This document shows, in pieces, positions 1 through 64,000 of a stretch of DNA of 64,000 nt (positions are counted from its first letter, which is position 1; every line of letters begins with the position of its first letter). The stretch lies in assembly GCA_973895155.1 (NCBI GenBank), contig OZ316893.1, positions 17,428,770-17,492,769 on the forward strand. Direction: 5' to 3'. The position numbers were made by a program, and so were the translations under genes. The DNA comes from Marsupella aquatica. Taxonomy: Eukaryota; Plantae; Marchantiophyta. A model generated the notes under the pieces. That model made no database searches. It saw only the letters and a program-made list of their open reading frames with translations, and had not been told where the DNA came from.

Positions 1-2005
1 AATACAAGATATTCCTATCTCTCAATTGGCTCCGTACGTAACAATGAGCTTGAGTTCTTCCTATCCAAGCAAACACCACTTGGGGATATATTGTGTAGCA
101 CGGCTAACCTAACCAAGGCTGCAACTAAGGTAAATCCTAACTACATTAACAGTAGTAAGTCTAGGCTTAAGAATAAATGCCTAACTTACCCTCTCAAACT
201 GCCTAAAACTATGCACAATGAGTCACAACAAGGCAAGGAGAGACAGGCCCAGGGATACACTGCAGGTCATGGAGGGAGTGTTGAGCCATACTAGGAGGGG
301 TGTTTTTGGCAGATCTAATGGTTCAAGACAACCAGTAGTTCAGCAAGCCGCTAGGATTGCTTTCTGCATAGATGGCAATTTGTAAAAACATGACGTAGGA
401 GAATGGGAACAATTGCATAATTATTATAGTGTTGTATGTTTGTACATGTAATTAAAACTAATCTACACACTAATTTTACCTTTGGCATGACATGAATGCA
501 CGACATTACCTTTTATTTACAAAACTTGATCTTGTAAATGATGTAAGATGTAATGGTGAGAAATAGATGCCCAGTATTTAGCAAGCAAACATGCAATTGC
601 ACACTAGTTATTGTTGTGCATAAATTTTTGTTTGTGCAAGGAATTTTTTATTGTCCCCTCACACTCTACAATGACCCTGCCCTAGTAGGGTCATGTGAAT
701 AAAAAGAGGGGGTCATGTGAATAGAACTTTGCTTGTGCAATGAATGTTTTTATTGTTTCCGGCTCTCTAACCCTACAATGACCCCAGTGCAGCCCTACCC
801 ACACCAGTCTTTGCACAAGTGCTCACTTACAAAATAGATGTGGATGTTTCAATTAAATAGATCTAGCGTTCATATTTTATTTATTTAGCGGATGACGGGT
901 ATGACAGAATTTTAAGATTTACTACTTAAGGACTCTTCACGACTTCTAAAATTATATACCGTAGTAGCCCTGACTACCCATGAACGCGAATGGAGCGGAG
1001 GACAATAAAAATATCACCAAAATATATACCTTACTCATATTATTTGAATGAAAAGAGAAAACCATCATACATGTCATCATTTTAATAATCATTCATAACA
1101 TATTGTATATACTTTTTTCTATGCACATCTCTCTTTCTATACAAATATGTTATGGCGTGGACATAAAACTCATTTTTTAATGTAAATAAAAATCATGATA
1201 AAAGATATGTATGATTATCATTTGACATACATCATAGACATGAGTTTTCCATCTACACAATGAATCATGGAATTACCACAAGCCTTCACTCTAGAAGTTC
1301 ACTCTCGAAAGCTAGGCCACACTTTGGAAACCTAGGCACCTAGGCCACCACTCCGCTTTATACGCAAGATTATATTGAAGCCTAGCCCACCACTGCGCTT
1401 TATAAGCAAGATTATATTGCCACACTGAAAATGGTCGACCTAGTAATAACAGAGAGGGTTCAGATAGGACGGAGGGCCCTTTGTTCCAGTCGATGATTCA
1501 GTCTGCCTCGTCTTTTCTGTTCCCCAAGTTGCACTGTTGTTACAGGTGACCTGGCACCGGTGCCTGTCGTCCATTGTTCTCCACTCAGCTTTGAATGCTG
1601 GTCGGTGTCGGTGATTCTCCTCCTAGAAAGATAGGTCGGTACTGACTTGTTGGCGAGCAAACGGTGCAGTTCAGTACGGTATCGACCAACTGATCGGATA
1701 CGGATTGGGAGTGCCAATTCGCGTTCCTGCCCTGTTTTGCGAGTCAGCAATTCTAGACTGTTCTGCCGCTGGACAAGTTCATTGCCGCCTGTGCTGCTTG
1801 AAGGTGCGTTTTCCCGTCTAGCCAACTTCCGTGGGCTGATGACTGACTGACTGACTGAACATCTCACGGCTTGGAAAAGTGCGTCAGTATCTGCGTTGAA
1901 ATCGGCTGAGTTCGGGTGTCGTGGGAGAGAAGGGAGATTAGCTTGAAGATCGGTTTGTATTTCTCAGACCCTTATCTTGATCAGTTGCACGGACTCATGT
2001 GTTTT

Positions 2006-2171
2006 TCCTTCGTGAGTAGGCTTGTCCTCATGTTGATCGTATACGGCCATTGCAAAATAAGTTCTGGGTGAAAAGTTATTGATCTGGTCCTTCGTGAGTA
2101 GGCTTGTCCTCATGTTGATCGTATACGGCCATTGCAAAATAAGTTCTGGGTGAAAAGTTATTGATCTGGTC
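2006..2171. repeat. Perfect tandem duplication, 82-bp period x2, upstream of the PLD start codon (probably in a 5'UTR intron)
   Basis: ccttcgtgagtagg...ttattgatctggt occurs at 2007 and again at 2089. Confidence 0.9.
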
Positions 2172-2321
2172 ATTTGCTTCCTATTCTGCCTTGCGCGGGC
2201 AGTGTTTCCTTGGCGACGGCATGACATCGTCGATCTAGAGGGGTGGGGCCCCGTAAGGGTGTTAGCTATTCGATTCGATGACTGTTGTGTGATATGCGCA
2301 GAGGCTTTGCCGTGATTGGAA

Positions 2322-2429
2322 ATGGCGAACTATCTGCTGCATGGAACGGTTCACGTGACGATCTACGAGGCGGAGGGGCTGGTCGATGAGGACCGGAAGA
2401 CCGGTCGTGCCCCTGCTTTTTTCCGTACG
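2322..2429 (+). CDS. PLDalpha: PLD alpha coding exon 1
   Basis: ATG at 2322; [20 protein letters not shown]...APAFFRT followed by GTGAGT donor. Confidence 0.92.
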
Positions 2430-5400
2430 GTGAGTTTCTCTAGTTATTTAAGTATGGTAAACTATGTTACATGTGCGTCCTGGTCACAGATGCTGCACCA
2501 TGGAGACTTTCAACGACGAATTCCATGTGCTCCCTTCTCGAAGTTATTCCATGGTGCTCCTTTCTCGAAGTTATTCCTTGTGTTTCTGACGTCTTCTCAT
2601 TCATGGATCTCGTAATACTCCTGTGTCATGGACCGGAAAGTATGACTGTGCGCGGAGCTTCTCTGCACGAGCTCCTACATAGGTGGTCGAGTGACTTCCA
2701 GTTATTTAGTTTCGGATGCACAAGATGATTCCTCTGTTGATGCTGCAGTACTGAGCGATTACTTAACAGCTATCTGAATGAGAAACGTCGAAGGGCCTTT
2801 AGCTTGGGCCTTTAGCTTCGTGTGGGCATTGCAGGTGTTGATTTTACTTTGTTGAGCTGCTCGACTTGTTCAGAAGTATCACTAGAAGTCAACGGTCCAA
2901 TCGTCTGGACGCGCTCCATTTCGGTCTTCATCATTCCCAACAATGCTCTGGGCATCACAGAATTTGGTTCTTGGGCGCTATACTAGCACCTTGGCATTTG
3001 GACATCTGTTAATTACTCAGGCATCCTTCTGCTTTTTCTCACTACGCTTCATGAAACCATAGCCGGCAAGTCAATGCCACTCACCAGACTTTGGTGGTGG
3101 TTTGTTGGAATCCCTGGTCTCTGAATAACAGTAGTCGAGGCCGGCAGATAGCAGATCCTTGTTGTTGGATATTGTAGATGGACTCTTAGAGCGGCATTAC
3201 TGTTTTTTCGGGGAACTTCATATTGTCGTAGCTTCCGCGAAGGCGGGACCTGGGCCTAGAATGTGGTATCGTCGGTTTGTACCGACGCATCAGGTATTGT
3301 TCTCAGCGGAGTGTTTATGTAGATTACTTCGACTTTTACATCCTGCGGCCCAATCGAGTCCGAGTAAGTGTAGATCCCGATCCCGTCGTCACCATAGATC
3401 ACACCATGGTGAATGGTGCGGAAAGCACTGGTATGAAAGAAATTGACCATTTGAGAGAGCATTGAAATAGGATATTGAACGCCCAGATTTTACCAATTTC
3501 GGCTCGTTTTGATTCAAAGAGGAAGAAACACTCACCTTCGTACCCGGTTCGGGATTGGTGGGATTTTGATGTGATTTCCATATTGTCATGAAGTCATGTC
3601 TAGTATGGCACTTACACATTGAAGAAAAGAGAGGAACTGACTAACGACAAGTGTTCTCGCCGCAGTTGGTTGAAAACTTTGAAGACACTGTCGGAGTCGG
3701 ACGGGGTAAGAGTCGATTGTATGCGACGGTGGATCTCGGGCCGTCTCGAGTGGGTAGAACTCGCATTATCGAGAATGAACCCGCACACGCTGTGTGGAAC
3801 GAGTCGTTCCGCATCTACGCAGCCCATACCGTATCGGACGTAGTCATCACAGTCAAGGCCGACAATACAATTGGAGCCACGCTTATTGGGAGAGCCAAAG
3901 TTCCAGTGACTATGCTTCTCAGCGGGGAGGTTATCGACGACTGGTACGGACTTCTCAAAGATACCGGAGAGCTGGTTAAAGGAGGGGAGGCTAGAGTGCG
4001 CTTTAAAATGCAATTTTTTGCTGCTCGCAGCGATCCGCATTGGGGATGCGGGATCTCTAGCCCTGAGTACGACGGTGTTCCCTACACCTTCTATCCTCAG
4101 AGAACTGGATGTCATGTTACTCTATACCAAGATTCTCACATGCCAGACAATTTCTTGCCTCCAATTTACCTGGATGGAGGTTTGAAGAAGCAACCTACGC
4201 GTTGCTGGGAAGACATTTACAACGCTCTCATGGGCGCTGAGCATCTAATCTACATTACAGGTTGGTCAGTGTACACTGAGATTACTCTGGTTCGGGACCC
4301 GGAGAGGATGATTGAGGGTGCGGAAGGTGTGACCTTGGGCCAATTACTGAAGAAAAAGGCAGATGAAGGAGTACGAGTGAACCTTCTAGTTTGGGATGAT
4401 AGAACTTCCATCGGGTTTCTGAACCGAGATGGATTAATGGCTACTCACGACCAAGAAACACTGAACTATTTCGATGACTCGAAGGTGAATTGTATTCTCT
4501 GCCCTCGCGATCCCGATGATTCCCTGAGCATTATTCAAGGCTTTGAGATAGGAGCCATGTTCACACACCATCAGAAGACAGTGATTGTGGATGCTCCTGT
4601 GCCTAGTGGTAGACGTGGCCAGCGCAGAATACTGTCGTTTGTGGGCGGTATTGATCTTTGTGACGGTCGATACGACACTCAATATCATTCTGTCTTTGCC
4701 ACCCTCAATGGTGTCAATCATGATGATTTTCATCAACCCAACTTCGCGGGGGCAGCAGTTACCTCTGGTGGTCCCCGTGAGCCATGGCATGACATTCATT
4801 CTAGAATCGAAGGCGAGGTGGCTTGGGATGTTCTTTACAACTTCGAGCAACGGTGGAGAAAGCAAGCTGGCAGCAGCAAGCAAGATCTCTTACTACCAAT
4901 CGTGGATCTCCAGGATATAGTTGAGCCAGAAGCTGTGACGACGTCGCAAGATCCAGAGACATGGAATGTCCAGGTTTTCCGGTCCATTGACGCTGGGGCT
5001 GCGAATTTTCCCGATGATCCTGACGCGGCAGCTAAAGCCGGACTGGTCAGTGGCAAGGACAACGTAATCGATCGGTCTATCCAGGATGCCTACATCAATG
5101 CCATCAGACGAGCAAAAGACTTCATTTACATCGAAAATCAGTACTTCCTTGGGAGTGCTTTCGGTTGGGATGACAAGAGAGACTCTGGAGCATCCCACCT
5201 TATCCCAATGGAATTGGCACTGAAAATTGTGAGCAAAATCGAGGCCGGTGAGCGTTTTGCTGTTTACATTGTGACACCGATGTGGCCAGAAGGTGTGCCA
5301 GAGAGTGGTTCCGTGCAAGCCATTTTGGACTGGATGAGTAGGACTTTGTCGATGATGTACAAAGTGGTATCTACGGCTCTGCATGCAGCAGGAAGTAATG

Positions 5401-6258
5401 CGAGTCCGAAAGATTACCTGAACTTCTACTGTTTGGGGAATCGCGAGGCCTATCACGACGGAGAATTTCAGCCAGTCAAGAAACCTCAAGAGGGTTCTAA
5501 TTACGATCTAGCACAGGAGAATCGGCGTTTCATGATCTATGTCCACGCCAAGATGATGATAGGTAAGTATCTCACTACGAAGCCACCTTTCTTTCCTCGA
5601 TACCCATCCAGTGTGTATGTTCCGACTGTGATACTTGTCCATATTGTAGGAGAGTCAGTTAGCTTGCGTTTATCTCAATGCTCACCAGACCGAGGATGTC
5701 TGATGGTAGTAAACGATGAATCAGGATAAAATCTAGTATAAGAAGACCAGGTTCAATTGATTTTCAAACATTTCGTGAATGCCACTTTACTGCTCAGTTT
5801 CCTGAAAATTGTCTCCTCACTGTGCAGTTGACGATGAATACATAATTGTGGGGTCTGCAAACATCAATGAGCGGTCCATGAATGGAGCCAGAGACTCTGA
5901 AATTGCGATGGGTGCATGGCAACCGCACCACATTTACAAACGTGACAAGCCGCATGGCGAAATCCACGGGTTCCGTATGGCTCTTTGGTTTGAGCATCTT
6001 GGGAGACTCCACAATTCATTCCTGCATCCAGAGAGTATTGAGAGTGTTGAAACTATAAATGCTATCGCTGATGAGACGTGGACCCTTTTCACGCAAGATG
6101 AGCCTGTCGATTTGCCAGGGCACCTTCTACCCTTCCCCATTGCAGTCACGCATGATGGTGAAGTTCGATCATTACCAGGCATGCCAAACTTCCCTGATAC
6201 AAAGGCTCCCGTACTTGGAACTTTCCAAGACACTTTGCCTTCGATTTTGACAACCTGA
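2322..6258 (+). CDS. PLDalpha: Phospholipase D alpha (C2-PLD), 3 coding exons: 2322-2429, 3666-5562, 5828-6258; 811 aa
   Basis: N-term [17 protein letters not shown] (C2 domain); HKD1 HQKTVIVD; IYIENQYF; HKD2 HAKMMI/VDD split by intron 2; C-term LPSILTT*. Donors GTGAGT (2430) and GTAAGT (5563); acceptors cgcag (3665, with branch-point-like ctgactaac upstream) and tgcag (5827). Spliced length 2436 nt stays in frame. Confidence 0.96.
3666..5562 (+). CDS. PLDalpha: PLD alpha coding exon 2
   Basis: [10 protein letters not shown]...[13 protein letters not shown] within ORF 3651-5729; GTAAGT donor at 5563. Confidence 0.95.
5828..6258 (+). CDS. PLDalpha: PLD alpha coding exon 3
   Basis: (V)[28 protein letters not shown]...LPSILTT*. 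Confidence 0.95.
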
Positions 6259-7332
6259 GTGGGAAGCGTCCACTGTGATGTGGGTGGTAATCGTGAATTG
6301 AGGATAGCTGGAATGCATATGGATGTCAAGCTAAGCAATAGCGTCCTTCGAGGTCAGACATGAGATCGTTTTGGCAGGGGCAAAGCAGGTCAGACATGAG
6401 ATCGTTTTGGCAGGCAAAGCACTGGCTAGCCTCATTATCTTGGTATCAGGACTTTGCGCAAATGTTCTCAGTAGTGTGAGTTCTTGAAGAGGTTGTGGAG
6501 ACGTCTCATCGATCGTTCACTCATGAGTGCAACCAGGCTTGTTTAGGATCTGTTCAAGAGAAGTTTCCTGTAAAAATTCCACCTGGGATCTGTCGAGTTG
6601 AGAACGATGGTACGTCATGAACGTTTTGACTAACGAAGTATCCACGTGCCTTCAAGGCTTTCCATCGGGCTACTACAGGTTGCTAGATTAATTTCTTGGA
6701 ATAGAGCTGCCTCGAAAATTCCGAAAGGAATGTGTTCATAGTGCTGCGTCCTGCTAGCCATCGAGACTCGATGAGATCTCATGGTGGCACGCAAAATAGA
6801 TGGCGTGTGAATGAGATTTCCAATTCCATGTGTTAGGTTGACGAGATCTAGCAGACATCTGACTACTTACCAGATGGTGGTCAGTGATCTGCTGTTGAGG
6901 ATTCAGGCTTCGAAGGAGACTATCACTGTAGTTTCCGATTGGAGGATATTGTGCGGCCTCATAAAACCTTGTGAATTTTTTCCTTCTTTAACTTGTAAAC
7001 AATCATACTTTCCCCCGTTTTTCCGAGTTTTCGATTGTAGTCCGCGTAAAGTTTATGTGCGGCCTTTCGTCACAATGTAATTTTCTTTAAGGTTTGGCCG
7101 TCCCCGCCACACTAATTTCGTTTGAAAGTCCGAATTTCATTGTTGTCCGATTCGAGTTCGTTATGTAGCCTCGTACAACCTTGTAAATATTTTAATTAAA
7201 TTTTAATCAAGATCGTGAATACTCTGTAAAGGGTCACTATAGAGGATAACGGACAGCTTATTTCTAGCAGGTTTTAAATGTTTAAATAATTTCGTAAATG
7301 GTCCATACAGAAGGGGACTTGTTGCGAGGGGT

Positions 7333-7890
7333 TCATGCAAGATAGGCACGTTTGATAGCAGCAAATAGATACAATAGAAAGAGGCCACGTATGACGGCAG
7401 CAATAGATATAATAGAAAAAGTACACGTTCGATAGGAGCAAATATATACAATAGAATCACTATGTGGGTCCAGCTGGAGCGGTTCATGCAAGGTAGCCAC
7501 GTTTGATAGCAACAAAGTGATACACTAGAAACATTCATGCAAGGTAGCCACGCTTGGTGGCAGCAAATACATACAATAGAACCAGTATGTGGGTCCACAA
7601 CACAACCGAGCCACGTTTGATAGCAACAAAGTGATACACTAGAAACATTCATGCAAGGTAGCCACGTTTGGTGGCAACAAATACATACAATAGAACCAGT
7701 ATGTGGGTCCACAACACAACCAAGCCACGTTTGATAACACCAAATAGATATAATAGAACCAGTATGTGGGTTCAGCTCAGTGTTTCACTTAGTTCGAGCA
7801 ATGCATCGAGGGAGTCGCATTTGATTCCAGCAAATAGATACAAACGACATAGAAAGGTCACTTTTCGATGGCAGCAAATATATACCACAC
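7333..7890. repeat. Degenerate minisatellite; core cacgtttgatagcagcaaatagatacaatagaa with a ~114-bp higher-order period
   Basis: agccacgtttgatagcaacaaagtgatacactagaaacattcatgcaagg at 7495 and 7609; related cores recur from ~7345 to ~7885. Confidence 0.8.
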
Positions 7891-7948
7891 AACCAATATG
7901 TGTGACTGTCCAACTCAATACTTCGCCTTGATAACATTGCCAAAGTGT

Positions 7949-8535
7949 TGTCGTACGCATAAATATCGCTACATAACATATATTGTTTGTCACACATATT
8001 TAAGTATAGTCACAATCAACATCACAAACATAAGAAAATGGAGTACACATGGAACTCCTATCCACACATGTCCAAAACCCACAATCAATCTTCAAGAGCA
8101 ATCGAACAACGATTGATGCCAATCAAACACACAATCATGCCCGACGCAATCACACACTTATGTCAAGCCAAACACACCTTGCGCCTCAAGGAATCCACGT
8201 TACGTACACATAATCTAGACAACCACACCATAGCCGCTAGAGCTTTGCTCGAAAGGCTCAACATCAAAAGATGAGAATATATAACTATCCCTCACAAACA
8301 TACACTAACCCTAAAACACTTAGATAACACACATATGAAAGCCTCAAACCTACATAGTCCAATATCCTATACTACCACTCATACTGGTGTGATAGCTGTC
8401 GTGCGCGTAAACATCGCTACACAACATACATCGCTTGTCACACGTATCTAAGCATAGTCACAATCAACATCACAAACATAAGAGAATGGAGAACACATGG
8501 AACTCCTATCCACACATATCCAAAACCCACAGTCG
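7949..8535 (-). repeat. 3' LTR of copy A, with ~140-bp direct repeats at both ends (7949-8087 and 8397-8535)
   Basis: Starts TG at 7949; homologous to 46420-47019; adjoins the minus-strand PPT agctagggggg. Confidence 0.8.
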
Positions 8536-8709
8536 CCCCCCTAGCTGGGAGTGAGGTCCCCTAACTTTAGCTAGCCAGAAGTTCTAAAAGGTTGATATAC
8601 ACCTTTTTAAGTGTGGAGATCAAGAGGCCGGGTGCAAGTGAGCCCCATCGATCACCTTCCTGCAATCTATATCTTCCATGAGAACACAAATGGTAACTAG
8701 TCGGCTTCA

Positions 8710-8847
8710 CCGACATTGAGGACACAACCATGATCCACTAGGAATCACCTCTAATGGTGGCGTCAAACACAACATGTGTCATCCTCTAGAACAGCTATCA
8801 CAAATCAACATAGTGGCTGCTCCTTGAGCAGATCCACACAACATACA
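8710..8847 (-). pseudogene. PHD finger at the C-terminus of copy A pol
   Basis: CMLCGSAQGAATMLICDSCSRG*HMLCLTPPLEVIPSGSWLCPQCR = C4HC3 spacing, one in-frame stop at the Trp. Confidence 0.9.
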
Positions 8848-8849
8848 CT

Positions 8850-9340
8850 TCAAGCCGGCATGAACATGAGCCAAACTTGGATCTACAGTACCATCAATGT
8901 TTGAAAGATGACATGGTGCACAATTGCGCACATGATCCTTCCAAACCATACCATCACATCCTTCCACTTTAGGACACCAGAAGGCAACATTTTACACACA
9001 CGTAAGATTGTCCGACCTGCGGTCACATCAAGTGTCGTTGCTACTATTTGCTGCAAATAAACAAAATCACCAGGATGAAACTGTCAAATCCTTGCACGAT
9101 AACCTCCTCCATGAATAGTGGCATACCTAAAAGTATCACGATGTTGGGCAATGGCAAGGCTGTCAAAGGCCATGGGCATGATTCTTTCAAAAACTTGTGC
9201 CATTTCTGAACACACCTTGACCCTAACATCGGGATCATCCAAATCCACAATAATTGCCACATCACAACGAATAGTCACTGGCAAATCTGGCTCTCTACCA
9301 TAGAGCAAGAAATAAGGTGAGAAGGATGCAAGTGATGCTT
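8850..9340 (-). pseudogene. Integrase C-terminal remnant of copy A (zinc finger and most of the core deleted)
   Basis: SPYFLLYGREPDLP...AMAFDSLAIAQHRDTFRYA; joined to post-RNase H linker near 9340. Confidence 0.75.
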
Positions 9341-9553
9341 ATGGAGCAACCACGCAAATATTTCAACACCCTCTTGTCGTTATGAATATCTTGCTGTCCA
9401 AAAACTACCTCATCAACATCCATATCTGAAGACTCAACGTCTACCCCATCCAATGAAGTAGAGTCCACAGATCCACTATATGTTGGAACCCAACAAAAAA
9501 AAGGCAGATGCATGCCATCCTGGCACACTCTCCTTATCTGACTCATCATGCCA

Positions 9554-10960
9554 TCAAGCTCCAGTCTCATCCTCTTGACTGGTACATGGATCACGGCTCA
9601 ACCCATCCGCATCCAAGTTCACTTTACCAGGCCTATGTACAACTTGGAAATCATACTCTTGTAACAACAATGTCAATTGTGCAAGCTTCCCTGTAAGCTT
9701 GTTAGACTCTATTAACCACTTGAGGGGTTGGTGATCAGTGATCGAGGTGAACGGATTACCAAACAAATAGCAACGGAAATGTGCCATAGCCCACACTGCT
9801 GCCAAACACTCTCCCTCATACGAGCTATACTTAGCCTCTGCTGAATTGTTTGATCTACTGACATACGCCACAACAAACTCATTCCCCTCATCATCCTTTT
9901 GAGTCAACACTGCTACAAGTCCTACTCCACTCCAATCAGTGTGTAGCTGAAATGGTTGTCCCAAAACGGGTCTTCTCAAAATAGGTGTTGAAGCCAATCT
10001 TTCCTTTAACTCTTGGAAATCATGCTCTTGGTTGTCACCCAAAATCCACTCTTGGTCCAACTTAGTGAGTATTGTTAAAGGTTTAGCAAGTTGGCTAAAT
10101 CGTTTAACATACCGTTTATAATAGCTCGCCAATCCCAAGAATGCACAAACTCTACTCACATCAGTAGGACGAGGAATATGTGTAATGGCCTCCACCTTAG
10201 TCTCTTGCACACCCAATCCTCCTGGGTAGTAGTGTGGCCCAAATACTCAATTTTGTCTTGGAAGAACTTACATTTTCTAGGATGGAGTTTCAACCCATGT
10301 TCTCTCAATCTCTCCAACACAATTTGCAAGTGTCTCTGATGTTCTTCCATAGTCAAAGAATAGACCAAAATATCATCAATGTAACATCTCATAAAATCCA
10401 AACCTGCAAGAATTTGATCCATGACTCTTTGGAATTCAGCTTGTGCATTCTTCAACCCAAATGGTAAGAACAACCACTGATACAAACGGTCTTTGCCATA
10501 AGAATCAATTCCCCAAAATGTTGTCTTGGATCCATCAAAATGCCTAATTGGCAACTGATGGTAGCCCGCTGCAACTGATGGTACCCCGCTGCAACTGATG
10601 GTACCCCGCTTTGAGGTCCAATGAACTAAATATCTTTGCATGCCCCACAACATCAAAGATCTCCTCTGGTGTGGGCATGGCATATCAATCAGATTTTTTC
10701 TGATGATTAATAGGTTGATAATCACCACACATTTGCCTATCTGTGTAATTGCCATGCACATCCTTCTTGGCTAGCATCATTGTGGCAGATGCATACTCCC
10801 CCGTATGAGATCTCCATCAAACCAGCCTCCAACAAATCCCAAGTTCTACTCTGGATCAAAGCCCTCTCCATGTCACTATACCAATATGGTCGTCGAAAGA
10901 TTGGCGCATCACTAGCCAATTCAATCTGAATACCAGGGCCCTTCAATGTCCCCAAATCCT
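9554..10960 (-). pseudogene. Reverse transcriptase and RNase H of copy A
   Basis: AGYHQLPI, LPFGLKNA, CYIDDILVYS, FLGLASYY, FQLHTDWS, YSSYEGECLAAVWA, ITDHQPL, DADGLSR; frameshifted, with a 20-bp triplication near 10550-10610. Confidence 0.93.
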
Positions 10961-11057
10961 TCATACTAAATGCAAAAAAATTCCAATAACTCTTCAAGAA
11001 TTGATGCATGCAATGTCTCTCCCTCCCGGTCAACTTAGGACCAATCTGTGGTTCCCA

Positions 11058-11245
11058 ACTCTCCATCAAAGCTGTGACATCTTCCTTTGGAGTTGAAGAG
11101 GCCACAAGCCGTGGGCTGTGACTCTCCATCAAAGCAGCAGTGACATCTTCTTTTGGAATTAAAGAGGCCACAAGCCGTGGGCTGTGACTCTCCATCAAAG
11201 CTATGACATATTTTTTTGGAGTTGAAGAGGCCACAAGCGTGGGCT
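11058..11245. repeat. Three ~63-69-bp tandem units in the copy A DNMT-RT linker
   Basis: ctctccatcaaagc...gaagaggccacaagccgtgggctgtga x3; not seen in copy B. Confidence 0.8.
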
Positions 11246-11449
11246 ATGGATGGAAGAGACAATCGCTTGTTGCTATTTATCAATGGTTTGAGCAACTTCC
11301 TTTTGCTCAACAATTTGTTCTGCCTTGGCCAATCCTGCCATAGGTCCATCAATTTTTTGCTCGCCCCTAGCTGTGGCTGATACTGTCTGCTCACCAATGG
11401 ACGATCTATAACATTAGAAGTGTGCATTTGCAATTGTTCAGCTAATCCC

Positions 11450-11650
11450 AAGCTGATAATCCAAGTCAAGCAATTCAAATCCATGGCTTGACCAAGGACC
11501 TGACAACGTGAATGCTCCGACGTCAAGGGCACTGCCATGGTGCTAGTAAAAAATCCCATAGTTCGCTCTCTCTCATTAGCGGTAGGCTCTACTAGTTGTT
11601 GTAGAGTTGTATCTCACACAAGTCCAAGGCCACCTGCTCAAAATGCGTGA
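11450..11650 (-). pseudogene. DNMT3-like domain of copy A, C-terminal piece (motifs IX-X)
   Basis: EPTANERERTMGFFTSTMAVPLTSEHSRCQVLGQAMDLNCLTWI resembles DNMT3 EMERVFGFP...RQRLLGRSWSVPVI. Confidence 0.8.
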
Positions 11651-11654
11651 AGTA

Positions 11655-14600
11655 GTACGGTAGAGTGGTCACAATGTTAAATAACAATTTAATATCTAAG
11701 GACCTGAATTTGTTCCCTTGAAGAGTTAATGAGAAGCAAATTGGTACTAAAGGAAGAAATAGGATGTTCATTAGGCATATCCTTGCCAAGGAGTGCTTTC
11801 TCCGCAGGATTGATGGCCTCAATGAATAAAACTAAGAATTAAAGAAAGGTATGGAAAAGACTAGTAAAAATGTCCTTTCAATCGGCTTATGGGAAGAGAT
11901 GATGGAAAATGACGATCCCCTGCATATCAATAGGATCCTCGCTTTTTAAGATTCAGAATGCAACAAAGCTCACAACATGGCCAAATTTAGAATAGACATC
12001 TTACGTTAACTATAAATTGAAATGGAGATCTAGTTATCAAACCAAGAATTATTTCTGGTCAACAAGTGGAGATGGTACTAGAATGCCTGAATTGGTAACT
12101 TCTCACACAAAAATTTCCAGATTGTCAATTCAAATTAATAACTTCTCAATCAAATTTAAATGGTTGTTTATGGCAAGGAAACATTTCATTTCAACTAATA
12201 AAAGTAGTAGGAGTCCAATGCTACCAAGAATCCACATAAGCAATTCAAATCAAAATTCAATTTCCAAGTATGATCTCAAATTGTCTAAGTATTAACTTCT
12301 CAATAGGAGAAGGAGTCTTCAGTTCTACTCACAACAGGTCGAGGCTCAACAGGAGCACCTGAGGAGGAGCTTCTATGCTTCCAACAGAAACTGAGAACTG
12401 AAAAGAAAAGTTAACTGTCATCCTACTTAAGATGCTAAAGGGAAAGAGGAAAAGATCTCAAAAGGTATCAAAGCGTGTGAAATGGCAAAAAGAAGCATTG
12501 GAGTGGAAATGGCAGATTTTCAAACATTTAAACCTTACTTGAAGCTTCTTTTGGTCTATCCGTCACCCTTTAACCCATTTTAAACCTCAAAGGAACGTTA
12601 TGGAAGAAAGTTAAGAAGTTTGAGTTTGGAAGGAAGAATCGCTTTGGACAAACAATCACTTGAACACTGCAGAATCGGTTTAGACTTTCGGCAACAACTT
12701 TGACGTAACAAAGACTACATAGTTTTGGCCCTTGACTCATAAATTGTTTTACCTCTTACTTGAGCTTTATTTTAGTTAATTAGGATCAGATTTAGAATGA
12801 CATCACTTGTCACTTATGGAGTCTCAGATTTAGATTTGTAAGGACCTTTACCTTGTCTCTTAGAGTCTAGAATTCCTTTTAGATAGGAATAGATTTCTCA
12901 CCTTAGGAGAAAACCCTTTGGTTTCTCCCATGTTATGAGGGAGCCTCCTACATTTGGACTCCCAAGCAAATGCTTATGTCTTTTCCTTGAAAATTGATTC
13001 TTGACCAATTTGGGTCTTTCTCTCGTGCCAATTTGGGCTTAGGAGAGAGAATTGAAATAAGAGGATTTGCACCAATTGTGTTGAGATCATGAGTTTCAAT
13101 TAGTAATCCATTGATGAAATGTTGAAATCTATGAGTTACTTATAAGAAGTATAAAATTCTTAAGGGGAACCTTCAAATCTAGGGAAATGAGAATTGTAAT
13201 GAGTCATTTGTTGTAAAACCGATCTCAAACCTGAGTATATGGAATTCAATGATAAGTGAAAATCAAAATACCTATTGATAGTAAGTGAACACTTGAGAAT
13301 TTACTAATCTAGTAATTTATGAAAGAATCGTATTGAATTATGACATGAAGAAAGCTCTGAAATCACTTTAAGATTTTGAATTATACAAAACCTGAATAAA
13401 TTGCTTTCCTTAAATTCCTTACGGGACCGAATTCTGGTTGTTTTGAGCAAGATCTTAGACATTTGGTGTTGTTCTACTTACCACAAAGCCTCATTTCTGG
13501 TTTTCGTGGAAGAAAGTAGAACTGTCGTTAAAATCCAGAAGTGACAACAAAGGAAGATCCGGAAATGAGTATAAGGCAAAATCCAGAAATGGATTTCCGG
13601 GTCTACTACAAAATCCGGATTTAGATCCTAACCGGATCCGGAAATGCTAACTTTAACTTCTAGTGAACTACAAAGCTACTAAACTACTGGAGAATCGTCT
13701 TCTAACTCTACTCTAGCTGGTTGAGGTGCAGTATCCACTGGACTAACAGGCTTCTAGGAAGTAGGTGTCCCTAAACTCGTAGTAGCCTCCAGATCCTTCA
13801 AATCAAAGGGTGAACCGCGTGGTGGATTGATAGTCAAAGATGACACAGACGGAAAACGGAACTCAACCTTCTCAAACCCAAGTGGAGTGCCTTCTACTTT
13901 GGTTGCATCTAGAATCACTGGGGACATACCGGATTCCAGAATCCGGATTCTGGCAGGGGTCAACATGGACTTCGCATCCAAAATCACTTTCTCCATCTGG
14001 TCAAATGCTCCTGTGATCTTCTTGGCAAAGCGGTTATTGCACTCAATAACCTTAGGAAGGGTGCTTGGGTTGGCTGTTGCAAAATACTTATCAATCAAAT
14101 TGGCTTCCAACAAGCCCAAGATTGGAACATGAAGAACAATAGTGACAACTGCATTCAGTAGTTTTTGGATTTTCAGATGCTCCTCCAACTTCTTTTGGGC
14201 AACATCCAACTGGTCTACCAAGGAATCAATCTTCCTTCTGTCCTTGTCTGCTTGGTCTTCCAAGTCTCAGATTCTCTTCTTGGCCTGACTTTTAATCACC
14301 ATATCCAAAGTGGAAATGATGACAACCGGACTACAGCTGAGCATCTCAACAACTTTTCCAACGAGATCCTCAAGTTGCTTAGTCTTTCCGGTTGCACTCT
14401 CCACAAATATCCGAACATGTTCCAACTTTGTTGAGGCTGTCCACTTGCAACTTGGTGTCACACCCAAAAGACTCCCTCTACTTTCCGGTCTCCAGATAGG
14501 TTTCGAATCTGAAATAGGATCCAGTTCTGGACTCTGAACTAATCTCTTCCGGGTCCTGGGAGGTTGCACTTCAACAACCGGCTCTTCTTTTGATTCAGTC

Positions 14601-15266
14601 CCCTCTGATTGTTGCCGGTCCGGATCTCCAAGTTGAGCTAAAATTGTCTGGTTCTCATACTCCTCTGCTTCTTCGTCGGTCAGAATCCGGTCCATGGAGT
14701 ACAGGTTAGCCAAATAACATGAGAGGGAGGTGGGAGTCTTCAAATGAAGATTCCAGACTTCCTTAGCAATGACCCCCTCCAGAACCTTCGCCCAAGAAAC
14801 CTTTTTCTCACCAACGTAGGAAGCAGCAATGGTGTTCCCACTCAATCGAACAATCATCCACTTCCCTCATAACCAGTCCTCCTTACGACTAGTGCCTCAA
14901 AACGGTAGCCTCGTCCGGCTCTATTCTCTCCTATGGTTTCTCGCGAAATATTTCAACAGCAGTTCGGTGGTGCGAGGAATGCCTGGTCTACAGTGGTCTT
15001 AAGAACTCGGTCGCCAACTTTCAGTCTCTGACCGGATGTTAAACCTATGGTTTTAATCGTCATTCCCATACGCCTTCTCTCGTGGTGCAATGGTGCCGGT
15101 ATTTTCAAGTTCCAAAAAGGGTGCTATCCGGATATTTCCGGATTTCATACTGCAAGTTAGTTTTTATGATCATTTACGGTCTCAATATACTCTATAAACC
15201 ACTAAAAGGAGAAAATTTCAAAATTTTCCACTTTTTAATTTCTTTAGTTATAACCATGGTATCACA
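11655..15266 (-). mobile_element. ~3.6-kb insertion in the copy A DNMT; probable giant solo LTR (family 3) with a degenerate ORF at ~13750-14860
   Basis: Interrupts sequence that is contiguous in copy B (~54010); right end ...ggtatcaCA; left end and TSD not clean; ORF KVSWAKVLEGVIAKEV...LSCYLANLY followed by a coiled-coil-like segment. Confidence 0.55.
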
Positions 15267-15648
15267 AGCATAATGGCTCACAAAAGTGGGTAATGCACAA
15301 TGCGGACGCCCAACTACATTCACCACTGCCAATGGAGTTTGATAAGATTGGATAACACTTTGTGCACGACGCCGTGGATCCAAAATACCATCCACCACTA
15401 AGGTTGTTGAGCGAGGTACAACATCAAATGCTCGCTTCAAGACCTCACATGGTAGCAAATAGTCCACCACAATTGTGGACAATGTGAACCACACGTGCAG
15501 CATCCAATAACACTGTAGGTCCAATCCAATATCAAACCTAATGAACACTAGCAACAATTTGATGATGGTCATCACCCAATAATGGCACATTCTCCAAAAT
15601 GTATGCAAAAGAATGTGTCTGATGCATCTGGAGATGGCGCGACACACA
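15267..15648 (-). pseudogene. DNMT3-like domain of copy A, middle piece (motif VI ENV, degenerate motif VIII, TRD)
   Basis: FAYILENVPLLGD (ENV at 15586-15594); DAARV..LWWT; GRPHCALPTFVSH. Confidence 0.82.
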
Positions 15649-16503
15649 CACTACTAGATTTTGTTGCGTCGGATGCTAACAATACCTCCTGATAATTGTC
15701 GTTAATATAATTAACAACTGCCATGACTACGTTTACAACTACGTCCAACGTAACTAAGACATTGTAGAAATCTAAGCGTCGATTGCCCCCACTTAACGTT
15801 GTTTGAAACACTGTTAAAAGTAATGTCGCTGGATGAGCTTTCATGAATGTCATTTTGAGCATCGTTTGTTATTAACAACGTAGGAGAGGACATAATGTGT
15901 GTAGGGTATCATGGCGTTAATATTTACGTTGTAGAGGGAGTCGTAAAATAGGTGACGTTGCTCTGTATGACGTGGTGAAGAGGACAAGACTGTTCGTGGG
16001 TTCTTTTGTCGGGGAGGCATTATTGAGAAGTTGTGTACCTTGGAAACAGACTACTTGCTGGCCTATACGTGGAAAGAAGTTGTTGAGCACTTCAGTGACT
16101 ACCATGGATTTATCGAGCACTTTGCAGAGACAATGTCAAGCTTAGTGGGGCTCCTTACCTCAATTATCAACACGAGGCTCCTTACCTCAATTTTTTTCTC
16201 CCTTCATTTTTTTTACTCAGATTTCATAGACGATTCATGACTACCAAAGAATGGAGGAACAAGGCCATGGACTAGGGAGATCGACCACCTATCAATAGAC
16301 CACCTATAGAACCGCCGCGGAGAGACAAGGCATCAAAGGCCAAAATCATAAGTGAATCACAAACAAGTACTCGATTGCAAGAGGATGCGGGCGATCAGAA
16401 CCATCGGGAGAACAAACGCGAGCCAACACAGAGCTCACCAACTTCAATTTATATAGAAAGAACCACAATACAAAAACATCATTGACCCTACACATTTAAT
16501 AGG

Positions 16504-17445
16504 ATGTCAATCCCCACGAACCCCATCGAAAAACACCTATTTCAAGCCCTCAATATCGACGGTGCTAACTACTTATCCTGGACCTTAGACGTAGAAGCAC
16601 ACCTCGCAGCTAAGGATCTCCAGGACACGATCATAACAGATGCGGGAACAACTTTACAGCAAAAGGCAAAAGCCTTGATACTAATTCGACACCACTTAAG
16701 CGACTCCTTGAAAAGACAATACTTGAACAAATTCAATCCGCGAATACTCTGGGAGGAGCTTCAATCCCGCTTCGACCACACTCGAACCATTTATCTGCCA
16801 GCTGCACAACATGACTGGATTAATTTGAGAGTTCAAGATTACAAGACGATCGCAGATTATGATAGCGAGCTATTCAGAATCGTAGCGCAATTGGCAATCT
16901 GCGGCCAGCCAGTAAACGACGCGGAGCAAATCAAAAAGACGCTATCTACTCTATACTCAGCCAATCTAATACTCTCGATGCAATACAGGAATATGGCATT
17001 CACCAGATACTCCGAACTAATTGCCCACATGCTTCTGGCTAAGAAACACCAGCTCCTATTACTACAGAGTGCACAAAAGCGACCCCCCGACACCCTCCCC
17101 CCACATACAACTCCAGAAATCAACTATACAGAACCACAAAGGGGAGAGGGAACATCTTACCAAGGCCGAGGAGGCAGCAGAGGGAGAGGCCCCTATAGGG
17201 GACGAGGAACTAATTTCCAATGCAGCGGAGAAGGAAACTTCCCACGTGGACGAGGACGAGGCAGATACCGATATAATGGAGGGAGCTCGAGAAACACCTG
17301 GAAACGAGATAGCAACAACCAGCCCCGGACAAAGTTCAACCAAGAACAATACAACTCACGAGATAAAATCGAAAACCCTCCTCTCTGTTTTTGCTGTGGA
17401 ACTAAAGGGCACATCCAGAAAACATGTCGAGCCCTATACACCTAG
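16504..17445 (+). pseudogene. Copia gag (UBN2-like N-terminus, RGG-rich tract, CCHC knuckle)
   Basis: LNIDGANYLSWTLDVEAHL; CFCCGTKGHIQKTC. Confidence 0.9.
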
Positions 17446-20400
17446 TGGCACTCTATAAGAAAAGTATTACAACAAATGAACCCAAAACGTATGGAACATT
17501 TATGGACTCTACAGAGATCCTACCTGAGATAAATATGGCCACAAGGAACCCTATAAAAACACCAGACGGCCCCTCCTACTGTATAGTCGATAGCGGGACC
17601 TCACATTCTATCTTGAAAAATAAAGAATACTTCACCCACATAACACCATCACAACGCAAGATAACAACAATAATGGGCCAACATCAATTGGAGGAAGGAT
17701 ATGGACCGGCAACGGTGATTCTACCTCGAGGGACAACCATAAAAATACACTCGGCCATTTACGCACCCAGAGCAACGAGAAACCTGATAAGTTTTGGAGA
17801 TATAAGAGCCAACAACCTGCATATAGAGACGGGAACCTCAAATGAACAAGAAGTCCTACACATAACATCCAAGACACTAACGAACAAAGGAATCTTGGAA
17901 ACACTAGATGCAACCCCTCCCGGATTTTACGTCACAAACATACAGAGCTTCCAAACGGAAACTCACAAGAATACTATTACCAAGACTTGGCACAGGAGGC
18001 TCGGCCACCCTGGCCTTAACATGTTTCAGAGGATTATTAAACAAACCAAGGGCATACCAACCACGGTACACCCCACATCCATGCAAGAGCCGTGCCTAGC
18101 TTGCTCACAGGGAAAACTGATCATCCGGCCTTCCCCATCAACAACCGAAAGCCGAATCCCCAACTTTTTGGAGCGGATACACGCTGATGTCTGCGGACCC
18201 ATAGATCCCCCTAGTGGCCCATTCCGCTTCTTCCTAGTAGTCATAGACGCATCTACCAAATGGTCCCAAATTTCCCTCTTATCTACACGAAATTTAGTGT
18301 TCTCACGCCTCATATCTCATATCCTAAAACTGAGAGCACAATTCCCGGATAACCACATCCGGACACTCAGAGTAGATAACGCAGGGGAGTTTACCTCTAA
18401 AACTTTCGAAGAATTTTGTACTGCTACGGGAATAGACGTACAGTACCCGGTCCCCCACGTACACTTCCAGAATGGGATAGCAGAATCCTTGATAAAACGC
18501 CTCCAGATAATTGCTCGGCCACTATTAATGCAGAGTAACCTCCCCACAACAGCATGGGGACATGCAATCCTCCACTCCGCCACATTGTTGAGCTATAGAC
18601 CATCAGCATTCAACTCTAGTTCACCCCACCACCTGGCATTCGGCAATATTCCAAATGTCTCCCACCTGAGGACGTTCGGTTGCCAAGTAATGGTACCAAT
18701 CCTGGGCCCCAAGCGAACAAAGATGGGCCCTCAGAGGCAACCAGGCATATACACTGGATGCGACTCCACATCAATTATTCGCTACTTGGAACCAACCACA
18801 TCCGATGTATTCAAAGCACGCTTCGTAGACTGCCATTTCTACGAAGACACTTTCCCGAGACTACACACGAAACAGCAAATGGATAAAGACAAGGCGCTCA
18901 CCTGGCAAATCCAATCTGCATTTTGGAATGACCCTCGAACCAGCCATTGAGACACAGAAGTTCAACGAATCCTGCACCTCGCAAAGATGGTAGAACAACT
19001 ACCAGATTCTTTTGCAGACGCTGCAAAAATGACCAGATCCCATATACCAGCGGCAAATGCACCATCTAGAATACAGATGGAAACTCAACCCGCCACGTAC
19101 AGTGGCGGTACCAAGAGCCAAGCGAGGCCGCCCACTAGGCTCTAGAGACAAACAACCAAGGCAGAGGAGGGCAACTCCCTCCAGAGAGGCACCAACAATC
19201 CAGAGGGCCCCTGCCTCCCCACAGCCTGAGACACGAGAAGATAACGAAGAAATTGCCATCAACTACGGCAGCACAGGGCATATATGGGACAGACAACAGA
19301 CAATACTAGATGAACACTTTGCCTTCCACATATCTCAACAAATAGAAGAAGACTTACCTGACCCAAGGACAATCCCAGAAGCACAAACTCACCCTGACTA
19401 GCCAGAGTGGGAGAAAGCTATTCACCTAGAATTGGACTCACTTATATCACGCCAAGTGTTTGGCCCAATAACCCCAGCAACACCAGGCACACACCTGACG
19501 GGATACAAATGGACCTTCGTGAAGAAGCGCAATGCAAAGGGGGAAGTGGTTAGACACAAGGCCCGCTTAGTAGCTAAGGGATTACTCAAATCCCAGGCAG
19601 GGACTACGACCTCACATATTCCCCGGTGATGAACGTAATTACTTACCGCTACCTGATCACTTTTTCCCAACATCACAACTTATCGATGCACTAAATGGAC
19701 ATAGTGACAGCCTATTTATATGGCCACCTAGATACAATAATTCATATGGAGGCACCACCCGAACTGATACAACGAGCGGAACACCACAGTAAGGGGGAGC
19801 CAATACATCAAGAATCACATAAACATACACAAAGTACCTTCGACCACGCCAACGCAGCAGTACTTAAGAAAACAGCAAAATCAATAACATTGGAAGCTTC
19901 TTTAAAGCAAGAGTTGCAAAAGAAAAATCTTACCACACGCACCCGTTTTGCAGTACAAGTACTCCGCTCAATGTATGGCCTGAAACAGAGCGGCCTGACA
20001 TGGTATAAGAGATTCAAATCAGAAATGGTAGCAATGGGATTCATGAACGCTGATATAACACCATGCCTTTTTATTAAGCGAGAAGGGCGCAAACTCATTA
20101 TCATTGCCATATACATAGACGACTTGAACTTATTTGGCACCAGCAGAATCATGCTGGAAACTATTAAACTACTAAAACAGGCATTTGAGATGAGAGACTT
20201 GGGGCAGACTACTTTCTGCCTCGGATTGCAATTCGAACACTTACCCACTGGAATTTTCCTGCATCAATCTACATATACAAAAAAGATATTGAAGCAATTT
20301 AATATGCACCTGGCAAAAGCAGTCCAATCTCCTATGGACATTCGTTCCTTGGACAAGGATAAGGACATCTTCCGGAAGAGAAACGAGAACGAGCCACTAC

Positions 20401-21115
20401 TTGGCTCAGAAAAACCATACCTATCTGCTATAGGTGTGCTAATGTTCCTTGCCAACCAGACCAGACCTGATCTGGCATTCTCGGTGAACTTGTTGGCCCG
20501 CCAGAGTGCAGCACCAACCATACGCCACTGGAATGGCGTTAAGAGAATTTTCTGCTACCTCATAGGTACCATAGATCTGGGATTATTCTACCCCAAGAAC
20601 GCTACTTACTTACTAACTGGATACGCTGACGCAGGATATCTATCTGACCCTGAAGACGCCAAGTCACAAGCAGGGTACGTGTTCTTGATGGGACAAACGG
20701 CGATTTCATGGAGGAGCAACAAACAAACGCTCACCACGACTTCATCAAACCACTCCGAAATAATTGCTTTATACGAAGCTAGCCGGGAGTGCATATGGTT
20801 ATGAAATGTGATCAACCACATACATCAAAACACTGGAACGCCAAGACTGACCGCACCTACACACGTATACGAAGACAACCGACCATGCGTCGACCAAATT
20901 CAAGCAGGTTTCATCAAGGGCGACAGGACAAAACACATTGCTCCTAAGTTCTTCTTTACACACAAGCAGTAGAGCAAGAACATCGAAGTACGCTGGATCC
21001 CAAGTGAATCAAACTCTGCAGATATGTTTACAAAATCCCTACCTCCTGCCCTTCACAAAAAGCATGCACACTCCATAGGGTTGAGAAGCTTATCTCAATT
21101 ACTCAGCTGAACTGA
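17424..21115 (+). pseudogene. Copia pol (protease, integrase, RT, RNase H) with stops and frameshifts
   Basis: CIVDSGTSH; WHRRLGHP/CLACSQGK; HADVCGP, RVDNAGEF, NGIAE; YIDDL; ADAGY, YEDN, ADMFTK. Confidence 0.93.
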
Positions 21116-22523
21116 CAGAGCTGGGTATCGCAGCTAATGTGCTTGCAGCATTCAGGGGGAGATACTCCCGACTATAGCCGAAAAACTGCAACTCCGCAGA
21201 CGTCGACACCTCCCCATCATAAGCCAACGAGACACCTCACAATACACAAGCCAGGAACAGATTGACACCAGCATAACAATCGATGGGAGCCATCGAACGA
21301 CGACAAGACCCTGCAACACAACTCGAAAAGTGCAACACCATTTCCCGAGGAGCCTTAATGCTCCCAGTACCCCGCATCACCGAGGAAGTAGACACATACA
21401 TTGTTAGGGCTACGAGCTTACAGGACAAAATGCCACATAACACTTTCCCGACAAACACACCTTCAAATATCATACTATTTTTACATTAGACCATACACAT
21501 TAAATCATTTACATAACCTGGAGGGAATGGTAATACTCTTTCCCCCAACAAGAAAGGAGGGGGGGTTTAATGAGATTACATTCCCCTCCTAGGTATAAAC
21601 TTAAAATAGATCAAAAATAACCATTCCTTATAGTAGACTTCAGATGGTGGCAACATTTCCCCCAGGTCATGTTACCCCCAAGGGGAAGTGTTGTAACCCA
21701 AGGGTTAAGTCTACCGCAGTCAGGCTAGTCATAACCGCCTAACTGCCTAGCTACCTAAGGAACCATATGTATTGGTTGGACGATGAATGAAGCATTAGTT
21801 GTTGACACACCACAACATCCCTCGTGTTTTTCATTTTGAATGCATGTGCCAATTAATGTCACTACTGTCATTAACGTCGTGCGGATATAGTAACTTTGCA
21901 ATACACGACAACTTTGGTTTCATATGTACCCTCAAACGACGTAAGTGAATATACGTCATTTTCTGTGGAGATTTTACGTCGTGTGGAAGATTGCAAACTG
22001 GGTTGTGGGTAAACTAACATCATTTAGGCCTCAATAAAATGACGTAAACTGGAATTAACGTTGTAAGGAGGTTGTCTGGTACGACGTAGTTTGAAGATAC
22101 GTTGGTCTACCTTGCGCCTCACGACGTAATAGTCATACAACGACGTTACCCACAGATGCTACAAACCCACATGAAGGTGGCCATAACCAATATATACATG
22201 CACTCTCGGGGGGATCAGTATATGAAGGGTCATACATCACGTGCGACGGTTTGGGTCATTTATGACCCCCCTAAGTCACTTTCTAGAAAGTTGTACGGCA
22301 CCAATCATGTGATGACACGTATGCATTTTGCAATTAAACAACCCTATATTTCCATAGAAGACTTAATAAGTCTTCCGCCAAAACCATTTAAATGGCCCTA
22401 TACTTCGTCGCACATGATATGCCACTTCCATGGAAGTGACCCCCCCCGAGCATGCACTCAATACATTTATGGTCATGGATCCATATCGTCTACAATTACT
22501 GATGCCATCAAACCCTTCCTTTG

Positions 22524-25500
22524 TCATGGGAAGATGGGAATGACGATGGACCATCCACTCATAGTGTGCATTGGAACCATAATACACTGATCCACTTGGC
22601 TAGGAAATACTATAGTATCACTAACCTCAGTTTCGGATGGTGCTACACGAGTCGTGTCTACCCGATAGAACCCACACTCATCTTTCACCATGGTGGCTCT
22701 ATGTGTAGGTGACATGATGGATTTGTGCCACCGCACCTCTAACACAGTAGTAGTAAATGACCCAAAGTGAACGTCTAAAATATCCAATACAGTGCCACAA
22801 TAGGGAATCTCAACATCACCTGGGTCTGTCAACATGAACACTCCTGAGTTACATGTACTCTTCTTCATGTGGTCCGTCCTCCAAGTGCCAAAGTGGTGCC
22901 CTGACTCATACATGTGTGTATGGGTCGTTGCCCACAACCCTGATCCCCTAATGATGTTTTGTACATCAATGGGAATGGATAAGGGTCCATGCTCTGCAAG
23001 GAGCTTATCCATGTGCTCCAATGCCCATATGAAAAATAATGCATACCGTCGTGGAACTATCGGTTGCTGCTCCAAGAATGCACTGCAAAAAATGTATGAA
23101 TCCATGAGAATATTGCACAATCCAAAGAAGTGCTCCTTTAACCCACTCTAAATTCTACACACATAGAATGTAGAATAACATTTACTGTTAGATTAACATA
23201 TATATAGAGTTGCATATATGTACCTATGCAACTCCCTCCACTGAGACATCTCTGGGAGATTTCCCAACACATAATTGTGGATCTGTACTCAAAGTATGTT
23301 GTCATGTAGTGAACGCTTTTTTGACGCACCCATCAAACGCAACCCACCATTGTCATCATCTTGTGCCTCTTCCCAAGCTCTGGGAGCTTCTGTGTGCAAA
23401 CTCCCTATCATCCCTCCAGAATAAAAGAGGCACTCTGACATGATATACCCCGTTGCCATACTTCCCTCTAGTCGAGCTGGTTGACGCACCATGGACTTGA
23501 GCACTTTCATGAAGCGCTCTACCCAATACATCCAACGTGCATGGGCAGGACCAGCAATTGCGACCTCATCCACCAAGTGACATAGTAAATGCAATTGCAT
23601 GTCAAATATGCATGGGGGAAACACCTTCTCCATATTGCACATCACGCGAGATGACCTCTCCCTCATCAAAGGAATCTCAGACTCCTTTATCTCCTTAGCG
23701 CATACCCGCCTATGTTCCTCCTCAAAACCATCAAAGATTTTGTATATCAGATCCACATTGGGCCGTAGAAAAATAAGTTTGAAATACTTGTTGAATTACA
23801 GGGGTCCTGTAGCGGCAACAGGGACTTGCAAGAGAGCAATGGAAGAGAGGGTACGTGATCATACCTGAAAATGGAGCACATCTCATATATAGTCAGACGG
23901 AGTAAACAACGCTCCCGGGAATCATCACAACAACGCAAGACTGCTGGTAGCACATGTTGAATCAACTTGTGATAATTATGAAACTTCAACCCTATTGGGG
24001 GTATGTGATCATTCCTTGTAGTGCACCCACAAAAACCAGCTCCGTAATGGCTAGGGAACTTCATCTCGCTTACCATCCCATTCATGTCCTTCAAAACCTC
24101 TCTTGGCAAAATCCAAGGACCAGGAAGTTTCTCCCCAGTACGTGTTATCCAACAACTCTTCGCTACTCCAACCCTCTCAGCATCCTCTCGGACTCCACGA
24201 GTGTCATTCGTCCCATAAATGTGCTTCACCAAGTTCTTAGCAACATTCACTTCAATGTGCATGGGGTCCAACAACCATTGCACCTGGAGTCTCTAGAAAT
24301 TGAAATAACATATTTCATCAGTTGCAATCTCTAAATTAAGCATTTTATTGGGCTAATTTGCTATAAAGGAACCATGCACTTCTATCACTTACCCTCCAAT
24401 AAGGCAAGTCCCCCATAGCTGAGCGTCGGTTTACTCCACAATCCTTGGGTTTCAGTAACTTTGCTTCCACCTTCTCTGCCTTTGAATTTGTCCTTCAGCT
24501 GAAGGGCCATTAGGACATGGCCGCAATTCAGTCTCTGCCCAATGTGTTGTGTTTTGTTGCAAGTGGTCATCCATTGCCAACCGGACCCTACTGCCCTCAT
24601 ATGTGGTTTTGTGTAGTAGTCTTGAGTACCTCCCACGCAATTTTGGGCCACATGAAGGGCAAGCTGAAAAACCTGCCCCCTTCAGGCCAGATATTGTCCC
24701 CATACCTGCCATTTCATTGAACCATGTTCAGACCACAAATAACCCCAACACATGCATTGTACATGACATTGTGCAAACAATAGCCATTGGGTTGCCCACT
24801 GAATTACCTGGACCATCTGTGGTGCACTGAGTGATCATCACCCTTATATTGAAGGTCATGCCATTGCCTGGTTCACGAGTGACATCTATTGTTGATGCTC
24901 CAACCTCCCACAGATTATGTAGCTCTCTTCATAAGCTGGAGCCAAACAGATATCAGGATTCTTACAGGCCTTGGGTCCAAGAATTATAGCTAATAGAAGC
25001 ACATGACCCTTCTTCATTGCCAACCATGGAGGGATGTTCTGATTTATCAAAAGAACAGGCCAGATGGACTTAGGCTTCCGTCGTTGTTTATATGGGTTCA
25101 CTCCATCGATTTCCAACCCCAAACGAACATTTCTTGGCTCCTGGGCAAAATTTGGCCAAGTGGCATCAATGTGCTTCCACGTTGGACTATCTTGGTGGTA
25201 TTGCATTATCCGTGGTGGGGATTTGTTCTCCACATGCCAAGTATGTAGTGTGGATAAGTGCTTTCATCGGTAGAGATGCTGAAGTCGGGGAGTGATTGGG
25301 AAATAACAAAAAACCTGCCAGATCCAATGTAACTCGTCAATTTGACGACAATCACACTAAACATCCTTCCACACTACGTATTATTAAAACTAACATCGTG
25401 GAGGACGACGTTTCTTACATACGATGTACCTTGAGACGTTAGTTACGGATTCCCATACGACGTTAAAAAACATCTACGTCATTTTGAAAGACGCTAAGTG

Positions 25501-26900
25501 AGATGGATGACGTAAAGTAATCAAGTAACATAGTCATATACGGCGTTGTTTGAAAGAACGCAATGTTAAAAGTCATACTTTCTTGTTTTCACATTGCGTT
25601 GAGGAGAACATTACCTTTTCTGCAATCTTGTCTCCAATGGTGTCTGGTCAATATCGTGGAAGCCTACAATGTTCCTTTGGGCAGTGAGTGTGATCCTTGT
25701 ACACCCCTCTATACAAGATGCACCCACCTGGGCACATGTGGATAGTCTCTAAAGCCAATCCAATTGATGCTAACAACTTCTTAGCCTCCCTCACACATCC
25801 AGGGAGAGTATTTGGTTGGGGCAAGAGTTTGGTGTGGAATAATTGGAAGAGTGCATGTGTATGGACATCCGAACCATTGAAAACTCCTTGCACATTCAAC
25901 ATCAACAAAGTTGTACCCAACCTGTATTTGCAAAAACCACAAAAACCAGACTTTTTGCAATTAGTCCAGGTAGCTAGATGGCATGCCTGGCACTACAACT
26001 TAGACTACCCAATATTCAATGGATGAAATTCCAGAGTTGTGATAATTTAAGGACAACCTTACCGTGAGGATGGAGATCCCTCAAATAGTGGTGTTCTGGC
26101 TTCAGTTTCCAAGTGATCCCAATCTTCTTGATCCACTTCCATGATAGGGTGCTCGGCGTCAGGTGCATGAGGTCCAAAGTGAAGAGTAAAGTTACATCAT
26201 CAGTTATCAGTCGTTTCCATCAGTTGACCTGATATCAGTCGCCACATCATCTCAGAGAGGCCGCCAAGATGCGGCGCCAAAAAAATGCGAAAAAAAAGTT
26301 TTCATTTTTTTTTTCAAAATTTGATGAAGAAAAAAAAATTGAAATTTTTTCACTATGGGGTCCGTACCGTACGGACATCGCTTCTCGGCGGGGTCAGCCA
26401 AGATGGCCAGATGTCCGTACTGTACAAACACCAAATTTTGGCAAATTTTTTTTTCAATTTGTTTTTGTTTTGAAATTTTCAAAAAAATAATTTTTAATTT
26501 TTTTTTTCCATTTTTTTTTGTCCGCACGCTGATCTCGGCGAGGTCAGCTGAGATTGAGTCAATCTCAGCCGCCTAGCTGAGATGCGTGGAAGTGCAAAGT
26601 TGTCATCTTAGTTGCTCAGCTGAGATTCAAAAAAAAATCAGCGGAAAAACTGATAACTGATGATCCTCGTTACCCAAAGTGAACGTCAACAAGGTGGGCA
26701 AAGGCATCTTCTTCAAGGATAGGGTCATCTCCCTCATCTCCCTCATCGTCATCATCATTCAACTCTCCATCATATGCATCATGGTACTCCTCATCCTGAT
26801 CGTCCATCTCATCTGGTCAAGGGGATGACTCTTAGCATCCTCCTCATCTGAGAAATTTAAGGTGGCACGTACATGAAAGGCACGGGCTGATGTAGTCATC
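22524..26900 (-). pseudogene. CACTA TnpD/Tnp2 transposase, multi-exon, degenerate; 5' limit approximate
   Basis: IHMCPGGCILYRG; PRNVRLGLEIDGVNPY...SIWPV; ACPSC; LLDPMHIEVNVAKN; FPPCIFDMQLHLLCHL...RWMYWVERFM; FPSQVDQC. Confidence 0.9.
26184..26675. mobile_element. Mutator-like MITE (~490 bp) inside a transposase exon
   Basis: TIR atcatcagttatcagt..tttcc / ggaaaaactgataactgatgat; flanking direct repeat (cc)aaagtgaa of 8-10 bp; poly-A/T interior. Confidence 0.82.
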
Positions 26901-27071
26901 ATTGATGGGTGAGGTGGGGGAGTAATATGTACACCATCCTAGAGTTCTCAATATGCAATGACAGATCACAATTAGAGAAAGGGTTTCCGTGATAAAACTT
27001 ACAATGAAACATCAATAATGAAAAATGGAAGGGTCACCCCATAAGGAATATGTCATGTACACATGTAAACA

Positions 27072-28212
27072 TCAATGCCAATCATAATCTATGAGAATCT
27101 CTTCCCCTGCTCTAATGGAGGTATTTACAAACGACAGCAAACAGCAAACGGTATAGCAAACAGAAACTGGTAACAGGAAAATGAGTGGTAATTTTTTTTG
27201 AATTTTTTTGAATTTTTTTTTTGAATGTTTTTTTTTGCCAACGCCCAAATCTAGCCAAAAAATGTTTTTATTTAATTTTTTTGGGAAAATGTGACTTTTT
27301 TGAAAATATTTTTTGATTGTCATTTTTCCTAGTAACAGTAACTTTTTGCTGGTAACATGAAAATTTTTGCTGGTACCAGGAAACCTGTTTCCTGTTTTCT
27401 GTTTTCTGTCACGGGTGCCATACCCCTCTAATGGTGCGGGTAGCATGTGTCAACGTGTAATGCGTGCATGCTACAGGCAAACGAGGGTGACTCTGGTCAT
27501 GGTACTCATGCCACTCAGCGTTTGGCCTAAACCCTAAATGCCGAGAACCAATAGTGTTGTTGATGTAACCCGCCAAGTTCCCCGTGCGAGGCGGGTAACC
27601 ATCAATCTGAGCATACCTAGGGTCCAACTTTAGTGACATGCCATATCGACTAAAGGTTGGACACTTTCGGGACAAGATGTGCCATCTCGCCAACGAATAC
27701 TTTGGCCCATAGAATGGAAACAACTGAGGCAAATCATTGGGTGCACAACCAATAGGGACCACGATATCCACAAGAGCAAATACTCCAAGTCCTACATGAG
27801 TCCTCAATGTGGAGGGAAGGATGACCCATGGGCGGTCCCAAACTATAATAGGCTCCCAAAGCGGGAGGTCCATAGGGAGTCCAAACTGGGCTGGGAAGGA
27901 GTCCTTTAAGATATCCAAGGCTCTCCCTCGCAACTCTCTTGGTGCCCGGGACACCGATGCATCAAGAAACGGGCATTGGGGCAAAACAATCCTAGGTGGA
28001 CGGGAGTCAATCGATCGGGGTCTCGTGGTCACCACTACTCCCCTCTCAATAGGGTGCATCCTAAACACTCTCCTCCTCCTACAAAATACACGGTCTATTG
28101 CCCTCAATGTGGCTGGCAATGTGGATGGATGGATGAGTGGTGCGAGCGCACGACATGCAATGTCTCTCAAGTGGTCCACAGGCAAAGATCGCACTACAGG
28201 AATCTGTTCCAC
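27072..28212 (-). pseudogene. SET-domain (lysine methyltransferase-like) gene inside the CACTA element, interrupted by a MITE
   Basis: VGLGVFAL (~27772-27795), IDG..GNLAGYINNT (~27556-27579), PNA; after MITE removal ATRTIRAGEEILIDYDWH*, giving 274 codons in frame. Confidence 0.82.
27119..27425. mobile_element. Mutator-like MITE (307 bp) in the SET gene
   Basis: 9-bp TSD ctctaatgg (27110-27118, 27426-27434); imperfect TIRs aggtat..gacagcaaacagcaaac / gttttctgttttctgtc..ataccc. Confidence 0.88.
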
Positions 28213-28963
28213 ATGTTCACCAAAACAAGTTCAGAAGATGACAATCAAAAAATAATTCAAGGAAGGAGATGTTATCATAATTGCAATACCCAAGAAAATT
28301 GTACTACCTCTTGGTTCGGGGGAATGTAACGACCATGGATCCCTAAATGGCTAAGGACAGTGGTCCTCTCGTGTAAGACAACACCCTTGCATCGTCTGCG
28401 AGGGCAAGGCATCTTGCAAACTGGCCCAATCCCCTAAAGAGCAGCCATGGACTCTCCAAATCCATCTGCACGATGGGGGCTCTGGCCGTTCCTGCCCTCA
28501 GAACGATGTCTGCGTCGATGACACCTGGATCGGTGACGCCTAGATCGATCATATATGTCTGGTGAGTAATCTCTCTCCCGGTCCGACAGGTCGTCCCTCC
28601 CCCTATGATGATGGTCATCTCTACGTCGGGTGTAAGTACCCCCACCATGGTCCTCATAGGATGAGTCATCCCTCCTCCTCCCTCCCTTGTCATCCCTCCT
28701 CCTCCGCCGCTCGTCATCGCTCCTACAGCCCGATGAAGCTGAACTCCCCCTATGCCGATGATGGTGTCTGTCTCGGTGAGAACTACCGCCATGCTCTTCA
28801 TCATTGTCAAATGTGACGTCGCCAGCACGACGGTTAATGAGTGATCCGGTCTAATCTGTGCTTAGCACGCGCACTAAGGACATAGTAGTCCATAATAATT
28901 AGCATAACAACACTAAAATAGGTAGTAACCACGACTAGGACATCATTAGTCAATAAGGAGCAT

Positions 28964-31900
28964 TGTCACACCATCGGCCTAGTCCTTAGGCCTATCTATA
29001 TCTAAGATGGACATTTACCTTGTTAGTATTCGGGTTTCGGCAGGGAGGGACGTGCGGAGTGCGTATAATTCTCCCAAACTAGCGCTAAGTGCGCATCCAT
29101 TTACTTACGAGCACGCTTAGGTATGCTTTGTGTTCCGCCGCCGGAATGTACCTTAGTCAACACGGGGTCAACCCTGGCTTACGGACTTCTAAGCCTTCGT
29201 GTTACTGCCTTTGATCCGGATCCATTAGTACAAGTGCTCAACCCGGGCTCACAACCCCGTACCCTTAACCTGCACCCCGTGCATGCTTGGCGTAACGTGT
29301 TCGGCCCGGCATTGATACTTGCACACAAGACTCATACATGCATTCATACATAACAGAAATCTTGATTTACACAAAGGAATTGAGGGGAAAGGATTTCATT
29401 CATATATGATCCTACACTTACAATTGGGTGACCCAACACCTTGTGAATGAACGGGCCCAAGGCCGAGGAGTATACACTACAACGGAGCCCAGCTCCGCAC
29501 TCACCCAACGAGCTTAGTCGTATACCCTCCCCTTGGCACTCTGACACTTCACCAAGTTTGGGACTCCCTGCGCGTACCGCGAATGGCCAACTTCTGAGTC
29601 TAAAATTCCCCCCCCCCATGCCTCTACCGGGGGGCTACTAAATACTAAGGGCCGAGGACCAGCCTGGCCTCATGCCCAAATCTACGCTAACTTATATCCT
29701 TGCTAAGCTGGTTACGGCTTGTCCTATTAGTCTAACCTATTCTGCATAGGCTGGCTCATGTATCAGCGCCGCTATCTTCTGGCCGGCACTTGTCCTAACA
29801 ACCTATTTTAGCTACTCCTAGTTCTATTCTAAGTCTAACCCTCCGCTAATGCCTGGTGCGCTTGCCAGAGCCGTCCAAGTGGGAGCGGCCATCCCGCTGC
29901 CTATGGAGTCTGTTGTTGTCCATCTTGAGGAGTTGGACTTGGTCTAGCAGAGATTCATTCTCTCGCTTTGCCACGTCCGTCTCCTTAGCTGCCTCCTGGC
30001 ATGCCTCTTCCAGTTGGTGGGCATTGCTCGTCAGCTTGTGCACCATCTGGTTTTGCTTCTCGGCTTCGGTTTGAAGCCACGCTACTTTGGCCTGTAGGAC
30101 GGCAATCTCCGTAGTGTCACGTTGGGCCCACTCTTTGGCCTCCTCCAGGTCTTTCTGCCAGATGACAGTTTGATTCTTCAAACCATCGATCTGGGTTTGG
30201 AACCGTGCAATTAATCTCGGCCTCCTTCCCAGCTTTGGCCTGTTCGGCTAAGGCTGTAAGGGCCATTTGCTAACAACTCATCGGCGGCTGCAACCTTGGG
30301 TCGTAGTTGCAAAAGCTCAGCCTCTCGAGTCTTGATTTTGCCCTTTAGGTACACGAACTCAACCCGGTACCGCTCTATCCTCTCAAAGGACTCCGACTGG
30401 GCCCGACTTGCCTTTACTGCGGTAACCAACTCCTGATTGAAGAAGTAGGCTACCTTCTGGGCCATGAACTCCCTAATATCCCGGGCAATCTGTTGGGAGA
30501 AATCTCCCAAAAGCCCATTCAGAAATGTACCCGGTACGAAGAGTTCCGGGTGGTCCAGGTTGTGCCCTCCGGATTTGGGCACGGGCAGATGTCAACTCGC
30601 GCGGGAGCCGGGGTAGTGACATCCAGCCCTGGGGATGTAGTGTTGGAAGGGGCTGGAGTGTCCTCCTCCATCATCGTGTTGTCCTCTGGAATAGCCACCG
30701 GTGCATCTTCTGGATCCTCGGGCTCAGTCAAGGCCTCCACCGCCCTGACTTATGTACTCGGCCCGGCCTGGTTGATCGCGTCTAAGGTTGCAATCACTGC
30801 CTCGTCCGGTACCTCTTCGGCCACGGCTATGGCTACTTGTGGAGGTGGGGTGGGTGAGGCCTGCGTGGCCGCCAGACTTTGGGCCTCAGGTTGAGGCCGT
30901 CTCTCCAAGGCCGGGAAGATCCACTTAGTCGGAACCAGCTTAGTTACGTTGGCCCGGGGAAGGGTTTGTCAATTGAATCGGGCGTACCACTTGAGAATGA
31001 TCTCAATGTGGCTCAAAAAATACGCCTTCCCGCCGATGTACAGTGCCTTCCTTCGCCGTTCCATCTCTTCATGGAACTTCTTAGCAAAGTACGACGCCCA
31101 CTTCCTAGGTCGATAGTTCTCAACCTGAATAACCTGGGCAGCGGAGATCTCGCCCCAAGGTTCCATCATGTGGAGGGCGTACCTCTGGAACTCCAGCCGC
31201 TCGGCTATCTCATGGATGAGGCAAGTCTTCATCACAAACCCCTTGTCCACTGACCCCTCGAAGGGAAAACTCGAGGATTGGTACTTGGCTCCTTTGCCCC
31301 CGGGAGCCCGTGATTTGACTTGTTGATCTCCCTCGGGTAGCCCGAAGATCATCTTGAGCCGCTCCTCTGTGAGGGACATATTCCTCCCTTGTAGCCGAGT
31401 CTGCTGACGGACGTCATCATAATTCTTGACAAACTCCGTCATGTCCTCCCCGTAGTACCTGTAGGTGTTCAAGGGGAGAGAGGCGAGGTGCTCAAACCCC
31501 TGAGTCTTCAAGTACACCGCATGTTTGGGGTGGAGGATGTTCTTATGCACGTTCTTCCCCATGCGGTGCATTATCACCTTGGCCGTGGCTACCGTCGCCA
31601 TGGTTAACCCGGATACAGCTGCGGGTTCCTTCCTCTTCTTTCCCTGAGACTGGCTCCCGTGATGGCTCGGAGAGGGTGACATCTCCCCATCCTCCCGATC
31701 AGGTATGGGTAGAGCCACCGCCATTAGTATTGGGGCTGGGGCGGCTACGATCACCGTGTTGTCCACCGGAGCTGCTACTCGGGTTTGGGCTTGGGGAGGG
31801 GGCAATGTAGTGCCAGCTCCCTGGGTGCTCGCTCCTCTGGGCCGCCTAAGAAGGGGTGGGGTATCCTCGTCATCGTTGTTGAGGTCCACAACGTTGAGGA

Positions 31901-32951
31901 CGGAGCGTACTTGTACTGGCGGGGCGACCGGCGGTGGGGATAGGCTAGGCTGAGGCTGATCCCGAGCCTGAGCCTGAGCCGGTGTTGGTGCGGGCATGGG
32001 CTTGTCTGGGCTGGCACCGGTGGTTGATGGTCTGGTTCCCATGAAGTTCTACAGGTGCCAATAGAGGTTTTCCAAAGCAAGTGTAGACGGCCTTGTCAAC
32101 CGGGTAGTGCTGAACTCGCTATTGATGATGGCCTAGACCCAAGCGGGGATGTGATCAAAGTGGTGCCGTTGTAAGTCAATCGTGCTCGGGATAGTGAAGA
32201 CCGCGTCCGGAAGCCAAAGCAATGCTTCCCAAAAGCCAATGTATTTGCCCCCGTCGACGAAGTATCCTGATATTTCTTTGGGTCGGTAAAGCTCGCTCTG
32301 GGATGGGTAATCAAAGTTAAGGAGATAGTGGTGGCGGCCTGCTAGGTGGATGGCTCTCTCGTACTCGCGTTTGATTTTGTATTGGCACGGGTTGGCGTGT
32401 TTTAATGAGTCAGCCAAGTGCCCCCCAATAGATAGGAACTGTGTCCAGAATTGTATGGCCGAACTGGAAAGGATTGTGTGCGACATTCAGAGGAGATAGA
32501 AGGCGACTAAGGATGGGTGAGAGAATTGGGGTCTAAGCTGGCGCGTGGACTGAAGAACTGGTGCACTGCAAAGGATCGGCCCCCTTTTTATACCCTAAGA
32601 GCTTGTCGGTCGCTTGACGCCTTCTCGTTGCTTATAGGCCAAGCCTTTCATGCTTGCAGTGTACCGGCCACTCCGCCAGTCCGGGTCAGCGCGTGTCAGT
32701 GGCCGTCTCCCGGAGTTTGTTATACGGACCCAAGGGAGGGGGGCCATTACACGCTTGCAACCGGGCGTGCAAATGGCGACCCGCCGCCAGCCCAAACACA
32801 AATGCTCCTTATTGACTAATGATGTCCTACTCACAATGGCTACCTAAATACTGTTGTTACGCTAATAATTATGGCCTAAGGTACCCCTAACGTGCGTGCT
32901 AAGCGTGGTTAGGCCAAATCACTCATTACCCACCGTACCGGTGGCGTCACA
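28964..32951 (-). mobile_element. Giant solo LTR, family 1 (3988 bp), inserted antisense into a family-1 LTR; carries a degenerate ORF at 32486-29846
   Basis: TG...CA termini; 5-bp TSD AGCAT (28959-63, 32952-56); colinear with 48480-52484. Confidence 0.9.
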
Positions 32952-33534
32952 AGCATTTACGCTCGGGCTGGTGGTGGAGCACCATTTGTACCCCAGGTCA
33001 CAAGCATGTAGGAATGCACCCTTGGGTCCGTATAACAAATCAAGGGGGAGGCTCGCTGACACGCTCTGACCCGGACCTGCAGAGTGGCCGGTACACTACA
33101 AGTGTGAAAGGATCGGCCTATCAAAAGGAGGAAGGGACCGTTCGGCCGACGAGCCCTCATGGTATAAAAAGTGGGCCATCCTCTCCTGAAGCACCACCAC
33201 TTCACCCTTTGCGCCAGCTTTGATCCCAGCTTACTTGTTTGCTCCTCAGTCATCCACCGCCATTCCCTGTATGTCTGTCACGATTATGTCCAGTTCTGCC
33301 CTTTGGTTTTGGCTTCAATTTCTATCCATTGGAAATCATTTAGCGAAGTTCCTGGCTGAGGTCAACCCGCGCCGGTACAAAACCGAAAGGTAGTACAAAC
33401 AACTCATCCGCCTAGCCAGGCGCTCTCACTATAATGGAGATTTCAGCCTCCCGTTCCAAAGCGAGCTCTGTCATGCCGACAAGATCTTTGAATACTTCTT
33501 TGACGGCCCAAAGTACGTTGGTACATCCTACTAG

Positions 33535-34290
33535 CCATAGACTACTCCACCAAATGGGTGGAAGCGCGGGCAACGGCGAAGGATGATGCCGCTACCAGCG
33601 CCAAGTTCTTGTATGAGCAGATCTTCACTTGCTTCGGACCTCCCTTGGAGTTAGTGAGCGATCGGGGAACGCATTTCATCAATGAAATAGTAGAACGCCT
33701 TACGGAACAATACCTGGTCAAGCACCGCAAGACCACCCCGTACCATCCAAAGGCCAACGGGCTGACGGAGAGGGCAAATGGCATCATTGGGAAGATCCTC
33801 AACAAAACAATAGCCGCGCACAAAACATATTGGGATGACAAATTATATGCTGCTGTGTACTCCTACAACTTGGCCTACAAGACTACTACCAGTCACAGTC
33901 CGTACTTTCTTGTGTTTGGACAACACTCATTGGTGGCGGTCAAGTTTGAAATTCACACACCACGAGTAAGTATTTGGGACCGCTTACCCGAGCCCAAAAG
34001 TTCTTTGGACAGAACTTACCAAATCAAAGCATTAGAGGAAACCCAGGTACTAGCTGCCCGACATGGATGAAGCAACAGGTAGTTTCCAAGAAGCAACACA
34101 ACAAAGGACTATGGAAGATCGACATCGTAATAGGAGACCTTGTCCTTCTGTACAATAGAAGGTACATGCAATTTCCCAGGAAGTTGCATACTCGCTCGTT
34201 GGGACCTTTCCTTGTCAGTCAAATTTACCCGAACAGCTCCATTGAGCTCGCAATGTACGCCAGCGATTTACTTCCCACGTGAGTTAGTTA
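33535..34290 (+). pseudogene. Gypsy integrase core and C-terminus
   Basis: AIDYSTKWVEARA; LVSDRGTHF; TTPYHPKANGLTERAN; SPYFLVFG; GDLVLLY..KLHTRSLGPF. Confidence 0.92.
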
Positions 34291-34728
34291 CGATCGTGTG
34301 AAGAAGTACCATCATCAAGATGATACCACCGATAGCGATGTTTGCGAGGACGCTTCACAGTTAAGTAGGGAGCTATGTGACGCCGCTAGCACAACGGTTA
34401 ATGAGTGATCCGGTCTAATCTATGCTTAGCATGCGCGCTAAGGACATAGTAGTCCGTAATAATTAGCATAACAACACTAAAATAGGTAGTAACCACGACT
34501 AGGACATCATTAGTCAATAAGGAGCATTTACGCTTGGGCTAGTGGCCGAGCACCATTCGTACCCCGGTTCACAAGCGTGTAGGGATGCACCCTTGGGTCC
34601 ATATAACAAATCAAGGAGGCGGCTTGCTAACACGCTCTGACCCGGATCTGTGGCCGGTACACTGCAAGCGTGAAAGGATCGGCCTATCAAACGGAGGAAG
34701 GGACCGTTTGGCCGACGAGCCCTCAGGG

Positions 34729-34735
34729 TATAAAA
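34729..34735 (+). promoter_or_regulatory. TATA box upstream of the LTR-internal ORF
   Basis: TATAAAA ~108 bp before ATG 34837; equivalent box in the other three family-1 LTRs (33163 plus; ~32590 and ~52122 minus). Confidence 0.55.
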
Positions 34736-34836
34736 GGCGGGCCATTCTCTCTTGAAGCACCACCACTTCACCCTTTGTGCCAGCTTTGATCCCAGCTTAC
34801 TCATTTGCTCCTCAGTCATCCACCGTCGTTCCCTGT

Positions 34837-37186
34837 ATGTCTATCACGATTATGTCTAGTTCTGCCCTTCGGTTTTGGCTTCAATTTCTATCCATCGGAA
34901 ATCATTTAGCAAAGTCATTGGCCGAGGTCAACCCGCAGCAGTACAAAACCAAAAGGCAGTAAAAATGACTCATCTGCCTAGCCGGGCGCTCTCACTATAA
35001 TGGAGATTTCAGCCTCCCATTCCAGAGCAAGCTCTGTCATGCCAATGAGATCTCCAAATACTTCTTCAACGGCCCAAAGTATGTCGGTTTCCAGGAAGCA
35101 CTCCTTTGGCTTTTGGATAAGGTCTTCACACTCCCGGGCACGATCAACTTACAACGACACCACTTCAATCATATCCCCGCCAAAGTCGAGGCTTCCGTAG
35201 ACTACCAGTTTGGTACCGCAGCTACGGGCGAGACATCTATCCTAACCTCACTCGGCTTCCCCTCAGACTTGTTGAATCATATGGTGCCTCTTCTAGCTAC
35301 AATCGTTGCCGACTCATCGGTGCCCGCGCCAACACCACCTAGGCCTCAACCAAGCCAATCTCCACCACCGGTTGCACCACCCCTCTAGATGCAATCCATG
35401 GTAAACACGGTGAACATCAGTTCCAAAGACAAGGAAGCTCACCCTCCCCTGAACCGGCGACCTCAAGGTGCAAATCAGCATGCGCCGGGCAACCCAACAC
35501 CACTCACACAAGCCCAAGTGGATAACACAGTGACAGTAGCAACCCCAGCACCAGTGCTTACGGCGGTAGCACTGCCGTCGCCCGATAGAGAGGATGGGGA
35601 GATGTCCCCCTCTTCAAGTCACCCCGAGAACCAGTCTTAGGGTAGGAAGAGAAAGGAACCCATAGCCGTATCCGGGCTGCCTTTGGCCATGGTTGCGGTG
35701 GCCAAGCTGACCATGCATTGCATGGGGGAGAATGTCCACAAGAGCATCCTCCACCCCAAGCATGCATGCTACCTAAAGACCCAAGGGTTTGAGCACCTTG
35801 CCTCTCTCCCTTGGAATGGAAGCAGGTACTATGGGCAGGACATGACGGAGTTCATCCAGAACTTTGACGAAGCCCGCCAACAAACCCGAGCGCACGAGAG
35901 AGTGATGTCCCTCAATGAGGCACGTCTTAAGATGATCTTCGGCCTACTCGAAGGAATAAATTGGGTGGAATCACGGGCTCCTGGGGGCAAAGGAGCCAAG
36001 TATCAGTCCTCTAGCTTCCCGACCAAGGGAGTAGTGGACAACGGATTCTTGAAGAGGACACGCCTCATCCTGGAGGTAGCAGAACGGCGGGAGTTCCAGC
36101 GGTACGCCCTCCACATGATGGAACCAAGGGGCAAAATATCCGCCACCCAGGTCATCCAGGTTGAGAACTACCGGCCTAGGAAGTGGGCGTCCTTCTTCGC
36201 CAAGAAGTTCCACAAGGAGATGGAGCGGAGAAGGAAGACTTTGTACCTTGGTGGGAAGGCATACTTTGCAAGCCACATCAAAATCATCATCAAGTGGTAC
36301 GCCCGTTTTGATCGCCAAAGCCTCCCTTGTATCAACCAGCCCGAGCTAACCCCATCGCAATGGGTATTCCCGGCCCAAGAGAGGCAACCTCAGCCTGAGG
36401 CCCAAAGTCTGGCGGCCGTGAGACCTACTACCTCGGCCCCACAACCAGCCAATGCCGCCCCTCCAAATGTACTGGACGATGCAATTACTGCAACCCTGGA
36501 CGCAATCAACCAGGTCAGCGCGATTGAAGCCGGGCTGGCAGAGGCCGGACCCGAGCCCAAGACTATAGTTGCAGAGGACGTCCCGCCACCCTCTACGGCT
36601 GTTCAGGAGAACCGCCCAGCCCAAGCTAACCCAGCCCCCTCTACCGTCATACTTCAAGGGCTGGATGTCACCACTCCAACTCCCGCGTGAGCTGAGGTCT
36701 GTCCTTGCCCAAACCGGGAGGGGCATAGTCTGGAATACCCGGAACTCTTTGCACCGGGCACATTTTGGAATGGGTTGCTGGGAGACTTCTCTCAAAAAAT
36801 TGCACGGGATACCGGGGAGTACATGGCACGGAAGGTGGCCTACTTCTTCAACCAGGAATTGGTTGGAGCCGTGCAAGCAGGACATGCGCAAGCTGAGGCT
36901 ACGCGGAGAATAGAGCGGTATTGGGTTGAGTCTGCCCACCTGAAAGACAAAGTTGCAGCCCAGGAGACCACACTCCAACTCCTACGACCTCAGGTAGCGG
37001 CCACTAAAGATCAGGTGGCCGAAGCTAGGGCCCAAGCAGCCTTGGCAGAGCAAGCCGGAGTCGGGAAGGATGCCGAGATCGCACGGCTCCGAACCCAGAT
37101 TGATGGTTTGAAGGGACAAGCCATCATCTGGCAAAAGGATGTGGAGGAGGCCGACGCTTGGGCCCAGCGGGACACAGCCAAGATAG
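34837..37186 (+). pseudogene. LTR-internal ORF of family 1 in the 3' LTR (PMD/Transposase_32-like region plus coiled coil)
   Basis: MSITIMSSSALRFW...YLKTQGFEHLASLPW..MTEFIQNFD..MSLNEARLKMIFGL; homologous to 52017-49375. Confidence 0.75.
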
Positions 37187-39485
37187 ACGTATTAACACCA
37201 AGCATCAATGTATCCCGCAACATTAACCCAAATAGCGTTTAGCCACACAACGTTCTTCACAAATTAACGTCGTCTTTGAGGTTGCAGGGAAATTGTTGAA
37301 TTTAATTAACGTAGTTCTGTACTACATATTTAATCAATTAACATTGTTCTGTACGATGTTATTATGGGTAACGTTGTCTCTAAACCCTACACCCCTAGTT
37401 AACGTTGTAAGTTGCAACGTTCAATTAGGGTAATGGCGGGTCTCCAAGGTTCCTAGGTTGCGGCTATTTTCCTTTAACAAAACATTGGGTTGTGACTCAA
37501 ATGTGACTCACATTCAACATTCAACACTTCCCCTCTCCCCCTCTTGACCTCCTATCTTAATAGTGAATGACTATGGCTCATCCAAGCTACCTCCCTTCTA
37601 GTGAAGATTTTGATGCAGACTTGGTGGCTATGGATGATCCAGGGGAGTTAGAAAAGGTGTGTAAAGCTATGCTATCGACACATTTGCTGATACATGCTTT
37701 CAACCAGAATTGGAAGTTCTTGGGAGGAAAAGGAAGCAAGGAGTCTCAGTTTCTGGAGTACCTGGAAAATATAGAGGCCAATGCTCCTGCCCTCGATGAT
37801 TATGTAGAAACTGAAGATGCAGCTCTCTTGGGGGAGGTTGAGGGGCCTTTGATTGATGCTCTCAACTCCTTCCCATCCCTACCAAATGATATATGGGTGG
37901 GACGATCCTGCCTTCAATGGAATGCAGCTTGATTCTCAGGCACCTAGTGGGACCCCAATCAAGAGCGTGGCCAGGGTAGCACATGACAAATTCCAGCTTG
38001 ATCAGGATCAAGACTCTTGCAGGCAGAGGAGGCATCGTGATAGACCACACAACAGCAATAGCAGCCTTGATGAGAGAAGACGGAAGGGGAAAGGGAAGGA
38101 GCATAGAGATGCATATACACACAATAGAGGCAGATACAAAAGAAGAAGAACAGAGGGAGATGCAGGGGCAGATAGAAGAGAGAGGTACTCACCTCAGTGT
38201 GAACGTCACTCCCACAAGAAGCGATGACCTTCTCGTGTGCAACCTATAACTACTGTTGTGAGTCAAGACAAACTCCCAACCATCACCTTGGATGCGTTTG
38301 ATGCTAGGCCAGATGTTCTGGATGAGAAGGCCCTCACAAATTGAGTGCAAACGTGTTGTGCCAAGCACTATCCTGGTTGGACAACTTGGAAGGATCTCGC
38401 GCAAAACCCAAAGAAGTTTCAGCTCCTCCTAAACGATGTGCGGGCTGAGTTTAGGAACGACCGTGAAATAGACTACAGGCACATCAGATAGAAGATTGTA
38501 GGCTACCTTGCAGATCGAAGGTTTAGATGGAGAAACAAGGTTCAAAAAATGAGATGCCCAAGGATAGAGCAATACCTGAAACTAGAAGGAATGAGCGAGG
38601 CCGACTTCAAGTTGATCGTGGCTGAGTTGGAAGCAGCACCTGACACCCCAGTAGGCAAGCAAGTGCACATGGGGGACAAAGCTACTGCAGCCTGCAAATC
38701 AAATGACTGCCTGCGTGTGACCAATTTCTGGGGCCAGGGAGGATGGCGAGGCTTCCTCATAACCTATGTAAGTCCCCCACCCTCTTCAAAGCACAGCTTG
38801 TTCATGCTTCGGCCGCTGCGGTGAGAACACTAACTTAACATCGTTTTTCCCCTCTAACATCGTACATGCTACAATTTACGTCTCCCCATCCTATGTTCTT
38901 TCTAACTAACATCGTCTCTCACGATGTTACATTTAATTAACGTCATTCCTACATTGTTAATATGGCAGCTAAACCTTAAACCTTGATTTGAACAATGTTA
39001 AGTCAAAAACGTTGTTTGGATCTCTATAACTAACGACGGTGGTGACGACGTTCTCCAATTTCCTGCAGAAATGCAAGTTTGGAGCCAACGCCGAGCCAAG
39101 CGAGCAGGAGCGGCTCTATTCAAAACGCTATGGCCTGGAGGCCCTATGGGCTAAGCTGGACTCTATCTTGAAGGACCACCCAGTGGTAAGTTACATAGTC
39201 AGGTTAGGTTCTTGCTATGCTAGGTTTTGCATTCACTATTTGCACGAGGTATTAAACTGAAATCTTATGTCATGTGCAGGAGGATTGGACTCCTCCAAAG
39301 GGGTTAGTGGCATGGCCCATTGCAGAGGATGAGGAGGCAGATCATGGAGGGGAGGAGCCTGATATGCAGGAGGAGGCCCTAGTAGACTGTGGGCAGGAGG
39401 GCAGTTTAGGTACACAGGGCCGGTCTTCTTCTGACCTCTCCCCTGTAGTGGAGACTGCTAGGGGTCGTACCAGCCATAGACAACG

Positions 39486-39519
<34 letters not shown>

Positions 39520-39555
39520 AGAGAGAGGGGGAAGGAGGGAGAGACATAGAGAGAG
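39486..39555. repeat. (GA)n-rich microsatellite
   Basis: gagagagagagagagagagaagagggagggagagagagagaggggg. Confidence 0.9.
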
Positions 39556-39679
39556 GAGGAGGAGCCGTGTCGAGAGGGATGCCACTAGGGGACCCAGTGG
39601 CACTAGAGATGTAGTCCCCAGGAGTAGAGGCAAGGGAGCTACGGAGTTGGTGTCTGGTAGCAGTAGTTCAGAGGAGGAT

Positions 39680-42600
39680 TGTGATGCCTAGCCAGGAATC
39701 ACTAAGCCGGTTTACATGGTAAAAGTAGGAGTGTACCCTAGAAACACCTTAGTATAGTAACAAGACAAGGAAAATATAAACAATTAAGGGTGACTATGGA
39801 ACCCGGGCCGAGGCCGGAAGTAAGGACGTCGGGGGAGAGAACATGATTAGGGTTAGGGCGCGCTAAGCGTCGGCGGCTAGGGGTGACCAACGGGAGGGAA
39901 GACCAGAGGAGGAGAGGGGTAAGGACCGTTCGCGAGGAATGGTGGCTCATTTGCAAGCACAAACTGGGCAGACGACTACGGGAGGCCAAATACTGTCAGC
40001 TGCTTAGGCAAGCACTTTGGTGGGAACAGATACCAACGATCGAGTCAAGGAGAGTATGAGCAATGTCAATCAAGCGGCACATTTTTGGGGATGCCTGTTC
40101 GAACAGGCAACTGAGTACATTGGGACTTACGAGGATGAAGAATCAGAGAGAGCAGCTCGAGAATGGCAGGAGCTCGCTCGACTGCGGGAGCTGTAGAAGT
40201 CTGCCTTCTTAGGAGGAGAACTCATCAAGGCCGAGTTCTTGTGGACTCCTACTGCCAATCAGCTCGATGACCTTCTATTTTTCAAAGACAGAATCGTTGG
40301 CATTCGGGAAGCCATCAACCGCTGCAACGACGCGCACTGGGAGTTGAAGGGTAGCACGGAAGGGTGGACAAAGGCAACTGTGCTAGGAGAAACATCCACG
40401 GCAGCCAAGATGAAGAGGAAAGGAAACAACAACGAAGAGGCCACCCCGGCAAAAAGAACCAAGGAAACCAGTAGAGCAGCAGAATAGGAGGCAGAGAGAA
40501 GCCAGGAGGTCGATCCCATCAATGCCATTCCACCAAAGGATGACACCTGGAAAGGCTGGGCGGCGACCCTACCAGAGGAAGTGCAATTACATTTTGCACG
40601 GGAGGACGATGCATGCTTTACGGCCATGCAGACCAGGAAGTACCAGGGCTTCATGGCCGGATCCAGCTTGGAAGCCTTTGTAAGATTACCATGGCTGAAG
40701 CCGGAGGTGCCGGACTCAAACTTATTAGAATTCATGGGATCATGGGAACCCGAGACCAATTCCACGAGGGTGTATGGGAAGGATTTCTATCTCACTCCCC
40801 GGGTGATTGCCGATGGGTAATAAGACCAAGGTTGATACCAGGAAGACCTTACCTGACAAGGAGTTCCGGTCGTTCCCAGGACCATCAACAAAGAATGGCT
40901 TCTTCCGGAACACCTGCACCAACCCGCACATCGGAGAGATGATCAATTTCTTGCGGGTGACCATGCATTGTAACTTGCCGAGGGCAGAGATCGGCAAGGC
41001 TCAGGTCTACCTGGCAGAAAGGCCAGACCCAAGCCGGGATTACAACGGGTACCTCCTCAACCAACTGAAGAAGATCTTGAAGGAGGAACAGCAGGCGATC
41101 GGCGTGGGAAGCGTGTCCCGGCTTGGCTATCACATGCCGCTGTTGTGCCGGTATGCCAAAAGTCAAATCTTTGCCCCAGTACTTCCCCTATCGGCAAGGG
41201 CACCGGAGGAGGTTTCGGAGCAGAGGCCGGCAACAGAAGAGCCCAACCAGCCTGCCAGTCCTATGATCGAGCAGGTGTTTCGGCCAAGGAAAGAAGACTT
41301 GCCGATGCAGCAATCAGGCATGCAGAATCTGCTGAAAATGCTGGAGAAGGAGAGAACGGCACCAGCAACGGCAAAGGCACCGGTATAGGACACTGCCCTA
41401 GAGGCCGGCCTAAGCCAACTCAGGAGGGAAAACCCCATTACCAGAGCCAAGGAGAGAAGGACGCCGGAACACAAGCCGGGAGTGCGAATGTATGTGGGAG
41501 CCTCAAGCCCCGAATCAGAGGCAGAGCAGCCTAAGGCTCCTTCCCACGGAGAGCAGAGGGAGAGGACAGCCTGGAACCCAGAGGAGGAACAAGAGCCCGT
41601 GATCTGTGAGGCCATTTTCACGGCAGGACCAGGGGAACAGAGGGGGAAGCCGTGAGTCCAAGCAGTGGAGGAGGCGGTGGAGGACTACAGCAATGATAAC
41701 TCCGGCTATGGGTCGGATCATCATGTTCCAGGAGTAAGGACCTGTGGCCGATTTATCCCCACGCTTCCAAGAGTAGTTTGAGGGGACCCCACCCAGCAGA
41801 GTAGCCCCGAGTCTCCCCCACCAGAGGTTGCTCCCCCGAGCTTTGACGGCATAAAGCAGACGGCACAAGAATTTCAGGAGCGACTTAGGGAGGAAGAGAA
41901 AGCAGCCCTGGCTAGGGAGAAAGATTTACTAGGAGGAGATTGGTCGGAGGACATCAGGTGGCTTGCCGAAAAAAAGAAGCAACCCTCTTGCCACCGTAGA
42001 AGAAATCCGCAAGGCGGCTTGGGAACAGAGGCTGAGGTGGTTGATGCCGATGACTTCTACTTACTCCACCTATGCTAAAGATAGAGCCATGGAGTACGGG
42101 GAGATGTGTGGGGACCTGGCGCTCAGCATCTTTGGGGAGGAGTTGGAGCAGGGACCTTTCTTCCAGAGGGAGAGGTTGGAGAAGCACCGATTAGAAGAAG
42201 TGGTGGCTTTGGAGAGAAGCAAGAAGGACGAGGTCATCCGACGGCTTAGGAAGAAGGAAGCCGAGGTGGAAGTCCTGCAGGCGGCCAAGAAAGCCCAAGA
42301 TGAGTTGCGGATTAAGCAGCATGAGCTAAACATCATGCAAGGACAATTGGATGCCGCTCAGTCTGGCAATCAGATTATCAAGGATAAACTGACTCAGACC
42401 CAAGGAGAGTTGGCCAGCGCGGTCAAGGACAGGGAAAAGTGGAAGCAGGAGCTGAGGGACGTAGAGGAGGCCCACTTAACCGCCAACAACCGGGCCATGG
42501 CGGAGACTCAAAGAAGGGAGAGGGCATTGAAAGGAGAGCTCAAAGATATCCACGGAGCCCTTGAGCAGAAGGAAGCCAAGTTAGGGAAATCCTATCAAGG

Positions 42601-44351
42601 GATTATTGCGCTGCAGCAGGAGCTTGCGTCCCTGACGGCCAGCTTCAAGGCCGACCTGCGTGAAAAGGACGACCAGCTCGACCAGACTTATGCCAAGATG
42701 AATAAGATGGAGTCTGAGGTCGTAGCAGAGCTCGACAAGGAGCTAAGAGCAACCCAGGAGGAGAGGGCTACCTTAAAATTGGAATTGGAAGAAGCCAGAA
42801 AGGAGCTGCAGGAGGGACGGAAGGACCTGGAGGAAGCCCAGGAGGAGTTGGAAGAAACCACCAAGAAGATGGAGAACTTACAGCGGCGGGCCGACAACCA
42901 AACGGAGCGGCTGAAGAAACAGGCCACAGTATTTAAGTGCTTAGCTTCATTTGGTCCAACTCCAATTGTGGGAACTCCGTTACCAGGAGGGGTACTGGCC
43001 GAAAGACAAGTTGAGACACACGCCCCGGTGCCGGAGGTAGGTAGCAAGGGGAGGGACCAGCTGTCAAAATAGGGAAGAAGAAGAAGCAAATACCTTCTGG
43101 GTCTGGGAGTTATACGGCTTCTCAAGCCGTTGTGACAGAGAAGATAAACCCGCACCAACCTCCGGCATTGACACGGCGGTGGATCCACCAGTCCTAGGAA
43201 GTGGGGATGGCAAGGCCGAGGCCGGGACAACCAGTAATGAAGCCGAGGTACCAGGTCCTCCACTAGAACATGCCGGGGAGGCCGTGGCCGATGCTGAGGC
43301 CAAAGCCAAGGGTGGACCCAGTCAGGCCGATAAAGAGTTGACTCGGTCCGGGGTAGGTAATCTGTCAGAGGATGGACCAACGGCAGTGGCTGCGGAGGAA
43401 GCGTTGGGGGCGTCCATTCAGGACCAGCCACCGGGGTCGTGACGGTGTAAGGGAGCCGTCCCTTTTAGGGAGGGCGGACGTGGAGGTAGGAGGCGTGAGT
43501 GGGTAGGGCGGGCGCTGATCTCCAAGTTTAGACTAAGGATCAGGACCAGGAGACGGCCCTGACACTTAGATTAGTGGGATTGCGGATCCACGAGTAAGGG
43601 CGACACTTGTGCTCCTGCCTCGCTGTACATAGGTAGATTACAGTTAGGTAGATTATAGATAAGTAGATTAGGCTTACGCTGCAAGGAATCAGGCGGATCC
43701 ACAACCAGGATAAGTACCTGGGCTGCGGGGAGTTCAGGGCCTCTTCTTTAACAAGTTTTTAGTTGCACCAGCAGGGCTGGGATCAAGTAGTAAGAGAAGC
43801 TCTTGGTTAGTTATACAGTGACCCTTGTGTATATTCATGTTTCCTCATGCCTAAGAACTGAATAGAGTTGGCCTCACGGCTTAGTTCGTAGAGCTTGTGT
43901 ATGGGATGTACTATTTGTATGGCAAGTGCATGGTATAACTCAGTCAGAAGGAGTCATTTTGCTATTTGCGTGTCGCATTAACTTGTGTGAAGAGTGCCCA
44001 CATCATGAAGGGAAGTAGCAAGGGAGTGAGAGTTGGATGTGTCAAGCTGAGAGAGGTCTTAGCGGCCTAACCAAGCCAATTGGGGATCATTCCGGCGGCG
44101 GAATCCAAATATACCTAAAGAAAGCGAGAGGAAGACAAGGGAAGGCCTAGATTGGGCCGGCTACGTATCTCATGACCCGATGAAGGATCTGTCCAGTATA
44201 TGTGTGTAAAATGTTAATAGTAGTAGTAGAGGAAATTAGCAACGTCCCATGCCGCTAAGCCGCGGAAACGGCCTCGCCAAGGATGAAACCTGCGGGAATC
44301 GGCTTGTGCGGGGGGGTTTCTTGGGTTTGGGGAGCCATGGGACGCACCACA
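39680..44351 (+). mobile_element. Giant solo LTR-like element, family 2 (4672 bp), with a long degenerate ORF ~40056-43442
   Basis: TG...CA termini; 5-bp TSD AGGAT (39675-79, 44352-56); no internal LTR pair and no RT/INT; second copy at 61314-62955. Confidence 0.88.
40056..43442 (+). pseudogene. LTR-internal ORF of family 2 (PMD-like region plus long coiled coil at 41963-43072)
   Basis: LEAFVRLPW..LLEFMGSW..TRVYGKDFYLTPRVIAD..LPMG; 369-aa E/K/Q-rich heptad segment; frameshifted. Confidence 0.65.
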
Positions 44352-45082
44352 AGGATCCACTTTGGTACGAGTTGCGGCCCCAAGGCAAACAGTCAGAGGC
44401 ACCACCTGGTTTTTCTGTTCGCAGGTTTGGATGCAATAGGAGCCGCTCTCAGCGGCATTAGGGTATACCATGCATGACTAGCTGGACGTCCACCTGCATT
44501 TTGTACATTTTTGGCAAAAAAAGTTGACACCACCCATTTATAGTGGCATTCCCGCCTTCATATGTCTATTTTATGTGTATTCTGTGTGTATATGAACCTA
44601 AACCTAAAGCCCACCCAACTAAGGTAGCCAGAAGGATGTGACATACAAGATTAATGTTTACCCTAAACGGCACTCCATTCATGTCTCTCCATTCTTGGTA
44701 CTATTTTCAAACATTCTCGTTAACACCATCTATACCAAGCCTCAGACAACTTACTACTCATACGTCTTGGACAGACTCATCATTAACAACATCACAAACA
44801 ACGAAATACACCCTTAATGTTGTTTTAAATGATGTTATATGGTGATTTTCCTGTTCAATCTGCGTCCAGAATAACGACTCTATCTACGATGTTAATATGT
44901 AACGTAGTACATTCGGACATAGAGGACGATGTAAACTGTAACCTTTGTTACTTTGTACAAAACGTGGCCTCATTCACGTCGAGTGTGACACCTTCCCAAA
45001 CACCTTTCTTTAGCGGCAAGGAGACATTGGGCTTAACGTCTTCATGTAACACGTAAAGAGTCCTAATAATGTAGTTGTGACA

Positions 45083-45440
45083 TAACATCTCCCACAATAA
45101 TGCAGATCTTGGATCATGAAATACATGTCCAATTCCAGCCCGAGATTGACCCTGACATGGCCAACCCGCAATCACCAAATCAATGGGGCCAACACGATCC
45201 AAATGATTTTCCCCCAATAATGAAATATCAGCAGGCAATGCATGCTGATAACCATGAACGACATCCACTGGCAACAACTATGGATAACGTTCCACCAACA
45301 TTGCTACATGACATAGTGAGATCCTCAGTGTTATCTCATCATTTTCCATGTACAAGCAACGACGCATGGGAATTCTTGCTTGAAGAACAACAGCCAATCC
45401 AGTGCTAATCCCACCAAATAGATCCAACAAACAAATACCC
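45083..45440 (-). pseudogene. DNMT3-like domain of copy A, N-terminal piece (motifs I-V, intact catalytic PCQ)
   Basis: ICLLDLFGGISTGLAVV (motif I), YMENDE (II), ADIS (III), GPIDLVIAGWPCQGQS (IV; PCQ 45152-45160), DPRSALLWEML (V). Confidence 0.92.
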
Positions 45441-45811
45441 TCCTTTGGATACTGCCACGCAATAGGAGCGGTATCCAATGGTGAAAGGGTCACTGGTCCA
45501 TCTGCAAAAGACTGTTGTGCTCTTGACTTTGGTGTGAAAGCATGACGCTAGGCATCATGTATCAATTGGGCCACATTTTGTTGCAAGGCCTCTCCAGTAC
45601 CCCATACTGGTGCCACAATAGTATCAATAGGTAATACACCCATCGTGTGTTCCTCACGTGGCTCCTCCATTGCCGGAACATCTGTTGGATGTGCGTTACC
45701 TTCAATCAAATCATTAGATCTAGTAATCAAACTACTAAATGTTGCCAAAGACAATGGTGCAAATTTAGGACCACCCATAGGTCCACTAAATCGCACTGGC
45801 AATCGGCTCAA

Positions 45812-46153
45812 TCAAGCATCTCTAGATTGCCAATTGGGTCGATACGACACCAACTCATCCCAAAAATCAAGAACAAATCCCATAGGATAAAGTACTGTAC
45901 ATCCCACTAACACATCATATGACTTAGGCTTAGTCAAAATAGCTTGAGCTTGGATCCGTGAGTTATCCTTTGGATGATCCCCTTGAATCCTAAGTTCAAG
46001 TGCTTGTCTGGTGATATGTTGTTTGGGTGTAGGTCCTCCCAATGAAGTCTGAAAGGGAAAGGGACACTCCTCAAAATTATCTGGACGTAATCCCAATCCT
46101 TGTATTGCAGACTTACCCAACATCAAGGGTTGAGCACCAGTATCTAGTAACAC
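45812..46153 (-). pseudogene. Retroviral-type aspartic protease of copy A
   Basis: VLLDTGAQPLMLG...YDVLVGCTVL. Confidence 0.85.
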
Positions 46154-46419
46154 TCGTTCTGACTGGTATATTGCTCCAAAAGGCCCAACTAATCAAAAGA
46201 TATCACTCCAATTATCCCATGATACCACACTAGGTTTAAACCTAGTTCTCTCAAAGGCAAGGCGTGTTTGTAACTCCATCAACCTCGCTGCTACTGCTTG
46301 CCATGTTTCACCACTAGCAATAGGTGGAATCAACTCCACAACTTCAGAATTTATGCACTATCTCTGCATGAGAAGCAACAACTGGAGTGTCTTCACATAA
46401 TGTGGCCGCCAATCTGAAC

Positions 46420-47019
46420 TATCGTGCGCATACACATCGCTACACAACATACATCGCTTGTCACATACATCCAAACATAGTCACACTGTCACATCACAAA
46501 CATGAGAGAATGGAATACAAGTGGAACTCATGTCCACACATGTCCAAAACCCACAATAATCTCAATAGAATCAAACCTCGATCGATGCCAAAATGCACTC
46601 AATCCTGTCCGATCCGATCACACACATATGTTGAGCCAACGCACCTTGCACTCAAGGAATCCACGCTACATAGAGAGAGCTCTTACCCACCATAGCTACC
46701 ACTTGAGCTCTCCTCTCCAAGGCTCAACATCAAAAGATAACCTTTTGATGCCTCACAAGAGAGCACTACCCTCTTACATAAACCTAACAAAACCTTATTG
46801 GCTCATATAGCACACATACTAAACATATGGATCTAGATAGTACAATACACTCTAACACTACCTAGAATGGTGTGATAGCTGTCGTGCGCATACACATCGC
46901 TACGCAACATACATTGCTTGTCTCATACATCCAAACATAGTCACACTGCCACATCACAAACACGAGAGAATGGAGTACAAGTGGAACTCATGTCCACACA
47001 TGTCCAAAACCCACAATCA
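46420..47019 (-). repeat. 3' LTR of copy B, with 140-bp direct repeats at both ends (46420-46559 and 46880-47019)
   Basis: tgtcgtgcgcatacacatcgc...cccacaatca at 46880-47019, near-identical copy at 46420; adjoins PPT. Confidence 0.82.
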
Positions 47020-47193
47020 CCCCCCTAGCTGGAAGTAAGGTCCCCTAACTCTAGCTAGCCATGAGTTCTACAAGGGTGATATACACCTTTTCAGGTGTGA
47101 AAATCAGGAGGCCAGGTGCAAGTGAGCCCCATCGATCACCTACTTGCAATCCATATCTTCCAAGAGAACACAACTCATAACTAGTTGGCTTCA

Positions 47194-47331
47194 CCGACAC
47201 TAAGGACACAACCATGATCCACTAAGAATCATCTGGAATGGTGGTGTCAAACACGACATGTGTCATCCTCTAGAACACTTATCACAAATCGATATAGTAG
47301 CTGCTCCCTGAGCAAATCCACACAACATACA
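47194..47331 (-). pseudogene. PHD finger of copy B
   Basis: CMLCGFAQGAATISICDKCSRG*HMSCLTPPFQMILSGSWLCP*CR. Confidence 0.88.
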
Positions 47332-47339
47332 CTTCAAAC

Positions 47340-47830
47340 CAACATGAACATGTGCTAAGTTGAGATTCACTGTACCATCAATGTTTGGAAGATGACATGG
47401 TGCACAGTTGCGCACATGAGCCTTCCAAACCATACCATCATGTCCTCCAACATTAGAACACCAGAAGGCAACACTTCACGCAAACGTAAAATGGTCCAAC
47501 CTGCGGTCACATCAAGTGTAGTGGGTGTTGTCTGCTGCAAATGAATATAATCACCATGATGAAATCACCAAATCCTGGCATGATAACCTCCTCCACAAAT
47601 AGTGGCATACCACACACTTAGCTATCAGTCATTGGACATGAGTGTGCATACCACGCCACCAATATTGTGTCTGCAACAAGCTGTAAGTGCGCTTCACACC
47701 AAAGTGACCCAACTCCTCATGCGCATGTCGCACCAAATGTACTTGTTGTGATGGTTTTGGTACCACCAATACCTTACCATCACGTAGTACTCTCAAAAGA
47801 TGGTTTCCTTCCCATCAAAACCTCTTGGCT
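47340..47830 (-). pseudogene. Integrase remnant of copy B (zinc-binding region and C-terminus; catalytic core deleted near 47612)
   Basis: HEELGHFGVKRTYSLLQTQYWWRGM..AKCVV joined directly to YATICGGGY. Confidence 0.75.
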
Positions 47831-48479
47831 CTTTGCAAAACCCTGTCACGCTCCTTGGCATCAACACTACCACCAATAGAACCAATGCGCAGGTATTCCA
47901 ATACTCTCTCATCGTTGTGAATATCCTGTTGTCCAACCACAACCTCACCAACATCCATATCTGTAGACTCATCATCTACTTCATCCAATAAAGTAGAGTC
48001 CACAGATCCACTGCATGCTGGAACCCAACAAAGGATGACAAATGCATGTCATCCTGGCACCATCTCCTTATCTGACTCATCATGCCATCTGGCTCTAGTC
48101 TCATCCTCTTGACTGGGACATGGATTGCAGCTCAATCCATCTACATCCAAGTTCACCTTTCTAGGCCTATGCACATCCTGGAAATCATACTCTTGTAACA
48201 ACAATGCCCATTGTGCAAGCTTTCCTGTAAGCTTGTCAGACTCCATTAACCACTTGAGAGGCTGATGATCAATGATCAAGGTGAAGGGGTTACCAAACAA
48301 GTAGCAACAAAAATGTGCCATAGCCCATACTGCTGCCAAACACTCTCCCTCATAAAAGCTATACTTAGCCTCTGTTGCATTGTTTGATCTACTAGCTTAT
48401 ACCACAACAAACTCATTCCCCTCATCATCCTTTTGAGTCAGCACTGCTCCAAGTCCTACTCCACTCCAATAAGTGTGTA

Positions 48480-51400
48480 TGTCACGTCGTCGGCTTCAGC
48501 CTTAACTCAGACTTCAGCTTAGACGGGCACATCCCTCGTAAATCTGAGGGTTCGGGCAGGAAGGGAAGCACGTAATGCACCTTATTCTCGTAAACTAGCG
48601 CTAAGTGCGCATACTGCTAAATACGGACACCTCCTAGGTATGGTTTGTGTTCCGCCGCCGGAATGTACCTTAGTCGATAGCAAGATCGACCCCGGCTTAA
48701 GGGCTTCTAAGCCTTCGTGCTGTCCGCCTTCGATCTGGATTCGATGATACAGGTCCTCAACCCGTGCTCACAACCACTTACCCGTAGGAGCTGCACCCTG
48801 TGCACGTCTCGGGTAGTGCGTTCGGCCTGGCCCTGCCACCCATATACGAGAAACCCACACACATACACGCGCACATGCATACAATCTCGATTTACACGAA
48901 GGAAAATGATGGGAAAGGATTTTACTACAAAGGGAACATATGCGTACACTTAGTTGACCCGACAGCCCCAGAATGAACAGGTTCAAGGCCGAGGGTGCAC
49001 ACTACAATGGAGCCCGGCTCCGCACTCACCCGGCGAGCTTAGTCCTACCCCCCCCTTTGTACTCTTTCATTCCCAGAGGTCGGGACTCCCCACATATACC
49101 GCGGACGTCCAACTCTGAAACTAAAACCCCCCCTTGACTCTACCGAGGGGTGCACTAAATACTAAGGGCCGAGGGACGGGGTGTCCTCTCGCCGAAGATT
49201 CGCTGACTAAGGTCCTAACTAAGCTGACAGTCAGGCCGGAAAACGGCTGTGTCTTATTAGAAGATCCTAGATACGCAGGCTGGACAACATGGCGCGCTGC
49301 TGTACCTAAGGCAGGTGCCTGTCCCAAGAGCCTGACTAAGCCAGTCCTAATCCTAATCTATTCCTACTCCGCTGCTAATGCCTGGCACGCTTGCCAGAGC
49401 CGCCCGAATGGGAGCGGCCATCCGGCTGCCTTCGAAGCCTGTCATTGTCCACCTTGAGGAGCTGGACCTGGTCCAGCAGAGATTCGTTCTCTCGCCTCAC
49501 CGTGTCCGTCTCCTCTGCTGCCTCCTGACATGCCTCCTCCAGCTGCTGGACGTCGCTCGTCAGTTTACCCGCCAGCTGGTCCTGCTTCTCGGCCTCGGTT
49601 TGGAGCCGCGCCACCTCGGCCTGTAGCGTGGCTATCTCCGCCGTGTCCCACTGGGCCTGTTCCTCGGCCTCCTCCAGGTCTTTCTGCCAGGTGACAGTTT
49701 GATTCTTCAAACTGTCAATCTGCTTCCGGAGTCGTGTAATCTCGGCCTCGTTCCCAGCTTTGGCCTGTTCGGCTAGGGCGGTAAGAGCGTGCGCCTTTGC
49801 TAACAACTCATCGGCGGCTGCAACCTTGGGTCGTAGTTGCAGAAGCTCAGCCTCTTGAGCCGCAACTTCATTCTTTAGGTACACGGACTCCACCCGGTAT
49901 CGCTCTATCCTCTGAAGGGCCTCTGATTGGGCCCGACCTGCCTTTACTACGGCAACCAACTCCTAATTGAAGAAACAGGCTACCTTCCAGGCCATGAACT
50001 CCCCGGCATCCCGGGCAATTTGATGAGAGAAATCTCCCAGAAGCCCGTTCAGAAATGTACCCGGTACGAAGAGTTTCGGGTGGTCCAGGTTGTGCCTCTC
50101 CGGAGTTGGGCACGGGCAGACGTCAACACGCGCGGGGGCCGGGGCAGTGACATCCAGCCCTAGGGACGTAACGTTGGAAGGGGCTGGAGTGTCCTCCTAC
50201 AGCAATGTCCGGTTCTCCGGAATAGCCACCGGTGGGTCTTTGGGAGACCCGGGCTCGGGTAAGACTTCCGCCGTACCGACTTCTATACTTAGCCCGGCTT
50301 GTTGGGTCGCATCAACGGTTGCGACAACCGACCCATCCGGTACCTCCTCGGTTACGACTACAGCTACTTGTGGAGGTGGGGTGGGTGAAGCTGGCGTGTC
50401 CGCTGGACTTCGGGCCTCGGGTTGGGGCCGTCTCTCCAAGGCCGGGAAAACCCACCTAGCTGGGACCAGCTTTGTAACGTTGACACGGGGAAGGGTTCAT
50501 CGATCAAACCGAGCGTACCACTCAAGAATGATCTCAATGTGGCTAGCAAAATATGCCTTCCCGCCAATGTACAGCGTCTTCCTTCGCCGCTCCATCTCTT
50601 CATGGAATTTCTTAGCGAAGTACGACGCCCACTTCCTAGGTCGATAGTTCTCGACCTGGATAACCTGGGCGGCGGAGATCTCCCCCCGGGGTTCCATCAT
50701 GTGGAGGGCGTACCTCTGGAACTCTAGTCGCTCAGCTATCTCGGGGATGAGGCAGGTCCTCATCACGAACCCGTTGTCCACTGCTCCCTCTGAGGGAAAA
50801 CTTGAAGATTGGTACTTGGCTCCCTTGCCCCCGGGAGCCCGTGATTCGACTCGATGGTCACCTTCGGGTAACCTGAAGATCATCCTGAGCCGTTCTTCTG
50901 TGAGGGACATACTCCTTCCCCGTAGCTGAGTATGTTGATGCGCGTCGTCATAATTCCTGACGAACTCCGTCATGTCCTCCCCGTAGTACCTACAAGTGTT
51001 CCAGGGGAGGGAGGCGAGGTGCTTGAATCCCTGAGTCTTCAGGTACACCGCATGCTTGGGATGGAGGATGTTTTTGTGAATGTTTTCCCCCATGCGGTGC
51101 ATCGTCACCCTGGCTACAGCTACCGTGGCCAACGGTAACCCGGATGCAGTGGCGGATTCCTTCCTCTTCTTCCTCTGTGACTGGCTTGGGGAAGGTGACA
51201 CTTCCCCATCCTCCCGATCGGGCCTGGGTAGTGCCACTGCCGTTAGTAACGGGCCCGGGGCGGCCACGGTCACCATGTTGTTTGCCGGGGCCGCTCCTGG
51301 GGTCAGGGCAGGGGGTGGGGACGATATAGTGTCGGCCCCCTGAGCGCTTGTTCCTCTGGGCCGCCTGGTCAAGGGTGGGGTAGCCTCGTCGTCATTGCTA

Positions 51401-52484
51401 AGATCCGCAGCGTTGATGACAGAGCGTACTTGTGCTGGTTGGGCGATCGGTGGTGGGGTTTGGCTAGGCTGCGGCTGAGGTTGAGCCTGAGGTTGAGCCT
51501 GAGGTTGCATGGGTACGGGTACGGGTACGGGTTCGACTGAGTTGGTCATGTTGGTTGATGGCCGAGTTCCCATGAAGCTCTGTAGGTGCTGGTAGAAGTT
51601 CTCCGAAGTGAGTGCAAACGACCTTGTCAAACGGGTAGTGCTGGACTCACTGTTGATGATAGCCCGAACCTGAGCAGGGATGTGGTCAAAGTGATGTCGT
51701 TGCAAGTCGATTGTACCCGGGATATTGAAGACCTCGTCCGGAAGCCGAAGCAATGCTTCCCAGAAACCGATATATTTGTCTCCGTTGAAGAAGTACCCAG
51801 ATACCTCTGCTGGTCGGTAAAGCTCGCTCTGAGACGGGTAGTCAAAGTTAAGGATGTAGAGGTGTTGTCCTGCTAGGCGGATGGCTCTCTCGTACTCGCG
51901 TTCGATTTCGTATCGGTGCGGGTTGGCGTGTTTCAATGAGTCGGCCAAGTGCCTTCCGATAGATAGGAACTGCGTCCAGAATCGAATCACCGAGCTGGAG
52001 AGGATCGTGTGCGACATTCAGAGGAGATAGTAGTGGCGACTTTAGAGCGAACGAGAGAGTTGGGGTCAAAGTTGGCGCGTGGACTGATGGACTGGTGCAC
52101 TACAAAGGGTTGGCTCCCCTTTTATACCTTGAGGGCTTGTCGATCCCCCGACGTCTCCTCGACGCCATAGGCTGAACCGCTCACGCTTGTGGTGTACCGG
52201 CCACTCCGCCGGTCTGAGTCAGCGCGTGTCAGTGGCCGCTTCCTTAAGTTCGTTATACGGACCCGAGGGAGGGGCCCCTCCACGCTCGTAACCCGGGTGT
52301 GCAAATAGCGATCCGCCGCCAGTCCAAACCTGAATTCCCCCTTATTGCCTAATGATGTCCTACCCATAATGATTACCTAAATACTGTCGTTATGCTAATA
52401 ATAGCGGCCTAAGACACTCCTAACGCACGTGCTAAGCACAGTTAGACCGAATCACTCATTAACCGCCGTACCGGCGGCGTCACA
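48480..52484 (-). mobile_element. Giant solo LTR, family 1 (4005 bp), inserted in the RNase H of copy B
   Basis: TG...CA termini; 5-bp TSD GTGTA (48475-79, 52485-89). Confidence 0.92.
49375..52017 (-). pseudogene. LTR-internal ORF of family 1; one 880-codon frame broken only by point-mutation stops
   Basis: ORFs 52017-50497, 50439-50197 and 49959-49375 are in the same frame; N-terminal domain, Pro-rich linker, KKRK, PMD-like core, coiled coil. Confidence 0.82.
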
Positions 52485-53809
52485 GTGTAGCTGAAATGGT
52501 CTCCCTGAAATGGGTCTTTTCAAAATAGGGGATGATGCCAATCTTTCTTTCAATTCCTGAAAGGCATGCTCCTGGTCATCACCCCAAATCCACTCCTGAT
52601 CCAACTTAGTGAGTATGGTTAAAGGTTTAGCAAGGTGGCTAAATCCTTTAACGTACCTCCTGTAGTAGCTCGCCAATCCCAAGAATGCACATACTCTACT
52701 CACATCAGCAGGACAAAGAATCTGTGTAATGGCCTCCACCTTAGTTTGCTGCACACCCAATCCCCCTGGGTAGATAGTGTCATGGCCCAAATACTCAATC
52801 TGGTCTTGGAAGAACTTGCACTTGCCAGGGTGGAGTTTCAACCCATGTTCTCTCAATCTCTCCAATACAATCTACAAGTGGTGCTAATGTTCTTCCATAG
52901 TGGAAGAATAGACCAAAATATCATCAATGTAACATCTCACAAAATCCAAACGTGCAAGAATTTGATCCATGACTCTCTAGAATTCAGCTGGTGCATTCTT
53001 CAACCCAAATGGTAAGAACAACCACTAATACAAATGATCCTTGCCATGCAAATCAATTCCCCATAATGCTGTTTTGGACTTGTTAGAATGTTTGATTGGA
53101 AGCTGATGGTACCCTGCCCTCAGATCCAATGAACTAAAAACCTTTGCATGCCCCATTGCATCAAAGATCTCCTTTGGTGTGGGCATGGCATATTGATCAG
53201 ATTTTGTCTGACAATTAATAGGTCGGTAATCATCACACACGCGCCTATCCGTGTAATTGCCATGCACATCCTGCTTCGCTGGCATCACTATGGCAGATGC
53301 ATACTCCTAGTATGAGATCTCCACCAAACCAGCCTCCAACAAATCCTGAGTTCTGCTCCCAATCAAAGCTCTCTCCATGTCACTATAACGGTATGGTCTA
53401 CGAAAGATTGGCGCATCACTAGCCAATTCAATCTGAATACTAGGGCCCTTCAATGTCCCCAAATCCTTCATGCTAAATGCAAAATAATTCCAGTAACTCT
53501 TTAGGAATCAATGCATGCAACGTCTCTCCTCCCCTGTCAACTTAGAACCAATCTGTGGCTCCCAACTCTCCACCAAATCTTTGATGTCTTTTTGTACAGT
53601 AGAAGAAACAATCGATGGTTGCTATTTAGCAGTAATTTGAGCAGCTTCTTCTTGCTCAACAATATGTCCAGCCTTGGCCAATCCTGCCATAGGTCCATGG
53701 ACTGTCTGCGCGACCCCATCTGTGGCCACTATTGTCTCAGTAGGCCACAAGCTCACCAATGGACAACCTGTAACACCAACAGAGCGCATCCAAAACTGCT
53801 CTGCTACTC

Positions 53810-54252
53810 TCAAGCTGACAATCCAAGTCAAACAATTCAAATCCATGGCTTTGCCAAGGACTTGGCGGCGTGAACTCTCTAACATAGATGCAACAGCAGT
53901 TGTATCTGTGGAGAATCCCATGGTCCGCTCTCTCTCATCAGTAGTGGGCTCTACTAACTGTCGTGGAATTGTATCCCACACAAGTCCAGGACCACATACG
54001 CTGAAAGCATAAGAAGCAAAATGGCTCACAAAAGTGGGTAATGCACAACGTGGGCGCCCAACCACATTGACTATGGCCAATGGAGATCTGTCAAGCTGGG
54101 TCACACCCTGTGAAAGACGCCTTGGATCCAAAATATCATCCACTACCAAGGTTGGCAAGCAAGGAATGCTGTCAAATGCTTGCTTCAACACCTCACCTGG
54201 TAACAAATTAGTCCACCACAAATGTGGACAATATGCACAAGAACCGACACGT
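53810..54252 (-). pseudogene. DNMT3-like domain of copy B, C-terminal half (motif VIII, TRD, IX, X)
   Basis: RVGSCAYCPHLWWTNLLPG (cf. DNMT3 SAAHRARYFWGNLPG); ERERTMGFSTDTT..RRQVLGKAMDLNCL. Confidence 0.88.
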
Positions 54253-55089
54253 TGTCGTGCCGAAAGATTTCGGCTTAGGAATGGCTTTTATAGGGGATGA
54301 TGGGCGAGGCCTCCCGGTTGGGTTGCGTACATGCTGACTCGAAGGGGCTGCTTGGTTGGATGGATTGAGGTTTGGTGATTGGGTGACTCGTCGTCACCAG
54401 GTTTGGTGTTTGGGTGGGTCACCAGGCTTGGAGTTTGGATGAGCCTCCCTGATGGCAGCTGGCTCAGACTGGATGGTTGGGTTTCCGATACTACTTAAGA
54501 CTTGAGCCTCAGCTCATTGAGGTTGGCGGTTATCTATTGAGATCTGTTGAGTTGCATCCTGTGAATTCCGCTCCGTTCTATGGAACTCGACTGTTGTGCG
54601 GCGGTTTTGGAGTTCTAAGCGAGTGTTGGATCCAGGTGTGGATTTTTCGATCCAGGCGGGGAATTTCTCGAGTTTGGAGTCTCGTTGATCCAGGCGAGGA
54701 TTTCTCAAGTTTGGAGTCTTGTCGATCCAGGCAAGGATTTCTCGAGTTTGGAGCCTCATTGGTCCAGGCCCGAGTTCCGTGTGAGCTGTTTTAGACTAGT
54801 GGAGTAGCTAGTCGAGTTTTGGTTTTGTGAGCTAAGGAGGATAGTTTTTCCGTCAGATTTTGAGTAGTTAGTCACTCGAGGAGTTCTACTCAACAAGTTA
54901 GAGGTAGCGGCCAGCTACCAGACTCTTGCGGGCAAGCTTACTCGAGGGCACCTATTGTAACCTTTGTGAGAAAAGTAAAAAATATAAAGGAGTGAGAGTT
55001 CGCTCCAAAAAGTGCTTGTCGCCTGTCCCGATCACAGCCAGATTCGCGCAATTTGCCCGAGGAGCCCCTAACTTTAAGTCCTCGCGACA
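54253..55089 (+). repeat. 5' LTR (837 bp)
   Basis: tgtcgtgc...ctcgcgaca; highly similar to 59755-60603. Confidence 0.95.
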
Positions 55090-55090
55090 T

Positions 55091-55108
55091 TGGCGACCAT
55101 ACTGGGGA
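55091..55108 (+). promoter_or_regulatory. Primer-binding site TGGCGACC..., possibly tRNA-Arg
   Basis: TGG one nucleotide after the LTR end; tRNA identity inferred from memory of tRNA 3' ends. Confidence 0.7.
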
Positions 55109-55130
55109 GTCCTTGGGGCGATTGGATAAG

Positions 55131-56990
55131 ATGGCTGACTATGAAGAAGTTGATCGGATATCGAGCATCATCATGTCGATGATGAGAACCATAAGGAAGG
55201 AAGAGCTTGAGTCAGAAAGGGCAAACAGGGAAGTGAATAGAACTACTCAGTGTCTCCAAGAGGTTCTGAAGGAGAATGGGCAGTTCGATGGGAGAAATGT
55301 GACAAGCTACATTAAGTCTTACTTGACAAAAGCAGCTGTCTACAAGTTGGACGAAGGGACGGCCATGAAAGAGTTCATGGTGCTGGTTGAGAAGGAGTTG
55401 AGTTCGATGGTGCGGACCATCGTTGAGTCAGCTGAGGGCTGGGATGACTTTGACCAGAAGATGAAAGAGGAGTTCCAAGCAGAGGATGCTAATCGGGTCA
55501 CGCAGGCTACCTTCTTGGATTGGGTGAATGACAGGAACAAGAAGCTGAAGGGGCCGCAAGAGCTCCTAAGGGAGTTCAAGAGAAGGGTGTCTCAGTTACC
55601 AAAGCGGGATGTGGGAATCATCGAGTTGCAGCGCTCGACGCTCTTCTTGAGGGCAGCCGATGAGGACCTTTGAGAGGAGCTTGAGAACATGATGGAGCTG
55701 CTGGAACCTTCAAGAGTTACCTTGTCTAACGACTGGAACCAAGTTGAGAAAGTGGTGTCAAAAGTGAGCAATCGACACCGGCGGCGAGAGCTAGACAAGG
55801 AGGCTACCACTCTCGACCTCAGGCCGCCGAAACCAATATTGACGAAAGGGAAGCGAGAACCAACGAAGGATGAGATCAAACCATCGGTGGATGATCTTGC
55901 AAAAATGATGCAGAACCTGAAGATCTTGGTGGCACATGTGGTCGAGAATCCAAAACCAAGGGTTGCAAGTGCTCCCGAGAGGAAGCGAGAGATGCAGAGT
56001 TGGCCATGCATGTGGTGCGACAGCAAAGAGCATGACAAACGGGAGTGCCTGGACCTGAGGGAAGCTGCGGATAAAGGGCTGATCAAGTTCGTTGGTAAAG
56101 TTGGTCGGAAAAAGATATCGTTTGCCGATACTGAAGAGCCGATTCCATTCAACTCCAACAAGGGAGGCATGAAGGCTTTGGCTAAGAAGCGAGCTGGGAA
56201 GCGAGTCGAAGAGGCGTCCTCTTTGCACCTGGAAGCAAATGTTTACAATGTGGAGTTGGATGGCCCCGTGACGGAAATGGACAAGTTTTACAAGCGCTTG
56301 GCGGATCTGGTGCGAGAGAGATCCGGATGGAGTGACCCGGTGCTGATCAATGCGATAACGGTTGAGGTTGGGGCTAGTTGGGATGCCTCGGTCGAGTCAA
56401 AAAGGAAGAAAACTGATGAGGATGACACTCCGTCTCAATCAGGGGAACGAGAGAGGCGGGATACTCGAGACAAGGAAAGAAGGGTTAGGTTCGAAGAAGA
56501 GGAAATGAGCGAGAAAGAGCCGGAGAAAGGGAAACCGATCAGGAAGGACTCGGGCTGGGTGCTTGGCAGGGATGTGGACCAGGCCATGTACCCGGAGGTT
56601 GTAGCTGAGAAGTTCTGGAGCCAACAGGCTCAAGGGTTTACCAATGCCGAGTTCTTTGGCAGTATGAGGCGGGAGATCCAAGAAGCGATCTTGGAGAGAT
56701 CCAAGAGGAAACGGATTTACAAAGAGGGCCCTCACACCTTGATGGGGGAGTCTGGCAAGACGGAAATTGGGAGTTTCCGAACTTACACTGCTGGGGTGTC
56801 CATGGGTTCAGGTAGTAAGCCTGCTGGCCCCAAAGAGTCAGACTTGGGGAAACCAAAGAGGGTCAAGTCCCTTGAAGAGGAGCTCATGAGCTTGGATGAT
56901 GAGTTCTTCGATGCAGAAGAGGAGCTCATGGGAACCGGAAGCGAAGCTGAGTCTGTGGCAAACAGGGACCCGACCAAAGGGGGAGAATGA
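55131..56990 (+). pseudogene. Gypsy gag with CCHC knuckle, one premature stop at 55671
   Basis: FDGRNVTSYI; CMWCDSKEHDKREC. Confidence 0.85.
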
Positions 56991-57104
56991 GAAAGCGTTA
57001 CCGCGCAGTCGAGGACCATTCATGTCATGGGCTCAATGAAAGGAAATGGTTATGCTTACCGAGATGGATACTGGGCTTGAGCAAGTCCAGAGAGCGAGTG
57101 CCAG

Positions 57105-59500
57105 TTGGAAGGAATGGAAGGCAAGGTGCAGGCACTCATTGATACTGGCTCGGAGATCAACTTGATGGATCCAAAGGTGTTTCAAAAGGGGAATTGGCCG
57201 GTGGATAATAAGTTGCTTTGGAGTGTGAACTCGGTGAGTTCAATGAAGGACTGTCTTTGGGGCGGATGTCCGAATGTGATGGTGAAGTTCGGGAATGTCA
57301 AGCAGGCTTGTAACATTTTTGTTCATGAGCACTTGTCGTTTCCGGTGATACTGGGCATGCCATTCATCACTGAATGGAGGATGGAGACGAAGGTTCTGGA
57401 TGATACTACCTTCATGGTGAAGGTTTGGAGCAAAGATGGGAAAGAGGTGGTTCAATTTCTGGCTGTTTTACCTGGAAACGAGAGGAATAGGAAAGGGTTG
57501 AGGATTGAGAGTGCCGACTCTGGTCCAGGTCCGGAAAACAACTTGGCACTTCGCTGAAAAGAGTGGATTGGCGGAGTGCTTGTTCCTTAGCTCCTTGTGA
57601 AGGGGAAAACACGATGGATAATGGAGAGGAAGAGCCACTCGAATGTGCGGAGTCTAACTTGGGAAGGGACAAGCTGGAGAAGGAGTTGGAAAGGCAATAC
57701 TCGTCTATGGCAGTGCTTGTATACTCGAGTACCAAATACAAGACGGTTGACAAGAAGGTGAGGCCGGCGGCGATACCTTTGCCGGACGATGCGATGGAGG
57801 TTATGGATCGAGCAAGATTGGAACCAAGGCTGAGGCCAACTGATCGGATAGGGCATAAGTTTACTCAAGGGAGTTTGGCAAAGCTTAAGATTGGTTTGGA
57901 TGGGTTACTTATGGAGGTGGAGCAAGTGGCATTTCGAAAGATGATAATGGAGCATGGCAAGGCATTCTCATTTTTGATTGAGGAGATTGGTTGTGCGGAC
58001 CCGAGTAAGGTGACACCGATGGTCATCTTTACTATCCCTCATGTTCCGTGGGATCTGAAACCGATTTCGGTTCCACCGGCTTTAGCTCCAAAGCTTGCAG
58101 AATTGCTTAAGGAGAAGCTGAGTGCTAGGATTCTCGAGAGGTCTGATGCTCCTTACTCAAACAGATGGTTTACAGTGAGAAAGAAGAATGGAAGCTTGAG
58201 GTTCATTCAGGATATGCAACCTCCGAACAAGGTGACCATCAGGAATGTGGGAGTTGGGCCACTCGTGGATGAGTTTGCAGAGGAGTTTGCTGGGAGGGCA
58301 ATCTACTCCATGGGTGATTTGTTTTTGGGTTACGACCAATTCCAGTTGGCGCAAGAGAGCCGAGACATTACAACTATGAGGACCCCGTTGGGCCTCTTGA
58401 GGATGTGCACTCTTCCTCAAGGGGCGACAAACTCAGTAGCGCACATGCAAAATGCGATGAGTAAAATCTTGGAGCCGTTCATTCCGGTAAAAGCGAGACC
58501 ATTCATTGATGATGTCCCGATAAAGGGGTGCTTGGCTGAAGGGAAGGATGAGACATTGAGAAGTGATGGGATCCGGCAGTTTGTGTGGGATCACATTGTT
58601 GATGTTAAGGCGGTTCTCGAGAAGCTGATTGATGTGGGAGTCACTCTTTCGGGGAAGAAGTCTGAATTCAGGATGAAAGAGGTGAAAGTCATTGGGCAAA
58701 TGTGCGGATCTTATGGAAGGAAGCCAAACATGGATAAGGTGAGAGCTATTAGCGAGATGAAGGATTGTGAATTGGTGCCGGAAGTTTGGAGGTTTCTGGG
58801 TGCTTGTGTCTTTTACAAGATCTAGATCCCTCACTTCTCGCACCTGGCGGACCCGCTCTATGAGCTGTTGAGGAAAAAGGTTAAGTGGAGATGGCTACCG
58901 GAGCATAGTGAAGCAATGGCTAAGCTTAAGAGCGCTCTCATGAGCCCGCCAGTTCTCCGAGCTGCAGACTATGAGAGCGGGCGACCACTGATCATGACTG
59001 TTGATGCGAGTCCGTTCGCAGTCGGGTGGGCTGTTGGGCAAGATGACAAGAATGGGGAAAGGTATGCGATCAGATTTGGGGCAAAAGTTTTTACGGAAAG
59101 GCAAAGGAGATATGCTCAAGTTAAGAGGGAGCTTTGGGGTGCCAAGGTGGCACTCCATCAGGAGAGGAACTATTTGATTGGGGTGCCGATGGTGGTTGAG
59201 ATTGATTGCCAATTGTTGCTGGGGACGATTGCGAATTGTGACACGCCTGACATAGCAATACTCAGGTGGATCGCTTTCATTTGGATGTTCAACCCTGAGC
59301 TAAGTCACATTGCAGGAAAGTATAATCCGGTTGCCGACATGCTGTCAAGGGTGAGATTTGGAAATGAGTAGCAACGAGAGTTGGCGAGGTGATCGGAACT
59401 GAAAGTGTTGGAAGTCTAGAGTTCAAGGAAGAACTCTACTCGGGAGAGTTGCTGGATATCGGGCGTTACATTAGCACTTTGGAGAAGCAACCAGAGTGGA
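57105..59500 (+). pseudogene. Gypsy pol: protease, RT, RNase H (in-frame stops; integrase missing)
   Basis: ALIDTGSEIN; GYDQFQL, LPQGATNS, PFIDDVPIKG; TVDASP, KRELWG, NPVADMLSR. Confidence 0.92.
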
Positions 59501-59754
59501 GTTACCAAGAGGTCCTGGTCCAGGCGCATCTGTTGGACTTGAGTTTCGAAAGTGGCTTGACTAGTTCTGATTCGGATGAGTTGGACTTTGAGTTTCTGGA
59601 AAGTGGAGTGCCTAAGGCCGAGTCTGAAGGCTTTGGGTTTGATTTTCTTGAGGAGGAAGTGGTCTAGGCGCATGGCTCAAGTTTGGACTCAGACTTAGAG
59701 GAAATCTGATGGATTGGAGCAGACCGGAGGCTGCTCAGGTTTACTGGGGGAGGA

Positions 59755-60603
59755 TGTCGTGCTGAAAGATTTCGGCTCAGGAATGGCTTTTATAGGGGAT
59801 GATGGGCAAGGCCTCCCGGTTGGGTTGCGTGCATGCTGACTCGGAGGGGCTGCTTGGTTGGATGGATTGAGGTTTGGTGATTGGGTGACTCGTCGTCACC
59901 AGGTTTGGTGTTTGGGTGAGTCACCAGGCTTGGAGTTTGGATGAGCCTCGTTGATGGCAGCTGGCTCAGACTGGATGGTTGGGTTTCCGATGCTACTTAA
60001 GACTTGAGCCTTGGCTCATTGAGGTTGGCGGTTGTCTATTGAGATCTGTTGAGTTGCATTTTGTGAGTTCTGATCCGTTCTACGAAACTTGACTATTGTG
60101 TGGCGGTTTTGGAGTTCTAAGCGAGTGTTGGATCCAGGTGTGGAGTTTTCGATCCAGGCGGCAAATTTCTCGAGTTTGGAGTCTTGTTGATCCAGGCGGG
60201 GATTTCTCAAGTTTGAAGTCTTGTCGATCCAGGCGAGGATTTCTCGAGTTTGGAGCCTCGTTGGTCCAGGCCCGAGTTCCGTGTGAGCTATTTCAGACTA
60301 GTGGAGTAGCTAGTCGAGTTTTGGTTTTGTGAGCTAAGGAGGATAGTTTTTCCGTCAGATTTTGAGTAGTTAGTCACTCGAGGAGTTCTACTCGACAAGT
60401 TAGAGGTAGCGGCCCGCCGTAGGGCCATCTACCAGACTCTTGCGGGCAAGCTTACTCGAGGGCACCTATTGTAACCTTTGTGAGAAAAGTAAAAAATATA
60501 AAGGAGTGAGAGTTTGCTCCGAAAAGTGCTTGTTGCCTGTCCCGATCGCAGCCAAAAATGCGCAATTTGCCCGAGGAGCCCCTAACTTTAAGTCCTCGCG
60601 ACA
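59755..60603 (+). repeat. 3' LTR (849 bp)
   Basis: Follows the PPT; matches 54253-55089 with a small insertion near 60414-60425. Confidence 0.95.
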
Positions 60604-60607
60604 ACGT

Positions 60608-61125
60608 GCAGCATCCAATAACACAGCAGGTCCAATCCAAGACCTCACCTGATGAACACTGGCAACAATCTGTTGACGATGATCACCCAAGAGTAGCATA
60701 TTCTCCAAAATGTAGGCTGGAGGCCGTGTCTGGTGCAATTGGAGATGACGCAACACCCGTAACATCTCCCAAAATAATGCAGATCTTGGATCATGAAGTC
60801 CATGTCCAATTCCAGCTCTAGATTGGCCCTAACATGGCCAACCAACAATCACCAAATCAATAGGGCCAACACGATCTAGATGATCCGCCCCCAACAATAA
60901 AATATTAGTAGGTAGTGCATGTTGTTAGCCACAAATAGCATCCACTAGCAATAACTGTAGAAAACAATCCACCAACATAGCCACATGGCGCAATGAGACT
61001 CTTTGTGTTGTCTCATCTATCTCCACATACAAGTAACGATGCACAAGAATTCCTACTTGAAGAATAGCAGCCAACCCAGTGCTAATCCCACCAAATAAAT
61101 CCAACAAACAAATACCCTCCGGTGA
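60608..61125 (-). pseudogene. DNMT3-like domain of copy B, N-terminal half (motifs I-VII)
   Basis: ICLLDLFGGISTGLAAIL, YLYVEIDE, GPIDLVIVGWPC* (PC at 60832-37, Q changed to stop), DPRSALFWEML, AYILENM (60697-60705), GPAVLLDAA. Confidence 0.92.
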
Positions 61126-61313
61126 ATATTGCCATGCAATGGGAGTGGTATCCAATGGTGAAAGAGTCACCGGCCCACCTGCAGGAGATTGCTTTGCTCC
61201 TAGTTGTGGTGTAAAAGTATGATGCCATGCATCATGTACCAATTGTGCTGCTGTTTGTGGCAAGGCCTGGCTAGTACCCCACACTGGTGGCACAACACTA
61301 CCAACAGATAACC

Positions 61314-62955
61314 TGTGGTGCGTCCCATGGCGCCCCAAACCCAAGAAACCCGCCCGCACAAGCCGATTCCCGCAGGTTTCGTCCTTGACGAGGCCGTTTC
61401 CGCGGCTTAGCGGCATGAGATGCTGCTAATCTCCTCTACTACTACTATTAACATTTTACACACATATACTGGACAGATCCTTCATCGGGTCATGAGATAC
61501 TTAGCCGGCCTATTCTAGGCCCTCCCTTGTATTCCTCTCCTGGTCTTCCATTAGGTATGTTTGAATTCCGCCGCCGGAATGATCCCCAATTGGCTTGGTT
61601 AAGCCGCTAAGACCTCTCTCAGCTCGACACATCCATCTCTCACTCCCTTGCTACTTCCCTTCATTGATGTGGGCACTCTTCACACAAGTTAATGCGACAC
61701 ACAAATAGCAAAATGACTCCTTCTGACTAAGTTATACCATGCACTTGCCATACAAACAGTACATCTCATACACAAGCTCTGCGAACTAAGCCGTGAGGCC
61801 AACTCTATTCAGTTCTTAGGCATGAGGAAACATGAATATACACAAGGGTCACTGTATAACTAACCAAGAGCTTCTCTTACTACTTGATCCCAGCCCTGCT
61901 GGTGCAACTAAAAACTTGCTAAAGAAGAGGCCCTGAACTCCCCGCAGCCCAGGTATTTATCCTGGTTGTGGATCCGCCTGATTCCTTGCAGCATAAGCCT
62001 AATCCACTTACTATAATCTACCTAACTGTAATCTACCTATGTAGGGTCGCCGCCCAGCCTTTCCAGGTGTCATCATTTGTTGGAATGGCATTGATGGGAT
62101 CGACCTCCTCCTCTTCGGCTTCTCCCTGCCTCCTGTTCTGCTGCTCTGCTGGTTTCCTTGGTGCCACCGACCTTGTTCTTTTTGCCGGGGTGGCCTCTTT
62201 GTTGTTGTTTCCTTTCCTCTTCATCTCGGCTGCCGTGGATGTTTCTCCTAGCACAGTTGCCTTTGTCCACCCTTCCGTGCTACCCTTCAACTCCCAGTGC
62301 GCGTCGTTGCAGCGGTTGATGGCTTCCCGAATGCCGACGATTCTATCTTCGCAAAATAGAAGGTCATCAAGCTGATTGGCAGTAGGAGTCCACAAGAACT
62401 CGGCCTTGATGAGTTCTCCTCCTAAGAAGGCAGACCTCTGCAGCTCCCACAGTCGAGCGAGCTCCTGCCATTCTCAAGCTGCTCTCTCCAATTCTTCATC
62501 CTCGTAAGTCCCAATGTACTCAGTTGCCTGTTCAAATAGACATCCCCAAAAATGTGTCGCTTGATTGACGTTGCTCATACCCTCCTTGACTCGATCATTG
62601 GTATCTGTTCCCACCCAGAGTGCTTGCCTAAGCAGCTGACAGTATTTGGCCTCCCGTAGTCATCTGCCCAACTCGTGCTTGCAAATGAGCCACTATTCCT
62701 CGCGAGCGGTCCTTACCCCTCTCCTCCTCTGGTCTTCCCTCCCGTTGGTCACCCCTAGCCACCAACGCTTAGCGCGCCCTAACCCTAATCGTGTTCTCTC
62801 CCCCGACGTCCTTACTTCCAGCCTCGGCCCGGGTTCCATAGTCACCCCTAATTGTTTATATTTTCCTTGTCTTGTTACTATACTAAGGTGTTTCCAGGGT
62901 ACACTCCTGCTTTTACCATGTAAACCGGCCTAGTGATTCTTGGCTAGGCATCACA
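61314..62955 (-). mobile_element. Internally deleted solo LTR of family 2 (1642 bp)
   Basis: TG...CA termini; TSD TAACC (61309-13, 62956-60); reverse-complement match to both ends of 39680-44351 with a deletion junction near 62043. Confidence 0.9.
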
Positions 62956-63099
62956 TAACCTATGCATGACTTGCTCCTCATGTGACTCCTCCACTGCTTG
63001 AACATCTGCCCTCCATCAAATCAATAGGATCAGTGATTACACCACTAAATGCTGCCAAAGGCAATGGTGTAGATTTAGGGCCTTCCATAGGTCCACTAA

Positions 63100-63450
63100 A
63101 TTGCACTGGCAATCTGCTCAATCTAGCATCTCCTGATTGCTAATCAAGTCAGTCTGAAATTGATTCATCCAAAAAATCAAGAATAAATCCCATGGGGTAC
63201 AACACTGTACATCCCACCAACACATCATAGGACTCTGCCTTAGTCAAAATAGCTTGCGTCTGTATGTGAGAGCTATCCTTTGCATGACCCTCCTGAATCC
63301 GCAAGTCAAGTGGTCGTCTGGTGATGTGCTATGTGGGTGTAGGTCCCCCCAATTGGAAAGGGACACTCCTCCAGATCATCTGGATGCAATCCCAATCCTC
63401 GTATTGTAGACTTACCCCAACATCAAGGGCTGGGCACCAGTATCCAATAT
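63100..63450 (-). pseudogene. Aspartic protease of copy B
   Basis: VILDTGAQPLMLG...AESYDVLVGCTVLYPMGF. Confidence 0.85.
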
Positions 63451-64000
63451 CACTCTCTCTAGCTGGTATACTGCTCTAGTAGGCCCAACTGATTGTAAGA
63501 TACCACTCCGATTATCCAATGACACAATGCTAGGTTTAAATCTAGTCCTCTCAAATGTAGGGCGTGCTAGCAAATCCATCAAATTTGTTGCTGCATCATG
63601 CCATGTCTCACTAGTAGCAATAGGTGGTGTCAACTCTGCTACTATATAACTACATGCTGCCTCTACATGAGAAGCCAAAACTGGAGTATCCTTGCATGAT
63701 GTGGCTGCCAATCTAAACACATCAACTGGACTAACCCCCAATGTCAGCATATTTGTCACTGAAAATAATGGGGTGCGCACTATGGTGGTAGCCGCCCCCA
63801 ACAAGGTACCCGTCATCCCTATTGCAATATCATGTGATTCAACCAACCTACTCACACCTTGGTTTGTCCAAATCGGGTTCATAGAGGCAGTCTAAACTGT
63901 CTCTAATAATGTAAAAGACTGAGAAGCTTGGTCCGACAACGTCCATCCCCCCTTTGTGGATCTAGCTCCACTACTGCTCCTTCGAGATGAAGAGCTTTGG

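Follow-up and report, generated by a model that had tools for sequence, protein, structure and literature searches.

A decayed bryophyte Ty3/Gypsy retrotransposon with a DNMT3-like domain ahead of a conserved, likely leaky stop codon

A dead Ty3/Gypsy retrotransposon copy, here called copy B, lies on the minus strand of the window analysed, a 64,000-nt stretch of genomic DNA. In this bryophyte element a Gag-protease-DNMT3-like frame is followed by a stop codon that is likely leaky and then by RT, RNase H, integrase and a PHD finger. We hold with moderate confidence that the methylase is made at Gag level, packaged and used to methylate the element's own cDNA. The preliminary description of a Gypsy element with a DNMT3-like domain and a PHD finger was confirmed as a whole. 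Copy B and a second copy, A, appear to belong to a land-plant branch of the KnitGypsy-Dnmt3 kind, and a separate new capture is not supported.

Results

The window contains a phospholipase D alpha gene on the plus strand (3645..6258), recognised by identity to plant PLDs and used for host placement. With 86% identity to that of Calypogeia fissa it shows the host to be a liverwort, which bears out the land-plant host suggested earlier; identity is 76% to Marchantia polymorpha and ∼64% to flowering plants.

Copy B, a Ty3/Gypsy element in decay, is interrupted by three inserts, each bounded by TSDs, and sits inside the older copy A. It extends from 46420 to beyond 64000; its 5′ end, with the left repeat and the greater part of gag, is outside the window. 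Read along the minus strand, its motifs occur in the order previously claimed: ILDTG, LDLFGG, GWPC, ILENM, DAAR-RVGSCAYCPHLWWTNL, ERERTMGF, RQVLGKAMD, YIDD and RNase H, followed by an integrase remnant, PHD, purine tract and terminal repeats. The end of the Gag region (63461..64000) was located by tblastn to P0008 and P0003. The aspartic protease downstream of it (62993..63460; ILDTG at ∼63450) is broken by a frameshift and was identified by its motif and by alignment to relatives; Pfam support consists of weak Asp_protease_2 matches in the copy A counterpart and a match in P0003 (E 0.0012). The N-terminal half of the DNMT3-like domain (60604..61113; motifs I, IV, VI and DAAR), identified by motifs and PF00145, has one internal stop directly after the catalytic Cys and a second stop upstream. 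The C-terminal half (53796..54252), with a decayed motif VIII and motifs IX and X, was placed by alignment to relatives. Beyond it lie the conserved in-frame stop (53616..53624, with TAG at 53624-53622), seen in the sequence and in relatives, RT and the beginning of RNase H (52485..53480; domain search), with several internal stops, RNase H (48052..48479; RT_RNaseH, E 6.8e-21) and an integrase remnant (47445..47979) that has lost ∼700 bp of the catalytic core near 47610. The integrase core is deleted in copy A as well and is present in a relative, L071. The proposed C-terminal PHD finger is present (47197..47331), with a C4HC3 pattern and two stops in copy B and a PF00628 match in the open-frame relative P0028. 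A polypurine tract (47018..47026), found also in moss-like loci, immediately precedes the terminal repeats.

Inspection of ends and TSDs recovered the three insertions proposed earlier, with TG...CA ends. Insert 1 (48480..52484; TSD GTGTA, 5 bp) is 4 kb long with two long ORFs, and the domain search found no RT in it. Insert 2 (54253..60603, plus strand; TSD ACGT, 4 bp) is a Gypsy element unrelated to copy B, with an LTR pair 95% identical and gag-PR-RT-RH domains; neither a DNMT nor an integrase match was returned by the domain search. Insert 3 (61314..62955; TSD TAACC, 5 bp) is related to the element at 39680-44351 and carries an internal deletion. Once insert 2 and one copy of ACGT are removed, the two DNMT flanks share one frame, as had been claimed, and the empty site at 54252 is spanned without a break by five public contigs from run X1. 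At the right border of copy B, 27-38 public contigs per run exit at 46422 into unrelated flanks; continuity of copy A is seen in 8-9 public contigs, in three runs, that extend past 46419.

Copy A, also on the minus strand, is found in pieces: protease to DNMT motif IV (45083..46419; PF00145, 29.2 bits), a middle piece of the DNMT (15266..15645; alignment to copy B and relatives) and, by alignment within 7949..11633, DNMT motifs IX-X, the stop (∼11275), RT, RNase H, an integrase remnant, PHD and B-A-B repeats.

A DNA_methylase profile match had been anticipated for the rejoined domain. This held for the N-terminal half of copy B (PF00145, 36.9 bits; cut-off 22) and not for the C-terminal half, which alone had no match in Pfam or PDB sequences; the two halves are 80% and 70% identical, respectively, to the open-frame relative P0003. 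A family profile search returned DNMT3A at E 1e-24, DRM at 1e-12 and HhaI at 1e-8, and in the family profile comparison motifs I, IV-VIII and IX-X were colinear. The predicted structure of P0003 has pLDDT mostly >90 over the domain, and a fold search with this model placed DNMT3A/B/C first (TM by target ∼0.8). Profile and fold rankings put DNMT3 ahead of DNMT1, DNMT2, DRM and bacterial enzymes as the type nearest to the domain, in agreement with the earlier assignment to DNMT3 and not to DRM, which is circularly permuted and scores far lower than DNMT3A. Host DNMT3 proteins (animal DNMT3A/B; Physcomitrium DNMT3a/b, PMC6453930) share these colinear motifs, but identity is only ∼22% and the element domain is without PWWP/ADD or DUF3444. 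Across 24 of 24 diverse members neither the catalytic Cys nor the ENV Glu varies. Between copies A and B, dN/dS is 0.30 and 0.26 for DNMT, 0.35 for RT and 0.27 for RNase H, and it is at most 0.25 between copy B and 10 moss-like loci; the family is under purifying selection (dN/dS ∼0.3). There was no family-specific CG depletion, the CG o/e of moss-like loci being 0.47-0.54 and at or above that of the flanks in 9 of 9 loci.

In both window copies the DNMT is followed by TAG CAA, an in-frame stop absent from the preliminary description, as was the split X-Y-X 3′ repeat. The stop lies 78 codons past the start of motif X in copy B, where it is followed by CAA CCA (CAA CAA in copy A); CAA CCA fits CAR YYA, which after UAG is given in the accessible text of PMC2754532 as the TMV readthrough signal. 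Among the 50 moss-like loci in which the junction was found, out of 80 fetched, 48 have TAG or TAA at this position (42/44 after duplicate removal) and none has a Gln codon; two control codons were stops in 11/55 and 5/54 loci. Several database proteins end near the stop: P0003 and P0305 at X+78 (X being the start of motif X), Calypogeia P0013 at X+100, which is the offset of the moss stop, and four Marchantia models at X+96 to 98. Four other Marchantia models differ or are spliced (P0016; P0023, X+180; P0021, X+36; P0012, which skips the region). DNMT and RT lie in the same frame and would form a single ORF only if the stop were read through. Thus the order proposed earlier, with DNMT between protease and RT, stood, but in bryophytes the domain belongs to a Gag-protease frame closed by a conserved stop rather than to a continuous pol. 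In the moss-like copies the stop is followed by CAA CCC, which agrees with CAR YYA at 5 of 6 positions, and in 49 of 50 loci an ATG lies in frame three codons past the stop; reinitiation or splicing could therefore take the place of readthrough. The stop is absent from algal relatives of the same order (P0172, P0300, P0398, P0407 and Closterium P0227); these, together with the chlorophyte DNMT order described below, show that the group as a whole does not depend on bulk expression.

The 3′ end of copy B is not the ordinary LTR previously described; it belongs to a split A-coding-B-A-B layout. Self-comparison identified two copies of repeat B, 95% identical, at 46880..47017 (ending in CA) and at 46420..46557, the latter forming the right element end inside copy A, as contigs also indicate. 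Between them lies the second copy of repeat A (46558..46877), assigned from the layout of full-length loci; the first copy would be at the unseen 5′ end. Four full-length relatives have the A-coding-B-A-B form and an A-coding-B form also occurs. Two full direct LTRs around the coding region were not found in full-length relatives, and no more than the B-A-B 3′ end lies within the window. TSDs were 4 bp in 9 of 9 relatives' loci with both ends (six exact, three with one mismatch), the 5′ ends of the window copies lying outside the window. The B-A junction of copy B (46873..46884) reads CA-GC-TA; public contigs mostly have C at 46876, which gives the palindrome GACAGCTGTC, and CA-GC-TG is found in moss-like loci and related contigs. 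No tRNA-type PBS was seen, the sequence after repeat A being without an initial TGG. In 17 of 25 A ends a site after A is complementary to a spot ∼172 nt inside A, with up to 14/14 matches against a shuffled mean of ∼9, and priming by this self-complementary site is likely. Tf1/Tcn1 chromoviruses (PMC6317226) similarly have a complementary site inside the left repeat and no tRNA-type PBS.

Close relatives were found in Marchantia, Calypogeia and Sphagnum, with many copies in bryophytes; many M. polymorpha members are annotated as 'hypothetical' or as DNA methyltransferase genes, and in Marchantia Mp4g09160 the domain has a natural open frame. Membership of a family, as opposed to a one-off capture, is borne out by the two window copies, 27 database proteins, 123 metagenome loci and congruent DNMT and RT trees. 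Copy B groups with bryophyte elements with support of 100 (DNMT) and 99 (RT). In the RT tree the 11 rows with DNMT ahead of RT all fall into a single clade (98), and bryophyte rows are joined with those of Closterium (98); the stored Klebsormidium protein is without RT. The DNMT tree gives no firm order for its deep forks, and one clade with the Klebsormidium element is at most possible. The protease-DNMT order is common to Klebsormidium, Closterium and Mesostigma. Taken together, the trees and domain order indicate shared descent with the algal elements. The Ty3/Gypsy order protease-RT-RNase H-integrase is present in relatives and window pieces. A DIRS/PAT identity was rejected, given an rve integrase, 4-bp TSDs and no tyrosine recombinase match in 24 plus 18 proteins scanned. 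No chromodomain match was obtained in any relative scanned.

Discussion

The nearest known system is KnitGypsy-Dnmt3 of Klebsormidium nitens, for which the accessible text of PMC5890265 describes Gypsy domains, an intronless DNMT3-like domain with normal motif order, an A-coding-B-A-B repeat layout and purifying selection. The K. nitens protein GAQ93235.1 has the zinc knuckle-protease-DNMT order of bryophyte members and, with the shared repeat layout, argues against a separate invention. The differences are its algal host and the placing of the DNMT in the Pol ORF, instead of before a conserved stop; the accessible text makes no mention of a stop, palindromic cut site, TSD length, self-priming or PHD. 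SymbioDIRS-Dnmt3 of Symbiodinium also combines DNMT3 with A-coding-B-A-B repeats and methylates CG de novo in yeast, but is a DIRS element with a tyrosine recombinase and an independent capture, according to the same text (PMC5890265). Chlorophyte DNMT-Gypsy elements (Haematococcus lacustris P0372/P0402, Chromochloris zofingiensis P0383 and many contigs) have a homologous DNMT and an integrase-PHD tail, but their order is RT-RNase H-DNMT-integrase-PHD in one frame, with DNMT between RNase H and integrase in 109 of 118 proteins that have both domains; their DNMTs form a separate clade (98, 22 rows). PHD fingers are known accessories of green-algal Gypsy elements, Chlamydomonas Gypsy-7a among them, in the accessible part of PMC9940879. 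Unlike Tf1/Tcn1 and Gypsy-7a, the bryophyte elements combine split repeats with a DNMT and gave no chromodomain match.

Since the DNMT precedes the conserved stop, the enzyme was likely made in bulk with Gag. Readthrough of the stop would give RT-RNase H-integrase-PHD, and the protease would release the DNMT. Reverse transcription may be self-primed as in Tf1/Tcn1, and the ends may arise when integrase cuts the palindrome in circular or end-joined cDNA. The DNMT would methylate the cDNA ahead of integration and so determine the new copy's chromatin state, and the PHD finger may guide integrase to chromatin.

The DNMT could instead act on the chromosome, at the insertion site or on the integrated copy, as a PHD-steered reader-writer pair. 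The PHD follows integrase in both window copies and most relatives, and in chlorophyte elements the DNMT directly precedes integrase-PHD in one frame. In the bryophyte branch, however, DNMT and PHD are kept apart by the stop and by the block of RT and RNase H, and a PHD also occurs in Gypsy-7a, whose figure legend lists no DNMT (PMC9940879, accessible part). We regard this reading as rather unlikely.

A restriction-modification-like pair, in which integrase cuts CAGCTG and methylation at or beside the palindrome picks the B-A junction to be cut and shields the one retained, appears very unlikely. It would account for element ends (TG and CA) that equal the palindrome minus its central GC, for the CG adjoining the palindrome in liverwort and moss-like copies, and for the recovery of one of two possible cut products: there are seven 3′ ends of the B-A(-B) form and, in 0 of 25 5′ ends, the A-B-A-coding-B form that random cutting of a two-LTR circle predicts. 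Split repeats and DNMT also occur together in Klebsormidium (PMC5890265, accessible text), and HIV-1 integrase cuts a palindromic LTR junction in restriction-like fashion (PMC1905944, accessible text). Strand-synthesis order, however, could yield the asymmetry without methylation. The chance is equally slim that one lineage unites bulk packaging of DNMT3 via a leaky stop, self-priming, restriction-like cutting at CAGCTG and a junction-choosing methylase.

Little credence is given to retention of the domain for a non-catalytic or RNA-directed role, such as binding of the genome RNA or of DNA within the particle. In its favour, a structural role would go well with expression at the level of Gag, algal members often have Glu in place of the Pro of the PC motif, and the Klebsormidium domain showed no de novo methylation in yeast, a result its authors call inconclusive (PMC5890265, accessible text). 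Against this, chlorophytes and streptophytes alike retain the catalytic Cys, ENV and the arginines of motif VIII, and the best fold matches are DNA enzymes. Finally, although nested repeats are heaped up in the region and the domain is in pieces, a one-off host DNMT3 capture or assembly mosaic was rejected as having next to no probability, given two diverged copies, the many relatives with congruent trees, purifying selection, contigs across the empty site, and the DUF3444 of host plant DNMT3, not reported in any family member scanned.

According to the accessible text of a 2019 review (PMC6338049), land plants such as tracheophytes have no transposons that encode a methylase, and the review bases a hypothesis on this loss. 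Literature searches found no description of this family in land plants, as had been supposed. Bryophytes, including the model Marchantia polymorpha, carry methylase-encoding elements in many copies, and the question raised by de Mendoza et al. (2018), how a retrotransposon uses its own DNMT, moves to a plant for which genetics and methylome data are available. The dose of enzyme is predicted from the conserved stop; for the split repeats the prediction is a route of insertion that would escape LTR finders and that, to our knowledge, is not routine in Gypsy elements. A junction-choosing methylase, if true, would place restriction-modification logic inside a eukaryotic retroelement.

The DNMT domain of a decayed Gypsy element

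The methyltransferase (DNMT) domain of copy B, the decayed Ty3/Gypsy element on the minus strand from 46420 to past 64000, was compared with known profiles and structures. Its N-terminal half matched the DNA_methylase profile PF00145 at 36.9 bits, as the preliminary description had anticipated; no match was found in Pfam or PDB sequences for the C-terminal half alone. Among solved structures the N-terminal half was closest to DNMT3A (E 1e-8, compared with E 0.003 for DRM2), and a profile of 24 family members placed DNMT3A first (E 1e-24), then DRM (1e-12) and HhaI (1e-8). With DNMT3A ranked ahead of DRM, and motifs I, IV-VIII and IX-X colinear in the family profile, the proposal that the domain is DNMT3-like rather than DRM-like was upheld. 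The motifs originally read from the sequence are all present on the minus strand of the host parts of copy B. P0003, a database protein with an open frame that is 80% identical to the N-terminal half, has a predicted structure that is confident across the DNMT domain, with top fold matches to DNMT3A/B/C.

Copy A, the older related copy into which copy B inserted at 46419/46420, occupies 7949-11633, 15266-15645 and 45083-46419, is ~80% identical to copy B and has the same domains. Both copies are dead, having frameshifts, internal stops and a deleted integrase core, and the 5′ end of copy B falls outside the window. Self-comparison of the window and a junction check recovered the three inserts reported in copy B, all TG...CA and bounded by target-site duplications (TSDs): insert 1 at 48480-52484 (GTGTA), insert 2 at 54253-60603 (ACGT) and insert 3 at 61314-62955 (TAACC). 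Removal of insert 2 rejoins the frame, as had been claimed, since the flanks agree (DAAR, then VGS); the empty site is spanned by five contigs of one public sequencing run, X1. Runs X1-X4, used as contigs only, share 0.24-0.36 of words and represent relatives or diverged copies.

Relatives of insert 1 lie in the window at 28812-32951 and 34376-37186. The members of this group are TG...CA elements of 4 kb that have short inverted ends, lack both RT and an LTR pair, and may be non-autonomous or else solo LTRs of great length. They have one coiled-coil ORF and a 506-aa ORF without Pfam match; for the latter, Atlas gave a weak lead (score 0.82) to plant mobile domain proteins. Insert 2 is a Gypsy element with 0.84-kb LTRs, a 4-bp TSD, gag, protease, RT and RNase H. 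No integrase match was found in it and there is no room for one, and its RT is distant from those of the DNMT family. Insert 3 is a 1.6-kb internally deleted copy, 93-95% identical, of the 4.7-kb TG...CA element at 39680-44351 (coiled-coil ORFs, 5-bp TSD AGGAT), and it transposed independently into copy B. A TSD search gave no convincing pair for the two large gaps of copy A. Within the large gap of that copy lie a Copia-like element (16486-20804) and a decayed CACTA-like transposase region (~22000-26000), both labelled by ORF reading.

A conserved stop codon between DNMT and RT

Placement of the DNMT within pol, as first described, did not hold: bryophyte copies have a conserved in-frame stop between DNMT and RT. 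In each of the two window copies, the DNMT is followed by AAA TAG CAA in the frame of the RT. The next codon is CCA in copy B and TCA in most public contigs, and both contexts match CAR YYA, given in the accessible text of PMC2754532 as the TMV readthrough signal. Among the 80 metagenome loci retained, mostly moss-like, the junction was located in 50, with TAG in 32, TAA in 16, TAC in 1 and GAG in 1; once duplicates were merged, 42/44 loci had stops, compared with 11/55 for control Gln codons and 5/54 for Trp. Counted in codons from the start of motif X, the database proteins P0003 and P0305 end at X+78, as does copy B, and a Calypogeia protein ends at X+100, the offset of the moss-like loci. 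Four Marchantia models end at X+96 to 98 and four other models differ. Moss-like loci have the context CAA CCC, after which 49/50 show an in-frame ATG that is absent from the window copies, and this moss-like arrangement speaks against readthrough. Algal members with protease-DNMT order have a single open frame. By position, the bryophyte DNMT lies on that side of a Gag/Pol-type boundary whose products would be abundant.

Terminal repeats and priming

The 3′ end in the window runs purine tract, B repeat (138 bp), A repeat (~320 bp) and B repeat. Four full-length loci have the layout A-coding-B-A-B, which the available text of PMC5890265 reports for KnitGypsy-Dnmt3 of Klebsormidium nitens. Elements start with TGTCA and end with GACA, and 4-bp TSDs were found in 9 loci (6 exact, such as TGTG at locus L029, and 3 with one mismatch). 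At the B end of the window copy, 27-38 contigs per run exit into unrelated flanks. The inner B/A junction, CA-GC-TG, is a palindrome, GACAGCTGTC, which equals both ends with two bases added. In the window copies it carries a G-to-A change that is missing from most contigs. Cutting both strands after CA, in a staggered fashion, would produce exactly the ends seen.

Of 17 purine-tract/B starts located, seven continue as B-A(-B), seven stop after a single B, one reaches a contig end and two lack a B end. The B-A(-B) ends would come from a two-LTR circle, and the single-B ends either from a one-LTR circle or through recombination at a later stage. Single-B ends occur in loci L015, L016, L020, L029, L030, L040 and L043; four such copies with both ends and a TSD carry no repeat and are invisible to LTR finders. 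The mirror product, A-B-A-coding-B, was found at 0/25 5′ ends. Another TSD-bearing copy, L049:6967-14515, has a rearranged 3′ end: there, a second A end leads into the primer-site motif, after which comes a B end.

The A start and primer site are known from relatives, as the window lacks the element's 5′ end. The primer-site motif comes next in 22 of the 25 5′ ends (~21 distinct sites) and other sequence in 3. No tRNA site was found after the 5′ A repeat in relatives; the best complement of this sequence lies ~172 nt inside A in 17/25, with matches up to 14/14. A complement inside the left repeat is expected for self-priming of the Tf1/Tcn1 type, according to the accessible part of PMC6317226.

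Range of the family

The PLD-alpha gene of the window is 86% identical to that of Calypogeia fissa and 76% to that of Marchantia, bearing out a land-plant host, a liverwort that probably belongs to the leafy group. Longer homologues of the DNMT half numbered 27, those with names coming from Marchantia, Calypogeia and Sphagnum. Relatives were encoded by 123 metagenome stretches, of which 80 were kept; when seven probes, named or reference, were compared, a Sphagnum protein was nearest for 76/80. One weak locus from viral contigs, L081 (30% identity), was excluded from all counts. A profile search returned 466 clusters at E <1e-30. No vascular plant was among the named matches listed in these word-limited searches. 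Protease-DNMT order extends to distant named members from Klebsormidium (GAQ93235.1), Closterium and Mesostigma. Members from Haematococcus and Chromochloris have the order RT-RNase H-DNMT-integrase-PHD, which was found in 109/118 proteins with both domains.

This order, in which the homologous DNMT follows RNase H and precedes integrase and a PHD, is that of a large group of apparently intact green-algal Gypsy polyproteins (P0028, P0182, P0201, P0372, P0383 and ~100 more). The DNMT position differs from the streptophyte form, and motif IV of many members has WEC in place of WPC.

Quick SH-aLRT trees, drawn with midpoint, grouped copy B with bryophyte elements (support 100 for DNMT, 99 for RT), and all DNMT-before-RT rows fell in one RT clade (support 98). 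For the DNMT tree, 50 of 70 prepared rows were taken, together with changes: 9 near-duplicates were removed, the RT-first group was reduced and one row from Mesostigma was brought in. The RT tree was built on 45 of 46 rows and included a random 30 of the 109 RT-first proteins. With a single outgroup on a long branch, the trees are unrooted and no direction is claimed for the move of the DNMT domain.

DNMT capture itself is already known from Klebsormidium. The land-plant range, the stop-separated DNMT and the palindrome-matched ends are absent from the accessible portions of the literature covered, which includes PMC6338049, PMC12344493, bioRxiv 10.64898/2026.05.21.726589, PMC9940879, PMC6453930 and PMC13069868. 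No description of such elements in liverworts or mosses was found in these portions; subscription journals, Repbase-type entries, figures and preprint supplements could hold one. The 2025 and 2026 papers of the field, in their accessible text, refer to Gypsy-DNMT3 with no more than the word 'streptophytes' and a citation of the 2018 work, and the text of three PMC5890265 supplements, figures aside, makes no mention of KnitGypsy, Marchantia, PHD or Sphagnum.

Possible roles of the DNMT

CG depletion was considered as a sign of self-methylation and rejected. Copies B and A have values of 0.29 and 0.40, compared with 0.60-0.84 in four other window repeats, but both copies predate their inserts, and in moss-like elements the value does not fall below that of the flanks. 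Fifty listed sites with T/A in copy B and C/G in most contigs comprise 14 CG, 12 CHG and 24 CHH, with neighbours taken from the decayed copy; such a spread over all contexts is as host methylation would give.

The reading that we favour, and consider somewhat better than even, is that Gag-protease-DNMT would be produced in bulk and RT-RNase H-integrase-PHD by occasional readthrough. The protease would release the DNMT in the particle, where it may methylate element cDNA; the palindrome would be where integrase forms the ends, and the PHD may help in the choice of chromatin. That the DNMT marks the target site instead is unlikely. Methylation gating the palindrome cut, a junction of a kind that HIV-1 integrase is able to cut in its own case (PMC1905944, accessible text), is less probable still. 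To a similarly small degree we credit a non-catalytic role: the Klebsormidium domain showed no activity when assayed in yeast, a test deemed inconclusive by its authors (PMC5890265, available text). Against such a role, 24/24 aligned family members share an invariant catalytic Cys and the Glu of ENV. Between copies A and B, dN/dS was 0.30 and 0.26 for DNMT, 0.35 for RT and 0.27 for RNase H, and DNMT values against ten moss-like loci were <=0.25, with synonymous sites near saturation. A one-off capture is scarcely credible: Marchantia, Calypogeia, Sphagnum and the metagenome loci carry the domain, which is real and family-wide. Together with the unrooted trees, the distribution would fit one old capture retained through streptophyte history.
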